Assembly: GCA_049322915.1 (NCBI GenBank)
Contig: JBMOPW010000014.1
Span: forward strand, 445,517 to 509,516
Direction of reading: 5' to 3'
From: Candidatus Zhuqueibacterota bacterium
GTDB lineage: Bacteria; Zhuqueibacterota; Zhuqueibacteria; Thermofontimicrobiales; Thermofontimicrobiaceae
Length of the DNA: 64,000 nt
Shown here one piece after another: positions 1-64,000 of this stretch. A program made the translations under genes and the position numbers. How positions within the stretch are numbered: the stretch's first letter is position 1; every line of letters starts with the position of its first letter. Under the pieces are notes generated by a model. That model ran no database searches and was not told where the DNA came from. It saw only the letters and a program-made list of their open reading frames with translations.

Positions 1-1509
1 GGCGTTTCGGTCGCGACAAAGAAGGTCGGCGATAATCCCTTTGTCCAGTACGACGAATTGCGGATTCAATTTGAAGGTCAACAGGCCAGCGGCGCCATTG
101 TCGCGTCGCTGAATATCAAACCGAACATCAATTTGATCCGGGTGTATGGGACGAAGATGATCGTCACAGCCGATATGACGCACATGACCCTCACCACCCA
201 GCAGTCAAAAAATCTGCCTCACATGGTGATGAAGCTTTACAACAATTTCACAGGGAGCCGCCAGGTCTTTTCTGACACGCTGAAAAATTCGATGCAGATA
301 GTGACCGGCAAAGTGAAACCGCGGCAGGGCTTACGAACCTTTCTCAGACGGTTCTACGAATCGCTCGCGAACAATTCGGAAATGCCGGTGAGCCCGGAAG
401 ATGGGCTCGAAAATGTCAGGCTGTGCCAGTCGATCTGGCGCAAGGCCGATGAAGATTTCCAGCGACGCGCGTCGATCGGGGCGACAAAACCATCGTCGGC
501 ATCTTCGGTAGCGGCGCAGCAAAAATCGTGGGTGCTGGTGACCGGCGCTGATGGATTTTTGGGCCGAAATTTAGTGAAGCGCCTTCTCAGTATGCAGAAG
601 AATGTGAAAGTGCTGATCCGGCGGATCAACCGGGATTACCTGAACGAGCCCAATGTCGAGGTGATTTACGGCGATATCCGGGACAAGGAGCTTGTGCGTC
701 GATCCATGATAGGCGTGGATACGGCGTTCCATCTGGCCGGCAAAGTGACCAATCGCGGTGCCTGGCAGGATTTCCAAGAGGTGAATATCGAAGCCACGCG
801 CAATCTGCTGGATGCTTCCCGGGCTGCCGGGATCAAAAAGTTCGTCTATGTCAGCTCGGTGGTTGTGTACGGTTTTCACAAAAGAAACGGTAGCAATGTG
901 ATTCACGAATCAGATGGGTATGGGGACGATATGGGTCGGTATCACTACTACGCCAAGTCGAAATTGTTGGCGGATAAACTCGCTCTGGACTATCACGCGC
1001 TATATGGATTCCCGGTCACGGTGATTCGGCCTGGCATCATTTACGGGCCGATGGGCGGCAATGTGTTCAATGGGAGTAAAATTGTCTTCGGGCAAAAGAA
1101 CAAGCTGTTCCCTTATGTCTATGTCAAAAACGTGGTGGACGCCATCCTGGTTACGACGGAAAAGGAAGAGGCCAATGGTCAGGCCTATAATGTGGTCGAC
1201 ACAGCGCCGTTGACGCAGAGGCAATTTTTGAAAAAGATCGAACGGATCCTGGGAGCGAAGAAGAGGGCGGTCTGCGTGCCCCTGGTTGTGACAGCGACCT
1301 CCGCGAAATTGCTTGAATACATGTCCCGAAGAAAGGATTCCGAAGTGTCGCCGCCCATTTCCATGTTTACTGTGGATGCCATCCGGAGAAATTTGGTCTT
1401 TGACACGTCGAAAATCAGGGAGGAATTAGGCTGGGCGCCGGCCTACTCCACCGATGAAGGGCTGAAGGAATCGTTCCAGTGGTTCAATCAACAGGCGCCG
1501 AGTCGGTGA
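1..1509 (+). CDS. Fusion of a Gfo/Idh/MocA-like C-terminal region with an NAD-dependent epimerase/dehydratase (extended SDR); 5' truncated by the window edge
   Basis: Frame is open from base 1. LVTGADGFLG Rossmann motif, YAKSK (YxxxK) motif and RPGIIYGP. The N-terminal part ends with a PVSPEDGLENVRL motif typical of oxidoreductase C-termini. Confidence 0.75.
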   Translation, partial: GVSVATKKVGDNPFVQYDELRIQFEGQQASGAIVASLNIKPNINLIRVYGTKMIVTADMTHMTLTTQQSKNLPHMVMKLYNNFTGSRQVFSDTLKNSMQIVTGKVKPRQGLRTFLRRFYESLANNSEMPVSPEDGLENVRLCQSIWRKADEDFQRRASIGATKPSSASSVAAQQKSWVLVTGADGFLGRNLVKRLLSMQKNVKVLIRRINRDYLNEPNVEVIYGDIRDKELVRRSMIGVDTAFHLAGKVTNRGAWQDFQEVNIEATRNLLDASRAAGIKKFVYVSSVVVYGFHKRNGSNVIHESDGYGDDMGRYHYYAKSKLLADKLALDYHALYGFPVTVIRPGIIYGPMGGNVFNGSKIVFGQKNKLFPYVYVKNVVDAILVTTEKEEANGQAYNVVDTAPLTQRQFLKKIERILGAKKRAVCVPLVVTATSAKLLEYMSRRKDSEVSPPISMFTVDAIRRNLVFDTSKIREELGWAPAYSTDEGLKESFQWFNQQAPSR

Positions 1510-1639
1510 ATCGCGCCGCGCCATCGGCGTCATCTGGATTCCATGGTGTGACTGAAAGTTACTCTGGCTGGAAGTGCTTCCGAAATCAATCGGCAACACC
1601 CTGGAATATGTATTGAAACTGCATTGTGAGAAAGGGCTT

Positions 1640-3022
1640 ATGTACAGGACAAGCGTTCAAAAAGTGATTTTCCCGATGCTGGAACTGGGCCATGGCTCCG
1701 GCATTCAACGGCGACTGGCGTTTTTACAGGACAGCGAGCGGTGGGACCTGAGTCGATTGCGGAATTTTCAGGAAGAGAAACTGCGTCGCTTGCTGAATCA
1801 TGCGTACGAGCATGTGCCCTATTATCGGAGGGTTTTCCGAGAGAGAAATCTGCTGCCCAAAAACATCGATCCGTCAAACCTGGACAGGCTCCCCATTCTG
1901 GATAAGGACACCATCCGGAACCATCAGCGCGACCTGTTGGCGACCAATATCCCCAAAGCGCGATTGATCCATTCAGCGACGAGCGGATCCACCGGTCAGC
2001 CTCTGGAATTCTATCGCACCAGGCAGCAGGAAGATTGGTACTGGGCGCTTCGCTACCGCGCCTGGGCCTGGGGCGGCTACGAATTGGGCGACCCATACAT
2101 CCGCGCATCGTGGAAAAAGCGGCCCATGAAGAAAAAAGTGCAGCATTGGCTGACTCGCTGCACCTATTTCCAATTTGCCCATGTCAATGACGCATTGCTG
2201 GATCGGTACATCCGGCGAATGCGCGGCTCGCGGATCAGATTTGCTGAGGGCTTCCCTTCCACTTTTTTTCTGCTGGCCAATTATGCGAGGAAGCAGGGCG
2301 TCGATGATATTCGACTCGAGTCTATCATGACGAGCGGGGAGATGCTGTTCCCGCATTATCGCTCGCTGATCGAGTCGCAGTTCCACACCAGAATTTTCGA
2401 TAATTACGCTGCCGGCGGAGAAGGGCTGACGATGGCGGCGCAGTGCGAATTCCGCCAGGGCTATCACATGAACATGGAAAGCGTGGTCCTGGAGTTCTTA
2501 TTGAATGAGCGGCCGGTTGCTGCCGGCGAGGTTGGGAAAATTTACATCACTGCGCTGGACAATTTCGCATTCCCGCTGATTCGCTACGATATCGAAGACG
2601 TGGGACGGCCGACAACGCAGAAATGTCCCTGTGGCCGACACCTCACACTGATGGAATCCGTGGAAGGTCGCACAGCGGATATCATTGTCACGCCGGAGGG
2701 CTATTTCATCGGCGTCAGTTTTTTTATGGCCCTGTTCAAACAAGTGAGCGGGATACAGACGTTCCAGATAGTTCAGGAGAAGGACTACCGCCTGCACATT
2801 CGCATTGTGAAAAACAACGCGTTTCCTTCGAACGGTGTGGATTCATTGAGGCGAAAAATTTCCGAGATGTGCAACAACACCCTGGAGATGCAGTTTGAAT
2901 TTGTGGACGACATCGCCCCGGCGTCCTCCAATAAACGCCGGTTTGTGATCTCGCACGCGCCGCTCAATTCACCTGTGAGCGTCGCTGACCAATCACCGCA
3001 GTTAGAGAAAATTGCTGTCTGA
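1640..3022 (+). CDS. Phenylacetate-CoA ligase family / CapK-like adenylate-forming enzyme of a polysaccharide locus
   Basis: ATSGSTGQP P-loop, FPLIRYDIED and EGRTAD motifs. ATG at 1640 preferred over GTG at 1574. Confidence 0.85.
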   Translation: MYRTSVQKVIFPMLELGHGSGIQRRLAFLQDSERWDLSRLRNFQEEKLRRLLNHAYEHVPYYRRVFRERNLLPKNIDPSNLDRLPILDKDTIRNHQRDLLATNIPKARLIHSATSGSTGQPLEFYRTRQQEDWYWALRYRAWAWGGYELGDPYIRASWKKRPMKKKVQHWLTRCTYFQFAHVNDALLDRYIRRMRGSRIRFAEGFPSTFFLLANYARKQGVDDIRLESIMTSGEMLFPHYRSLIESQFHTRIFDNYAAGGEGLTMAAQCEFRQGYHMNMESVVLEFLLNERPVAAGEVGKIYITALDNFAFPLIRYDIEDVGRPTTQKCPCGRHLTLMESVEGRTADIIVTPEGYFIGVSFFMALFKQVSGIQTFQIVQEKDYRLHIRIVKNNAFPSNGVDSLRRKISEMCNNTLEMQFEFVDDIAPASSNKRRFVISHAPLNSPVSVADQSPQLEKIAV

Positions 3023-3073
3023 CAGGGGGGACAGCGGGATCATTTCAAACACAGGCATCGCCGGAGGTCAATC

Positions 3074-4225
3074 GTGCACACAGCTTCGACATTGAAAATA
3101 GTCCTCATCGGTCCATCCCCGAAGGCCCAGGGCGGGATGGCTTCATTGATGGCGGCTTTTCTGGCGTCCGATCTCGCACGACAAAATTCCGTTCGGCCGG
3201 TGTTTACCCGGCAGGAAGGATCGGCGTGGGTCAAGTTGAGGATGTTTTTCCGGGGCATGGCGCAATTTTTATGGCTGAGCGCAGTCTGGCGACCGCATGT
3301 CTGCCACATTCATTTCTGCTCGCGGGTCAGTTTTTATCGCAAGTCAATTTTTGTGATCGCGGCGAAACTGTTGGGACACAAGGTCGTGGTGCAGGGGCAT
3401 GGCGGAGGATTCGACCCTTTCTACCGAAGCTCCAACCGGCTCTGCAAAATTTTCATTCGGAAGATGCTGGCCTGGCCGGATCGGGTGCTTGTCGGCTCGC
3501 AACACTCGAAAGAGGTGCTCTCGCGCATCAGCGGCCGAAGCGATGTGCGCGTGGTGAATAATTTCATCGCGGATGAAAGGATCACCGGAGCCGGGCGCTG
3601 CGCCGAATTGAAATCCAATCTGCTCTTTCTGGGCCGTATTGAAAAATCGAAGGGGATTTACGAATTGATTGACGCCGCGGCTATTGTGAAGGAGAAAGCG
3701 CCGGGCGTCCGCTTTGTCCTTGCCGGAGCCGGCGAGATCGATCAGGCAAAGGAGCGCTGTCTGGAAAAACAGGTGTCCGACATGGTGGAATTCACCGGCT
3801 GGATTGAAGGGGATGAAAAGCTGGCGCTCTTTCAATCAGCGGCGTGTTTTGTTCTGCCCAGCCATCGCGAGCTGCAATCGATCGCTGTGATCGAGGCGCT
3901 GGCCGCCGGTCTGCCGATTGTGGCCTGCGATATTTCCGGCATTCGGGAGATGGTTGAAGACGGCGTCAACGGTTTTCTGATCCGACCAGGAAATGCCCGG
4001 CTGCTGGCGGGGAAAATCATCCTATTATTAGGGGACAGCACTTTGCGCCGGTGCATGAGTCGAAATAATGTCCTGAAATTCAAGTCGCAGTTCCATTCAA
4101 AACTCGTCGTCAGCGATGTGAATCAGGTCTATCAGTCGGTTCTGAATCCAGCCGATACACCTCATGCCTCGCAGAGACGGCCCAGCGTCCGTTTGATTAA
4201 ATTGCGCGCCAGGGGAATTTTGTAG
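3074..4225 (+). CDS. Glycosyltransferase family 4
   Basis: FLGRIEKSKG and LPSHRELQSIAVIEALAAGLPIV GT-B motifs; GGAGG RBS before the GTG start. Confidence 0.9.
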   Translation: MHTASTLKIVLIGPSPKAQGGMASLMAAFLASDLARQNSVRPVFTRQEGSAWVKLRMFFRGMAQFLWLSAVWRPHVCHIHFCSRVSFYRKSIFVIAAKLLGHKVVVQGHGGGFDPFYRSSNRLCKIFIRKMLAWPDRVLVGSQHSKEVLSRISGRSDVRVVNNFIADERITGAGRCAELKSNLLFLGRIEKSKGIYELIDAAAIVKEKAPGVRFVLAGAGEIDQAKERCLEKQVSDMVEFTGWIEGDEKLALFQSAACFVLPSHRELQSIAVIEALAAGLPIVACDISGIREMVEDGVNGFLIRPGNARLLAGKIILLLGDSTLRRCMSRNNVLKFKSQFHSKLVVSDVNQVYQSVLNPADTPHASQRRPSVRLIKLRARGIL

Positions 4226-5142
4226 CCATTTTCCGCTAACGGCTCTGCATTGGTCAAGGCCAGTTGCGATGCCTGAGCGAGAGACTCGCTGTCCGTGGAT
4301 AATCCGGCCAATTTTGAACTGACATTCTTTTCGAGCCAGGGGATCGGAGCGATGCCGCCAAGCGCAACAGTCCCTGACGAGATGACCTGGCCGGTCCGCT
4401 GAATCATGGCCGCGACGCTCACCAGGGCGAAATCCCACGCTCCACGTTCCTTCATTTTGATGAAGCCGCTTTTCGCGCCGGCAGGCAGGTCAGGAATGGT
4501 GATCTGAGTGAGAATATCGCCGGGCGAAAGGATATTTTCCCGTTCGACATTGATCTCCGGCAGCAGGAAGAATTGTCCCACCGGCACGGTGCGGGTTTTT
4601 CGGCCGGAGAAGTAAGTCACCGAAGCGTTGAGCGCAGCCAGCGCGACTGCCGTATCAGAGGGGTGGACAATGAAGCACGGCCCGCCGCCGATGACGCAGT
4701 GAAATTTATTGCGGCCATCCACGGCAAAGCAGGCGTCGCCGCCCCTGCGCAGACATTTGAACCCGCCGCGGTAATACCAGCAGCGGGGTCTCTGGCACAG
4801 ATTGCCGGCGAGCGTGCCGATGTTGCGTAGCTGGGGAGACGCCACTTCGCTGGCTGCTTCGGCCAATGCCGTATATTTTTCGCGGATCACCGGATGCCCA
4901 GCAATCGCCCGCAGCGATGCCAGCGCTCCGATGGTGAGGCCCCGGCCCGGTTCGTAGGTAATCGTCTCCAGCCCCGGCACGGATTTGAGATTCACCACGC
5001 GCTGTGGCGCTTCAATGCCATCTTTCATCAAACCGAGCAAGTCGGTCCCACCGGCCAGGAGCAGGCTGCTGCGCCAGTCTTCCCCGAGATTTTTATTGGC
5101 CTCTTTCAACGACCCGGGTTGAATGTATGTAAAATTTTTCAT
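4162..5142 (-). CDS. Xanthine dehydrogenase-family FAD-binding subunit (PaoB/YagS-like, with a Cys-rich 4Fe-4S insert)
   Basis: LAGGTDL, ASPQLRNIGTLAGNLCQRPRCWYYR and HPSD motifs; start at MKNFTY after GGAG. Confidence 0.92.
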   Translation of the reverse strand: MKNFTYIQPGSLKEANKNLGEDWRSSLLLAGGTDLLGLMKDGIEAPQRVVNLKSVPGLETITYEPGRGLTIGALASLRAIAGHPVIREKYTALAEAASEVASPQLRNIGTLAGNLCQRPRCWYYRGGFKCLRRGGDACFAVDGRNKFHCVIGGGPCFIVHPSDTAVALAALNASVTYFSGRKTRTVPVGQFFLLPEINVERENILSPGDILTQITIPDLPAGAKSGFIKMKERGAWDFALVSVAAMIQRTGQVISSGTVALGGIAPIPWLEKNVSSKLAGLSTDSESLAQASQLALTNAEPLAENGYKIPLARNLIKRTLGRLCEA

Positions 5143-5203
5143 GTCGCCACTCCATAAATAACGATTCAAATCAATCAGAATTTTTAGTCAGGAAAGCGCG
5201 CCT

Positions 5204-7507
5204 TTAACTGTTGGAATACAGCGCGCGAAGCACCTTATCCGGCGTGATGGGCAGGCTCCTGATCCGCACGCCGATGGCGTTATAAACCGCGTTGGCTATG
5301 GCGCCCGGCGTGGGAATCATCGCCGGTTCGCCGCAGCCTTTGACGCCGGTGCTGCTCAGCAACGAATCGCCCTTACTGACAATGATCACTTCAATTTCAG
5401 GAATGTCCTTGATGGTCGGGATTTTATAATCGTGCAAATTGTTGGTGAGCAATTTGCCGGTGGCGCCATCGATGAGGCGCTCTTCCATCAGCGCAAAGCC
5501 AATTCCCTGAATAACGCCGCCGTGGAATTGATTTTCCATGGTGGTCCGGTTGAGCACTCGGCCAATATCATGGGCAGCGACCACTTTGACCACGCGAATC
5601 CGGCCGGTTTCAGTGTCCACTTCCACATCGGCGAATTGCGCGCCGAACGTATTGGTTGTATATTTTTCCGGATTTGCCGCGCGCGCGCCAGTGGTGACCA
5701 GCACCTGTTCCCGCATTTGCCTGACAACGTCCGAGATTTTGAGTTTTTTCGAGTCATCGGATTTTAACGAGATCACGCCGCTGGCGTAGACCAACTGTTC
5801 CGCCGGCGCACTCAGAATCGCCGCTGCACCGGAGATGAGTTTGGCTTTCATTTGTTCAGCGGCATCGCGCACTGCCGGCGAAACGGACGGCGCTGTCATG
5901 CTTCCGCCGCTGGAACTGGAATAGGGCGCTGCGCCTGTGTCGCCCAGTATGACGGATATTTTATCCATGGGAATTTCCAGCACTTCAGAGGCCACCTGCG
6001 CCATGAACGTGTTGGTGCCGGTGCCGAGATCCTGGGTCCCGCAAATGACGCGAACACTGCCGTCCCGATTGAGCTTCACAGTCGCGTACGAAGGCGGCGC
6101 GCCGCCGCCCCACCAGATTTGCGTGGCCATGCCAATGCCCCGTCTCAGATGACCGACGCCCGCGCCGGCCGGCGTGTTCCGCCTATGCCAGCCGATGGCT
6201 GCTGCGCCACGCTCATACGCCTCGCGCAACTTTTTCGAAGTATACGGTGCGTTGGAAACCTGGTCGATTTCAGTATAATTTTTCAATCGAAATTGCAATG
6301 GATCCATTCCGATTTTTTCAGCCAACTCGTCGATGATGGATTCAGTCGCAAACGTGCCCTGGACATGGCCCGGCGCGCGAAACGGTCTGGCTGGCCCGGC
6401 ATTGGTGTACACGGAGTATTCTTCGGACTTCACATTGGCGCAGGAATACAGCGTGCGAAATGGCCAACTGCAACCGGCGCCGCTGGGATAAGCGCCAACC
6501 GTCCCATAGGAGTAATGGAACATGGCCGTCAACGCCCCGTCCCGCTTTGCGGCGACTTTCAATTTTTGAACCGAGTCCGGGCGGTTGCCCACAGCGAGAT
6601 TCTGTTCCTTCCTGTTCAGGGCGATTCTCACCGGCCGACCGATCTGGCGCGCTAACAGTGCAGCCATCACTGTGTATTTCCCGGCAGCGAGCTTGCTGCC
6701 AAATCCACCGCCCATGTATTTTTTGATGACGCGCACGCTGCTGCCCGGAATGCCGAGCGATTCAGCGACGGTATCGCGAACGGTGAAAATACCCTGGGTG
6801 GAATCCCACACGGTCAACTGGTCGCCGTCCCAATTGGCCACGCTGTTGTGCACTTCAGTGGGATTATGAACTTCCACCTGGGTGGTGAACGTATATTCCA
6901 CGGTGACGTCCGCTTCGGCAAAACCTTTGGCTAAATCCCCGCGTTCGTAGACATTGGGTTTGCCCTCCTGAATGTTGTTGTCTTTGTACAGTAGCGGCGC
7001 ATTGCTTTTCATGGCCTCCCCGGCGTCGATGACAAAGGGCAGGGCCTCGTAACTCACATCGATTCGTTCGATGGCTTCGTCGGCAATGGCTTCGGTTTCA
7101 GCAACCAGGCAGGCGACTTCATCGCCTTCGTAGCGCAGATGCGGGTCGAATAACTGGCTGATCCGATAGTACCAGGGTATTTTGGGGCAATTTTCATGGG
7201 TTAAAACAGCTAGCACGCCGGGCGTGTTCAAGGCCCGGGTGACATCGATTTTCAGAATTCTGGCATGGGGCAGAGGACAGCGCAGCGTTCGCGCGTGAGC
7301 CATTCGGGGCAGTTTAATATCCACTGTGTATTGGGCGGTCCCGCTGACTTTATCGTACCCGTCAATTCGGGGCATGGGTTGGCCGACGACTTTCAAGTCC
7401 GCGTCGGGACCCCATGGCTTCAATTTTTCGGTGGGAACCTCGGCCAGGGTTTCGGCCGGTCCCTCTTCAAAAAAGTAAGTACTTTTAATTATCTTTCGTT
7501 CAGGCAT
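5204..7507 (-). CDS. Xanthine dehydrogenase-family molybdopterin-binding subunit
   Basis: MGGGFGSK, FRAPG, QDLGTG and KGCGE motifs; 767 aa. Confidence 0.93.
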   Translation of the reverse strand: MPERKIIKSTYFFEEGPAETLAEVPTEKLKPWGPDADLKVVGQPMPRIDGYDKVSGTAQYTVDIKLPRMAHARTLRCPLPHARILKIDVTRALNTPGVLAVLTHENCPKIPWYYRISQLFDPHLRYEGDEVACLVAETEAIADEAIERIDVSYEALPFVIDAGEAMKSNAPLLYKDNNIQEGKPNVYERGDLAKGFAEADVTVEYTFTTQVEVHNPTEVHNSVANWDGDQLTVWDSTQGIFTVRDTVAESLGIPGSSVRVIKKYMGGGFGSKLAAGKYTVMAALLARQIGRPVRIALNRKEQNLAVGNRPDSVQKLKVAAKRDGALTAMFHYSYGTVGAYPSGAGCSWPFRTLYSCANVKSEEYSVYTNAGPARPFRAPGHVQGTFATESIIDELAEKIGMDPLQFRLKNYTEIDQVSNAPYTSKKLREAYERGAAAIGWHRRNTPAGAGVGHLRRGIGMATQIWWGGGAPPSYATVKLNRDGSVRVICGTQDLGTGTNTFMAQVASEVLEIPMDKISVILGDTGAAPYSSSSGGSMTAPSVSPAVRDAAEQMKAKLISGAAAILSAPAEQLVYASGVISLKSDDSKKLKISDVVRQMREQVLVTTGARAANPEKYTTNTFGAQFADVEVDTETGRIRVVKVVAAHDIGRVLNRTTMENQFHGGVIQGIGFALMEERLIDGATGKLLTNNLHDYKIPTIKDIPEIEVIIVSKGDSLLSSTGVKGCGEPAMIPTPGAIANAVYNAIGVRIRSLPITPDKVLRALYSNS

Positions 7508-7701
7508 AACACCTCCGGAAAAAGATTTTTCTCAATGACGAAACACGGCCATCGAAGCGGTTTGCATAATTCCATTCGGATCATCACGGGGCGCGCGCAT
7601 TGGATAGACATGAAAAAGTATTGCATTCGCATCGTCAATTTTTTAAGTAATCCCACGCAGCGAAAATTCTCAGCGGGACGGATCATTGACCAAAGTATGT
7701 C

Positions 7702-8316
7702 CTACTTGAATTTTGCGGCGGCTGCGGCCAAAACCGAATCGACAATCTTGGGGTAGGCAGCACATCGGCACAAATTCCCGCCCATCCCGTCCTGAACCTG
7801 TTCCCGCGACGGAGTGGGATTATTCATAAGGAGCGCGTGAGCCGCCATAATCTGTCCCGGCGTACAAAAACCGCATTGCAGCCCATCTTTGTCGATAAAC
7901 GCTTGCTGAATGGGATGCAGCGTTTCGCCGTTCATCAGCCCTTCGATGGTGGTCACCTCTTTTCCTGCCGCGTCCAGGGCCAACAAATGACAGGAATAGA
8001 CTGCGCTGCCATTCAACAATACGGTGCAACTGCCGCATTCACCCTGGTTGCAGGCAATTTTGGTTCCGGTCAATTGCAGCGAATCGCGGAGCACCTCGGC
8101 CAGCGTCGTCCGGGGCTCAACCATCAATTTCACGGCGCGGCCATTGACCTTGAAGGCAAGCAATTGTTTCCCATCGTGAGCGGCCTCGGCGGTCGCCAAT
8201 TGTTCGGAAATAGCCGGCAGCGAATGCACCAACACCGTGGATCCCACGACCCCGCTGCCGATGCCCTTCATAAATTTCCGCCGGGAAATGCCATCGGATT
8301 TGATTCTGTCTTTCAT
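7702..8316 (-). CDS. (2Fe-2S)-binding subunit with a twin-arginine signal (PaoA/YagT-like)
   Basis: SRRKFMK Tat motif; CNQGECGSC, QCGFC and CRC ligands; start at MKDRIK. Confidence 0.92.
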   Translation of the reverse strand: MKDRIKSDGISRRKFMKGIGSGVVGSTVLVHSLPAISEQLATAEAAHDGKQLLAFKVNGRAVKLMVEPRTTLAEVLRDSLQLTGTKIACNQGECGSCTVLLNGSAVYSCHLLALDAAGKEVTTIEGLMNGETLHPIQQAFIDKDGLQCGFCTPGQIMAAHALLMNNPTPSREQVQDGMGGNLCRCAAYPKIVDSVLAAAAAKFK

Positions 8317-8528
8317 AACAAAGTCCTTTGTAAGGTGGATTGAATGGTTACAGTGCGGTTTCTGAACCGAATGACTCCAGTGGTCGATTGAGTCGATTGA
8401 AACAAATAAAACGGACTGTTCAGATTTCAATTAAATAAAATTTGGGATAATGTCAAGTAAAAAATTGAAAGGTCCAGGGTGACTGACGACAGTCCGGCCG
8501 TGACAGCGCTTGCCCTCGGTTGGAGTCA

Positions 8529-9458
8529 TCAGCGACTGTTGGCTCTGTAATAGTCCTCGCAGACAGTGCACCGGTGGCAGGCTTTATGGCACATCAGCGT
8601 TTGCTTGAAGAATTCCTCTCCAATCTCAATAGGCGTTCGCGGCGATGCCGGCCCGGCGCCTATCCGATGGGGAGAACGCCTGGAGCGAAAGATATAGGCG
8701 TCCAGCACCTCCCTGTAATAGGACGGATTTTGCAGCGTCACCCGTCCGGCCAATTTGAGGGTATCGAAAAGACCGTTGTAGAGATGAAGATGCTGCGGAA
8801 GAATCCAACTGCCGGTCAACCGCAGCCAGGGCTTTTGGCTCAGCATGTCCAGGCACAGCGATTGCGGGTAGGGGAGTTTTGATCCCATTTCATAGAAATG
8901 CTGCGTTCGAAAAACACAGTTGGGCAGGCAGCCCTCATTGACAATGAGTCGTATTCCCCCGGAAAAGGACTCGCGAAGCAAGGTCAGGGCTGGCAAATTT
9001 CGGACGATGCGCGACGAGGCCACCAGTGTATCGAAAATACCATTGATCATAGCCAATTGATTGGGAGAAAAAATGTCCATCAGCACCGAGGCAGTGAGCC
9101 GCAGGCGCGGAATGCTTTCCCTGATATTTTTAGCGAGCGTCACATTGGATAGCGTCACGGATTGGATTCGATAGGAATTGCATAGGTTTTTCAGCGTCTC
9201 AATGATGGCCGGGGTCATTTCTTCTACCGGACGCGGGAAGACGACGGGATTAATCAGCACCGACAGCCGGAAAGGAGAGGCTTCCAAAAATTCCTGCAAC
9301 TGGTGCGTCGGTTGCATCGGTCGACCGGAAGGAACATTTTCCATCAGGATGGGAAAATAGACTTCATGAATATAGCGGTCGTAGTGCTCGGCGAGATTTT
9401 TCCAGAACGAAAGAGGCTGATCGATGTAAGGGATGACCCAGATTGTTTCGCGTTTCAT
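8529..9458 (-). CDS. U32-family ('peptidase U32'-like) Fe-S protein
   Basis: LTASV, IVNEGCLPNC, LC, KLAGR and C-terminal CxxxCxxCxxC. The ATG overlaps the upstream stop (ATGA). Confidence 0.75.
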   Translation of the reverse strand: MKRETIWVIPYIDQPLSFWKNLAEHYDRYIHEVYFPILMENVPSGRPMQPTHQLQEFLEASPFRLSVLINPVVFPRPVEEMTPAIIETLKNLCNSYRIQSVTLSNVTLAKNIRESIPRLRLTASVLMDIFSPNQLAMINGIFDTLVASSRIVRNLPALTLLRESFSGGIRLIVNEGCLPNCVFRTQHFYEMGSKLPYPQSLCLDMLSQKPWLRLTGSWILPQHLHLYNGLFDTLKLAGRVTLQNPSYYREVLDAYIFRSRRSPHRIGAGPASPRTPIEIGEEFFKQTLMCHKACHRCTVCEDYYRANSR

Positions 9459-10438
9459 GACCATGGAGATTCCGCAATTGTTATTCTTTGTGACGAAGAA
9501 AAACGCATGAGTTTCTGAGCAGTACATCCTCCTGTGCAAGCGCCTGTGCGCTTGTAATCGCATAGAGCGCACCATTTGAAAATACCAACCGCCTGGAATT
9601 TTGAAAGCGTTTTTTGAAAGTGAGCGCGAACTGCGTCGGCTGTGAGGGTTGCCGTCAGCGGCAGATTGATGAGACGGCCAAGTGGGTAGCAGGCCACGAT
9701 GCTCCCATCCGGGAGAATGTCCGGGATCGGTTCGCAATGAGTCCCGGGCTTGGGGTCCAGTCCCAACTCGCTCAGATGCTCGCCGTTGAACATGCACGGA
9801 ACAAAGCCGCAGTCCAGGTTTATTTTTACGGACTCAGAGCGCGCGACTCTGGCGAAGTCAGCGATTCGCTGGCCAATGAGGCTGTAATGCTTGGGCAGCA
9901 AACAAGTGTTTTTATAATCAATGCAGGGATGAGCCAGACCCAGTCGTACCTGTTTTTTCAAATTGAAATCCCGAATGAGATTCAGAAGAAAATTCAGCCG
10001 GGCGCTTTTGTGATAAATATTCAACCCCGGCATGACGTTCCGATTCAAGGCTGATAGCGTTTTCTCCAATCCGGACTTCGCTTCGGGCAATTCATCGGTC
10101 CAGTGAGTGATGTTGAGAATAACGGTAATGATATCCTCGGGCAGGGCGCTGAGATATTCTAGCACGGCTTCGGGCATGAGTCCATTGGAGAAGAGCCGAA
10201 TCGGCCGGCCGGTTTGTTGCGCCATTTCCAGAAAATGAATAATCTGCGGATGCAATGTGGGCTCTCCGCCCAGAATGCGAACCTGTCCAATGTTGGACCG
10301 CATCACAAAATCCAGAGCAGATTGAAAAATGTTCAGCGGCATGTGGCCATGATTCCTGGCACCGGTTTTATATTCTCCCTGGGTGAAACAGTAGCGGCAA
10401 TGGAGATTGCATTCCGATGTAATTGCAATATTAGCCAT
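9455..10438 (-). CDS. Radical SAM / SPASM-like protein
   Basis: CNLHCRYC, GGEP and C-terminal CALC...CTGGC. Confidence 0.9.
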   Translation of the reverse strand: MANIAITSECNLHCRYCFTQGEYKTGARNHGHMPLNIFQSALDFVMRSNIGQVRILGGEPTLHPQIIHFLEMAQQTGRPIRLFSNGLMPEAVLEYLSALPEDIITVILNITHWTDELPEAKSGLEKTLSALNRNVMPGLNIYHKSARLNFLLNLIRDFNLKKQVRLGLAHPCIDYKNTCLLPKHYSLIGQRIADFARVARSESVKINLDCGFVPCMFNGEHLSELGLDPKPGTHCEPIPDILPDGSIVACYPLGRLINLPLTATLTADAVRAHFQKTLSKFQAVGIFKWCALCDYKRTGACTGGCTAQKLMRFSSSQRITIAESPWS

Positions 10439-10703
10439 GTTGTTGCGTCGGAATAAGGATATCGTTTTTCACCAGAACATCGATGGTGTCGTGGATTATT
10501 CTACGAGCGTGAGATTCAGTCACGAGCGCGATCTTCGCCATCATGCGAACCAGGGCAGCTTCCGGCACCTGCTTCAATATCAAATCGAAGACGGCGGCCA
10601 TGGGATAATCCAGGGCCAGTTGACATTCGTTCACCCTTTCGATGAACTGAATGTGCCTGAGATCGACACAATAGAAATAATTGGGATTCAGCCGATAGGT
10701 CAT
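10431..10703 (-). CDS. Small PqqD/RRE-like protein
   Basis: 90 aa, three-strand then helical pattern, LDYPMAAVFDLI and a C-terminal LVKNDILI ending; overlaps both neighbours. Confidence 0.55.
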   Translation of the reverse strand: MTYRLNPNYFYCVDLRHIQFIERVNECQLALDYPMAAVFDLILKQVPEAALVRMMAKIALVTESHARRIIHDTIDVLVKNDILIPTQQHG

Positions 10704-12076
10704 TTTTCTTCCTTAAAATGAAAAAGGGTGTCTGATGCGTGCAGCGACAAGGCTTGCAAGCTGGGCGGATCGGCTAACAGTTCATCGACGCGACCTCTCA
10801 GCCCCAGATTTTCCAATAGGCAGCAGACGGTGATGATTCGGGTATGAGTGCAAAAGTCGATATATTTCGCTGATGAGCCGGGATAGGTGCAATTGACATG
10901 ACAATTGCCAGCGCAGCTAAATCGGCAGAAACAATTTGCACAACGCGGCTTATTGTAAACCAGATTTCGGAGGTGTTTCATTTTTTCGAAATCGATTTCC
11001 ACGTGACCCTGGGGTGACACATGGCCCACGCTCAGGTCGAGATTTTTACTTGCCCAGTCGCTTGCATGCAAATAGCAACTGGCTACCGTTCCATCCGGGT
11101 GAACGATGAGCACGTCCCGGCCAACAGGGCAGGATGTGGTCTGTACCGTGTCCAATGAAACAGGCGCATACACCGGTTCGATCATGTGATCCCGTAGAAT
11201 TCGCCAGCTTCGAATGCAGGCTCCGGCAAACTCGTACGGATCCGGCGGGAATAAGCCCGCAGCGGCGGATCGGGAGTTCGGTGTGAGCGTTTCGAAATTG
11301 ACTTTGTCCGGCTGAAATTCCGTGCAGAACCACTGCGCCATGGCCTCCATCTCGTTCACAGAGTCCGACGTTATGCAACATCGTATGGCGAGGTCGACAC
11401 TGCTGTCGGATAAATACCTGATGGTCTCAGCCACTTGGTCGTAGCTGCCCTGATGGGAGTTCATGGGGCGCATCCTGTCGTGATATTTCTGAAAACCATC
11501 GAACGAGACCACCACCCGGTCGAAATAATCTCTGACGAACCGGCGCTGCCTTTCTGAGAAGCAGCCATTGGTTAGCACTTCAAAGTGGGGGATGAGCCCA
11601 ATTTTTGACGCCACGAACCGTGTATGGTGTACAGCAATGTCGATGATTTCAGGCTCTGCAAACGGTTCGCCGCCGAAAAACTGAATGGATAACACTCTTC
11701 TGTTGCTATTCCAGGTTAGCTCTGCGTAATAATCGATTGCCGCGATCATTCTGTCCGGGTCGATGGTTTGCTCTCTACCGTAATCCTCCCCAAAATCACA
11801 GTAAATGCAGGACATATTGCAGCGCCGGCTGGGGATGATACCCAGGAATTGAGGATCCAGCCCACCGGTCCGATCTGGATTACGAGTCGCCGGCGTCCGT
11901 AGCTGTTCAATCAACGAAGTCAATTCGCCATGAGCAGGTGAGTCCTTGCCGTTCTGCAATCCTCGTTTCAAGAGGTCAACGGCGCTTTCATTGAGCAAAG
12001 CAGTGATGCCGTGCAGTGGCGCAAACAGCAGGAATGAATCCAGCGCCGGCACGACAAAAATCGAATTGCCACGCAT
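10700..12076 (-). CDS. Radical SAM / SPASM protein with N-terminal extension
   Basis: CNMSCIYC, FFGGEP, SFDG and SPASM CPVG..C..CANC..CAGNC. Start MRGNS lies 1 bp after the upstream stop. Confidence 0.92.
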   Translation of the reverse strand: MRGNSIFVVPALDSFLLFAPLHGITALLNESAVDLLKRGLQNGKDSPAHGELTSLIEQLRTPATRNPDRTGGLDPQFLGIIPSRRCNMSCIYCDFGEDYGREQTIDPDRMIAAIDYYAELTWNSNRRVLSIQFFGGEPFAEPEIIDIAVHHTRFVASKIGLIPHFEVLTNGCFSERQRRFVRDYFDRVVVSFDGFQKYHDRMRPMNSHQGSYDQVAETIRYLSDSSVDLAIRCCITSDSVNEMEAMAQWFCTEFQPDKVNFETLTPNSRSAAAGLFPPDPYEFAGACIRSWRILRDHMIEPVYAPVSLDTVQTTSCPVGRDVLIVHPDGTVASCYLHASDWASKNLDLSVGHVSPQGHVEIDFEKMKHLRNLVYNKPRCANCFCRFSCAGNCHVNCTYPGSSAKYIDFCTHTRIITVCCLLENLGLRGRVDELLADPPSLQALSLHASDTLFHFKEEK

Positions 12077-12077
12077 G

Positions 12078-13427
12078 TCAACGGATGATTTTTTCACCAT
12101 GCCACACGCTGCCTGATTTTTCGACATAGTACAATAGCAATTCCCTTGTGAGTTCCCGATTCAATTGACATCTGGGACTATATCCATTGCGCCCGGAATC
12201 GCCATCATGAAACGCCTTGGGCGGACAATCTCCGGCGCAGTGATAATAACAGAAACATCCTTTGGCCTTGCATTGGGCCTTGCGCGCTTCAATTTTATCC
12301 GCTAACTTTTTCTGTTTCGCTTCGTTGATGTGCAGCGCGCCGTTCTCATCCAGCCTGCCGTAGAAAAACAGGTCGCTGAGAGCATGCTCCCTGTCATAGA
12401 CCTCGTAACATGCGGTGAGCTCGCTGTCATGATTCACAATGAGCGCAACGTCCCGAGCCAGACAGAATTGATCGGTGACAATCCAGGGTCGTGCGCCGGA
12501 ATAATACAGATGGCGCTCATGAGAATTGGCAATCTCCAGAGCCTTGGTGAAGACGCTGGCAAAGGCCCGATAGTTTTTCAAATAGTTATTTTTCAAGTGA
12601 GCGCGGCCGTGACTGAATACCGGCTCCACTTGAAAGACATTGCAGCGGGACTCTCGGCACAAGAAATCGATACTCGCCGGAAGGGATTCGATGGAATCGT
12701 CCATGACGCTCAGGCGAATGCCGTAAGGAATATTCCGCTCATCGATTGCGTTCATCGTCTCAAAAACGCGGTCGAAGCTGGGCTTTCCGGCAGCAGCCGG
12801 TCGCTGCCGATTTTGGATTTCCGGCAGACCGTCGCAGGACAGTGAAACTTCGGAGATGCCCAAATCCAGAATTTGCTCTGCTTCGGTCTTCTTCAAATAG
12901 CCGTTGGTGGTGAGTGAAATTTTGCAGGGCAGCGCTTTTCCCCCGGCATAGCGAATCAGTTCGAACAACTGCTTTTTAACAACCGTGGGCTCGCCGCCGC
13001 CGTGAATGCTCAGCGTAAAGCTATCTTTCCTCTGCTCCGTGGCATTTCGGCACGCAATGTCAATGGCTTTTTTCCCCGTCTCCACTGGCATCACTTTGCC
13101 TGTGCGATTCCCTGACGAGGCGTAACAATAAACGCACTGCAAATTGCAGGCAGTCGTCAGCAGCAGCACGCAGGTGGTTGGCCTTTCAGCCAGCGTTTTG
13201 TGGACTCCACGGAGCGTTCGTCTGTTGGGTGAAAAATAACCGATCTGTTCAAGGATAGTGATTGCCTCTGGTTGGACTCCCCGACGCTCATGAGTTCCGT
13301 GCACGTCAGTGAGAACTTCTTTCATGGCTTGATTGGCAATGAACGCTAAGGGCTTGAACGGAAGATAGACAAGATACTTATCCTCGACCGGGATGAAAAA
13401 GATCGGATTGTCGTTTCTATCGACCAA
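12078..13427 (-). CDS. Radical SAM / SPASM protein with N-terminal extension
   Basis: CNLQCVYC, HGGGEP and C-terminal CFCYYHCAGDC; TTG start after GGAG. Confidence 0.92.
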   Translation of the reverse strand: MVDRNDNPIFFIPVEDKYLVYLPFKPLAFIANQAMKEVLTDVHGTHERRGVQPEAITILEQIGYFSPNRRTLRGVHKTLAERPTTCVLLLTTACNLQCVYCYASSGNRTGKVMPVETGKKAIDIACRNATEQRKDSFTLSIHGGGEPTVVKKQLFELIRYAGGKALPCKISLTTNGYLKKTEAEQILDLGISEVSLSCDGLPEIQNRQRPAAAGKPSFDRVFETMNAIDERNIPYGIRLSVMDDSIESLPASIDFLCRESRCNVFQVEPVFSHGRAHLKNNYLKNYRAFASVFTKALEIANSHERHLYYSGARPWIVTDQFCLARDVALIVNHDSELTACYEVYDREHALSDLFFYGRLDENGALHINEAKQKKLADKIEARKAQCKAKGCFCYYHCAGDCPPKAFHDGDSGRNGYSPRCQLNRELTRELLLYYVEKSGSVWHGEKIIR

Positions 13428-13440
13428 TGGGCTATCTCCA

Positions 13441-14673
13441 TTAATTTGGATACCAATACCCGCAACTGGAGCAACTTGATGTGCTGACCGTATCGCATGT
13501 GCAGACCGTGTTGCAGCTACAGATGGTGTCGCACGTGCAGGCAAAACCACCAGGATAAGTCTCATCGTAAACTTCTTCCGTCAGGGCAGGGTCATGCAGT
13601 GACTTGATGAACTTGCCACTTAAATCCCACAGATAAATGTGGCGATCATCTCCGGCAGATGCGAACATGGAATTATCTGGACTAAAAACGACGCTAGTCA
13701 CCCACCCCGAATGAGCTTGCAAAGTGTTCAGCAGGGAACAAGCGGGAAAGCTTCTGATCTGAAAAGACGAATCACCGCCGCTGATGACCATCGCGTTGCT
13801 GTATTTATTGATGTCAAAAGTTTGGATGAAAGGGGAGTTCGTATGAAATGATTTGTACAGAATGCCTTCAGGCAACAGCCAGACATCGATGAGGTCACCG
13901 ATAAAACCGGATGAGACCAGGAACATGCCATCCGGACTGAAAGCAAGAAGCGCCGCTGAATAGGTGAGATTAATTGTTTTTTTGAGATTGCCGTTTGGCA
14001 ATCCCCACAATTTGATGGTCTGGTCACTACTTCCTGATGCTATTGTCGCACCATCCGGGCTGATGGCGACTGCGTTGATGTAAACCAAATGTCCCACGAG
14101 CGAGTTAATCTCTGTATTATCGCGCAGGCTCCATAAATTCACAGTTAGCATATGTCCGGCCGTCGCCAGCATGGAACTGTCAGGACTGATAGCAAAGTCA
14201 TTGCCGATGAACCTGCTCCTCATGACGCCGTCGGGCAAGTTCCAAATAGTGATGATACTATCTGTCGCCCTCGAAGCAAGCATGGTACCATCCCGACTGT
14301 AAGCCACTTTTTTTACAGCATAATAGGGTGATGCGTCAATTGTCCGCACCAGACTACCATCGGATACGCGCCACAGTTTGACTTTTCTGTCGTCGCTACC
14401 AGACGCCAGCATTGTCGCGTCGGGGCTGAAAGCGACTGACGAAATGGATGAGCTATGAGCAAACTGAATGACTTTTTTCCGCTGCGCTTCCGTTTCCTTC
14501 GAGGATGTTGGATCTTCACAACCGCTGAGAGTTGAGCCCAAAGCAATACCTGATGTGATTGCCGAGCCAAGCCCGAGAAAATTTCGTCGCGACAGAGATT
14601 TGTCGTCCTTGGTTTTTTGGATGGCGTAAATCTCCGGTTCTTCAGGCGATTTCAATCGTTGTTTTTTCATCAT
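13441..14673 (-). CDS. Tat lipoprotein with WD40 repeats and a Cys-rich C-terminal tail (..CGYWYPN)
   Basis: SRRNFLG Tat motif, LSGC lipobox, about 7 WD40 repeats (FSPD..LASGSDD..KLW), tail CTCDTICSCNTVCTCDTV. Confidence 0.9.
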   Translation of the reverse strand: MMKKQRLKSPEEPEIYAIQKTKDDKSLSRRNFLGLGSAITSGIALGSTLSGCEDPTSSKETEAQRKKVIQFAHSSSISSVAFSPDATMLASGSDDRKVKLWRVSDGSLVRTIDASPYYAVKKVAYSRDGTMLASRATDSIITIWNLPDGVMRSRFIGNDFAISPDSSMLATAGHMLTVNLWSLRDNTEINSLVGHLVYINAVAISPDGATIASGSSDQTIKLWGLPNGNLKKTINLTYSAALLAFSPDGMFLVSSGFIGDLIDVWLLPEGILYKSFHTNSPFIQTFDINKYSNAMVISGGDSSFQIRSFPACSLLNTLQAHSGWVTSVVFSPDNSMFASAGDDRHIYLWDLSGKFIKSLHDPALTEEVYDETYPGGFACTCDTICSCNTVCTCDTVSTSSCSSCGYWYPN

Positions 14674-14819
14674 TTCATCTCCTGTAATAGGGTGAAGTGT
14701 TGAATCCCCATTGTGGAAATTAAATAGAATTTTAAAGATTCACGATTCACTCGATTTCGGCTATCGGTGATCATTGGCCATTAAAGCAGAATCGTGCGCG
14801 GTGAATGTTTCTTGTTGAA

Positions 14820-16484
14820 TCAATTTGGATACCAGTAACCGCAACTGGCGCAACTGCTGCAACTGGAACAACTGCTGCAGCTTGAACAGCTACTGCATGA
14901 AGTGCCGATGGTGACTGTATCGCACACACAGGTAATTTCACCGGTCAAAGAAGTGCCTGTGGAAATGGTGATGGTATCGCACGTGCACACAAGATTGCAG
15001 GTGCACACAGAATTGCTGAAAACTGGCTCTCGCTGTTTGACGGTGCGGCAATCGATTTTTGTCACCAGCGCCGGATCGTAGAGGCACCAGTATGGATTGC
15101 CGGTTGGCATTGTCCAGAGCTTGAGCGTGAGGTCCCAGGCGCCGGACGCCAGCATTGCGCCGTCAGGAGTGAAGGCAATCGTCATGACTGTGTAAGAATG
15201 TCCGGAAAGGCTTTTTATTAATTTTCCATCCGGCAGGCTCCACAGCATAATTACGGTATCCAGCCCGGCGGACGCCAGCATTTTCCCATCCGGGCTGACG
15301 GCGATCGTGATAACGGAAAAGCTGTGTCCCTGCAATGTTTGCAGCAAAGTGAATTTTAATTGATCGTCAGATGCTGAAACAGGGTTTTTCTTGTCGCACC
15401 CGGAAATCACCGAGGCAACGGCGGCGGTCGCGCCGATGAGCAACGCCGTATCGCTCGCTTTTCGTCCTGAGCCATGGCTAACCAATTCATTTTGAAGTGG
15501 AATTGGGGATGGTGGCTCACCGCTGATGCGGTCGGAATGATTGCGCTGGCTTCCATGAAGCGCTATAAATGCTGTCAGCGCAGCGACCTTATATTCATCC
15601 GATTGTTTTTCAATGAGCAATTCGCCTGGTGGGTTTTTCGTGACGAAATTCTCTCCGGTCCCAGAAATGCTCCATACTTTGATTGTTGTATCCCCGCTGC
15701 CGGAGAACAGGCGTGTGCCGTCCGGGCTGAACTTGACCGATGAGACGTATGCTGCATGGCCATCCAGAGTTTTCAGCAATTTCCCATCTGGGATTCTCCA
15801 GATTTTGATGGTTTCATCGACACTGCCAGAAGCCAGCAGCGTGCCATCCGGGCTGAAACAGACTGTACTGACGGTTTCAGTATGGCTTTTGAATGATTCC
15901 AGCAATTTGCCATCAGGCAGGCTCCACAACTTAATCGTTTTATCCACGCTGCCGGAAGCCAGTAGCGTGCCATCCGGGCTAACTGCCAGACAATAGATAT
16001 CGCCAACATGGCCGCTTAGCGTTTTCAGTTGCACCCCATCGGATACGCGCCATAATTTAATGAACGTGCCTATCCCCCCTGAGACCAGGATCGTCCCATC
16101 GGGGCTGAACGCCAGACAGTAAATTTCCGATGAGCTATCTTCGATCGTCCGGCTCAAATCTCCATTCGGCAGATTCCAAAATTTGATTTTTTTATCGTTG
16201 CTTCCGGATGCCAATAGTTTTCCGTCATGGCTGATGACGACAGAGTAAATTCCATTTGTATGGGCAGTTACATTATTACATAGTTCACTGGAGAGTTTAC
16301 CACCTTCTCCCACTGTTTGGGCCATCGCACGTTTTGCCCCATTTGCGCCAAGCATCACACCAGCGCCAATCCCCAGACCTAATCCCACAAAATTTCGCCG
16401 GCTGATACCATAATCGCTTTTGCTTTTTTGAAGTGCAAATATCTGTGGCGCTTCTCTCTTGCGGTTTCGATTTTTTTTATTCAT
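14820..16484 (-). CDS. Tat-exported WD40 protein with a Cys-rich C-terminal tail (..CGYWYPN)
   Basis: SRRNFVG Tat motif and AMA cleavage-like site, 7 WD40 repeats (5+2), tail with CxC units and SSC repeats. Confidence 0.9.
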   Translation of the reverse strand: MNKKNRNRKREAPQIFALQKSKSDYGISRRNFVGLGLGIGAGVMLGANGAKRAMAQTVGEGGKLSSELCNNVTAHTNGIYSVVISHDGKLLASGSNDKKIKFWNLPNGDLSRTIEDSSSEIYCLAFSPDGTILVSGGIGTFIKLWRVSDGVQLKTLSGHVGDIYCLAVSPDGTLLASGSVDKTIKLWSLPDGKLLESFKSHTETVSTVCFSPDGTLLASGSVDETIKIWRIPDGKLLKTLDGHAAYVSSVKFSPDGTRLFSGSGDTTIKVWSISGTGENFVTKNPPGELLIEKQSDEYKVAALTAFIALHGSQRNHSDRISGEPPSPIPLQNELVSHGSGRKASDTALLIGATAAVASVISGCDKKNPVSASDDQLKFTLLQTLQGHSFSVITIAVSPDGKMLASAGLDTVIMLWSLPDGKLIKSLSGHSYTVMTIAFTPDGAMLASGAWDLTLKLWTMPTGNPYWCLYDPALVTKIDCRTVKQREPVFSNSVCTCNLVCTCDTITISTGTSLTGEITCVCDTVTIGTSCSSCSSCSSCSSCSSCASCGYWYPN

Positions 16485-16504
16485 TACGGTTACTCCTTCT
16501 GGAA

Positions 16505-16921
16505 TTATGGTTCGTAATGCACATCATTCGCAGGAATACATATTCCCTGTTGCACGAACTGCAACGCAATTTCCCGGACACGCTGAAACCCTTCATCAAT
16601 GGGAAGTTTGTACTCCGATGAAAAATTCATACTAATCAAGTGAATACCGAGTCCCTGTTTGATATGGGATAGAAAAAAGACTTCTGGTGATCCTTTACAA
16701 TACTGACCAAGCGGTTCGTCGTTTTTATTGACAATAAAAATATCACCGGCGTTCTCTTTAATAGCAACATTGTCCCGCACACGGAATTTGAGTTGTCGGA
16801 ATTTGTTCTCATCCAGCTTCCATAAATCCGTCAGTTTAAAATGACGATGCCCGTCGCATTCTTCTTTTATCATATAAATATGGGACAGTAACTCTTTGAA
16901 AAAATAACGTCGTTGAGTCAT
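16505..16921 (-). CDS. Hypothetical protein; C-terminal part PqqD/RRE-like
   Basis: AAGGAAGGA RBS; C-terminal pattern ISMNFSSEYKL..RVREIALQFVQQGICIP resembles PqqD helices. Confidence 0.55.
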   Translation of the reverse strand: MTQRRYFFKELLSHIYMIKEECDGHRHFKLTDLWKLDENKFRQLKFRVRDNVAIKENAGDIFIVNKNDEPLGQYCKGSPEVFFLSHIKQGLGIHLISMNFSSEYKLPIDEGFQRVREIALQFVQQGICIPANDVHYEP

Positions 16922-16978
16922 GGCGTCCTTCCTTAAAACGTGTTCTCTGAGCGCCTATGTTCATCATCAGGCGCTACG

Positions 16979-17836
16979 TTATTCAAGCCGGGTGATGAAT
17001 TGGAAATTGGACAACCTGCCCCATTTCTCTTTCATGCACGTATCCGAAATCGATTGCGGCCGAGGCAGGAGACGGTCATTCATGTCATAGTAATAGCCTT
17101 GAATATTATTGATCCGCGCGCAACCGGCGAGTGTGCCGTCCGGATTCACTGTAACGCCATTGAAAAATGCGCCGCACGCGTAATTGAATCCGCAGCAGTT
17201 CGGCGCATGCCCCGGATATATGCCTAATTCCAGGCTGAGCCTTTCGTAGTTGTATTTAAACTCTTTCCACTCGAAATAGTCGAGCATCTGGTCCGGATTC
17301 CCCACGTAGGGAGTGACATTGTTGAACAACGAATTGGTATTTTTAGCGACGGCCAGCACTTCACCGTAACAATCTTTGTTCAAAAGCGATACCGTGTAAC
17401 TGATCCAATGGTTCAGGCCGGCGTCGTTCAGCATCGTCAATGCTTCGACGGCTTTGGTATAGACGCCCTGACCGCGAATGATGTCATTGATTTTTTCACT
17501 CCCGTCCAGCGAAATCTGAACGCACAGCTTTTCTTTGTACGGCAACAGAAGCGTCACATATTTATAAATCAATGTACCATTGCTCAATATGGAAACCCGA
17601 TCGAATTGAGAAAAGCAATACTCTAAAAATTGAAAAAACTCCGGGTGCAGTAATGGTTCGCCGCCACTTAAATAAATGACAGACATGTTCTGTCTGTTGC
17701 GCAGAACGTGTTTTATGGTTTCAAGTATATCTTTGAACAGGAGGAAATCCATTGACTGGGCTCTATCATGCTTTCGCGCGTAGCACGAAATGCATTTCAG
17801 GTTGCACGTTTCCAGTAATCGTAAATGAAACCACAT
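16979..17836 (-). CDS. Radical SAM protein (Twitch-like C-terminus)
   Basis: CNLKCISC, SGGEP, QISLDG and CGA..VNPDG..GC. Confidence 0.9.
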   Translation of the reverse strand: MWFHLRLLETCNLKCISCYARKHDRAQSMDFLLFKDILETIKHVLRNRQNMSVIYLSGGEPLLHPEFFQFLEYCFSQFDRVSILSNGTLIYKYVTLLLPYKEKLCVQISLDGSEKINDIIRGQGVYTKAVEALTMLNDAGLNHWISYTVSLLNKDCYGEVLAVAKNTNSLFNNVTPYVGNPDQMLDYFEWKEFKYNYERLSLELGIYPGHAPNCCGFNYACGAFFNGVTVNPDGTLAGCARINNIQGYYYDMNDRLLPRPQSISDTCMKEKWGRLSNFQFITRLE

Positions 17837-17845
17837 GGTTCGCCT

Positions 17846-19000
17846 TTACTTGGGGGTGACAGCGACAATGGCGCCTTTTTTGAAAATCGAAACAGGGGCA
17901 AGCGTTTTCAATGTCAAACCGTGAAAGCCATTGATTGAAATCTGCCGCTTGCTCCACTTGTCCGGATGAATGAATTCTATCCTGCCTGAGTCATCGTACA
18001 CAAGGCACGTTTCCAGATATTCGTCATCAATAATTTTTTCAAACGGTTGTCTAAGCAAGGCGATTATGTTCTGTCGTCGTTTTTTCACCTGCATCCGTTT
18101 ATTGATTGTCGAGCAGAAATTGAAGTTCAGCCCGCTGCCAGTGTCGGCTAACGCAGTGAGTATTTCTGTGACGACACCGGCGCTATCCATTGAAATTTCC
18201 GTGATATGTCCATCTTCAAACATGATTTTCCTGAAATGCTCAGCGTTCAAGCATGCGGAATGCGATTGGCTCTCTTTCATCAACTCGTGCACATTGAGAA
18301 ATTTTACGCCGGCGTCTTCGTAGCCCGGAATGGCCATTAAAAGTGCGGCTTTATCTCTCAGCAACAATGGGATTTCGACGGTAATGTTCCTGATTTTCTT
18401 TGCTGCATATTCCATAATTCGCATGACATGAATGTCATCGTATCCGGTAGCGGCTGTGTTGAACCTGATTTCGTCAAGCGCCAGATCGGAAAATGAATCG
18501 ACCTGGCGCTCCGTGAGTTGAACGCCATTGGTATAGAGCCAAAAATAATTATCTGGAAATTGACTTTTGAAAAATGTCAGCAGATCGGCGGTCCTTCGGA
18601 ACTTGCATAACGGCTCGCCACCAGAGAAGCTGATCCCCCTGATATGAACGCGCTGGTAATTAGTGGCGATCTGTCGTTTATCCCGACCCAGCGCTGAAAG
18701 CGGTACACCCGGCCTGTTCTTTAACGTGCTGATGCAAAATTCGCAGTCGAGGTTGCACGTCGGTGTAACGAACAGACAATCCCAATGACCGCTCTTGCAC
18801 AGCATGCACCCGGGCGACAGCTCCCCTCGGCAAATAGTCTGGCTATCACGATCCACCCGAATTCCAGGGAACTGCCGGGCGATGCTGTCCTGATATTCGC
18901 ACCAGATGGCTTGCAGTTCAGTGATATTGGTTTGTTGTGTCGGAGCGCTCGCTAACAGACTCGCTACAAACGCCGGAATTGTACACTTCGTGTTTTTCAT
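17846..19000 (-). CDS. Radical SAM protein with an extra N-terminal CxxC (COG2108-like)
   Basis: GELSPGCMLC, CNLDCEFC, SGGEP, LYTNG and LDEIRF motifs. Confidence 0.85.
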   Translation of the reverse strand: MKNTKCTIPAFVASLLASAPTQQTNITELQAIWCEYQDSIARQFPGIRVDRDSQTICRGELSPGCMLCKSGHWDCLFVTPTCNLDCEFCISTLKNRPGVPLSALGRDKRQIATNYQRVHIRGISFSGGEPLCKFRRTADLLTFFKSQFPDNYFWLYTNGVQLTERQVDSFSDLALDEIRFNTAATGYDDIHVMRIMEYAAKKIRNITVEIPLLLRDKAALLMAIPGYEDAGVKFLNVHELMKESQSHSACLNAEHFRKIMFEDGHITEISMDSAGVVTEILTALADTGSGLNFNFCSTINKRMQVKKRRQNIIALLRQPFEKIIDDEYLETCLVYDDSGRIEFIHPDKWSKRQISINGFHGLTLKTLAPVSIFKKGAIVAVTPK

Positions 19001-20066
19001 ATTCAAATAACAACCGGTTGATCCGGCACCGCAAACTCTGTGTGACCGGGTAAGCGGCTTCGTGGCTCAATCTGCACAGATCAGGGCAGCCTCTCACGCA
19101 TGAGTCCTGCACTTCGCACCTTACGCATTCCAGGTAAAGTTTGTGGGCGGAGCATTCTAAATCCCGGACCTTGTTAGTATTGATTAAAAATCGATTTGCT
19201 TCTACATCGTAATGCCCAATGGCAAACAAGCTTTCAATGGCTTCATCGTCTTTGAATAAACAGGCAGAGGCAATCCCGCGCCGTCCAATGAATAGGACAT
19301 TTTTAAAAAAATTGCAATACGGTCCATGCTGTTGATTGCTGCGATACCCGGAGTAATTGATCATTCCACCGGCGCGGGACACTATTTTTTTTGCTCTGAG
19401 AAAATTGAACACAAAGATATCCGGTTCAGGATAGAGTGCATTCCCGACACTCAAGCGGTACACGGGTTCCACCTGAAATTCGCGCAAGCCCAGGTCATCG
19501 ATGAAATGTGTCATGATTGGCGCCAGCAGATGTGCATTGTGCCTGGTTACAGTGATCCTGATGACAGGTATTTTCCGATTTTCGCTGAGAATGCGTAACG
19601 CAGCCATCACGCTCGGGTAAGTACCGGTTCCCGAAGTATGCCGTCTCTGAAAGTCGTGCGCATTTCGGTCACCGTCGAGAGAGAGACAGATACGATCGAA
19701 ATGGTTGGCGATCCAGGAATACTTATAATCCTCCATGCACCCATTGCTAGTAATGAATGAAAATAATGACAATCCTCTTTGCCGTAGCATGGCTGCAATG
19801 AATTCATGTATTTTTTTCAACAGATCAAACTGAAGGAGCGGTTCGCCGCTGCCCTGGAATCCCAGATAGAAAGGTTTCCGTTTGTTCAGGCAGTTGTCGA
19901 CAATCAACTCTGCCGCACATTGGATGCAGTTCAGAAAATCGTTCTCGTGCAGGTAGTGGTCGCAGGAGTGGTGATTCTGGGGCCGGGAATAACAGTAAAG
20001 GCAATCCAGGTTGCACTCCGAGCCGAGGCTAATTGTAAGACAGAGCGGTGAAAAAAGCATGTCCAT
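18918..20066 (-). CDS. Radical SAM / SPASM protein
   Basis: CNLDCLYC, GSGEP, SLDG and CVRC..CVRGCPDLC. Confidence 0.88.
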   Translation of the reverse strand: MDMLFSPLCLTISLGSECNLDCLYCYSRPQNHHSCDHYLHENDFLNCIQCAAELIVDNCLNKRKPFYLGFQGSGEPLLQFDLLKKIHEFIAAMLRQRGLSLFSFITSNGCMEDYKYSWIANHFDRICLSLDGDRNAHDFQRRHTSGTGTYPSVMAALRILSENRKIPVIRITVTRHNAHLLAPIMTHFIDDLGLREFQVEPVYRLSVGNALYPEPDIFVFNFLRAKKIVSRAGGMINYSGYRSNQQHGPYCNFFKNVLFIGRRGIASACLFKDDEAIESLFAIGHYDVEANRFLINTNKVRDLECSAHKLYLECVRCEVQDSCVRGCPDLCRLSHEAAYPVTQSLRCRINRLLFEYEKHEVYNSGVCSESVSERSDTTNQYH

Positions 20067-20598
20067 ATAAACAGTCAGGTAATTTTTTGTCCAACCTGTG
20101 CTAAAAACAGTGGAGGCGCGTGAGTTCAGGAGAAAGATTTTTTCAGGGTGTTAGGTCAATTGGATTAGTCATTGGCAGATGACTGTCTGACAGGTTTGAC
20201 ATTGTGTTGTTTCAGAAATCATTTATTCCGGTTTTGAGTTCACTCAGCAGGGATGATTGGAAAGTGAAGAGGCTGTCGGATCAGGTCGCCTATGTGCGTG
20301 AACTATCGTGGAGGTAATTCGAATGGATGGAGGCCGGCAACCTGTACAGCAACGCGTTATGCATCCTGCTATCTCATGACAAGATAATAAATATTATCAA
20401 AATGTCAATTGGAATTTTTGAAAGCGGAAGATTCTTCCAGTTCGATTGGCGTTAGGGGTATTGATGCGTGCGTGTCTTCCGCGCGCGGGGTCCGCTCATG
20501 AAAAAATCAGAACAGCGACGACGAGACATTTAGCTGCCAGAAGCAGAAAAGAGCGACACGCGCGACTTAAAAAAATTGAGGTCGTAAAAATTTTTCAC

Positions 20599-20627
20599 TT
20601 GCAATTGCATCATTTATTTTTTATATT
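20599..20627 (+). promoter_or_regulatory. Sigma70-type promoter for the regulator gene
   Basis: TTGCAA-17 bp-TATATT. Confidence 0.55.
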
Positions 20628-20666
20628 TGAATCGTTTGTTTAATTTCAAACAATACAAACTTACCT

Positions 20667-21140
20667 ATGACTCCATCCTTAAAACAAGAATTTATTCAGG
20701 ATTTCGGCGAAGCCTATCATATCTTTGGGTTGCCCAAACTCATGGGACGTATCGTGGGGCTGATGCTGTATGTGGAAACACCGATAAGCCTGGATGAAAT
20801 TGCCAGCCAGCTCAATGTGAGCAAAGGCCCGGTGAGTCAAATCATTCGTCGGCTCAAAGATCACAACTTGATACGGCGAATCTGGATGCCAGGCGACCGC
20901 AAGGATTACTACCAACCAGAGGCTGAGATTTTCGGAAATGCATTTCGGAATCATGTCGGATTGATGAGACGGAATCTGGAATTAGCGCAGAAATACCAGT
21001 CAAAATTGAAGACTAAAGGATCCGACGAAAATTCCATCTTTAAACAACGAGTGGAAGACATGTATCAATTTTACCAGTTGATGCTGGATTATTTCGATAA
21101 ATTTTTAAAGGACTGGCAGGAACAGCGTTCAGTAGAATAA
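20667..21140 (+). CDS. GbsR/MarR-family transcriptional regulator
   Basis: GLPKLMGRIVGLM, SLDEIASQLNVSKGPVS HTH and GDRKDYY. Confidence 0.88.
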   Translation: MTPSLKQEFIQDFGEAYHIFGLPKLMGRIVGLMLYVETPISLDEIASQLNVSKGPVSQIIRRLKDHNLIRRIWMPGDRKDYYQPEAEIFGNAFRNHVGLMRRNLELAQKYQSKLKTKGSDENSIFKQRVEDMYQFYQLMLDYFDKFLKDWQEQRSVE

Positions 21141-21234
21141 CGAACAACGTGACTTCGGGCGTCATGTTCTATTACATTGATCGTTTGGAAAAAATCAAAC
21201 GTTTGAAAACTATGCAAATGAACAGGTGGTCATT

Positions 21235-21966
21235 ATGAAACGATTCGAGAACAAGGTCGTTGTCGTCACCGGCGGCGCTGCCGGCATTGGTGCGGTTACT
21301 GCGAAAAAGTTTGCGGACGAAGGCGCAACGGTTTTTATCTGGGACGTGAATGAAGCGCAGGCCAATGCGCTCACTGCGGACACCAAACACATATTCTTTT
21401 TGAAGGTCAATGTCGCCGATGCGGCGAGCGTTCAGCACGCTGTGAAGGAGGTCATTACAAAATCGGGACAGATCGATGTGCTGATAAACAACGCCGGTAT
21501 CACTCGTGATGCAACGCTGCTGAAAATGGAACTTGCACAATGGGACGCAGTGATCGATGTGAATTTGAAGGGCGTTTTCAATTGCACCCAGGCAGTGGCG
21601 CGGGTCATGGCCGAGAAAAAGTCCGGGGTGATCATCAGCACCAGTTCCGTTGTGGCGTTGTACGGCAATTTTGGTCAGACCAATTATGTCGCGTCGAAGT
21701 CCGGCATCATCGGCATGACAAAAGTATGGGCGCGGGAATTGGGCCGAAAAGGCATACGCGTCAACGCAGTCGCGCCGGGATTCATCGCCACCGATATGGT
21801 GAAAACCGTGCCGGAAAAAGTCATTGACATGATAAAAGAAAAAACGCCCCTGAATCGATTGGGCGAGCCGCAGGATATCGCCAATGCCTACTTGTTCTTA
21901 GCCTCTGATGAGGCAGCATTTATCACAGGGACAGTCATTAGCGTGGACGGTGGATTGATCATCTAA
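21235..21966 (+). CDS. fabG: 3-oxoacyl-ACP reductase (FabG-like SDR)
   Basis: TGGAAGIG, NNAGITRD, GQTNYVASK and NAVAPGFI. Confidence 0.85.
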   Translation: MKRFENKVVVVTGGAAGIGAVTAKKFADEGATVFIWDVNEAQANALTADTKHIFFLKVNVADAASVQHAVKEVITKSGQIDVLINNAGITRDATLLKMELAQWDAVIDVNLKGVFNCTQAVARVMAEKKSGVIISTSSVVALYGNFGQTNYVASKSGIIGMTKVWARELGRKGIRVNAVAPGFIATDMVKTVPEKVIDMIKEKTPLNRLGEPQDIANAYLFLASDEAAFITGTVISVDGGLII

Positions 21967-21979
21967 CAAAAGGCACCCC

Positions 21980-22969
21980 ATGATGCGAAATGCGAGGATT
22001 ATTTCGACAGCGATGTACGCGCCGGACACAGTGATTCCCAATCAATATTTCAACGACCTGTTGGGTGAAGACGTCGACTCGTGGCTTGTTGAAAATTTAA
22101 CCATACGCGAACGCCGCTGGTGCCGGGTTGATGAAAGCACCGCGGATCTGGCTTATTTTGCCGGTAAGAAGGCAATCGAAAACGCAGGTCTCCTGCCGAA
22201 CGATGTGGATTTAATCATCATTTCGACGGATACGCCTGAATATATTTCGCCCAGTACCGCTGCCGTGGTTCAACATCGGTTGGGGGCGCAACGGGCAGGC
22301 ACATTTGACGTCAATACCGCCTGCGCCGGGTTTGTGACAATCCTGGATATGGCAGCTAAATATATCCGCTCGGACGAACAATACACCACGGTGCTGGTCA
22401 TTGGCGCTTATGCCATGTCCAAGTATCTGAATATGTCCGATAAGAAAACGGCGACGCTCTTTGCCGATGGCGCCGGCGCGGCTGTGCTCCAGGCGACAAC
22501 AGAGGACTGCGGATTTTTAGGATCACTGTTGCACACCGAGGGCCAGTATCACGATTGGATGGGCATTTATGGCGGCGGCACGAAAATGCCAGTGTCCCGG
22601 GACGTCATTCAGAATAAGGATCACCTGCTCAAATTTGTAAAAAAATTTCCCAAGGAAATTAATCCAACGACCTGGATGCGCATGATCAGCGAACTGGTAA
22701 CGAAGCAGGGATTGACCACGCGCGACATTGATATGGTATTTCTCACTCAAATTAATATAAATAGCATCCGCGAAACGCTTGACAATCTTGGATTATCCAT
22801 GAAGAATACGCATACGGTGATGGATCGGTACGGCTACACCGGATCTGCCTGTATTCCCATGGCCTTAGCAGAAGCGGTGGCATTAGGAAAAGTAAAGAAA
22901 AATGATTTGATAATTTTCATGGGGTCTGGCGGTGGTTTAGCTTTTGCGACGGCTGCGTTTCGCTGGTAA
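21980..22969 (+). CDS. Ketoacyl-ACP synthase III-like protein (atypical catalytic residues)
   Basis: DVNTACAGF, LFADGAGA and GSGGG motifs; thiolase fold inferred. Confidence 0.88.
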   Translation: MMRNARIISTAMYAPDTVIPNQYFNDLLGEDVDSWLVENLTIRERRWCRVDESTADLAYFAGKKAIENAGLLPNDVDLIIISTDTPEYISPSTAAVVQHRLGAQRAGTFDVNTACAGFVTILDMAAKYIRSDEQYTTVLVIGAYAMSKYLNMSDKKTATLFADGAGAAVLQATTEDCGFLGSLLHTEGQYHDWMGIYGGGTKMPVSRDVIQNKDHLLKFVKKFPKEINPTTWMRMISELVTKQGLTTRDIDMVFLTQININSIRETLDNLGLSMKNTHTVMDRYGYTGSACIPMALAEAVALGKVKKNDLIIFMGSGGGLAFATAAFRW

Positions 22970-23003
22970 CAATTCATTTACCAAGAATATAGAGGATAGT
23001 ATC

Positions 23004-24524
23004 ATGACCGATTTGGCCTCTCAAGAAATGGTGATAGCGGGATGGGTCATTCTCCTGGTTTATATGGGAGTCATACTCTTTTTTGTCACTCGTGGCGCCC
23101 GCAAAACTTCCTCCATGGCCGATTATGCTGTCGGCAGTATTGCGTTCTCACCTGTGGTTGTGGGTTTATCGCTGGCAGCTTCGATGACCAGCGCAGCAAC
23201 GTTTATCATTAATCCCGGTTTTATCGCACTCTATGGCCTCAGCGGTGTTATCTCGTATGTCATTGTATTGCCGGCAGCCGCACTTACGTCTTTGGCGATC
23301 CTGTCCAAAGGCTTTCGGAAACATGGCAAAGCAGTAAAAGCGCTCACTCTGGCGCAGTGGATGGGAACCCGCTACAACAGCTCTGGCTACGCCCTCTTCT
23401 TCGGTTTCCTTTCGTTCCTACTTATCACGTTCATCGTGCTCATTTGCGTGGGATTAACCCAAATCATCTCAAAGACACTCAATGCCAGTGAGACCACTGT
23501 CCTGGTTGCGATTGCCATTTTTATCTTTGGCTACATGATGTTCGGCGGCGCTAATTCCATGGTTTACACAAACACGGTACAGGCAATTTTGATGCTGATT
23601 GTTGCAGTCATCTTGATCGGATCCGGCTACGAGCATTTCAGCGAAGGCGTGCATGGATTCCTCGATAAACTCAAGGCCATCGATCCAAAGCTGATTGGAT
23701 GGACCAATGATAGCAGTTTTCTGTTCCGCGATTTTTTTGAAATTGTCATCGCCCAGATCATTGTTGGCGTAGCCATTGTGTGTCAACCTCATATTATCAC
23801 GCGCTCGCTTTTACTCAAAACAGACAAAGATGTCAATAAATACCTGGTAGTGGGAATCGTAGCTGAAGTCATCTTTTTCACGGTGGTCGCAACCGGACTG
23901 TATGCCCGACTTGAATTCCCGGATTTGACAGTCAATGGCGTTCCGCTTAAATTGGATAGCATCGTTTCCGCCTATGTGGTCAAAGAATTTCCAGTGTATA
24001 TCGGGATGGTCCTGGTCCTGGGACTTATCTCGGCCGGGCTATCGACGCTGGAGTCGCTGATTCAAAGCCTGTCCACGACAATCACAGCCGACGTCATCAA
24101 GCCACTCTTCGGGCGATATTTTCCGAAAGATAAGAAGAAGAATGAAAAATTTAATGTGATGCTCAATCGGTTAGTGATCGCCGTTATGGCGGTGTTGGCC
24201 ATTTTCATCTCCCACGATCAGTTGGTTAATCCAAAATTGAGCGTGGGCATCTTTGCTCAAAACGGTGTGTACGCCTACTTCGCCGCTGCCTTTGTGCCCA
24301 TCATTTTTGGAATGTTCTTAAAAAATGTGCCCAAAAGCGCGCCGATTGCAGCATCGATCACAGCCGTCATCGTTCATTTCATCATGTACTACGGAAAGGT
24401 GACTGTCCCATTCTCGAAATCCACCGGCGAAAATCCCGGCGTAGCCGCCGGGGTGGCCATACTTTCGTCCATTCTTGTGGGCTGGATTTTTTATATTATT
24501 TCGGAGAAGAAGCATCGTGCATAA
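23004..24524 (+). CDS. Sodium:solute symporter (SSS; PanF/PutP-like)
   Basis: About 13 hydrophobic segments; SLAASMTSAATF and ISAGLSTL motifs. Confidence 0.85.
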   Translation: MTDLASQEMVIAGWVILLVYMGVILFFVTRGARKTSSMADYAVGSIAFSPVVVGLSLAASMTSAATFIINPGFIALYGLSGVISYVIVLPAAALTSLAILSKGFRKHGKAVKALTLAQWMGTRYNSSGYALFFGFLSFLLITFIVLICVGLTQIISKTLNASETTVLVAIAIFIFGYMMFGGANSMVYTNTVQAILMLIVAVILIGSGYEHFSEGVHGFLDKLKAIDPKLIGWTNDSSFLFRDFFEIVIAQIIVGVAIVCQPHIITRSLLLKTDKDVNKYLVVGIVAEVIFFTVVATGLYARLEFPDLTVNGVPLKLDSIVSAYVVKEFPVYIGMVLVLGLISAGLSTLESLIQSLSTTITADVIKPLFGRYFPKDKKKNEKFNVMLNRLVIAVMAVLAIFISHDQLVNPKLSVGIFAQNGVYAYFAAAFVPIIFGMFLKNVPKSAPIAASITAVIVHFIMYYGKVTVPFSKSTGENPGVAAGVAILSSILVGWIFYIISEKKHRA

Positions 24525-26034
24525 TTTCGAAATCGACTGGGTCAAAAAATGGGCGAAATACACGCCTAACCGGATGGCGCTTCGGGAGCATCAGCGCGAT
24601 TTGCAGTGGAGCTATGCTGAATTGAACCAGCGTGTGAATGCGCTGGCCCGCTTTCTCCGTGATCATCTGCATATCCAGAAAGGGGATAGAATTGCAGTCT
24701 ATTCAAAAAACAGAGCGGAGTATGTGTTCCTGTTCTGGGCCTGTGTCAAAACCGGCGCGATCCTGGTGCCACTGAATTTCCGGCTGACGGCGATGGAACT
24801 TGTCGGACTGTTGCGCAACGCTGAGCCTGCGCTATTCATTTTCGAACAGGATCTTGACGAGCGCGTGCAGCAGCTTCAGTCGCTGTGGCAGTTTCCTGCA
24901 GCTATGGAAATTTCGTCATTGACGTCATTTTTGACTGACGCGATTTCTGCGGATCAGCCCATTGCCAGCGAGCCAGGATCGCTGGAGGACATTGTCATGA
25001 TCCTGTATACCGCCGGCACAACGGGCGTGCCCAAAGGCGCCAAGATCAATTTTCGCATGTTGCTGTGGAATTCAATCAACACTGGTCTACGGCTCGATAT
25101 TACGTCATCCGATCATACCCAAAGTTTTGCACCGTTTTTTCATACCGGCGGCTGGAACGTACTGCTCACGCCGTTCTTCCATCACGGTGCCTCCCATACA
25201 TTACTCAACAGTTTTAACGCGGATCTGATTTTGGAATTGATGGAAAAAGAGAGGACAACACTGCTGTTTGGCGTGCCGACCATGCTGCAAATGATGGCGG
25301 ATTCCCCATTATTCAGGACAATCGATCTGTCGTCGGTTCGGTACGCCATTGTCGGCGGCGCTCCCATGCCCATTCCTCTGATCAATATCTGGCATGACAA
25401 AGGCGTTCGCATCCGCCAGGGATATGGCCTCACAGAGGTGGGCCCCAATGTGTTTTCACTGCATCAGGATGACGCGGTGCGAAAAAAAGGATCGATTGGT
25501 TTCCCCAATTTTTATATGGAGACGAAGGTCGTCAACGACCAGCGGCAGGAATGCGGCGACAATGAAGTAGGCGAGCTCTGGCTGAAATCACCGGTGGTGA
25601 CGCCGGGCTACTGGCGAAAGGAAGATGAGACAAACGAGGCGATCACGGACGGTTGGTTTCATACCGGGGATATGGTTCGCCGGGATGAAGACGGGTATTT
25701 TTTTGTTGTGGATCGAAAGAAAAATATGTTCATCAGCGGCGGCGAGAATGTTTATCCCGCGGAAATCGAGCGCGTTCTGGAGGCTTACCCTGGCGTTAAA
25801 GAGGTCGCTGTGATTGGAGTGCCCGATGAAAAGTGGGGGGAAGTCGGATGCGCATTCATCGTTGCCGAACAGAAGGGTGGCTTTGCCGAGAAGGAAATTT
25901 GGGAGTTCTGTCAGGACAAACTTGCAAAATTTAAAATTCCCAAATATGTGAGATTTATTAATCAATTACCCCGGAATGATGCCGGAAAGGTCGACAGAAA
26001 CGACCTGAAGAAAAAATTCACTTTAACTAAATGA
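24517..26034 (+). CDS. Long-chain acyl-CoA synthetase (AMP-binding)
   Basis: YTAGTTGVPKG, QGYGLTE, WFHTGD and GGENVYPAEIE. Confidence 0.92.
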   Translation: MHNFEIDWVKKWAKYTPNRMALREHQRDLQWSYAELNQRVNALARFLRDHLHIQKGDRIAVYSKNRAEYVFLFWACVKTGAILVPLNFRLTAMELVGLLRNAEPALFIFEQDLDERVQQLQSLWQFPAAMEISSLTSFLTDAISADQPIASEPGSLEDIVMILYTAGTTGVPKGAKINFRMLLWNSINTGLRLDITSSDHTQSFAPFFHTGGWNVLLTPFFHHGASHTLLNSFNADLILELMEKERTTLLFGVPTMLQMMADSPLFRTIDLSSVRYAIVGGAPMPIPLINIWHDKGVRIRQGYGLTEVGPNVFSLHQDDAVRKKGSIGFPNFYMETKVVNDQRQECGDNEVGELWLKSPVVTPGYWRKEDETNEAITDGWFHTGDMVRRDEDGYFFVVDRKKNMFISGGENVYPAEIERVLEAYPGVKEVAVIGVPDEKWGEVGCAFIVAEQKGGFAEKEIWEFCQDKLAKFKIPKYVRFINQLPRNDAGKVDRNDLKKKFTLTK

Positions 26035-26047
26035 AGGAGGATGTTCC

Positions 26048-26539
26048 ATGAAACGTTTATTGGTGGTACTATTCATTTTCGTCGGTCTTTTTGGGATTAT
26101 ATCCTGCGATAAAGACGACGACAGCAGCACCACGCCAGATCCTGTCGATGAATGGATTGGCACCTGGTTGAGCGCCGGCGCGAACGTAGCGCCGATTCTC
26201 ATCGCTGTATTTCAGTATGACAGCGTGAAAGTCGAGTTCAAAGACAACAGTACAATTACCCTCAAATCGCATGTGACGAATGGCGCGTGGACGACCACGG
26301 AAGGCACCTACACCATCACCAAAGCCACGTCTGGCACGGTTCACACGGCAAAATTTGTCTACCCCGCATTTGAGCAGGAAGGCATTATTGAAATTACTGC
26401 TGGAACTCCGTCGACCATGAAGCTGGAAGTTGTGCAGACGATACCGAACATCGGAGCAACGCCGCGCACACCAGCAACTGGTTTTGGATCCGATCCGGCT
26501 TTGGGCACAGCTAATATTCAGAAGTACATCAAATTGTAA
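26048..26539 (+). CDS. Lipoprotein of unknown function
   Basis: AAGGAGG RBS, signal peptide ending IISC-D, beta-rich mature region. Confidence 0.8.
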   Translation: MKRLLVVLFIFVGLFGIISCDKDDDSSTTPDPVDEWIGTWLSAGANVAPILIAVFQYDSVKVEFKDNSTITLKSHVTNGAWTTTEGTYTITKATSGTVHTAKFVYPAFEQEGIIEITAGTPSTMKLEVVQTIPNIGATPRTPATGFGSDPALGTANIQKYIKL

Positions 26540-26551
26540 TGCTAATTCCGC

Positions 26552-26582
26552 CTGATGCCACCGCTATATGCGATGGCATCAG
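26552..26582 (+). other. Intergenic stem-loop (possible mRNA stability or attenuation element)
   Basis: CTGATGCCA...TGGCATCAG inverted repeat without a strong U tract. Confidence 0.45.
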
Positions 26583-26612
26583 TCACTTTCACTCTAAGAG
26601 AAGAGTAATTGT

Positions 26613-28151
26613 ATGAAGACCTTATTTTCCATCATAGCCTTGATTTTGTTGGGCGCATTTTTTCTTCAGGCTCAGACTGCCGATGCGTTTGTTGAAGAAA
26701 AAGTGAAAGAGAATAAGAAAGAATTCACCTTCATCGGCTACTATTTTATGCGCTCGGAGCAATCCAACGTGGCCCCGACCAACGAATTCCTGAAAGGCCA
26801 GGTCGTCGGCCGGTTATTTGGAGGGAATACAACCAGAACTTCAAACGCGCAGTCAAGTTTTACAGAGCAGCGATTCATGCCGATGATCACCTACACGCCC
26901 CGTCTGTTCGACGGTTGGGCAAAAATGCGCATGAGCTTTGAATTCGATTGGACCTGGGGCGATGCCAATTACGGCGCTGGCGGAAATTTTGGCGGTGCAT
27001 TTGCCGCTGATTTTGTCAACATGCAAACGCAAAATCTGTTCATCGAATTCAGACCGAATAAAACACTCTTTGTCAATGCCGGATTGACCCGGCTGTACGA
27101 TAACGTCAATGTTCCTTATTACACGGTGACGAGTATGTTGCTCAATACCGGGTACCGCCTCTCGTTCTGGGGATCGGATGCCACAGGCCTGGCAGTTCAT
27201 AAAATGTTCGCCAATAAGCGCATGAAATTCGGCGCCTACCAGCTCTATGAAAACAATGTGGAACAGAAGGATGACGTTTCCCTGGTGGAGGCCATGTTCG
27301 AATATGACCTCGATATTGTTCATACCGTCGGCCTCTCATTCTGGCATGTGCGGGATCGAGCCAGTGGAGAAGGCGGCGTCTCGATTCTCGGCCAGGGATT
27401 AAATTCTGGCTTGTCCAACTATAACGGTGTCTTCAATTTTAATTTTGGCAACGAATCATACAAAGCGAATATTTACTGGCTGGGAACTCATTTCCATGGC
27501 AATCCCCTGCTGATTCAGGGGCGTTTTGGTTACAACGGTTTTGCTGTATTGAACTTCGGCTCAGCCGAGTCACAGACGCATCAGGTGAATATCATGGGTT
27601 TGGCAGCGAATTTGAGATTGGCCTATAAATATGGCAAAAATGAAAATGATTTCATTTCAGTGGATGGCATCTACACCAGCGGCGATAAAGAGAACATAGC
27701 GGATGGGAAATACACTGGCGTCCTTACAGGAAACAACTGGACAGCTCCCGGGGCGGTTCATTTCAGCTCCGGATTGTACCTGCTTTTGCCCCATGGCAAT
27801 GTTGTCAATCGATTCAATGCAGCAGTGATTGATATCCAAAATATTGGCTATGGTCTCGCTGCCGGGACATTCATTGGGTCCTACGACATTGTGCCCAATA
27901 AATTGAAAGTGAAAACCGGGCTGGGAGCAGGTTTTGCGCCTGTCTCGCCGGGAAGTGGTGGAAATTTTTTGGGAACCGAAATCAACCTGAATTTGCTCTA
28001 TCGACTCAAGGTGTATATGGATCTTGAATTGCACGCAGCCTATCTATCCCTTGGGGACTTTTTCGATTCACCTGGAGTAAATGGCAATCTCGATGACCGC
28101 CCAAAAAATCCCTGGACGGTTTTCGCTACGCTTAAATGGATTATGTTTTAA
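26613..28151 (+). CDS. Outer-membrane beta-barrel protein (porin-like)
   Basis: Signal peptide, alternating beta-strand pattern, C-terminal LKWIMF ending in Phe. Confidence 0.7.
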   Translation: MKTLFSIIALILLGAFFLQAQTADAFVEEKVKENKKEFTFIGYYFMRSEQSNVAPTNEFLKGQVVGRLFGGNTTRTSNAQSSFTEQRFMPMITYTPRLFDGWAKMRMSFEFDWTWGDANYGAGGNFGGAFAADFVNMQTQNLFIEFRPNKTLFVNAGLTRLYDNVNVPYYTVTSMLLNTGYRLSFWGSDATGLAVHKMFANKRMKFGAYQLYENNVEQKDDVSLVEAMFEYDLDIVHTVGLSFWHVRDRASGEGGVSILGQGLNSGLSNYNGVFNFNFGNESYKANIYWLGTHFHGNPLLIQGRFGYNGFAVLNFGSAESQTHQVNIMGLAANLRLAYKYGKNENDFISVDGIYTSGDKENIADGKYTGVLTGNNWTAPGAVHFSSGLYLLLPHGNVVNRFNAAVIDIQNIGYGLAAGTFIGSYDIVPNKLKVKTGLGAGFAPVSPGSGGNFLGTEINLNLLYRLKVYMDLELHAAYLSLGDFFDSPGVNGNLDDRPKNPWTVFATLKWIMF

Positions 28152-28162
28152 GGGAGGGACAA

Positions 28163-29113
28163 ATGAGATTAGCTCAACTGACAGCGGTGATAGCCATGAT
28201 AAGTCTTGTTCTGGGTTGTGCCACTTCATCTTATTATAAATTAGACACGGTTGAATTTGATAACTTCGACTATGGTTTTGCAGTGGATAGAATTAAAGTC
28301 AAAAATATCCACGTTGCCGTCATCGATGAAGGCAACTCGGACAACGTACTGCTGTTGATTCATGGCCTTGGCTCCAATGCGAAGGGGTGGATTAAAAATA
28401 TTCCCGCTCTTTCCAAACATTTTCGCGTTATTGCGGTGGACCTGCCAGGCTATGGGAAATCGGATAAAGGCTATTACCAGTTCTCGATGAAATTTTATGC
28501 ACAGGTATTAACAGAACTGTTGACCCGGTTGAATATCGATCAGGCCACTTTTGTTGGCCATTCCATGGGTGGGCAAATTGCGATGACGACTGCGCTGGAA
28601 TATCCCGATCGAGTGAAAAAGCTGGTGCTGATTTCAACCGCGGGTTTCGAAAGATTTACAGAGGGCGAAGGTGATTGGATGACCAACGCAGTGACTGCGG
28701 AATTTGTAAAGGATACGCCCATAAGAAACATCGACATCAATCTACGTTCGAATTTTTACCGGATGCCTGATGATGCAACGTTCATGATTACCGAAAGGAT
28801 ACAGATGCGCGGCGCAAAAGACTTTGATGACTATTGCTACGCTGTATCAAGGAACGTGGCTGCGATGATCAACGGACCTGTCTGGCATCGGTTGGATCAG
28901 ATAAAACAACCTACGCTCATTTTGTTTGGCGAAAACGATGGGCTGATCCCGAATCCGTACCTTCATGGCGGCAGGACGGAAACCGTTGCCAAAATTGGCG
29001 AGGAACAAATACCAAATAATAAACTGATGATGATCAAAGAATGCGGTCATTTTGTACAGTTTGAAAAGGCGGACGAGACGAACAATGCGGTGATTGATTT
29101 TGCAGGACAATGA
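28163..29113 (+). CDS. Alpha/beta hydrolase lipoprotein
   Basis: VLGC lipobox, IHGLG, GHSMGG nucleophile elbow and CGHF. Confidence 0.9.
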   Translation: MRLAQLTAVIAMISLVLGCATSSYYKLDTVEFDNFDYGFAVDRIKVKNIHVAVIDEGNSDNVLLLIHGLGSNAKGWIKNIPALSKHFRVIAVDLPGYGKSDKGYYQFSMKFYAQVLTELLTRLNIDQATFVGHSMGGQIAMTTALEYPDRVKKLVLISTAGFERFTEGEGDWMTNAVTAEFVKDTPIRNIDINLRSNFYRMPDDATFMITERIQMRGAKDFDDYCYAVSRNVAAMINGPVWHRLDQIKQPTLILFGENDGLIPNPYLHGGRTETVAKIGEEQIPNNKLMMIKECGHFVQFEKADETNNAVIDFAGQ

Positions 29114-29203
29114 CCTGCGAAGGCACGCCTGACGTCATCTTCGTTGCTCTGGATCGAAACAGCATACCAGACAAACCATCTCGACCTGTTGTGTAAAAAT
29201 TGC

Positions 29204-29231
29204 AAAGCCCGTATTATTACGGGCTTTTTTT
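29204..29231 (+). terminator. Rho-independent terminator (likely bidirectional)
   Basis: AAAGCCCGTA-TTAT-TACGGGCTTTTTTT. Confidence 0.8.
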
Positions 29232-29236
29232 ATGGC

Positions 29237-29283
29237 GGGAATCGAACCCCGAACCTATCCGCCTGAGGCGGATTGCTCTGCCA
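29237..29283 (-). pseudogene. tRNA-Lys(CTT) fragment with the anticodon arm replaced by a 17-nt palindrome
   Basis: Flanks match the tRNA at 29372-29447; the arm is replaced by ATCCGCCTGAGGCGGAT. Confidence 0.75.
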
Positions 29284-29371
29284 GATGATGGTTGAGCCAC
29301 AATCTTCCTTGGCCAGATTTAAGGAATTTTTCACGGAGCATGGCCAGAGATCGGGAGGAACAGAATAAATG

Positions 29372-29447
<76 letters not shown>

Positions 29448-29482
29448 GAAAAGGCGAACACAGAATTTACAAGGTGAAATTG

Positions 29483-29529
29483 GAACCTATCCGCCTAAGG
29501 CGGATTGCTCTGCCAATTGAGCTATGGGC
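29483..29529 (-). pseudogene. Second tRNA-Lys(CTT) fragment (5' half) with the anticodon arm replaced by a 17-nt palindrome
   Basis: GCCCATAGCTCAATTGGCAGAGCA is identical to the tRNA; the arm is replaced by ATCCGCCTTAGGCGGAT (minus strand). Confidence 0.75.
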
Positions 29530-29662
29530 ATAGATGTCCGATAATTTGTTTTAAAAACCTCAGCAATAAATGTAAATTGCCGAGCCACTGATGCATAAAA
29601 AGCAACGAAGGCCGAACGATGATACTCCGGCCCCTCTGTTATAATCTGAATTGATACATGTG

Positions 29663-29735
29663 TGAGGGTGCAGGGATTCGAACCCTGGACCCACGGCTTA
29701 AAAGGCCGTTGCTCTACCGGCTGAGCTACACCCTC
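29663..29735 (-). tRNA. tRNA-Lys (anticodon TTT), CCA not encoded
   Basis: GAGGGTG..CACCCTC-A acceptor, ACGGC-CTTTTAA-GCCGT arm, GTTCGAATC T-loop. Confidence 0.96.
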
Positions 29736-29760
29736 AATGTCGCTAAAAATTAGAAGGTTG

Positions 29761-29789
29761 AATATAAGGAAATAAAATATGGAAGTCAA
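29761..29789 (-). promoter_or_regulatory. Sigma70 promoter of the tRNA-Lys operon
   Basis: TTGACT-17 bp-TATATT on the minus strand. Confidence 0.65.
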
Positions 29790-29815
29790 TAAAAAAAATA
29801 TCTTTTTAGAACGCG

Positions 29816-30328
29816 TTATTTGTTGACCTTTTCGGTGTTGGATAAAGAAATGATCTTCGGATGGAGCGTGTTATCGTCATGAATTCTCAGAAGACCAACT
29901 GTTTGGGGATGATGAAAACGGGGGAATTGACTTGAACCAGGATTGAAATAGAGAACATCATTTGCATGATGAATTATTGGTTGGTGGGTATGGCCAAAGA
30001 TAATGGCATCATAGGCACTGTCTTCTTCCCAATTTGTCCGGCAAAAACGATCCAATTTATGACTTAAAAATTTATGGATTAGTAAAAATTTGAGAGTTCT
30101 AACTGGAATAATCACTTCAGCCTTGTATCGAGAAACAACCGGGAAAGAATCGGAATTGCCATGTACAGCTATAACCGGCGCAATTGCAGCAAGCTCGGTG
30201 ATGACATTCTCGCCTCCTATGTCGCCAGCGTGCCATATCTGGTCCACTCCCTCAAATACCTCAAATACGCGTGGATGAACCATTTCATGAGTGTCTGAAA
30301 TGATGCCAATTTTTATAACACCCCTCAA
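29816..30328 (-). CDS. YfcE-family metallophosphoesterase (start uncertain)
   Basis: ISDTH, HAGD, HGNSD, FGHTH and NPGS motifs. Confidence 0.9.
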   Translation of the reverse strand: MRGVIKIGIISDTHEMVHPRVFEVFEGVDQIWHAGDIGGENVITELAAIAPVIAVHGNSDSFPVVSRYKAEVIIPVRTLKFLLIHKFLSHKLDRFCRTNWEEDSAYDAIIFGHTHQPIIHHANDVLYFNPGSSQFPRFHHPQTVGLLRIHDDNTLHPKIISLSNTEKVNK

Positions 30329-30345
30329 AATGCTAATGCACCCCC

Positions 30346-31095
30346 TCAAATAGTAAACCGCTTTAGTTTTTGGTATCCATTTCGGCTTAAGAAAATCTCC
30401 TTGCCATTCTTCAGGAATAGTTTAAATCGACCATTGGACCAGGCAACGATATCGCGAATCGCATCGATATTGACGATGTAGGATCTGTGCACGCGAATGA
30501 AATGATCGGGATCCAGTCGCTTCTCCAGATGATTCAAAGAGTGCTGAATGAGGTAGGAGTCATTCCTGGTATTTATCTCGGCATAGTCATCCAGCGCTTG
30601 AATCAGATTAATCTCATGCACGGATAAAATCAGAATACGCCCGGATTGTTTTATCAACAGGCGTTCAAGGTATCGCTGACCGGATTGAATCGACTGAAGC
30701 AGACGTTCGATCGCGTCATCTGATTTTTTTTCCGATAGTAAGTTATTGAGAGCCCGTTCCACAGCCAGATTAAATCGCTCATTATCATAGGGTTTTAGCA
30801 GATAATCGATGGCATTTATATCAAAGGCTTTGATTGCATATTGGTCGTAGGCAGTGGAAAAAATAACTCTGGGTTTTTCTGGGAGCATTTCCAGTAACTC
30901 AAATCCATTGATTTCCGGCATCTGAATATCTAAAAAGAGCAATTGGGGCTGCCATTTTTCAAAAGCGCGGAGCGCTTCATGGGCGTCGCGGCATTCCGCA
31001 ATAATTTCGATATTCGGGTGTTGCATTAGAAATTCGCGGATGATGCTGCGGCCCAATTCCTCGTCATCCACAATAATGGCTGAAATTTTCTCCAT
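30346..31095 (-). CDS. LytTR-family response regulator
   Basis: Receiver DD, FLDIQMP and YLLKP; LytTR FIRVHRSYIVN. Confidence 0.95.
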   Translation of the reverse strand: MEKISAIIVDDEELGRSIIREFLMQHPNIEIIAECRDAHEALRAFEKWQPQLLFLDIQMPEINGFELLEMLPEKPRVIFSTAYDQYAIKAFDINAIDYLLKPYDNERFNLAVERALNNLLSEKKSDDAIERLLQSIQSGQRYLERLLIKQSGRILILSVHEINLIQALDDYAEINTRNDSYLIQHSLNHLEKRLDPDHFIRVHRSYIVNIDAIRDIVAWSNGRFKLFLKNGKEIFLSRNGYQKLKRFTI

Positions 31096-31098
31096 GAT

Positions 31099-32163
31099 TC
31101 ATCCAATTGGAAATTTAAAGGATACCGTGAAATAGCTGCTATCGTTTGGACTTGTACTCCATGTATACTTGTCGCCATACATGCGATCTAACCGCTGTTG
31201 GATATTCTTGAGCGAAATGCCATTGCTCGTCTCACGGTTAATACGGTCATCGATTTCATTGCTTACAGTGCCCAGAAGGTAGTCATTGCTTTTTTGAATT
31301 GATAATTCAATTCGGCCTCCTCTTCGACTGTTGGCAATTCCATGTTTCACTGCATTTTCCAATAATGGTTGAAGCAGCATGGCCGGAAACGGCGCGGTTA
31401 ACAATTCAGGGTCGATACGCTCCTCAAATTGCATCTTCTCTCCGAATCGGATTCTTTCGATAGCGATGTATAAATGGACCAGATCTAATTCCTCTTTAAG
31501 CGAAATCATCAGTTTGTCATGACTCTCTAATGATGCCCGGAGCAGCTCAGAGAGCTGAGAGATCATTTTTCGGGCCAGTCCCGGATTTTGTGTAATCAAC
31601 GCATTGATTGAATTCAAGGTGTTGAATAAAAAATGGGGATTCATTTGCAATTTCAAAGCTTTTAATTCAGCGTCGCGGGCTAAAATTTTCAACTCGGCTT
31701 CATTGATTTCTTTCCTTTTAAAATTTTGATAATAAAAAATTGTGTAGAAAATGCCCACCACTAAAAAATATTGCATCATGCCGAATATAAATTGCCATCC
31801 AATTATTCCCCGAATGTCGACCTGTTCAAGCATGACATCGCCGACATTCAGATACCAGAGGCCATAGGCGAGCACCAACCAAAACGCTGTGAATAATCCA
31901 GACAGAGTGAAGTGACTGAGAAAGAATACAACAGGGTGAATTTGTCCATACGGAATTTTTCTGCAAATCAACCAGACGAAAATACTGAGCAGGCCGAAAA
32001 TGTAATTGAAAGTGGCGGAACTAATCAGCGCAATGACAAACGGTATTTCAGTGACCTGAAAGTACATCACGATAGCATAAAAGAAAACCCAGCAGGTCCA
32101 CAAAAAAAATGCCCACCACTTCATTTTTAAATTAATTTTGCTCATACCTATCTGTTCGCTCAT
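31099..32163 (-). CDS. LytS-type sensor histidine kinase
   Basis: N-terminal TM segments, QMNPHFLFNTLN and LQPLLENAVKHG. Confidence 0.93.
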   Translation of the reverse strand: MSEQIGMSKINLKMKWWAFFLWTCWVFFYAIVMYFQVTEIPFVIALISSATFNYIFGLLSIFVWLICRKIPYGQIHPVVFFLSHFTLSGLFTAFWLVLAYGLWYLNVGDVMLEQVDIRGIIGWQFIFGMMQYFLVVGIFYTIFYYQNFKRKEINEAELKILARDAELKALKLQMNPHFLFNTLNSINALITQNPGLARKMISQLSELLRASLESHDKLMISLKEELDLVHLYIAIERIRFGEKMQFEERIDPELLTAPFPAMLLQPLLENAVKHGIANSRRGGRIELSIQKSNDYLLGTVSNEIDDRINRETSNGISLKNIQQRLDRMYGDKYTWSTSPNDSSYFTVSFKFPIG

Positions 32164-32235
32164 TATACGCGCCTCGTTGTATCGAATGAGAATTCTTTCA
32201 ATCAATGTAGTTGACAGCAATGAAAAATTCAAGTC

Positions 32236-33021
32236 TTATTTTTGTGACTCTGCCCGTTTCTTTTGCAGATTGGGAAGCAGGACGCGGCTGACCCATCCGT
32301 AATTGGGATTTTTGGCCAGAGCATTGTTGTAATTTTTTTCTGCGTTTTCGAAATTACCCTGGTCGGCCTGGATAAGTCCCAGCCAGGCAAAGGCTTCATC
32401 ATATCCCCAATCCGGCAAAACAGGGTTGGCTACTTTGAACGAATCAAACAATGCAATTGCTTTTTCAATGTGAGATTTCGCTTTGTCCTTTCCACCACCA
32501 AAGAGTTTGGGTGTGAAATATGCGGATTGACCGGCGATGAGGTTACTTCTCGGATTGGTTGGATCGAGGGATATCGCTTTATTAAAATGGATGCCGGATT
32601 TGGGTCCCAGCGCAACCGCCAGCATCGGCTTGATCCCGATTTTATTGCCATAAAGCGAACTCAATAGGCTATGCGCTTCGGCAAATTGTCCGTTCAATTC
32701 CAGGCATTGTTGCAAATGGTCGATTCCCTCATCCAGAAATTGCAGCGCTTTTTCTTTGCTCTGTTTGCCCATATAAAATGCCACAAGTCGCCAGTCCGAA
32801 AGCCCGATGTAATAATGAATAAGCCATAATGAATCTGAATTGGAGCTTGCCAGCATGCGTTCGAAATACATTCGTGATGCATGTAATTCGCTTTCGGACC
32901 AGGAATTAAATCCCTGTTGCAGAATCTTTTTCCCGTGAATTATCAATGAATCACTGACCTGTCCCCAGGCTGCCTGGTACAGCAACAAGAACATCGCAAA
33001 ATAAAATACTGACTTTTTCAT
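32236..33021 (-). CDS. Exported TPR protein
   Basis: Signal peptide, TPR-like helices and TPKLFGG. Confidence 0.75.
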   Translation of the reverse strand: MKKSVFYFAMFLLLYQAAWGQVSDSLIIHGKKILQQGFNSWSESELHASRMYFERMLASSNSDSLWLIHYYIGLSDWRLVAFYMGKQSKEKALQFLDEGIDHLQQCLELNGQFAEAHSLLSSLYGNKIGIKPMLAVALGPKSGIHFNKAISLDPTNPRSNLIAGQSAYFTPKLFGGGKDKAKSHIEKAIALFDSFKVANPVLPDWGYDEAFAWLGLIQADQGNFENAEKNYNNALAKNPNYGWVSRVLLPNLQKKRAESQK

Positions 33022-33143
33022 GTGTGCCTCCATGTTAATGATTCGACAAATTTCCTAATTTCATTTTGAGCGCTTGATAGATATTAGACGAAAAATCTTA
33101 CCGAGATAGCCCCTTTGTTCGATAGGAATAACTCACTGTTGCT

Positions 33144-35303
33144 TCAATAATTAAATTGAATTCCAAAATACCAGGAGCGTCCGAATGCACTTTCAACCGG
33201 GTCCCGGCGCGTGAAATCTTCGGAGTACCGATAATCGAATATATTGATTCGATCCAGCAGGTTGGAGATGGACAAATAAAACACCGTCATATCAGTCTCA
33301 ACAAAATGATGAATGTAAGTCAGGTTTAAATCAAGCTTTTGATAAGACGGCACGCGCGCTTCATTGTATTTCCCGAAGTCGGGCGTATAGGGTCTCCCTG
33401 TCGCATAGCGGAATCCCATACCCAACGTAAAATTATGGGGCAAATCGACGTTGATCACCGCAGAGAAATTATGCGGAATGTCAAAGTAGGGTGATGCTAA
33501 AACCGGAATATCGTGCCATTCCCTTCGCGCCAGAAGCCAACTGTAGGATATCCAGCCGGAAGCCGGTCCAATAGAATTTTTCAGAAAAATATCGACACCG
33601 GTTGCATAGCCATAGCCATCGTTCGTATAATTCAGCGCGGCGTGATTGAGTAAAAGGTCGTCATATTTTTTATAATAACTTTCGATTCGAAAAATTTTAT
33701 TCTCCTCTTGAAAGGCGTATCCGAGAATGAAGTGCTGCGCGTGCATTGTGCCCAATTGAGGATTGCCCACGTAGGGGTCGAAATATTTCGGTTCCGGGTA
33801 TTGATGAAACCGGCCCCAACTGGCGGACAGATTCGCGTTGGGAGTCAACGAGTACACAGCCGCCACTCTGGGATCGACGAAATACTCGCGGCTGTTCGAT
33901 TCGTATTCAGATCTGAGGCCAGCAGTCATTCGGATGCCGCTCCAGATAAACATTTCCATTTCACAAAAATATGCAAGGCGATTGGAGCGATAGTCGGTGT
34001 CCACGTTGTAAAATGGGGCATTGGGATTAGGGTCGGATTCGATTTCCGGCACGGCGCCGAATATATCGGTTAAATGGTGGTAAAATTCCAGCCCGGCAGT
34101 CAGCTTGACATTGGAGTGGATATCTCCTTCGCAAATCAACTTTGATTGATAGAGCCGATCGGAGATGTCCAGATTCATGACACCCAACGCGGCACTCTGT
34201 TCGAAACGATTGAGTGCGGCTATGTACTGCACAAAAATCCGATTATAGTAAACAGTAGAGTAGCGCAGGTTGAATAGGCTATTGCCGCTGTTCCCGTAGA
34301 AATGCGTGGAATAGTCGGGATGATCGACTTCCAGGCCAATCCTGTCTTTTTCATGAAATACAAATAATTTCAATTGCCCTGTATTTTTTAATTTGTAAAT
34401 CAAATTGAAGTTCATATCATAAGAAAAAGGGTAATGCGAGAAATTTTTCGACGCGTTATTGAACTCGAATAGCATCTTCGTATTGCTCCGATTCCCGGAA
34501 AACGAAAATCCAAGCCTGTCACTTACGACCGGGACGGAAAGGTAGGCGGACTCAGCAGCAAGGCCAATCCCAATTCCCATCCGTCGTTGTGTCGGCATGT
34601 CGTGGCTTTCCATTGATAGCGCACCTGATAACGCATTTCCAAATCGCGCAGAGAATCCACCGCTTGAAAAAAATGTGCCTTTCAGTAAAAACGGGCTGAA
34701 CGTTCCGAAAAATCCACCAGTCGGAGACTCATATTTATACGGATGATTTATGATCGCGCCGTCGAGCTGGAACAGGGTCTCCGATACATCTCCCCCGCGA
34801 ACAAAAAGTCCGGCCCCCTCATCCACTTGCTGGAGGCCGGGAAAGGATTTGATCGCCCAGAATAGATCGGCTGCGGCGCCGGGAGTACGAACTACATCCA
34901 TTGCTGTAAGAGTCACTCCCTCCTCATCGGCTGCTGTGAATGCACTGGCGGTGATCATCACTTCGTTGCCATTAATTTGAATTTGCTGCAGCACGATATT
35001 AAATGATATTTCCTTGCCTGGCAGGAGTTCCACTTCCCTGTCAAAATGGGCGTACCCGATAAATGAACAGATCAGACTGTGTTTGCCGGACAATCTGGTT
35101 TCAAAGCGAAATCGCCCGGTTTCATCCGAACTGGAGCCATCCATGGTGCCCGAGATGAAGATGTTGGCGTAGGTCAATGGCGCCCCTGTTTCATCAGTGA
35201 CAGTGCCATGCAGCCAGCATGTTTTTTCCTGTAACTGAGCTGTAAGCGCATTTACACCTATCAGGATAAGCGCGCCAACTATCCATACTTTAATTATTTT
35301 CAT
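33144..35303 (-). CDS. TonB-dependent receptor
   Basis: Signal peptide, carboxypeptidase-regulatory-like N-domain, plug VRGG and GGFSARFGNALSG, aromatic C-terminal strand. Confidence 0.9.
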   Translation of the reverse strand: MKIIKVWIVGALILIGVNALTAQLQEKTCWLHGTVTDETGAPLTYANIFISGTMDGSSSDETGRFRFETRLSGKHSLICSFIGYAHFDREVELLPGKEISFNIVLQQIQINGNEVMITASAFTAADEEGVTLTAMDVVRTPGAAADLFWAIKSFPGLQQVDEGAGLFVRGGDVSETLFQLDGAIINHPYKYESPTGGFFGTFSPFLLKGTFFSSGGFSARFGNALSGALSMESHDMPTQRRMGIGIGLAAESAYLSVPVVSDRLGFSFSGNRSNTKMLFEFNNASKNFSHYPFSYDMNFNLIYKLKNTGQLKLFVFHEKDRIGLEVDHPDYSTHFYGNSGNSLFNLRYSTVYYNRIFVQYIAALNRFEQSAALGVMNLDISDRLYQSKLICEGDIHSNVKLTAGLEFYHHLTDIFGAVPEIESDPNPNAPFYNVDTDYRSNRLAYFCEMEMFIWSGIRMTAGLRSEYESNSREYFVDPRVAAVYSLTPNANLSASWGRFHQYPEPKYFDPYVGNPQLGTMHAQHFILGYAFQEENKIFRIESYYKKYDDLLLNHAALNYTNDGYGYATGVDIFLKNSIGPASGWISYSWLLARREWHDIPVLASPYFDIPHNFSAVINVDLPHNFTLGMGFRYATGRPYTPDFGKYNEARVPSYQKLDLNLTYIHHFVETDMTVFYLSISNLLDRINIFDYRYSEDFTRRDPVESAFGRSWYFGIQFNY

Positions 35304-35392
35304 GATTGATACCCTCGACTGATAATTTATTAATTAAGGAAACCTTTGTCGCACTCAAAATACTGAAGAAGCCCGAGGTAATCAATGTTTAA

Positions 35393-35535
35393 TCCTTGAA
35401 AGCCGAAATGACTCGGTGAACTAACAAAAATTGCCGATGAAATTGGATAACGATCAGGCTACCGGTTAAATGTTAGCAACAATGAAAAATATTGGAAGAT
35501 GGTTGTAAGGGAATCATCGATTTGTCCGATGAAAT
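35393..35535 (-). promoter_or_regulatory. Candidate LytTR binding direct repeats
   Basis: TCGGTGAACT (35413) and CCGATGAAAT (35434) are 21 bp apart; a second CCGATGAAAT lies at 35526. Confidence 0.5.
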
Positions 35536-35840
35536 AAGACAGGGTCTACACACGTGAGCTATCGCCCGATTCCCAACGTGCTTTTTGGCGGTAACCCGGC
35601 TGTCGCAATGATATGACACATGTTTGAACAATGTGAAATTCTATAATTCATTAATTATTAGTTAGTAGGATATAAAAATAGTAAGTAAGTGCTCAAATAA
35701 ATAGACAGTAATCACAATTAGCCAACTATTATCACTGAAATTAAACAATATTCATATCAGGTTAAAAATGCATTCCGCTGTTTTATCATCACTTAAATCG
35801 TTATGAAAATATAATGCGAATTCCAGGCGGATCGCAGCGA

Positions 35841-35855
35841 TGGCATTTGCTTTGC
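35841..35855 (+). promoter_or_regulatory. Candidate sigma54 promoter
   Basis: TGGCAT-N5-TTGC about 100 bp upstream of the ORF at 35954. Confidence 0.5.
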
Positions 35856-35953
35856 GATAAGAAAAATGTATTTGCGATGATGTTACATTATGAAAATATA
35901 CGTGTTGATAGAAAGTAATAACTTTCGAATTTTAATGAATAGTGAGGTGTCGC

Positions 35954-36574
35954 ATGAGAAATGTACTTAAAGCTTTCGTGTTGATGGGTGTTCTCAGTAT
36001 GTGTTACAATAGCCTTCAGGCTACAGATTTAAAAAATAAGCCGTCGCGCCCAACAATTAATCAGAATAACCAGTTGCTCAACGCGCTGATCAAGACGATA
36101 AAAGAAGAAGGCTACGTGCTTTTGAATTTGCATCGTGATAATTATACTCTGGTCATCCCGACATCCAGCAATTTTTCCAGTGTGCTGCAAAATCTGGAGG
36201 GTGAGCATTTTTTAAGTGAAGACCAATTAGAAGATTTCTCCCTGCTCTGGAACAAAACAAAAGAGAACGGCGGCATTGGCGTCCTGGAGCATAACAAAAT
36301 ACAGAAATTGGGGCAGGAAATTGCGCGTACCAATCCCGAAAACTACAATACGCCCCGCGCACTAACCATGCCACAGCCAAAAGATCAGACATTCTTGTTT
36401 CTGGAACAACGGGCGCAGATGCTGAAGGAAATTGTGGAATACCATAAAGCCATTAAACAAGCGCAATTGGAGCTGGAAGAATTGATGAAGGAGCGCGAGG
36501 AAATTCAAAAAAGGCTTTTAGTTTTGAAGAAATTGCTGGCTACGAACGGGGGGAGAACCTTATCATCAAAATAA
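35954..36574 (+). CDS. Hypothetical exported protein with a C-terminal coiled coil
   Basis: GAGGTG RBS, signal-like N-terminus, heptad-rich C-terminus. Confidence 0.65.
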   Translation: MRNVLKAFVLMGVLSMCYNSLQATDLKNKPSRPTINQNNQLLNALIKTIKEEGYVLLNLHRDNYTLVIPTSSNFSSVLQNLEGEHFLSEDQLEDFSLLWNKTKENGGIGVLEHNKIQKLGQEIARTNPENYNTPRALTMPQPKDQTFLFLEQRAQMLKEIVEYHKAIKQAQLELEELMKEREEIQKRLLVLKKLLATNGGRTLSSK

Positions 36575-36583
36575 GGCGAAGGT

Positions 36584-36922
36584 ATGAAACGAAAGGTGAG
36601 GACAGAGGGGGTGTTGCAAAGCAATAGCAAGCTTGATTTTAAGCGCGAGGTGGTTAAGGACATTTTATACCAGATCGATTATCAGGCGGCGCTGCGTCGA
36701 AAAGTGATCGACATACCGGAAAAGAATATGATCGATCAACTCATGATGCTGCCGACAAATGTGCTGCTGTCATGGTACAACGCGTATCTCTATTTTCGAC
36801 AGGAGACGATGTTCAGCGGTTACGAGATGAATGGGCTGAAAGTACTGGATCAACCGTACGATGCCATCCGTAAAAAGATGGAGAATGATCCTGATTTTGA
36901 CTTGCACAAATATATCCTTTAG
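36584..36922 (+). CDS. Hypothetical protein
   Basis: 112-aa ORF 9 bp after the previous gene, with GAAGG RBS. Confidence 0.6.
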   Translation: MKRKVRTEGVLQSNSKLDFKREVVKDILYQIDYQAALRRKVIDIPEKNMIDQLMMLPTNVLLSWYNAYLYFRQETMFSGYEMNGLKVLDQPYDAIRKKMENDPDFDLHKYIL

Positions 36923-38163
36923 CGGTTGTTTTGATTGACGTTTGAAGAAAGGAATTTTTGAATCACTGTAAATCCCAGAGCGCCGACCATCCCAATTCCG
37001 GACAATACTCCCCACAAAATCAAAGGTTGTCTGAGGAAGTGATCGGCCAGAATCCCACCGTAAAAGGGCCCGATGCTTCGTCCCACACTCTGGAATAAGC
37101 CATAAACGCCGAGGTAGGTAGCTTTGAGCGGCTCGGGCGCGATGTTGGACACGAGGGTCGCGCCGGCCGGAATGAAAAATATTTCGCCAAATGTCAAAAG
37201 AATTATTGCGACGGCCAACCACCAAAAATTAACGCTGATCGCAACCACAAGGTAGCTCGCTGCTGCGAACATTGCGCCGATGGACTGCGCCCGCGTCAGA
37301 GTCATCCGTTTTATTTTTCGAATGCCATAAATCTGAAACAGGAGAATCACCCCTCCGTTGATGGTGTACAGATAGCCCAGTTGGATTTTTGAAATGTTCA
37401 ACACTTCAATGCTGAACACGGAGAGAGTTGTCACAATTTGGGTGAGGATTGAGAAAATTATCATGGAGAGCAATCCGAATATGATGAACGTTCTGTGAGT
37501 CACAATCTTTCTCAGGTCACGGATATTGAATTGGGATTGAGATGACAGGTTTTTGGAATCCGGCATATAGTAATAAATGATGATCACGGCAATCACGAAA
37601 AAAAGGCCGGAGAGGAAGAATATCAGGGAGTAGGATACTGAGGCTAAATATCCGCCCAGTGCAGGACCAATGGCCCAGCCGAGATTGAAACCCATACGTT
37701 GCAGCCCATATGCTTCGATCCTGTCCTTCGGCAAAACGAGATCCGAGACCAACGCATCTGCGGCGGGCATGAACATGGAACCGAAACCATAGGCGAGAAA
37801 GATTGCCAGACCTATGACGTAAATGGGTAAATGGGCAAGAACAGCAACGGCCAGAAGGAAAAGCGCGAAAGTGCGTCCGACCCCTGCAAACAACATCACG
37901 CGCCGGCGATTGTATTTATCGGCGGAAGTACCTCCCACCAATTGCATCACCGACCGAACAACAGCCACGCCTAAAAAAATCGATCCAATCAATGTCATGG
38001 AAACATGCTGTTCCGCATGAAGATAGATACTGATAAAGGGAAGTATAATGGAGAACCCAATGGAATTAACCATCCGGATGATCAGTAGCAGCCACAATCG
38101 ACGGTCATAATAATGATATTTGGCGAGTACCCGTCTCCAGTTCCTGTGTAGTTGTTCCTGCAT
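36919..38163 (-). CDS. MFS transporter
   Basis: 12 TM pattern, GGTSADKYNRR motif A and NLGWAIGPALGG. Confidence 0.92.
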   Translation of the reverse strand: MQEQLHRNWRRVLAKYHYYDRRLWLLLIIRMVNSIGFSIILPFISIYLHAEQHVSMTLIGSIFLGVAVVRSVMQLVGGTSADKYNRRRVMLFAGVGRTFALFLLAVAVLAHLPIYVIGLAIFLAYGFGSMFMPAADALVSDLVLPKDRIEAYGLQRMGFNLGWAIGPALGGYLASVSYSLIFFLSGLFFVIAVIIIYYYMPDSKNLSSQSQFNIRDLRKIVTHRTFIIFGLLSMIIFSILTQIVTTLSVFSIEVLNISKIQLGYLYTINGGVILLFQIYGIRKIKRMTLTRAQSIGAMFAAASYLVVAISVNFWWLAVAIILLTFGEIFFIPAGATLVSNIAPEPLKATYLGVYGLFQSVGRSIGPFYGGILADHFLRQPLILWGVLSGIGMVGALGFTVIQKFLSSNVNQNNR

Positions 38164-38170
38164 CGTTGTC

Positions 38171-38824
38171 TTAAATTTGGCTCAAGTTGGGAAAGAGCTC
38201 CAGTTGGGTCTCGTATAGCCCAATTTCCCGGACAATTTCAGTCAACCGATAATTATCCTTCTCAATATCGAGATCATCCGTATTCACAATGAGGATGCGA
38301 TGGCTTCGGGCGTAGCGCTTCGCCCACGCTTCGTAGGCGATGTTTAACTGGGCTAAATATTCTTTGTCGATGTCCCGCTCATAGTCGCGCCCACGTTTTC
38401 GGATTCGGCTGATCAATGTCCAGATGGATGCACGCAAGTAAATGATCAAATCAGGATAGCGCAATGATTTGAGAATTGTCTCGTACAGGTCATTGTAGCT
38501 GAGATAGTCTTTTTCAGACATTATTTTCTTGTCGTAGAGATTGGTGGCAAAAATTTCAGCGTCTTCAAAAATGGATCGGTCCTGAATACAGGTGGAAGAG
38601 GATTCCTGAATCTCCAGATGTGCTTTGAACCGCTGGGTGAGAAAAAAAATCTGAGAATGAAAGCTCCAGCGTTGCATGTCGTGATAGAAATCCGGCAGGT
38701 AAGGATTTTCCACGACTTTCTCGAAGAAAGGCCGCCAATTAAATTGTTCGCTTAGCAATTGTGTCCAGGTTGTTTTGCCAACCCCGATGTTACCAGCCAG
38801 AGCAAAAAAATAATTCTTTCTCAA
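38171..38824 (-). CDS. Deoxynucleoside kinase
   Basis: GNIGVGKTT, DRSIFED and RIRKRGRDYE. Confidence 0.93.
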   Translation of the reverse strand: MRKNYFFALAGNIGVGKTTWTQLLSEQFNWRPFFEKVVENPYLPDFYHDMQRWSFHSQIFFLTQRFKAHLEIQESSSTCIQDRSIFEDAEIFATNLYDKKIMSEKDYLSYNDLYETILKSLRYPDLIIYLRASIWTLISRIRKRGRDYERDIDKEYLAQLNIAYEAWAKRYARSHRILIVNTDDLDIEKDNYRLTEIVREIGLYETQLELFPNLSQI

Positions 38825-39021
38825 AAGTCAATTCCCATGATTGATTACGATGGAACAACAACTGTCACACATGAGCTTGATTAATTGTTGTCAGGCATGA
38901 CCCGCATAATCCCGGGCCTTGAGGAATACATGGGCAAGTCGTTTCGTGTGCAGCAGATTCGCCCGGCGTTACAGCATTCGATGATGAATTCGAAACATGC
39001 CCGTTGAAACCCGCTCTGTCG

Positions 39022-40671
39022 CTATGTCAGGAAAGTGATTTTTCCATCCTTCTGAACGACCACCGTATCTTTCAACCATCGCGAGTCGTTTATTTTTGGA
39101 AAGTCAGTGGTATAATGCAGTCCCCGACTTTCTTTTCGGAAGGCCGCGCAGTAGATAATCAGTTTTGCGACGAGCACCAGGTTTCGCAGTTCAACGAGCG
39201 TCGGGGTGATTTTGGTTTTCTTGAAAAACGTCTCAATTTCCCGGGAAATCAAATTGATTCGCCGGCGCGCCCGCTTCAGACGAAGATTGGATCGAACAAT
39301 GCCGACATAATCCCACATGAGGCTCTGCACTTCTTCTTTATCATGCGAAATGAGGATCCATTCTTCGTGATTGAATGTTCCTTCGTCGTTCCACTGGGGA
39401 ATTTCAGGGAACGGATCGGCTTTCTCACGATGATAATTCTTTAATATGTCATCGTACACCTGATGGGCAAAGACCAGGGCCTCCAGTAGCGAATTCGAAG
39501 CCAGGCGGTTAGCGCCATGAACGCCGGTGCAGGCCACTTCGCCGCAGGCGTAGAGATTTTGAATAGTGGTTCTGCCGGCGAGATCGGTCACCACGCCACC
39601 GCACATGTAGTGGGCTGCCGGCACCACAGGGATGGGCTGCGACGTGATGTCGATGTTGTATTGCAAGCAATTCTCGTAAATGTTCGGGAATCGATTTTTA
39701 ATTTCCGCACTATCCTTGTGCGTCACATCCAGATAGACGAACTCTTCACCGCGCTTTTTCAACTCGGCGTCGATCGCGCGAGCGACAATATCCCTCGGCG
39801 CCAGTTCAGCCAGCGGGTGATATTTATGCATGAAGAGCGAACCATCCTGGGTTTTCAATTTACCCCCGAATCCACGGACCGCTTCGGAGATGAGAAATGA
39901 ATTTGCCGATGGATGAAACAACGTGGTTGGATGAAATTGCATGAATTCGAGATTGGCGATCTGAGCGCCCGCGCGATAGGCCATAGCCAAACCATCTCCG
40001 GTGGCGATTTGCGGATTAGTGGTATGCAGATAAATCTGTCCGCATCCGCCAGTCGCCAAAACGGTCGCCCGCGCCAGATAGGGCGATATCAGATTGGTGT
40101 TCTCATCAAATACATAGGCGCCCCAGCAATGAAGTGGAGAATCGCTCTGTCGCTTGCCGACGCCCAGATGATGCTCGGTAATCAGATCAATGGCAATATG
40201 CTGCTCACAAATTTTGATATTTGGGTGCTGCTTGATGGCCTCCAGCAGCGACTGTTCAACGATTTTCCCGGTCAAATCCCTGGCGTGGACAATACGGTCC
40301 CGACTATGACCGCCTTCCCGACCAAGATCCAGTTCGTTTTTCATCGCAGGGTGACGCAGCGAAAATTGAACACCCCATTCGATAAGTTCCTGCACCCGAG
40401 CCGGGCCTGTGGTAATTAGCAAATCCACAGCGTCCGAATGACACAAGCCGGCGCCGGCTTTGAGCGTGTCCTCGACGTGAAGTTGAAAGGAATCATCCTT
40501 GGCAAATACAGCGGCAACACCGCCCTGGGCGTAATTGGTGTTGGACTCGGCTTTTTCCTTCTTCGTGATAATGGCAACGCTGCCGTGCCTGGCGGCTTTC
40601 AATGCAAATGACAGCCCTGCAATGCCGCTGCCAATGACTAAGAAATCAACTGGTTGAATCATATCGCTCAA
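39022..40671 (-). CDS. nadB: L-aspartate oxidase
   Basis: GSGIAG, YAQGG, EGGHS, QFHPT, HYMCGG, HGANRLASNSLLE and ESRGLH. Confidence 0.96.
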   Translation of the reverse strand: MSDMIQPVDFLVIGSGIAGLSFALKAARHGSVAIITKKEKAESNTNYAQGGVAAVFAKDDSFQLHVEDTLKAGAGLCHSDAVDLLITTGPARVQELIEWGVQFSLRHPAMKNELDLGREGGHSRDRIVHARDLTGKIVEQSLLEAIKQHPNIKICEQHIAIDLITEHHLGVGKRQSDSPLHCWGAYVFDENTNLISPYLARATVLATGGCGQIYLHTTNPQIATGDGLAMAYRAGAQIANLEFMQFHPTTLFHPSANSFLISEAVRGFGGKLKTQDGSLFMHKYHPLAELAPRDIVARAIDAELKKRGEEFVYLDVTHKDSAEIKNRFPNIYENCLQYNIDITSQPIPVVPAAHYMCGGVVTDLAGRTTIQNLYACGEVACTGVHGANRLASNSLLEALVFAHQVYDDILKNYHREKADPFPEIPQWNDEGTFNHEEWILISHDKEEVQSLMWDYVGIVRSNLRLKRARRRINLISREIETFFKKTKITPTLVELRNLVLVAKLIIYCAAFRKESRGLHYTTDFPKINDSRWLKDTVVVQKDGKITFLT

Positions 40672-40821
40672 TCAATGGTCATTAGTTAAGAAAGCCCAAA
40701 TTATGAATGAGATTCGAGAATTTCCGGCATCGATAAATCGGGCAATTGGGTGCTGACTAAAACTGGGAGAGCATGAAGCCACGTATTGCATCTAAAGCAG
40801 GTCCGCTGATACCAACATAAT

Positions 40822-40860
40822 AAAAGAAAAAGAGTGAACGCAGTGGCGCGCTCACTCATT
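40822..40860 (-). terminator. Rho-independent terminator after the response regulator
   Basis: GAGTGAGCGC..GCGTTCACTC followed by TTTTTCTTTT on the minus strand. Confidence 0.6.
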
Positions 40861-40936
40861 GTACAGGATATTCCACTCGTCAGGTGAGTTGCATGAATTC
40901 CCTGGCAATCTGAAATGGTAACGCAAACTCAGGCAG

Positions 40937-41305
40937 CTATTGGTTTTGGTTATCTAACTCCAGCAATTCGGCCACTTTTTCTTTCAATTCTTTCAGGTTA
41001 GACGATTTAATCAGATAGGCATCTGCGGACCACGTTGAAAAATCTGCCTTGAACGAGGAGTAGGCTGAATTCAAAATGACTTTAATATCCTTATTCACAT
41101 CCATTATCTCTTTGAGAGTCTCTATGCCGCTCATTCCTTCCATTTTTATATCAAGAATCGCCAGGTCAATTTGTTCATGATGAATTTTCTCCAGAGCCTG
41201 TTCACCATTCTCAGCGATGATAACGCGATATCCCTCGTCGCGCAATTCCTGTTCATACAATAACCGCAAATATTTTTCATCATCAACGATTAGAACTGTT
41301 TTCAT
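40937..41305 (-). CDS. Single-domain response regulator
   Basis: VLIVDDE, ILDIKM and a conserved Lys in YLIKS. Confidence 0.9.
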   Translation of the reverse strand: MKTVLIVDDEKYLRLLYEQELRDEGYRVIIAENGEQALEKIHHEQIDLAILDIKMEGMSGIETLKEIMDVNKDIKVILNSAYSSFKADFSTWSADAYLIKSSNLKELKEKVAELLELDNQNQ

Positions 41306-41675
41306 GGTATGCCTCACAAAACTTGTATGACCGTATCCAGGTTGCAGATCAAGTGCCACCCATGTCCCCTTACCAATCTAAACTTGTCAGTTAAACATAA
41401 GATAATTTATTTAGAAAATCAACCTATTTTTAGAAATTTTAATGAAACTTAAAGGTTGAACTGCCTGAAAAAGTGGTGCATTTCTGCCATCGTCAGAGCG
41501 CTGGGATGCGTTCAGTGGGTTTGAGCCGGCAAATTTCAGGAGCGAAACTGCTGGCGCAACGGGCTCATAATTTTATAAATAACCACGGTTATAATATATC
41601 TGTCGTGGGTTACAAAGTGGCGCAACGACGAATGGACTTGATGAGTATGAATTTGCTGGCAGCATGGAGCAGAAA

Positions 41676-41714
41676 TAAAAAAGGCCAGCATCGCGTTCCC
41701 ATTCGATGCTGGCC
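41676..41714 (-). terminator. Rho-independent terminator
   Basis: GGCCAGCATCG..CGATGCTGGCC followed by TTTTTT on the minus strand. Confidence 0.7.
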
Positions 41715-41876
41715 CCCCCCTAATCTCAGATGTGAATCAATTTAACCAAAAGAGAGTTCCCAATTCTCCCTGGCAAATTAATCTACCCAAAATTTTCAAC
41801 TGTAACATAACAGCAATTAAATGGAAATGCGGAAAAATTTTTCAAAAAAAACTTAATCTGTTAACTCACTGAATTT

Positions 41877-43439
41877 CTATTTTTTAAGAAAATAAAGATT
41901 GACCAGTTTCGTATTTTTATAGTAATGCATCAGAATATTTTGATAGGGAATTTTTTTCAAGGCCATGACGGTCGCTCCCACCTGGCACAGTCCCACACCA
42001 TGGCCCCAGCCAGCGCCTTTGAAAATGAATCGGGCGACTTTCCCATCCGGATGAAATTCTTTCGATACGTAAAAACAGGAGCTGTAAAGATGACTTTTCG
42101 ATAGCACGCGACGTATCTCCAGCTCCTTGCCGATTTTCAGCGTTTGCCCTGATCCGACAAGGTTGATGTAAATGAGTCGGCCGGAGTCGCCGCGCTCCAG
42201 AGGGATGATGTCGCGCAGTTCCCCGATGTCCTTGCCTGTCTTCTCGGCGATCAACTTTTCCAGTTCCTCGCGCGAATAGATTACTTCCCAGCGAAACAGG
42301 TTTTTGGTGGAATAGAGATTGGCCAGCTTTTCAGGCAGTTTGTGAATTTCCGTGTTGCAGTAGACTGGCAGACTTGCGTCGATCAGCGCTCTGGCGGTTT
42401 CTTCAGTATTGGCCGGGTAGTCGATTTTCTCATCGCTGTCGACGCCGGACACCATGTACGGAATATCCCGATTTTCCCAGACATAGCGATAATCCTCCAT
42501 AATTCCGCCGCAAATCTTTGAGTAACGGGCATCGCAAATTTCATCGCCGTGGAGGAGAATTTGTCCCCAGGTATTTTCGACCGCTTGCCGGGAGATGCGT
42601 TGCTCCCGCTTTTTTCCGTGGTAACACTGGCAATGATCATCGGAACAGAGATGAAAGTTGGTGTTGTAATGATGCTTTCCCATGGTTGCCAGAGCGGTAT
42701 TTCGAGCGATGACCGTTTGACTCTCCAGCAGTCCGATGGGGCAGTCCGACGTCATTTCCGAGGAGTTGACGCTGACCAGATAATTTTCCAGATCGATTTC
42801 ATTGATGGCGACTAATTTACCCTGGTTGTTGAATCCGACTTCAATGACGCCCCGATAGTCCAGGTCCTCGAATTTCTGCCAGTGAAACTGAATGCCGATC
42901 ATAATATTGGAAATTGTGATGTGCGATGATTCATCGTTTGAATCAGGGACAATGCGCACCGTGGGCCCGAGATTCCTGCCATCCATTTCGATTTCGCCGC
43001 TGGCCTGGTTCAGAATATTTTCAACAACCACAAACTCCCCGGGATTTTCCTGGACATTGCGGAACGCCAGCGCGTCTTCGTAGCTGGTAAAATCTCCAAT
43101 CACAATCCAGTGCTCGCGATTACTGATGGTGCGGTTTTGAATTTTAAATTCTAATCCAACGGTTCGCACGCAGGCGTCCAGACCGCGGGAGGACAATTCA
43201 CCAGCCCATTTTTCAGCTTTGGCAACATCGCGCTCAATACCGGCCCGCACCTGATAGCGCAATTCTGCCGGCGAGCTCCGGCGGATGGTCAACGTGTACT
43301 GTTTTTCTGCGTCGCCATTCTGAAGCGTTGTCCCCCCTGTGTTTTGCACGGTGAAAGCATGGGTGGTTTTAAAGACTACTTTGTCAGTGGACTGAAGAAT
43401 GCCAATTCGAATATTGGGAATATCGTTCGTGAATGTCAA
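41877..43439 (-). CDS. SpoIID/LytB-domain protein (peptidoglycan lytic transglycosylase family)
   Basis: LENYLVSVNSSEM, LESQTVIAR, DDHCQCY and GWGHGVGLCQVGA. Confidence 0.9.
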   Translation of the reverse strand: MTFTNDIPNIRIGILQSTDKVVFKTTHAFTVQNTGGTTLQNGDAEKQYTLTIRRSSPAELRYQVRAGIERDVAKAEKWAGELSSRGLDACVRTVGLEFKIQNRTISNREHWIVIGDFTSYEDALAFRNVQENPGEFVVVENILNQASGEIEMDGRNLGPTVRIVPDSNDESSHITISNIMIGIQFHWQKFEDLDYRGVIEVGFNNQGKLVAINEIDLENYLVSVNSSEMTSDCPIGLLESQTVIARNTALATMGKHHYNTNFHLCSDDHCQCYHGKKREQRISRQAVENTWGQILLHGDEICDARYSKICGGIMEDYRYVWENRDIPYMVSGVDSDEKIDYPANTEETARALIDASLPVYCNTEIHKLPEKLANLYSTKNLFRWEVIYSREELEKLIAEKTGKDIGELRDIIPLERGDSGRLIYINLVGSGQTLKIGKELEIRRVLSKSHLYSSCFYVSKEFHPDGKVARFIFKGAGWGHGVGLCQVGATVMALKKIPYQNILMHYYKNTKLVNLYFLKK

Positions 43440-43805
43440 TTTCGTGTTCCTCCGAATAGAGTGAAGCGTTCATACCTTTGATTTTTAAAATGAGCTATTG
43501 AAAGCATTCGCTCAATCAGCGACGCATGCCTGTAGCGTTTCATCCAGTTGAGCGACTCGCTTTTCTGAATTTACAATAGTTGCTGGGTTGCCCTGTTTTT
43601 GTCCGTGCTCAGATTGCTGCTGTGCTTCAATCAACAGATCCAACTAACAGCGACGAACATTCTTCGGGTTCATCATCAACTGTGATACAATCCCATTCGT
43701 AAACATCCGCCGATATTCCTGGGCTATTGGAGAACCCTCAGAGTGACAATCCATCCTGTTATAAAATGACTTAAAAACAGTGATTCCGAAGTCATCTCGC
43801 CATTC

Positions 43806-46277
43806 CTATAGCGCCGCTACAATTTTACTCAAAGCAGCTAATCCCTTAATCTCCTCTTCCTTTGCCGATAAAAGATGGGTGATGGCTGTATTACAAAGCT
43901 CTTTGTCCTTCAGATTCGTCTCTCGTTGAAGAACTGATACCGTAAAGCATGGAAACAGCCCGGATACTTTGTGCAAATTCCCAGCAGCTTTTTTATAATG
44001 AAGAATAGCCTCATCAAACAATGGGTGTAGAACTGAATTGACCTGCCCCCTGGCTTCGGTCAAAAAAGGAACAGCATAGCTGCGGCATTCTGACCATACC
44101 AGGGCATTGAAGGCTGCTCCGAACGCATCGGCCTTGCCCAATTTCAAAGCGGCAATCCATTGATCGTAAGCTGCAGGTCCTGGTTTGTATTCCGTACCGA
44201 TCCACTTATTTGTCTCGGCTGAAAAATCGATGGCGAAACGTAAGGCCTCTTTTATCGTTTTATCCACAGGCGCCGGCTCACAGGGTTTCACAATATGAAT
44301 GTCGAAATACTCATCCGGCAGGCCCAATTCTGTCCACAGCTTGGGCCCATCGCCGGATTCACACCCGGCTCCGTTGTAATAATAGCCGCATCGATCGTAT
44401 CCATGGATCAAAGACGCTTCCGGAATCGCGTGCAGCGGATAACCGTAACAGGGATAGCCGTTATCGATGGCTTGGCGCACTGATTCCCATGCCTGCTGCT
44501 GTTGGGATTGAAAATCTCCGTGCGATTTTTCGCTCCTAATATTCTCCGTCTGAAAGCCGATGTTTTTCCCCAGACGATAAAATTCTTCTTTATTCCATGC
44601 CCCCACACTGTACGAAAGAACCTGTTCATGAATATTGATGAGAAATGCATAGCCGGTCGCGCCATAAAGCCATGCATCGGAGACTGGTTTATTTAAATAA
44701 TTTAAACAGCCCTTAATACATCCCAGTAAGGCAAGCGATTTTGGTTCCCATTTTAATCCGGGCAGTTCTTTGATTTTAACACCAAACTCAGGGAATTGTT
44801 GTAAATAGGAAGGAGTTATCACAGCCGGCAGGATGTAGCGGTTCATGATGTCCGGTCCGAACTCTGTTGATCCGAAAAAATCCGAAGTTAAAACCACAAC
44901 CAGGTCCAATGCCGGGACGCCGAATATCCACTGCCCGCCCAATCCTGCTCCAGAAAACACTTCCACGATGCGGTCATGAATCCGGTATTGATGGGGGCCC
45001 CAATGATTCCAGTATTCCGGTCCCTCGCATTGAGTGAGCCGGGCGCCGGATTTTTGTATCCATTCTCTCGATACAATCCTTTGACCCAAATATTCTCCTT
45101 CATTCAGGTAAAGGATCCCCAGCTTTGCCATATCACGCGGAAAAATTGATAGACCGCCGCCGGCCTGTACGCGGCCGTCGGACATAATTTCCCAATAGTA
45201 TTCTTTGATGTGCAGAGGAGCAAACAGATATGTTTCGGCAAATTTATCCAGGCGCAGGCCGGAGGTTTTTTTAACGATCTCTCCCATTGTGGCTGGCAGG
45301 ACACTATTATAAACGAATTTTTCTCCCGGTTTATTGCTCAGTGGTTTTTCGAAAAGATATTTGATGCAATCGCCGCTCGATCCTGCTGCCGTTGAGCTGT
45401 TGCGCGAATCCAGATAGCTGTGACTTTGCTCGTCCCACTGAAATCCGGCGGTCATGGATAGCAAATGATAGAGTGTAATTTCCTTCTTTACTCCGGTTCC
45501 GATGCTCGATGAGTATTCCGGAAAATAGTTGCAGAGCGGGGTGTTCAAATCCGATATCAGGTTTTTATCCAGGGCAATACCGGCGCAAGTGCCAGTTACG
45601 CTCTTGGTCACGGAAGCGATGAAATGTTTTTGATCGCGCTTATAGCCATAGAAGTATTCTTCCAGCACCAGCTTATTATCCTTAACGATGAGAACGCTAT
45701 GTAAATTTTTATAATCCTCATCGAGTATCTTTTCCATCAGATTGACAATTAAATTTGTATCGATACCTGCTTCGCTAAGGGAGGCAGTTTGCCAATCATC
45801 ATCGATCTGCTTTGGAATCGTATAATGATAATTCAAAACGCGGTTGCCGGAGCGGTCAATCCGCGGAGCCATATTTTCCAATAATGGCGCATTTGGGGTC
45901 AGGGTCATTGGATAATGATTTGCACCGTCGCTGTAATACCCTTCGATACTATTTTTCTCTTTGTCATACCTCCCGGCGTATCTGGATTTCTGCGAATTCG
46001 ACAGATGAATTTCAAAGAACAGGGAGTCACCATTAAAGATGACATTCTGCACCGGGATATTGAAAGCTTTTTGGTCCGGAATATTCAAACTGGCCGTGAG
46101 ATTCCCGTGGGCGTCTCTGTCAATCTTCCAGACAAATTTGAGTTGAAGGAATCCCTCCCAGATTCCTGTCACGCGTGAATTGTCCTGGGCTGCAACAGTA
46201 GTCACGATAGCCAGGAATAGGGAAATTACCAGGATGAATATCACGAAGATCTTTTTCAATGGATTGGTTGTCTTCAA
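43806..46277 (-). CDS. Exported serine hydrolase (beta-lactamase class C-like) with extra N- and C-terminal domains
   Basis: Signal peptide, ASVTKS (SxxK), HLLSMTAG, FVYNS and GAGLGGQ. Confidence 0.85.
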   Translation of the reverse strand: MKTTNPLKKIFVIFILVISLFLAIVTTVAAQDNSRVTGIWEGFLQLKFVWKIDRDAHGNLTASLNIPDQKAFNIPVQNVIFNGDSLFFEIHLSNSQKSRYAGRYDKEKNSIEGYYSDGANHYPMTLTPNAPLLENMAPRIDRSGNRVLNYHYTIPKQIDDDWQTASLSEAGIDTNLIVNLMEKILDEDYKNLHSVLIVKDNKLVLEEYFYGYKRDQKHFIASVTKSVTGTCAGIALDKNLISDLNTPLCNYFPEYSSSIGTGVKKEITLYHLLSMTAGFQWDEQSHSYLDSRNSSTAAGSSGDCIKYLFEKPLSNKPGEKFVYNSVLPATMGEIVKKTSGLRLDKFAETYLFAPLHIKEYYWEIMSDGRVQAGGGLSIFPRDMAKLGILYLNEGEYLGQRIVSREWIQKSGARLTQCEGPEYWNHWGPHQYRIHDRIVEVFSGAGLGGQWIFGVPALDLVVVLTSDFFGSTEFGPDIMNRYILPAVITPSYLQQFPEFGVKIKELPGLKWEPKSLALLGCIKGCLNYLNKPVSDAWLYGATGYAFLINIHEQVLSYSVGAWNKEEFYRLGKNIGFQTENIRSEKSHGDFQSQQQQAWESVRQAIDNGYPCYGYPLHAIPEASLIHGYDRCGYYYNGAGCESGDGPKLWTELGLPDEYFDIHIVKPCEPAPVDKTIKEALRFAIDFSAETNKWIGTEYKPGPAAYDQWIAALKLGKADAFGAAFNALVWSECRSYAVPFLTEARGQVNSVLHPLFDEAILHYKKAAGNLHKVSGLFPCFTVSVLQRETNLKDKELCNTAITHLLSAKEEEIKGLAALSKIVAAL

Positions 46278-46601
46278 TGTTTTCCTCCCGAGAATTAAAT
46301 ATTATCCACTAAGCCGCAAAGCTGCTAAAAGAGCAAAATAAAAAAAGTTCTACAGGAGAATTCCTCTCATTGAATTCATTTTCGGGTATGAATTACGCTC
46401 TGTTCCAGGCAGGCCTGGAGGCTTCGAGGCCGATACATGATGCACCTGAAAATTTCCAGATGCACTATTTTACGGTTGCCATTCACAGGTCAACGTGTTT
46501 TTGGTCTCATGTAAAGCGTGCACGTGAATTAGCCAAATGCACGGAATCATTGCTTTCAGTGATGTATCTCCGAATCGAATGAAAACAAGCCGCTGATGAG
46601 G

Positions 46602-47393
46602 TCAGACTTTTTCATCCAATTCACAATAATGATAGAACAACTTGAAGCCGTAGAAGGTGACAAGGCCAGCCACGATCAGTATGGGAATGCTCACGTGTTC
46701 TTTATACAGATACCACGAATAGCTCTCTTTTTCCATGTTCGCAAAGGCCAGAGCAACGCCGTTATTGATGAAATGAACGATCGCCGATGGGATGATGCTG
46801 TCGCTTTTCCACGACATCACGCCGAGCACTATTCCGAACACCAGCACCTGTATGCTCCACCAGGGATTGAAATGCACCACGGCAAAGATCAACGATGTGG
46901 CCATGACAGCTTTGGTGATATCAAATGTGTTCTCAAAGCCGGTTTGAACAAAACCGCGGAACATCATCTCTTCAACAAAGGCGGCTAAAAAAACGGCCGA
47001 AAACCCGATGATGATTAAATCAGACAAAGAATTTATCTGGATGGATTTTTGAATTGCTTCAGCAAGTGGTTCCGGAAGTGGAAAAAAAATCTGGACAATC
47101 CGATCGATTTCATCCGAAACGATAGTAAACGCCAGGCCAATTGCCAGACTGGCTGCAACGACGCGCCAGTTCACCCATTTTAATCGGAAGAGACGAATGA
47201 TCGAGTAGTTGTTCCGGATGATAAAAATGGTTGCCGGCAGAACAATCAAGCCTTCGAGCAGAAACAGTTCCTTGCGCTGGCCAAAGATGGCGCTGAGAAA
47301 TCCAATTGACGAAGTCACGATCAGCGTAAAGAGGATGACAATGGTCACTTCTCTCAACTGGGGGTAATCATCACGATGCGGTGCAGTGTTCAT
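46602..47393 (-). CDS. CPBP/Abi-family intramembrane metalloprotease
   Basis: EEMMFRG, FAVVH and HFINN motifs. Confidence 0.92.
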   Translation of the reverse strand: MNTAPHRDDYPQLREVTIVILFTLIVTSSIGFLSAIFGQRKELFLLEGLIVLPATIFIIRNNYSIIRLFRLKWVNWRVVAASLAIGLAFTIVSDEIDRIVQIFFPLPEPLAEAIQKSIQINSLSDLIIIGFSAVFLAAFVEEMMFRGFVQTGFENTFDITKAVMATSLIFAVVHFNPWWSIQVLVFGIVLGVMSWKSDSIIPSAIVHFINNGVALAFANMEKESYSWYLYKEHVSIPILIVAGLVTFYGFKLFYHYCELDEKV

Positions 47394-47415
47394 GCTATTC
47401 CGGGGTTTGCTTGAA

Positions 47416-48189
47416 TTAATTCACTATACGAGAAATTAGAATGGCTGCGGCTGCAGCCATGTTCAGAGATTCCGCTTTGCCTTTGCGGGGAATGGCTACA
47501 GAATAATCCACGTGAGTCAAAATCCCTGGATCGATGCCCGAGTTTTCATTCCCGATAACCAGGCCTGCCGGTAACTGGTAGTTCACCTCAGTCATGAGGA
47601 ATTTACCATTAACGTCTGCGCCGTAAACAGTGAAACCCATTTCTTTCAATCGGGGTAGCGCCTCGGAGAGATTGACATCCTGGAGAATGGGTACGTGAAA
47701 CAAAGAGCCCATGGTGGCGCGAACGACCTTGGGATTGTACAACTCAGCGGTGCCCTGGCCCAGGAGCACGACATCGGCGCCGAACCAGTCGCAGGTTCGA
47801 ATGATGGTTCCCACGTTGCCGGGATCCTGGCCGGCATCGAGGATGATGGCGAGTTTCGCGCGATGCCAGGGTATCATTTCAAACGATACCTGTTTCTGCT
47901 GCACCACACCAAAGACTCCCTGACTGTGCATTGTTTCGGCAAGGGTGTCCGCATCTTTAATGGCTATCTCGGTGACGTGAATGGCATGTTCCCGCGCCGG
48001 AGCAATCAAAGCCTGAACCTCTGCCAAAGGCAATAAATCGCTGCGAATGAGCAGTTCGGTGACGGAGAAATCCGAGGATAACGCCTCCTGACACATCCGA
48101 AGCCCTTCCACGAGAAATAAATGTTCCAGATGCCGGAACTTCTTTTGTCTGAGTGCAGCAATCGCCTTGAGTCGGTTTTTCGATATCAT
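47416..48189 (-). CDS. TrmH/SpoU-family RNA methyltransferase
   Basis: DPGNVGTIIR, GNENSG and ESLN; start MISKNR. Confidence 0.92.
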   Translation of the reverse strand: MISKNRLKAIAALRQKKFRHLEHLFLVEGLRMCQEALSSDFSVTELLIRSDLLPLAEVQALIAPAREHAIHVTEIAIKDADTLAETMHSQGVFGVVQQKQVSFEMIPWHRAKLAIILDAGQDPGNVGTIIRTCDWFGADVVLLGQGTAELYNPKVVRATMGSLFHVPILQDVNLSEALPRLKEMGFTVYGADVNGKFLMTEVNYQLPAGLVIGNENSGIDPGILTHVDYSVAIPRKGKAESLNMAAAAAILISRIVN

Positions 48190-48645
48190 GCCCGGTACCA
48201 GCGTTCTGAATTGGATGAACGAAAGAAATACGTTTTGCAAAAGCTGTCGGGATTGTAGAACGAAACAAGTCACATCGAAATTATCGGATGCGTTGTCCCC
48301 GTGCCAGTCGCGCAAATTCGAGACCGGTCACTGGCGCAATGCCGGTGGAATGATTTTCATGCGAAAGAAGTTCCTTAATGGAACGAACAGAGCGAAAACC
48401 ATTTCCGGTTCGCGGAGGAATTCTCACGCGCCATTCAGATCCATCATGCATGTCGCATGGAAATAAAAAAAGGATTAATGCCCGGAGTAGGTAACAGTGC
48501 TACATCCCGTTTCTATCTTCAGTGCGCTAATCCCTTTATTGTGTTCACAGAAAAACGTCGCTCACTACGTTCAATGCACAATCAATTCATGCAATACTTT
48601 TTCAGTAACTTCACATCTCTTCCCCTGGGGTCGGTCCGACCTGGT

Positions 48646-49119
48646 TCAGTTGGTTTCGAAATACTTTTCTTCTTCTTCCTGAATAATGGACATCACTTCG
48701 TATGCCGATCTTGAATTCAGTAGCTTGTTTCGAAATTCCTCTTTGTGCATGAGGCGGGAGATTCGGCTCAATGCTTTTAAATGAGGGCCGGTTTTATCCG
48801 GCGGCCCGACTAATAAGAAGATGAGACGGACTGGCTTGTTGTCGATGGAATGAAAATCAACATCGCTGTCGGTGATGCCCAGCGATGCGACAATGTCTTT
48901 GACCCCTTCTGCTTTGCCGTGAGGAATAGCCACATGGTCGCCTACGCCGGTGCTCATGACATTTTCACGGTCAAGGATGGCTTTCAATATTTTATCTCGG
49001 TTGCTGATTTTCTTCTTCGTATGCAGATGATCGACCATCTCCTCAATGATCTCCTTTTTCTTGTGGCTCTTCAAAGGGATTATCACAAGATCATCTGTCA
49101 GTATATCTTTTAACTTCAT
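48646..49119 (-). CDS. PTS EIIA (fructose/Ntr type)
   Basis: RENVMSTGVGDHVAIPH motif; GGAGG RBS. Confidence 0.93.
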   Translation of the reverse strand: MKLKDILTDDLVIIPLKSHKKKEIIEEMVDHLHTKKKISNRDKILKAILDRENVMSTGVGDHVAIPHGKAEGVKDIVASLGITDSDVDFHSIDNKPVRLIFLLVGPPDKTGPHLKALSRISRLMHKEEFRNKLLNSRSAYEVMSIIQEEEEKYFETN

Positions 49120-49185
49120 TTAATTACACCTCCGATATTCATTCACAATTTAAAAATATTTTTTTAAATTGCAAACATTTTTTAA

Positions 49186-49346
49186 CCTGAATTATTCATG
49201 AACTTGCTCAGAATTTGAGTCAACATTGAGATTTTCAATTAGCTAAAGGCTAAGCTATTTTGAAACTCAGTTTTTATACGTTTATTCCAAAAAGAGCACC
49301 ATTCAGGTTAGCCAGCCTCCTCTAAAAATACTATGAATAATGCAGG
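49186..49346. mobile_element. 161-bp MITE, copy 1 (IS1380-like ends)
   Basis: TIRs CCTGAATTATTCAT / ATGAATAATGCAGG with TTAA on both sides; near-identical inverted copy at 63538-63697. Confidence 0.85.
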
Positions 49347-49599
49347 TTAAAAAGCAAATTCTCTGCCCATGAGGCTATTCATATTTTCGACCGTTTCAGT
49401 GAAAATGAAAAGTCCAAAAGGTTGTTTGTAACAATTAGCGCGCTGACCCTGCAATGGCCGAAATGGAAATGTGAGATGAAGCGCTCACGTCCGGAGAATT
49501 CATGCCTTTAAAAGAAAGAAAGCCCTGAATCTGAGAAATAGACCAGGGCTTTTCACAGGGATTGCAGCGAGCGAAATGATGCTGACGCACCAAGACGGA

Positions 49600-50082
49600 T
49601 TAGAGTTTATATCCAAAATGGCGCAGCAGTTGCTTTCTCTCGGCGATATCTTTTTCAGTCTCCACTCCAAGAGCTTTTGCCCCATCGATGACGCCCAGAA
49701 TGCCACGGCCCTGAGAGGATTCCACAATGATCACTTCGACAGGGTTGGCTGTCGCGCAGAAAATATTGACAACCTCTGGAACATCCTTCACAGCTTTCAA
49801 GACATTGATGGGAAAGGCGTTTTTGATGAACACAATGAAAGAATGCCCGACACTCAACTGCAGCGCATTGTCCCTGGCTAACTTTGTAAGACCATCGTCG
49901 TTGCCAGACCATCTGACCAGTCGTTTGTCCGACGCCTCGCAGAAGGCGATCCCAAATTTGATGTTCGGAACCGAATTCACCAGCGCTTCATGGATATCCT
50001 CGACTGTCTTTATGAAATGGGATTGGCCTAAAATTAAATTCAGGCTGTCCGGGTTTTCTATCGTTATTTTGGAAAGTTCCAT
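49600..50082 (-). CDS. Adenosine-specific kinase (DUF355 family)
   Basis: [17 protein letters not shown] and FCATANP. Confidence 0.88.
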
Positions 50083-50449
50083 AGCGGCCTCCTGCTGCCA
50101 TTTTTTAAATTCTGGATGTCTGGTAACCTGATCAGGTCGGTTAACATAGTAATTTTTAAAATGGAAGTCAAGTATTTTATCTTGTTTTTAGTGGACAGGG
50201 ACTGCAATGTTACCACGGCCGGAAAAGGTCTGAATCGATTGAAAAGGTACTGCCAGTCGGAATGCATAACGCTACAAAGTAAAGGAGCGGTGAATGTAAT
50301 TGTGAAAGAGCCATGCGCAACGGGGATTAATTCTGTAGCACTCCTTCTGTTTCTTCATTTAATACGGGTGAAATGCCGGGATCGAACTGGCATGCGCCAT
50401 CCAAATTTCCAAACGGGAGGAGTCATTTCACTGGATGTGAGATTTTGCC

Positions 50450-50629
50450 ATGAAAAAATATCCGACCATAGTCGTCAGTCTCTCGCTGACGGTCATCCTC
50501 TGTTCGCTGTCCTGTCCGGGATCTGTGCGGAATCAGCGCCAATCGGACTCATTCATCCTCGATACGATCAATGAGGTGGAACGATCCGATGAAATCACGT
50601 TACAATCCACTATTGTCTCACCGCTGTAA
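50450..50629 (+). CDS. Small putative lipoprotein (59 aa), absent from the ORF track
   Basis: MKKYPTIVVSLSLTVILCSLSC: basic N-terminus, hydrophobic core and lipobox-like SLSC. Confidence 0.45.
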   Translation: MKKYPTIVVSLSLTVILCSLSCPGSVRNQRQSDSFILDTINEVERSDEITLQSTIVSPL

Positions 50630-50679
50630 ACCGGTTATTTTTTCGTAATGTTAGCAACGAAAATCCAATAAATTTCTCA

Positions 50680-50708
50680 TTGCTTTTAGCACGATTTTTT
50701 ATTATACT
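50680..50708 (+). promoter_or_regulatory. Sigma70-type promoter
   Basis: TTGCTT-17 bp-TATACT. Confidence 0.55.
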
Positions 50709-50873
50709 ATACCTGCGATTGAAGACTGAAGGCGAATAAATAAATATCATTTTATGTCGATTCAAAGAATAATTGGCGTCATGATACTTTGCTCGAAGTC
50801 CAATGTGAGTTAACTGCGCCAGACATTTGAGAGCATTCAACACGTAAAAGCAAACGAGAAAGGATGTCCAGGG

Positions 50874-51938
50874 ATGAAGGCTTTAATAACCAGCGGTGGA
50901 AAAGGAACCCGTTTACGTCCGTTAACCCATACTCAGAACAAACATTTAATCCCCATCGCCAACAAACCGATTTTGAACTACGCCATCGATACCGTCGTTG
51001 ACGCCGGCATCAAGGAAATCGGGATTGTCACCAATGCTGAAACCAATGAAGTGGAGCGGGCCATTGGCGATGGCAGCCGATGGGGCGTGCATATCACTTA
51101 CATTCCGCAGGAAGCGCCTCTGGGGCTGGCCCATGTCATTAAAATCTCCGAAGATTTCATCGGAAAAGATCCGTTCATCTTTTATCTCGGCGATAACATG
51201 GTGGTCGGCGGCGTGCAGCGGTTCGTTGAGGAATTCACCAATGATCATGTCAATTGCTATCTGACTTTAGCCAAGGTGAAAGACCCTGAGCGATTTGGCG
51301 TCCCGGAAATCGACAACAAGCGCATCATTTCCATCGTTGAAAAACCAAAAATGCCCAAGAGTGAATTCGCTGTGGCTGGCATTTACATTTACGACCACAA
51401 TATTTTCGAAGCTGTGAACAATATTAAACCCAGCAAACGCGGCGAGCTGGAAATTTCCGACGCGCACCAATATCTGATCGAACATGGATTTCAGATCGGT
51501 TTCTCAGAAATTACCGGGTGGTGGAAAGATACCGGAAAACCGATCGATCTGCTCGAGGCGAACCGCCTTGTGCTCGAACACATGGCCCCACGCATCGATG
51601 GCTTTATCGATGATAAATCCTACATCACCGGCAATGTCGTGGTTGAGCGCGGCGCAAAAATCATCGACAGCAAAGTCCGCGGGCCGCTCATCATCGGACG
51701 CGGCACGCTCATTGAAAATAGCTATATCGGGCCATTCACTTCCATCCATGACGACTGCCGCATCATCAACAGCGAGGTCGAATTCAGCATCATTCTGAAT
51801 GACTGCGAAATTCGGGACATTGGTGTGCGCATCGAAAGCAGCCTGTTGGGCACAGATGTGAAAATCGTGAAATCAAATTCGAAGCCATCGACGCATAATT
51901 TAATCATCGGCGACCAGAGTCGGGTTGAGTTAGTGTAA
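50874..51938 (+). CDS. Glucose-1-phosphate thymidylyltransferase, long form
   Basis: GGKGTRLRP, EKP, RGELEISD, WWKDTGK and a C-terminal hexapeptide region. Confidence 0.92.
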   Translation: MKALITSGGKGTRLRPLTHTQNKHLIPIANKPILNYAIDTVVDAGIKEIGIVTNAETNEVERAIGDGSRWGVHITYIPQEAPLGLAHVIKISEDFIGKDPFIFYLGDNMVVGGVQRFVEEFTNDHVNCYLTLAKVKDPERFGVPEIDNKRIISIVEKPKMPKSEFAVAGIYIYDHNIFEAVNNIKPSKRGELEISDAHQYLIEHGFQIGFSEITGWWKDTGKPIDLLEANRLVLEHMAPRIDGFIDDKSYITGNVVVERGAKIIDSKVRGPLIIGRGTLIENSYIGPFTSIHDDCRIINSEVEFSIILNDCEIRDIGVRIESSLLGTDVKIVKSNSKPSTHNLIIGDQSRVELV

Positions 51939-51941
51939 TTC

Positions 51942-53276
51942 ATGAAGAACGTCCTTTTACTTTGCTACTATTTTCCGCCGATGGGCATGGGAGGCACTCA
52001 GCGCTCAGCCAAGTTCGTCAAGTATTTGCCGCAGTTTGGCTGGACGCCGCATGTCGTCACTGTCAAAGATGTCCGTTACTATGCCCACGACGAATCGCTT
52101 CTTGATGAATTGAAACATGCGCATATCCTGCGAACAGAGTCGTGGGATCCGCTGCGTTTGTGGGCGCGTCTCTCCTCTTCTGCGACAGAAAAACCGGGCA
52201 GCCGGAAGACCATGAAATCGCCGCCGTCAAAATCATGGATGAACCTGCTCAATCAGGTGATTGGCGTTTGGCTGCTGATTCCCGATTCCAAAATGCTCTG
52301 GCTTACGTTTGCCATTCGCGCTTCGTTGAAGCTCATCCGTCGCCAAAAAATTGATGTCGTTTATACAACCTCGCCTCCGCAATCCGCACACCTGGCCGGA
52401 CTCATTCTCAGTCAACTGACCGGGGTGAAATGGCTTGCTGATTTCAGAGATGACTGGACTGGCGGAGAGAGCCAGGCCAGTCCCACCGCGTTTCATCGAT
52501 TTATCAATCGCCTGTTCGAAAAACTGACGCTTAAACGTGCCGACCGAATCGTGGCCATGTGTGATTTTTTGAAAGCCAGCCTCCGGACAAAACACGGCTA
52601 CAGTGACCAATCCGGGAAATTCAAAACAATCCTCAACGGGTATGACCGGGACGATTTTTCCGGCATGATCCATGCGCCCCGGAACGAACTGTTCACCATC
52701 ACTCACTGCGGTTCAATCAGCCGCGTGAGTCATCCTGAGCCATTTCTGCGCGCTGTCAGCAATCTGTTTCGCGAGCACCCCGATCTGCGCCGCCGCATTC
52801 AGATTCAGTTTATTGGCACGGATATCTTCAATTCGCTGGAAGCGCTGCTGGTGAGGTACGGTCTGGAACAGACGATCCCGGCCATCCGCTATCTGCCGCA
52901 TCGGGATGCGCTGAGCCAGGTGATGCGGTCGCATCTGCTGCTGCTGACAATTTTCAAAAAGACGAATGAAGAAATTATCACCGGAAAGGTCTTTGAATAT
53001 CTCGCTTCGGGCAAGCCGATTTTGCTCATTTCAAGCCAGGGCGAAGTGGCGCAGATGATACAGCGGCATCGTCGCGGTACCTTGCTGGCGCATGACGATA
53101 TCGCCGGCATTCAAAAGTCGATTTTGAATTATTATCAATTGCACCAGGCCGGCCGGCTTCCGATGGCGCCGCCGCTTTCGTTGCAGGAATTCGACCGCGA
53201 ACATTTGACCGGTGAACTGGCGCGGGAGTTTCTGGAAATGACCGCGAACCAGGCCCATCGCACTGAAAAACATTGA
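51942..53276 (+). CDS. Glycosyltransferase family 4
   Basis: YYFPP..GG..R, TTSPP, ADFRDDW and GKVFEYLASGKPI. Confidence 0.88.
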   Translation: MKNVLLLCYYFPPMGMGGTQRSAKFVKYLPQFGWTPHVVTVKDVRYYAHDESLLDELKHAHILRTESWDPLRLWARLSSSATEKPGSRKTMKSPPSKSWMNLLNQVIGVWLLIPDSKMLWLTFAIRASLKLIRRQKIDVVYTTSPPQSAHLAGLILSQLTGVKWLADFRDDWTGGESQASPTAFHRFINRLFEKLTLKRADRIVAMCDFLKASLRTKHGYSDQSGKFKTILNGYDRDDFSGMIHAPRNELFTITHCGSISRVSHPEPFLRAVSNLFREHPDLRRRIQIQFIGTDIFNSLEALLVRYGLEQTIPAIRYLPHRDALSQVMRSHLLLLTIFKKTNEEIITGKVFEYLASGKPILLISSQGEVAQMIQRHRRGTLLAHDDIAGIQKSILNYYQLHQAGRLPMAPPLSLQEFDREHLTGELAREFLEMTANQAHRTEKH

Positions 53277-53312
53277 CATCTTTCATCGCATACAAATCAA
53301 AGGGGTTTCGTT

Positions 53313-55631
53313 GTGAAGTCGATTTTTACCGTGATTGTATTTTTCATTGTGAGTCTGGGGTACAATCCCCTCGCTGCACAGGAATATTTATGGCCCACGG
53401 ACGCGAGCCATTTTCTCACATCGTCATTTGCAGAGTACCGGCCGGGCCATTTTCATGCCGGCATCGATGTGAAAACCTGGGGCCAGATTGGGTACAAAGT
53501 CTTCGCGATTCGCGACGGCTACATCAGCCGCATCGGCGTGTCTCCGTTCGGCTACGGCAAAGTCATCTATCACACGATGGACACCGGCGAAACCGTGGTC
53601 TATGCCCATCTGAGCGGATTCAATAAACGGTTGGAGGCGTTTGTCAGGGGAGAGCAGAAGGCGAAAAAATCGTATCGCATCAATGCCTATTTGAAATCCG
53701 ATCAATTCCCGGTGAAAAAGGGCGAAGTGATCGGATACACCGGCGACACCGGCATCGGCTATCCCCATCTTCATTTTGAGATGCGCGACCAGGGGGGCAA
53801 TCCCATCAATCCATTTCTGCGTGGCTATAAAGTCGAAGATACCATTCCGCCGGCAGTCAGCGCCATCAGCATCTCCCCGTTGACATTCGACTCGCGCGTC
53901 AACGGCGACGCCACGGCTTTCATCGAACAGCCAACACTCGTTTCGAACGCACGATACGAGCTTCATTCTCGGCCGGTTGTCTCCGGAGAAATCGGCTTTG
54001 CTGTGGACTGCTTCGACCAGGCCAATGGGGTTGACAATAAATTTGCTGTGCATAAATTGGATTTCTACATCGATGAGACGCTGACATTCTCAGCCACCTA
54101 CAATACATTTTCCTACGCCCATTCGCACTTCATTGATTTCGACCGTGACTATCGGTTGAACGAGCGCGGCCTGGGACTTTTTCAAAAATTTTACAAAGAT
54201 GAATTCAATGAATTGCCAATTTACCTGCCAAAAGGGAAAACAAGCGGCCGGCTCTTCTGCGACCCTGAGCGTACTGCAGCAGATCCCTCTTCAAAGATTC
54301 TCGCTGCGGGCGAGCATCAATTCCGCGCCGAGCTATTCGATTTTTTTGGCAACGTCGCCGTGGTGCAGGGTAAATTTATGGTTGGAACGCGGGCAAAGCT
54401 TGTCGCTGACTTACTGAAAGAATCGCCGGGACGAGCGGTCATTTCCGGTATTCGCACCGAAGACGGCCCGCCGGCGAGGAGTTTGGAATTTTTCCTGAGT
54501 TCCACCGGAGGCGCACCGTGGAAGAGCATCTCCCCGGAAATCATTGAACAATTCACGACGGAAACCGCGCCCCCGAAGTATTCATTCGTCATCAGCCCGG
54601 TGCGGTCCGGGATGATATTGAAAATTCAGGCGACCGATGACCTGTCCATCCCGTCGTTGCCCTTGTTCTATTCAATCGGACAGGGCGATTCAACACAGGA
54701 CGACGTCCCTCAATTTTCCATTGTCAAAGATTTTTATGACGACTACGTTCGCCTGGTCGTTCGCTCCGGTAGCCCGCTGCTTTCAATGCCAAAGTTATTG
54801 GTTCAACAAACCGGCTTGCCGGCGACGGAAATTCCGCTCCGGCAGACCAATGCCAGTGAATTCGCCGGCGTCTACAAACTGATCCCGGTGAAGAACGGAT
54901 CGCTCTCCTTCGAAGTCGGCGCGCGCGACGCCGCTGGAAATGAGCTTCTCAACTGGGATCAACTGGATATTGCGCCGGTCACGCCGGCGCTGGGGGGAGC
55001 CATGAGTTCGAAAGATGCGAAGTGCGCTGTCAGCTTCAAGCCCGGCGCTGTGTACGACACGTTGTACCTGCGAATCGAGCCAATTGGGGCTGTTGACAAT
55101 CCCGGCTATGATGCCGTCGGCCAGGCCTATCAAATCCAGCCCTCCGACATCCCGATGAAAGGTAAGGCAAAAGTGCAACTGAGCTACCCGTACAGCGATT
55201 TGATGCCGAATAAACTGGCGGTGTATCGTAAGGGTCGCGAAAAATGGAGCTTCGTCGGGGCAGCGCTGGACGAGGTGACGAAGTCCGTGAGCTGCGATGT
55301 GTCCGGCCTGGGCGCATTCACACTTATTCGGGACGAGGCCCCACCGGTGGTCAACATCAGCTACCCGGCGCCGGGTCAGCAACTGACGAACAAACGACCC
55401 ACGTTCACGGCCGTTGTCTTCGACGAACTTTCCGGCATTGCGGACGAACGGTCCATCATCATGAAAATCGACGATGAAATCGCCATCGCTGAATTCGATC
55501 CGGAGACAAAAACCCTCACCTACCAGCCGGACGAGCCGCTCGCGCCGGGCAGCCATCGCCTTTCTGTGCGGGCCATTGACAATTCAAAAAATGAGTCGAC
55601 GCGCGTGTGTCACTTTGTGATCATCGAATAG
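53313..55631 (+). CDS. M23-family metallopeptidase with C-terminal Ig-like domains
   Basis: HFHAGID, YAHL and PHLHFE; signal peptide. Confidence 0.9.
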   Translation: MKSIFTVIVFFIVSLGYNPLAAQEYLWPTDASHFLTSSFAEYRPGHFHAGIDVKTWGQIGYKVFAIRDGYISRIGVSPFGYGKVIYHTMDTGETVVYAHLSGFNKRLEAFVRGEQKAKKSYRINAYLKSDQFPVKKGEVIGYTGDTGIGYPHLHFEMRDQGGNPINPFLRGYKVEDTIPPAVSAISISPLTFDSRVNGDATAFIEQPTLVSNARYELHSRPVVSGEIGFAVDCFDQANGVDNKFAVHKLDFYIDETLTFSATYNTFSYAHSHFIDFDRDYRLNERGLGLFQKFYKDEFNELPIYLPKGKTSGRLFCDPERTAADPSSKILAAGEHQFRAELFDFFGNVAVVQGKFMVGTRAKLVADLLKESPGRAVISGIRTEDGPPARSLEFFLSSTGGAPWKSISPEIIEQFTTETAPPKYSFVISPVRSGMILKIQATDDLSIPSLPLFYSIGQGDSTQDDVPQFSIVKDFYDDYVRLVVRSGSPLLSMPKLLVQQTGLPATEIPLRQTNASEFAGVYKLIPVKNGSLSFEVGARDAAGNELLNWDQLDIAPVTPALGGAMSSKDAKCAVSFKPGAVYDTLYLRIEPIGAVDNPGYDAVGQAYQIQPSDIPMKGKAKVQLSYPYSDLMPNKLAVYRKGREKWSFVGAALDEVTKSVSCDVSGLGAFTLIRDEAPPVVNISYPAPGQQLTNKRPTFTAVVFDELSGIADERSIIMKIDDEIAIAEFDPETKTLTYQPDEPLAPGSHRLSVRAIDNSKNESTRVCHFVIIE

Positions 55632-55741
55632 GTTGGTCTTAAAAGTTAGTGCGCTACATTATTGCTCTGTTCGGACGGAATTCCTGAGAAAGATTCAGTT
55701 AAAAATCGGCCCGTGACGCTAAACCTGAACCAGGGAGGTCT

Positions 55742-57064
55742 ATGACCCAACTCAGTCGAAAATTAACGCTGCTCGATCTGACCATGATCGCCATTGGCTC
55801 TGTCATTGGCTCGGGAATTTTCATCACGCCGGCGCTCATCGCCAAACAACTTCCGTCCCCGGCATGGGTTTTAGCCGTCTGGATCATGGGCGGTGTCATC
55901 ACGCTGACCGGCGCCCTGACCTTTGCGGAACTGGGCGCAATGATGCCGCGCGCTGGCGGAGTCTATGTCTACCTGTCCGAGACTTACGGCGGGCTATGGG
56001 GATTCCTTTACGGCTGGGGCTATTTTCTGGTGGTCAATACCGGCGGCATCGCCGCGCTGAGCATCGCCTTTGCGACCTATCTGGCATACTTCGTCCCAAT
56101 GAGTCCGTTGGCAGTGAAGCTGGTCGCCATTGGCGGCATCGTGTTTCTGACAGTGGTGAATGTTCGCGGCGTCAAAGCCGGGGCAATTTTCTCCGATCTG
56201 TTCACGTCGTTGAAAGTGATCGGTATTGCCGGACTCATCGTGGTCGGTTTCGGATGGGGAACGCAATCGGCTCCGGATTTTTCTGCGCCGCTGGGCGCAT
56301 TGCCCGATGGGCTCGGGAGCGCGCTGACGCTGGCCATGGTTGGCGTCATCTGGTCGTGCGGCGGCTGGCAGCATGCAAGTTTCACCGCTGGCGAGGCCAT
56401 CAATCCCAGGCGCGACGTGCCGTTGGGAATGGTGACCGGGGCGGTCATTGTCACTGTCATCTATCTGCTGACCAATATTGCCTACATGCTGCTCCTGCCA
56501 TTGAATGAAATGGCGGCTTCGAGCCGCGTCGCTTCCGATGCGGTGAAGACTGTGCTGGGGCCTGTCGGTGGCAGCCTCATTGCGCTGGTGATTTGCATTT
56601 CCACATTTGGCACTGCCGGCATTTACACGCTCACCGCGCCGCGCATCTATTTCGCCATGGCTCAGGATAAAGTATTTTTCCAACTCGCGGCCAGAGTCCA
56701 TCCCAGATATCACACCCCGGCGTTTTCCATCCTGATTCAATCCGGTTGGGCCATTCTGCTCATCCTCTTCTGGGGCACATTCGAAAATTTGATCTCGTAC
56801 GTTGTTTTCACGGACGCCATCTTTTTCGCGTTCGCTGCGGCGGCTGTGCTCGTCCTTCGCAAACGGGAACCGGACGCAGAGCGCCCCTACAAAACATTGG
56901 GCTACCCGCTGACGCCGTTGATTTTCATCGCCATCGAGTCCTGGTTTGTGCTGAATACGCTTTTTGAAAAACCGGTGCAATCGTTCATTGGGATCGGGGT
57001 CATCCTTCTTGGAGTGCCAGTCTATTACTTTTGGAAGAGCGGTAAAAGTGTTACTGATAGGTAA
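55742..57064 (+). CDS. APC-family amino acid permease
   Basis: IGSGIF, FAELGAMMPRAGG and GEAINPRR. Confidence 0.93.
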   Translation: MTQLSRKLTLLDLTMIAIGSVIGSGIFITPALIAKQLPSPAWVLAVWIMGGVITLTGALTFAELGAMMPRAGGVYVYLSETYGGLWGFLYGWGYFLVVNTGGIAALSIAFATYLAYFVPMSPLAVKLVAIGGIVFLTVVNVRGVKAGAIFSDLFTSLKVIGIAGLIVVGFGWGTQSAPDFSAPLGALPDGLGSALTLAMVGVIWSCGGWQHASFTAGEAINPRRDVPLGMVTGAVIVTVIYLLTNIAYMLLLPLNEMAASSRVASDAVKTVLGPVGGSLIALVICISTFGTAGIYTLTAPRIYFAMAQDKVFFQLAARVHPRYHTPAFSILIQSGWAILLILFWGTFENLISYVVFTDAIFFAFAAAAVLVLRKREPDAERPYKTLGYPLTPLIFIAIESWFVLNTLFEKPVQSFIGIGVILLGVPVYYFWKSGKSVTDR

Positions 57065-57089
57065 AATGCTGAGAAAAACACAAGGAGGG

Positions 57090-57130
57090 AAAGACCCTGG
57101 CACCTGCCTGTTACCAGGGTCTTTTTGTTT
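57090..57130. terminator. Bidirectional rho-independent terminator
   Basis: AAAGACCCTGG..CCAGGGTCTTTTTTG. Confidence 0.8.
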
Positions 57131-57207
57131 TACCCGATAGAATAGGTAATCTTGATGAAGTTAAGTAGCTGTTGAATGAGTAACTTTTTTCTCTCTGCCA
57201 TGAAAAT

Positions 57208-57224
57208 AGCAATGCGTGTGCCAA
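57208..57224 (-). promoter_or_regulatory. Sigma54 promoter
   Basis: TTGGCAC-ACGCA-TTGCT matches the -24/-12 consensus. Confidence 0.65.
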
Positions 57225-57632
57225 ATTTTATACATTCTCAGGAGCCCGCAAGCGTCCGATTTTACGGGCCACTCCGCCAATCCAACAAATAACAGAGGGC
57301 CTGACATTTCCCGGTAACAAGACACACGCGACACTTCTGTTCCCGCACTGTGTATTTGAACCATGTCTTTTGTGTTGGAATTAAATGGGTTAAAAACGGA
57401 TGAGACGCGTTGGGCGCTGTGTCAAAATAAATAAGAGACAGGATTGATTAAATGAGACAGGTGAGACAGTGAGGGTGAACTGCATCCTGGCCATCTGAAA
57501 AAACGCTGCGCAGAAATCCATACAACGAAATAACTTCTATTTTTTGTATCTGTCAGGTCGCAAGTGTGTTATTTAAATTACCGTGCAAAAAAGTCATTAT
57601 TAAAAAAAGATGCAAAAAATCATAAATTTATC

Positions 57633-57661
57633 TTGCACTTGAATATTCTATGTCGTATATT
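57633..57661 (+). promoter_or_regulatory. Sigma70 promoter of the cold-shock gene (long 5' UTR of about 185 nt)
   Basis: TTGCAC-17 bp-TATATT. Confidence 0.55.
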
Positions 57662-57853
57662 TCACCACTAATTTACTGTACCCTGTTTTTCCTGCTTTTT
57701 CTTTTTTAGTGGTAAAACATTTTTCAGATAACACTAGTAAAACTAAAGAAAATCGTGGAGAATGGTACGCAACTATTCAAAGCGATTTTTTGTTAGAGAC
57801 AAGCTGAGAACAGAGATGTACGCAACACTTATTTTTTAATTAGGAATGATTCA

Positions 57854-58054
57854 ATGGAAAAAGGCACAGTCAAATGGTTCAACAGCTCAAAAGGCTTTGG
57901 TTTCATCAGTCGGGAAAAAGGTGATGATGTATTTGTCCACTACAATGCTATTGAAGGCAATGGCTACAAATCGCTGGAGGAAGGCGATCAGGTTCAGTTT
58001 GAAATAGGACAAGGACCCAAAGGCTTACAAGCCACCAAAGTCTCCAAAATATAA
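57854..58054 (+). CDS. Cold-shock protein (CspA family)
   Basis: GTVKWFN, KGFGFI (RNP1) and DVFVHY (RNP2). Confidence 0.97.
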
Positions 58055-58073
58055 TTTGATGACAAGGTTGAAC

Positions 58074-58109
58074 AAACCCTGGCCAATTTTGGCTGGGGTT
58101 TTTTTATTT
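58074..58109 (+). terminator. Rho-independent terminator
   Basis: AAACCCTGGCCAA..TTGGCTGGGGTTT followed by a T tract. Confidence 0.75.
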
Positions 58110-58557
58110 TAAGGACCAAATTTTTATATTGTTGCAAAAAAGTTATGTGCGAACAAGGTGTATCTGTCATTCTTATTTGAACTATACAAAACTCTGAAGC
58201 AAGCTTCGGCGCTGCAAGGATGAAAACGCACAAGACTTAATAACGTAAACATTCCTTTCAAGGATGCTTCAATCGTTCGGTTCACGCCACGCCCTTGCTT
58301 CCGCTGCAAGCAATGTTAGTTGCTCATTAAAATAACGCTGACCTACTCTTTAGCGCGTAATAAAAATCGTAACGACTCAGGTGTTCTCACCATGCTGAAG
58401 TATGGTGTTGGTTCAAAATTGTGCCAACACCACGATTTATTGTGGTGTTCAAAAATCAACCAGCCAGTTGACTCTCCGATTCAGCAGCTTCAGAAAGTAC
58501 TACTAAAACCACAGAATGTCGTGTTCGGGAATCGGCACGGGATAGTAAGTTAGCCTC

Positions 58558-60294
58558 TCAGCCTTCCAGAGCCTTGCGCAGCTTCTCCTCTAAATCCTTC
58601 AACGAGAATGGTTTCTGGATGAAATGCTCGCCTTGGTCCAGCACCCCGTGGTGTGCGATGATATCGGCTGTGTAGCCGGACATGTACAGGCGTTTGAGGC
58701 TCGGATGGATGGACAAGAGGTTCCTGGCCAGATCGCACCCGTCCATTTCCGGCATAATCACGTCAGTCAGGAGCAGGTCGATCCGGCCGGTGTGTTCACT
58801 GGCAAGACGGATGGCCTCACCCGGGGAACTCGCCGCCAGCACGGTGTAACCCTGTCGCGTGAGCATGCTCGTGGTCATTTTCAGGACCGCCGGTTCGTCT
58901 TCCACGAGCAGTATGGTTTCGTGGCGGCGCACAGTCGCCTGAACCGGAACCATTTCCGGCTGAGGCTCTGTTTTGGCCGCATGTCGCGGCAGGTAGATTT
59001 TGAAGGTCGTTCCTTGTCCCTGCACGCTGGAAACGTTGATGAAGCCGTTGTTCTGTTTGACGATACCGTACACGGTGGCCAAACCCAGCCCGGTGCCCTT
59101 GCCCATTTCTTTGGTCGTGAAAAAAGGTTCGAATACGAGGAGGAGTGTCTTGGAATCCATGCCACAGCCGTTGTCGCTCACGGTCAGCGTCACGTAATCG
59201 CCCGGGGTGAAACCCGCCTGCCGGGCGCAGAATGCCTCGTCCAGGGTGGTATTGTGTGACTCTACGGTGATCTTGCCAATGTCCGCAATGGCGTCCCGGG
59301 CGTTGACGCAAAGGTTGGCCAGCATCTGATCGATCTGGGTGGGGTCCATCTTGACCGGCCAGAGACCTCGGCCAGGTTTCCAGTCCAGGACGATGTCCTC
59401 TCTGATGAGCCGTCGCAGCATTATTAATATGCCTTCCACCGTATTGTTGAGATCAAGCACTCTGGGCGCAATTGTCTGTTTGCTGGCAAAGGCCAATAGC
59501 TGGCTTGTGAGGTTGGCGGAGCGCCGGGCAGCCTTCCGAATATCCTCAAGGTCGGCATGCAGAGGGTCGTCATGCTCAACACGATTGAGGGCCAGTTCTG
59601 TGTACCCCAGGATGGCGCACAGCATATTGTTGAAATCGTGGGCCACTCCGCCGGCCAGCCTTCCCACCGACTCCATCTTCTGGGCCTGGGACAAATGGGC
59701 CTGGAGTTTCTCGCTTTTCTCCTCTGCCAGTTTGCGGTCGGTGATGTCGCTGATTACGACGCGGCACACAGGCGCGCCGTTATTCGCCCGGGCGGCAGTT
59801 GCCGTCAGATGCGCCCAGAAGAAGGTGCCGTCCGGTTTGACCAGCCGTAATTCGCATTCCTGGGGTTCGCCCGTCTCAAAAAGCTTTTTGCGATGCAGGT
59901 AATAGATGTCCTGGTCATCTTTGAGGATGAAGCGCGAGATCGGCAGCTTTGGCAGCATGCCGCGGGCAGTACCCAGCAGAGTGGCGGCTGTGAGGTTGGC
60001 CTCCAGGAACAGCCCCTGCTCGGACAGGGTGCAATAACCCACAGGGGCCAGGTCATAGAGGTCGAAATAGCGCGCGCGCCCGGCTTCGATCTCCGCCTGG
60101 GCCGTGCGAAGCTCCTCGTTCTGCATCTCCAGTTCGATCTGGTGCACCTGCAGCTCGTGGAGCGTTTTCCGAATTTCCTCGGGCGAAAGGGCCGCGCTGT
60201 CCCCCTGCGTCCGGGAGGCCATTTCCCGGACCAGCGCTTCGGCCTTTTGCCGCAAATCTGTTGCGTCTTTGTGGTGGCTGTCCTGAGTTGTCAT
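58558..60294 (-). CDS. PAS hybrid histidine kinase / response regulator
   Basis: LHELQVHQIELEMQNEEL coil, PAS, AHDFNN H-box, GTGLGL and receiver LLLTDVIMP. Confidence 0.93.
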   Translation of the reverse strand: MTTQDSHHKDATDLRQKAEALVREMASRTQGDSAALSPEEIRKTLHELQVHQIELEMQNEELRTAQAEIEAGRARYFDLYDLAPVGYCTLSEQGLFLEANLTAATLLGTARGMLPKLPISRFILKDDQDIYYLHRKKLFETGEPQECELRLVKPDGTFFWAHLTATAARANNGAPVCRVVISDITDRKLAEEKSEKLQAHLSQAQKMESVGRLAGGVAHDFNNMLCAILGYTELALNRVEHDDPLHADLEDIRKAARRSANLTSQLLAFASKQTIAPRVLDLNNTVEGILIMLRRLIREDIVLDWKPGRGLWPVKMDPTQIDQMLANLCVNARDAIADIGKITVESHNTTLDEAFCARQAGFTPGDYVTLTVSDNGCGMDSKTLLLVFEPFFTTKEMGKGTGLGLATVYGIVKQNNGFINVSSVQGQGTTFKIYLPRHAAKTEPQPEMVPVQATVRRHETILLVEDEPAVLKMTTSMLTRQGYTVLAASSPGEAIRLASEHTGRIDLLLTDVIMPEMDGCDLARNLLSIHPSLKRLYMSGYTADIIAHHGVLDQGEHFIQKPFSLKDLEEKLRKALEG

Positions 60295-63292
60295 AGGTTG
60301 CCTCCTTCATCTTTAGAAGACAAAGTGTTGTTTGCGCCGGCTTCCGTCCGCTCCCGGCTTTGTTGTCCGGTGACGTCCAGCGAGGCGCAGGTGATCCCGA
60401 CAATGGCGCCGGCAGCATCTCGCAGCGGCTCGATTGTCAGGTCATACACAAAAGTTTTGCCTGCAATAGTGGAACGGACGATTTGTCGCGCGCCTTTTCC
60501 GCTTTCCAGCACCTGTTGTTTGATGGCAATCAGTGGAGCGGCTTCCTGTTCCGGCAGAAGGTCGGCGTCGGTCATGCCGATGATCTGTTCCAATTGAAAT
60601 CCAGGATTAGGGTTGTGAATCCAGGTGTAGCGTAAATCCGTATCCTGATTGAAAACGGAAAGGGCAGCCGCACTGACGGCGACCCGTAAACGCTCCTCGT
60701 TCACCCGCAACGCCTCGTAAATTGCTCGCGCCTCCGTGACGTCAATAAAGGTGAGCACTGCGCCCTCGATGACGTTATCCATGGTGCGGTAGGGCAGAAT
60801 GCGCATGGTAAACCACCGGCCATCAGCGCTCTGCACGTCGAGTTCTTTGGGAATCAGGGAGTTTAGCACTGCCTGGGTGTCCGCCGTCAGGGCGTCGTAG
60901 CCGGGCAGGTTGGTGAGGATGTGGCCCACCGGCCTGCCGATGTCGCTCTGGATCAGGTTTATGATTTTTGTGGCGGCGGGGGTGAAGCGCAGGATGCGCA
61001 GGTGATGGTCCACAAAGACTGTGGCGATGCCAGTGCCGGCCAGCAGGTTATTCATGTCGTTGTTGGCCCGCGACAGGTCGGCCACCTTGGTCTGCAGCTC
61101 GGCGTTGACGGTTGCCAGCTCCTCGTTCACCGATTGCAGTTCCTCCTTGGAGGTTTCCAGTTCCTCGTTGGTGGACTGCAGTTCTTCGTTTATTGACTGC
61201 ATCTCCTCGTTGGCGGATTTCAACTCTTCGTTGGAGGTCTCCAATTCTTCGTTGGTGGTCTGGAGATACTCCTCCTTTGCCCGCAACTCCTGCCTGAGTG
61301 CGGCGATGCGGGTGTCGTCATCATCGCTGTCCTGCCCACTGCTCACGGGTAACGTCTCACGGATCACCGGCGCCTGGGCCTGCTCCAAAATGACGAGGAA
61401 CAGGGGTGTATCGAGCGAGGCGGCGCGGGCGTCGGCCACCGGACGGATGGTCAGGTTGACGGTGGTGATATCGCCGTTGGTCTTGACCCGAAGACCCGGA
61501 CAGCGCACGGTGTCCTTTATCCCCGCGGCTTTGTGCAGGGCTGTGATCAGATCCCGGCGCAGCCCTTCCCTGGCCATCTTCAGAATGTTGTTGGGACCGC
61601 TCTCCCCGGGGCTGGGCTCCAGGTACATGCCGGTGCGGCCGTGGAGATAGAGGATGTCGCCCTGGGCATCGACCAGAGCTCCTGCCTGGAATATTTCCTG
61701 CAGCAGAGCTTGTTCGGTTAGTTCGCGCAGCGGCAGTTTCCCGCGGTAGGTCGTCTTTTCGCCGGTGCGCAGGGACTCTGTATGGGGTGCCGTCTTGGGC
61801 GGCACAAACCGATCCAGTCCCGGGCGCCGGGCGCCGAGGAGGTCTTCCTTGCGTTGATACAACTTACACCTGCGGTCAAGCGTGGCAAAGAGATCGCCAA
61901 ACTCGCCCACGGTTTCGGATGTCCCCAGAAAGAGAAAACCGCCCGGGTTCAAAGCATAATGAAATAGTGGGATGAGCCTCCTCTGCAGATCGCCGCCCAG
62001 GTAGATCAGCAGGTTTCGGCAGCTGATCAAGTCCAACTTGGAGAAGGGCGGGTCCCTGATCAGGTTTTGCTCGGAAAAGACCAGCATGTCCCTGATGCCC
62101 TTATGGATACAAAAGGCGCTATCGCCCGGCTCGGGCGAGAAGAAGCGCGCCAGCCTCTCCGGCGTGAGGTCTGAGGCGATGGAGGTCGGATAGATGCCGG
62201 CACGGGCTGCGGTAATGGCGTGGCTGTCGATGTCCGTAGGGAAAACCTGCACTTTGAAGTTCTGCTTGAGCGCCTCCTGGCGCTCAGCCAGCAGGATGGC
62301 CAGGGAATAGGCCTCCTCGCCGGTGGAACACCCCGGCACCCAGATGCGGACTGTGGCATCCGGGTGCTTGCCGGCAAAAAGTTTGGGGATGACTTGTTCC
62401 TCCAGGGCTTTGAAAGCTTCGGGGTCGCGGAAGAAATTGGTCACACCGATCAGCATGTCGCGAAACAGGGCGTCCACTTCATTGGGCGTTTGCTGGATGA
62501 ACTTGACATAGCCCGCCATGGTGTTGATCTGCTGGACGGCCATGCGCCGTTCGATGCGGCGTTGGATGGTGGATGGTTTGTACTGGGACAAGTCGTGGCC
62601 GGTCTGGGGGGCTTGCCAAAGGCATGAGTCACATAGGCGATGAGTTGGGCCGGCATCTCGGCCGGGGGCAGTTCGTAATCCACCAGGCCTGTGCCGATGG
62701 CGCTGCGAGGCATGCCGTCGTATTCGGTGGACTCCGGGTTCTGGGCCATAACCATACCGCCCTCGCCTTTGATGGCCCGCACCCCCAGGGTACCATCGCT
62801 GCCTGTCCCCGAGAGCACCACGCCGATGGCCCGCTCGCGCTGGTCATGGGCCAGTGACCGGAAAAAGAAGTCGATGGGCAGGCGCTGGCCGCGCGGGGCC
62901 GCCGGCTCCAGCAGTTGCAGTGCGCCGTTCAGGAACGCCATGTCGCGGCCAGGCGGTATGATATAGGCGCAATTGGGCTGCACCTCCATGCCGTCCTCGA
63001 CCTCAAAGACCTGCATTCGGGTGTAGCGCCGGATCAGGTCAGTCAGGATGCTCTTGTGGTCCGGGGCGAGGTGCTGCACCAGCACAAACGCCATACCCGG
63101 TTCAAATCCTGCGGGCATGCCGGAAAAGAAAGCCTCAAACGCAGCCAGGCCCCCTGCAGAAGCGCCGATGCCCACAATGGGGAAGCCGCCCGCGGCCCGG
63201 TCACTTTTTAGCTGCTCCGGCAGTATGCTGGCCTTCGTTTCCTCTTGATGTGGGCCAGTCTGTTTGGTCAAGTCTTTTTTTTTCTTTGTCAT
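60291..63292 (-). pseudogene. CheB methylesterase / CheR methyltransferase / PAS fusion, frameshifted near 62590-62610
   Basis: CheB (GASAGG, QHL, LSGTGSDG) is in one frame; CheR (GCSTGEE, CRNLLIY) plus coiled coil and PAS is in another. Confidence 0.85.
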
Positions 63293-63537
63293 GCCAATCT
63301 CTTCCTTGAAAAGTGATTATGCGTTCATTGCTGATATCACATAAATGTCTTCAGGTTCCAGGTTTAAAGGTTTCAGGTTCCGGGTTAAAGAGAATTTTCG
63401 TCGCTATTCAGGCATGTATTCTTGCCACGAAATCACGAAGCCACAACGTTACACGAAGATGTCCTTTTATTCATTCTTATTTTGTGAGATTCAATTTCTT
63501 TTAAACCACGTTCAGCTTTTCAGAATCGATAATTCAG

Positions 63538-63697
63538 CCTGCATTATTCATAGTATTTTTAAAGGAGGCTGGCTAACCTGAATGGTGCTCTTTTTAGAAT
63601 AAACGTACAAAAACTGAGTTTCAAATTGCTCAGATTTTAGCTAATTGAAAATCTCAATGTTGACTCAAATTCTGAGCAAGTTCATGAATAATTCAGG
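63538..63697. mobile_element. 160-bp MITE, copy 2 (inverted relative to copy 1)
   Basis: Reverse complement of 49186-49346 with several substitutions and one indel; flanks TCAG / TTAG. Confidence 0.85.
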
Positions 63698-64000
63698 TTA
63701 GATGTATTTTTTCTTCGTGCCTTTGAGACTTGGTGGCTGAACAGTTACGAATATTCATTAACAAAATATACAAATGAAATGATTCTAACCCTGAACCTGA
63801 ACCAGCCAACCTGAGTAGTTATCTTCCAACAAAACTGAATTGTCAGGTTCCTCTATGCAGGACGTGTTGCAGGTGTATCTGTTGCCTGCATGTTTCTCAT
63901 GTCAGAAATTCTAATATGAATAACCAGTTAAAATTTTGGCGTCCCTATTATTATTGGACATACGCGTAGTGGGGGGGGGGGGGGGGGGCCGCGAGCGGCA

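Follow-up and report, generated by a model that had tools for sequence, protein, structure and literature searches.

This locus raises the question of why WD40 proteins with export-type N termini should end in a cysteine-rich tail built from two kinds of regularly spaced Cys motif, and which enzymes encoded beside them could act on each kind. The window, the whole stretch of DNA analysed here, comprises 64,000 nucleotides (positions 445,517 to 509,516, forward strand) of contig JBMOPW010000014.1 from a Candidatus Zhuqueibacterota bacterium. Two such proteins, WD1 and WD2, lie inside an operon together with six radical-SAM genes, a gene for a stand-alone RiPP recognition element (RRE), a 90-aa ORF, and a U32-like gene.

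Two WD40 proteins and their tail family

The features of the two proteins are as follows.

14820..16484, minus strand: WD2, 554 aa; ORF with a leader and twin-arginine signal, a WD40 propeller with an insertion, and a Cys-rich tail
16314..16484, minus strand: WD2 N terminus, residues 1-57; leader APQIFALQK, then ISRRNFVGLG, a hydrophobic region, and AMA-Q
14823..15083, with the stop codon extending to 14820, minus strand: WD2 tail, residues 468-554 (the last 87 residues), from the translation
14970..15005, minus strand: WD2 CxC units 1 and 2, CTCNLVCTCDTI, residues 494-505, from the translation
14913..14930, minus strand: WD2 CxC unit 3, CVCDTV, residues 519-524, from the translation and the family consensus
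14841..14900, minus strand: WD2 (x-S-C)7 run, residues 529-548, from codons, Tandem Repeats Finder (TRF), substitution counts, and copy number in relatives
14820..14840, minus strand: WD2 terminal GYWYPN and stop codon, from synonymous variation across tails
13441..14673, minus strand: WD1, 410 aa; leader, twin-arginine signal with the lipobox LSGC, WD40 domain of seven-blade size, and tail
13444..13599, minus strand: WD1 tail, ending SSCSSCGYWYPN

Translation of 14820-16484 (minus strand) gives a WD2 C terminus that reads ...LYDPALVTKIDCRTVKQREPVFSNSVCTCNLVCTCDTITISTGTSLTGEITCVCDTVTIGTSCSSCSSCSSCSSCSSCASCGYWYPN up to the stop codon, in the order LYDPAL hinge, three CxC[D/N] units (CTCN, CTCD, and CVCD), period-3 Cys run, and GYWYPN end. 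A first-pass annotation, made from the letters of the sequence, had described three CxC units and two sub-motifs in this tail, and the translation contains both kinds of motif and all three units. It had also described a DPAL anchor and a CGYWYPN end common to the two proteins, with a differing number of SSC copies. This is what WD1 displays: its C terminus reads LHDPAL...CTCDTICSCNTVCTCDTVSTSSCSSCGYWYPN up to the stop codon and shares hinge and end with WD2, but it has only two xSC units (SSCSSC) against the seven of WD2. When all six frames of the 6.25-Mb genome were scanned by regex, no further gene with this type of tail was detected.

Pfam WD40 matched WD2 at 1.7e-74 in 7 stretches, and AlphaFold2 modeled residues 62-275 and 377-470 with pLDDT values of >95. 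Tail residues 478-554 received pLDDT values of 30-38 and no confident fold, low values that may be explained by the shallow alignment (43 sequences) instead of true disorder.

By eye, the signals of WD2 (ISRRNFVGLG...AMA-Q) and WD1 (LSRRNFLGLG...LSGC) are Tat-like, with an S/T-R-R-x-F-L-K-like motif, a hydrophobic region, and then a cleavage site or lipobox, and the genome encodes TatC (PF00902; 246 bits, above the cut-off). In the wider family, a leader motif, xPEIFAxxK, is joined to the twin-arginine signal; leader and RR motif were present in 52 of 77 tail-bearing ORFs, the remainder being mostly fragments. Judged by these motifs, WD1 and WD2 are probably exported by the Tat pathway, WD1 as a lipoprotein. 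WD2 also has an internal hydrophobic, lipobox-like segment, owing to which its topology could differ.

Searching 1.84 billion representatives with a profile of 8 tails returned 36 proteins at E<=0.001, six close relatives were found, and the tail was located together with its enzyme set at 22 genome loci. These loci are spread over many phyla and include Bacteroidales, Opitutaceae, Planctomycetia, Nitrospiraceae, Acidobacteriota, Anaerolineae, Cloacimonas, and others. With 36 proteins at this threshold and 22 loci, the tail is not a chance feature, and no NCBIfam model matched the tail itself. The queries used did not find the system in the same-genus genome G124 (94% complete), so its role is accessory.

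Across 73 tails, 372 CxC units yielded the consensus C-T-C-[D/N]-T-[V/I], with D/N following CxC in 315 units and V/I at +3 in 317; each unit thereby contains a Cys-X-X-Asp/Asn donor-acceptor motif. At the terminus of the same tails, Y occupied position -5 in 73/73 and N position -1 in 57/73, while the pattern used to select these tails itself imposed W at -4 and P at -2. Among the 10 tails with DNA sequence, the last 8 codons (SCGYWYPN) varied synonymously at 5 positions, and the only replacement was Y to F. It could be this invariant aromatic end, and not the Cys units, that is the real site of modification. Other loci encode small non-WD precursors of 133-166 aa, which have their leader motif in common with the large WD proteins.

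The enzyme set and a proposed maturation

The remaining features of the operon, from its upstream end, are as follows.

20381..20408, minus strand: promoter-like site TTGACA-16-TATCTT upstream of rSAM_F, from a consensus scan (10/12 matches)
18918..20066, minus strand: rSAM_F, radical SAM with SPASM-type Cys cluster and no N-terminal extension
17846..19006, minus strand: rSAM_E, radical SAM without SPASM, with an N-terminal Cys cluster
16979..17836, minus strand: rSAM_D, 285 aa, short radical SAM with a partial C-terminal Cys motif
16505..16921, minus strand: predicted stand-alone RRE (PqqD-like), 138 aa, from predicted fold and structure searches
12078..13565, minus strand: rSAM_A, radical SAM/SPASM with an N-terminal extension of ~130 aa
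10700..12127, minus strand: rSAM_B, radical SAM/SPASM with an N-terminal extension of ~95 aa
10431..10703, minus strand: conserved 90-aa ORF of no family, between rSAM_B and rSAM_C, from tblastn
9455..10438, minus strand: rSAM_C, radical SAM/SPASM; many other loci encode it as a fusion with the U32-like protein
8529..9461, minus strand: divergent Peptidase_U32-fold protein, 310 aa, ending CHKACHRCTVC, from its Atlas structure

The listed start of rSAM_A creates a 125-nt overlap with WD1, and the gene probably begins further downstream. The site upstream of rSAM_F is weak evidence for a promoter, since sites of this kind were no more numerous in the region than in shuffles; enrichment in the promoter and terminator scans was too low for use.

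All six radical-SAM genes encode CX3CX2C, and A, B, C, and F also have SPASM-type Cys clusters, with the Pfam SPASM model significant for rSAM_B only (1.8e-5). Of the 22 loci, 21 hold one or more homologues of the rSAM genes in the window (rSAM_A in 18, rSAM_B in 16, rSAM_F in 15, and the U32-like gene in 14), and the gene order of locus L038 is that of the window. Elsewhere the same parts occur fused: C-U32 ORFs of 661-731 aa, fusions of F with a second rSAM domain of 895-945 aa, a fused form of rSAM_F in L021, and one 1582-aa ORF in which C, U32, and F are joined to an additional rSAM domain. By phmmer, no match to the window's rSAMs was obtained for the second rSAM domain in the long fusions of F.

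The nearest solved relatives are CteB for rSAM_A (5wgg, 1.3e-13) and SkfB for rSAM_D (6efn, 4.9e-9), and thioether maturases (PapB and SCIFF/CteB, for A also SkfB) predominate among the best matches of A, B, and F in NCBIfam and the PDB. No NCBIfam equivalog cut-off was reached, so the reaction type is extrapolated. The PapB model scored 89.7 (A), 104.9 (B), and 96.2 (F) against a cut-off of 340, and the SCIFF model scored 79.4 (A), 92.4 (B), and 76.3 (F) against one of 425. The top NCBIfam match of rSAM_A was CefB, which led by 0.2 bits with a score of 89.9 bits against a cut-off of 600.

The 138-aa protein matched no Pfam family at E<=10, the PqqD model included. Its AlphaFold2 model (pLDDT 82) consists of strands followed by three helices, in keeping with the winged helix-turn-helix fold of an RRE (a three-stranded sheet and three helices), and Foldseek against the PDB aligned it to the lasso B1 protein 6jx3_B (E 6.9e-4, TM by target 0.83), with further matches to TbiB1, PqqD, and the PbtF RRE (entries 5v1v_A, 5sxy, and 8t19). 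Its feature score to PqqD clusters in the Atlas was 0.92, with a structure TM of 0.68. On these models, the gene product is predicted to fold as an RRE. A single-sequence search (5/167 phylum genomes) and six word-based homologues had made this RRE a candidate for a protein specific to the clade with SSC runs. That candidate was rejected with a profile of 9 members, which detected divergent family members in 14/20 system-bearing genomes and 16/22 loci, and only rSAM_D is therefore left clade specific.

By tblastn, counterparts of the 90-aa ORF occupy the same position in L038, L041, L042, and L012, with weaker matches in L017, L011, and L001. It had no significant Pfam match, and hhalign against the RRE profile was weak (probability 9.7%). 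The 310-aa protein scored E 0.092 and 12.5 bits against PF01136 (gathering score 22.4), and its Atlas structure reached TM values of 0.87-0.88 to clusters carrying PF01136.

We consider it probable that WD1 and WD2 are protein-sized, RiPP-like substrates whose tails form the core and acquire thioether cross-links before they are exported by Tat. Each substrate would be ordered as an N-terminal leader with twin-arginine signal, a WD40 propeller as passenger, and a tail for which no confident structure is predicted. In the cytoplasm, the stand-alone RRE, and probably also the N-terminal extensions of rSAM_A and rSAM_B, would bind the leader. The radical-SAM/SPASM enzymes would then cross-link the tail, most likely by forming ranthionine- or sactionine-type Cys thioethers; a further step may be added by the U32-like protein that partners rSAM_C. 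The finished protein would leave via Tat, in the case of WD1 as a lipoprotein.

The period-3 Cys run and rSAM_D

The WD2 run consists of SC, five SSC units, and ASC. Its seven Cys residues stand at positions 530, 533, 536, 539, 542, 545, and 548 (period 3), one more than the six written in the first-pass annotation, whose string is short by one SSC unit. The mixed codons noted there are present (Ser as TCA/AGT/AGC/TCC; Cys as TGC/TGT). From them it had been argued that the run is not a fresh DNA slippage repeat; the divergence of the codons stands, but TRF still detects a DNA repeat at 14841-14897, with a period of 18, 3.2 copies, and 84% matches, and a period of 9 as well. Because the codons are mixed and yet both periods are detected, we regard the run as an old, diverged tandem repeat.

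Three 18-nt units of the run differ at 6 sites, namely, 5 synonymous third positions and one Ser-to-Ala change; the probability of at least 5 of 6 synonymous differences was 0.0004-0.008 for kappa values of 1-8. In the spacers of 73 distinct tails, Ser precedes Cys in 56 of 69 cases, and S/T/A/G stands two residues before Cys in 65 of 69. The last xSC unit before GYWYPN is retained, with synonymous variation, in 10/10 clade tails with DNA sequence. The substitutions and the small-Ser-Cys pattern agree with the earlier proposal that the repeat is maintained at the protein level.

The run is not, however, a general property of homologues. The first-pass annotation had named homologues without the run as grounds for refuting its proposal, and this applies to most of the family: among the 73 distinct tails, 49 have a spacer ahead of the terminal motif that is Cys free, rich in Gly/Ser/Tyr, and very variable in length. 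Spacer Cys counts range from 1 to 7 among close relatives, and the seven of WD2 are the largest size seen. Assembled contigs from two sequencing runs included one identical full-length contig, in a data set that may be the source of this DNA, and no insertion or deletion in the SSC repeat; contigs drop rare variants and are uninformative about heterogeneity in copy number. By its sequence pattern, the WD2 run is a lineage-specific, local, and length-variable addition that is nonetheless constrained at the protein level, a Cys-bearing version, in one lineage, of the usual Gly/Ser/Tyr-rich linker before the terminal motif. It grows and shrinks by 9- or 18-nt steps while selection holds the small-Ser-Cys pattern.

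Given two kinds of motif, a division of labor among the enzymes, raised in general form in the first-pass annotation, is a tentative possibility: the core enzymes (A, B, C, and F) would serve CxC[D/N], and rSAM_D, recruited via the adjacent RRE, would serve (xSC)n. Orthologues of rSAM_D (65-73% identity) were found only in the window, L003/G036, L024/G126, and L038, and the D-positive loci with known tails (3/4) each hold a tail with at least two xSC units. A genome-wide search of 20 other system-bearing genomes returned a full-length rSAM_D match only in the L003 genome, the positive control; in two other genomes, matches of 69-72 bits were confined to the core and fell in large, unrelated ORFs. 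Recruitment is consistent with the lack of an RRE in rSAM_D itself and its position next to the stand-alone RRE, although the RRE family is system-wide and not limited to the clade with rSAM_D; a dedicated enzyme would also fit the protein-level constraint on the run. All D-positive loci belong to one clade, however, so rSAM_D and the xSC runs amount to at most one evolutionary event. The correspondence also has exceptions. D-negative genomes encode small precursors with CSTCSTC or CSTC runs (L015_4149 and L013_4037); rSAM_D was not found in G078 (91% complete, 980 contigs), which has an S-rich spacer with one Cys; and the D-positive locus L003 includes a tail with a Cys-free Ser-rich stretch (SSSG) before the terminal motif.

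The more comprehensive proposal, that an undescribed and widespread maturation system (five to seven radical-SAM enzymes with an RRE and a U32-fold protein) cross-links the Cys-rich tails of Tat-exported propeller proteins and that one lineage gained (xSC)n and a dedicated rSAM_D together, is doubtful. If true, an existing protein-modifying pathway would have acquired, in the run and rSAM_D, a core motif along with the enzyme that acts on it. The operon itself offers a natural experiment, with two substrates that have the same hinge, CxC units, and terminal motif but 2 versus 7 xSC units. Since the substrates differ in xSC number and rSAM_D tracks such runs, within a single clade and with the exceptions above, the assignment of enzyme to motif is directly testable.

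We think it unlikely that the run is instead a slippage-prone low-complexity linker whose length drifts and whose Cys residues only space the terminal motif from the CxC units. The TRF periods of 9 and 18, the copy number of 1 to 7 among close relatives, and the Cys-free stretches of very variable length at the same position in 49/73 tails would all be expected of a linker; the predominance of synonymous changes between units, with Ser to Ala as the sixth, the Cys at every third position with Ser usually before it, and the retention of the final xSC unit throughout the clade would not. Quite improbable is a metal- or Fe-S-binding or redox Cys domain without covalent cross-links, the radical-SAM genes serving cofactor assembly or another target: CxC and CxxC are classic, common metal-ligand motifs and Tat often exports folded proteins loaded with cofactor, but the RRE and conserved leader point to peptide-directed modification, the conserved Asp/Asn at +1 and Val/Ile at +3 of the units are not required by a pure Cys ligand site, small leader-plus-core precursors exist without a passenger domain, and no confident fold is predicted for the WD2 tail.

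Relation to known systems

To our knowledge, few full-size proteins have been validated as carrying enzymatic thioether cross-links; CrpA/CrpC (2026) and the older QhpC are examples. If the tail is cross-linked as proposed, the family would extend protein thioether chemistry to exported folded passenger domains in many phyla and with an unusually large enzyme set. A literature search, with most subscription journals outside its reach, found neither the tail nor the system described.

Among tested systems, the nearest analogue is CrpA/CrpC of Methanococcus voltae, in which a TIGR04463 radical SAM/SPASM enzyme is reported to install ranthionine thioethers on a Cys-rich protein and a C-X-X-Q/D motif is linked to rSAM thioethers (PMC13692751). 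In both systems the substrate is protein-sized, begins with a leader-like region, and ends in repeated Cys motifs of the C-X-X-D/Q type that are modeled with low confidence, and both have an rSAM/SPASM maturase with an RRE (PMC13692751). Supplemental Data set 1 of the same report is described there as listing CrpA-like bacterial proteins and could include relatives (PMC13692751). Unlike CrpC, the window's enzymes fall below the TIGR04463 cut-off of 525 (64.4 bits for A and 68.9 bits for B), and six rSAM genes and a U32-like protein take the place of one enzyme. Unlike CrpA, WD1 and WD2 add a twin-arginine signal, a WD40 passenger, 6-residue CxC[D/N] units, and a YWYPN end.

The ranthipeptide/SCIFF systems (PapB and CteB) resemble this one in the similarity of rSAM_A, rSAM_B, and rSAM_F, in the SPASM Cys clusters, and in a Cys donor near an Asp/Asn/Thr-type acceptor. 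They differ in that the scores here lie far below the equivalog cut-offs, each locus has several paralogous enzymes, and the substrates are putatively exported proteins of 410-554 aa, whereas known ranthipeptide/SCIFF precursors are short peptides. QhpD-type rSAM/SPASM enzymes make Cys thioethers to Asp/Glu in QhpC, a polypeptide that ends up in the periplasm. The TIGR03906 model of this type matches A, B, and F at 56-69 bits, below its cut-off of 453; the tail motifs differ, and there are no dehydrogenase subunits and no CTQ context.

DAG-RiPPs, for which ChrH-type MNIO enzymes are reported to modify the C terminus of proteins of >30 kDa with signal peptides and a lipoprotein pathway (PMC13056109), are similar in that RiPP enzymes would act on large, signal-bearing proteins, and WD1 has a lipobox. 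In contrast to these systems, the window's enzymes are radical-SAM proteins, and no MNIO gene was found in the cluster. The CefA/CefB (Cys-every-fifth), CXXX-repeat, and ACGX-repeat families of NCBIfam likewise combine regularly spaced core Cys with a SPASM maturase, but the period in the tails described here is 3 (xSC) or 6 (CxC[D/N]xx).

Cys-rich tails of the neighboring WD40 proteins

On the best reading, the WD40 protein WD2 is a RiPP-like substrate of protein size for a system with several radical-SAM (rSAM) enzymes, and its tail is the core. WD2 and its neighbor WD1 have the following features:

14820-16484, minus strand: WD2, a 554-amino-acid (aa) ORF whose last 87 residues are the Cys-rich tail
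15369-15446, minus strand: internal hydrophobic stretch of WD2 (residues about 347 to 372), ending in lipobox-like ISGC-DKKNP
13441-14673, minus strand: WD1, 410 aa, encoded next to WD2

Translation of the WD2 tail (LYDPAL...CTCNLVCTCDTI...CVCDTV...TSCSSCSSCSSCSSCSSCASCGYWYPN-stop) bore out the first-pass annotation, including its three CxC units. The SSC run that it described is also present, but one unit too few had been transcribed: the run (residues 530 to 548) contains 7 Cys with a period of 3. Its mixed codons (TCA, AGT, AGC, and TCC for Ser; TGC and TGT for Cys) were as reported, and Tandem Repeats Finder returned 3.2 copies of an 18-nt period at 14841-14897 (84% matches), together with a period of 9. 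WD1 also has three CxC units and shares an identical DPAL hinge and CGYWYPN end with WD2, as previously noted, but its xSC part is just SSCSSC. Six-frame scanning of the whole genome (6.25 Mb) turned up no third tail of this kind. In sequencing run X1, perhaps the source of the window, a 260-nt contig (depth of 3.8 versus 82.5 for the main contig) matches part of the xSC run (14851-14882) and then enters a different GYWYPN-stop tail end; the same sample therefore contains, at low abundance, a relative with such a tail.

Pfam identified both proteins as WD40 propellers. Their N termini carry a conserved xPEIF/YAxxK motif, followed by SRRNF[VL]GLG and a hydrophobic stretch, the latter two constituting a predicted twin-arginine signal; the lipobox LSGC closes the signal region of WD1, and TatC is encoded in the genome. 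AlphaFold2 (43 aligned relatives) modeled both blade sets of WD2 with pLDDT values of >95 (residues 62 to 275 and 377 to 470), the insertion between them (276 to 376) poorly, and tail residues 478 to 554 at 30 to 38. The low values in this model are consistent with, though not proof of, a flexible, substrate-like tail. WD2 looks like two modules joined together, one of five blades and the other of the lipoprotein type with two blades and the tail, since the internal hydrophobic and lipobox-like stretch occurs in all of its orthologues and a fragment, P0007, begins exactly there. This stretch resembles the signal hydrophobic region and lipobox of WD1-type proteins.

Tail anatomy and constraint on the SSC run

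We collected 73 distinct tails, fragments included, whose ends match [YFW]W[YHRF]Px (unique in the last 60 residues), a pattern that by itself fixes W at position -4 and P at -2. Y occupied position -5 in all 73, and the final residue was N in 57. The tails held 372 CxC units, with D or N next in 315, V or I at +3 in 317, and T as the middle residue in 192. The spacer that separates the final CxC unit from the terminal motif was free of Cys in 49 tails, in which it was Gly-, Ser-, or Tyr-rich and spanned 4 to 30 residues; 12 tails had 1 or 2 spacer Cys, and 12 had 3 or more. WD2 had the highest count (7), and run Cys counts among its orthologues were 7, 5, 5, 5, 4, 4, 4, 3, 2, and 1.

Across the three 18-nt units of the WD2 run, 6 sites vary, 5 of them synonymous third positions and 1 a Ser-to-Ala change; under neutrality, the probability of at least 5 of 6 synonymous changes is 0.0004 to 0.008 for kappa values of 1 to 8. 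Ser precedes spacer Cys in 56 of 69 cases. Among 10 tails of the WD2 clade with DNA, the last 8 codons (SCGYWYPN) showed synonymous variation at five positions and one Tyr-to-Phe replacement. On these data, the run is an old repeat held to small-Ser-Cys, with its length free to change. The proposal that the repeat is maintained at the protein level thus held up on comparison of repeat units and homologues, but the run is not family-wide, given the Cys-free spacers. The SSC run is a constrained, yet lineage-specific and length-variable, addition.

The surrounding gene cluster and its relatives

On one strand, the gene order is rSAM_F, rSAM_E, rSAM_D, a 138-aa protein, WD2, WD1, rSAM_A, rSAM_B, a 90-aa ORF, rSAM_C, and a 310-aa protein. 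Features beyond the rSAM genes include the following:

16505-16921, minus strand: RRE-like (RiPP recognition element) protein, 138 aa, by fold match
10431-10703, minus strand: 90-aa ORF between rSAM_B and rSAM_C, without family
4162-8430, minus strand: xanthine-dehydrogenase/PaoABC-like molybdoenzyme, three genes, directly downstream of the cluster

All six rSAM genes encode CX3CX2C, and A, B, C, and F additionally encode SPASM-type Cys clusters. No NCBIfam equivalog reached its cutoff for these genes; the closest matches of rSAM_A, rSAM_B, and rSAM_F were mostly thioether maturases (PapB, SCIFF, and QhpD-type models), CefB leading for rSAM_A by 0.2 bits over PapB, and CteB and SkfB were among the nearest solved structures. 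The longest rSAM_A ORF overlaps the last 125 nt of WD1 (13441-13565); its homologues align only from about residue 47 to 55, and translation thus probably begins further downstream.

The 138-aa protein had no Pfam match. Its model (pLDDT of 82) matched leader-binding RRE proteins, namely, lasso B1 (6jx3_B; TM by target, 0.83), TbiB1, PqqD, and PbtF, and an Atlas search concurred. Its N terminus, MTQRRYFFK (M1, R4, R5, F7, and F8 invariant in 9 homologues), resembles a twin-arginine motif but is not followed by a hydrophobic region, and the protein is predicted to bind Tat-signal-bearing substrates. The 310-aa protein probably adopts a divergent Peptidase_U32 fold (Pfam E value, 0.092; Atlas TM, 0.87 to 0.88) and ends in CHKACHRCTVC. 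The 90-aa ORF keeps its position in loci L038, L041, L042, and L012, and weak conservation extends to L017, L011, and L001; its C-terminal LVKNDILIP resembles LVKQxICIPAN of the RRE family (weak hhalign match). The 2Fe-2S subunit of the molybdoenzyme (7702-8430) bears a twin-arginine-like SRRKFMKG signal.

A tail-only search returned 6 close relatives, and a profile built from 8 tails found 36 representatives (E value of ≤0.001) among 1.84 billion proteins. Scanning one genome per species gave 22 tail loci across many phyla, 21 with at least one homologue of the window's rSAMs in the fetched flanks (A-type at 18 loci, B-type at 16, and F-type at 15); U32-like homologues lay at 14 loci. The RRE family occurred in 14 of 20 system-bearing genomes. 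Tail-bearing WD proteins often stand in tandem sets of two to four, and metagenome locus L038, which encodes three substrates, has its genes in exactly the order seen in the window. Gene fusions link the enzymes to one another: rSAM_C and the U32-like protein form one ORF at several loci (661 to 731 aa), rSAM_F is joined to a further rSAM domain (895 to 945 aa), and one 1,582-aa ORF combines all four; no counterpart of the domain fused to F was found in the window. Small precursors (133 to 166 aa) lack the propeller but carry a leader and a Cys-rich tail of the same kind, and two directly follow an extra rSAM_A paralogue.

L021:5934-10682; L010:10478-13315; L004:2434-4629; others: uninterrupted fused ORFs
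L013:4037-4438; L015:4149-4559; L002:2793-3293: small precursors, ending in HYWYPC or TYWYPN

The tail profile matched just 2 of 167 genomes of the window's phylum, and these queries found no tail, RRE, U32-like protein, or rSAM_D in a sister species of the same genus (G124; 94% complete). The cluster thus looks like an accessory unit of patchy distribution, probably transferred.

A literature search (motif strings; radical SAM, WD40, Tat, and RiPP in combinations) found no description of this system. The nearest tested one is CrpA/CrpC: PMC13692751 describes CrpA as a Cys-rich protein with a leader-like N terminus and C-X-X-Q/D motifs, into whose C-terminal repeats CrpC, an RRE-containing rSAM/SPASM enzyme of the TIGR04463 family, puts ranthionine thioethers. 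The window's enzymes, however, fall outside TIGR04463. ChrH-group MNIO enzymes likewise modify the C termini of signal-peptide-bearing proteins of >30 kDa (PMC13056109).

A candidate enzyme for the SSC run

The first-pass annotation proposed that the two sub-motifs of the tail are perhaps handled by different rSAM enzymes; the candidate for the SSC run is rSAM_D (285 aa, without its own RRE; SkfB is the nearest solved relative). Orthologues (65 to 73% identity) were found only in L003 (genome G036), L024 (G126), and L038, and when the 20 genomes that carry loci L001 to L022 were searched in full, only that of L003 gave a full-length match. Several observations limit the idea: the D-positive loci all belong to one clade, CSTCSTC runs occur in small precursors of D-negative genomes, one L003 tail has a Ser-rich stretch (SSSG) without Cys before its terminal motif, and the S-rich spacer of G078 contains one Cys, with no rSAM_D found in that fragmented assembly. 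A separate enzyme is nevertheless a reasonable hypothesis that the distribution of rSAM_D fits: at all three D-positive loci with known tails, the tails carry two or more xSC units.
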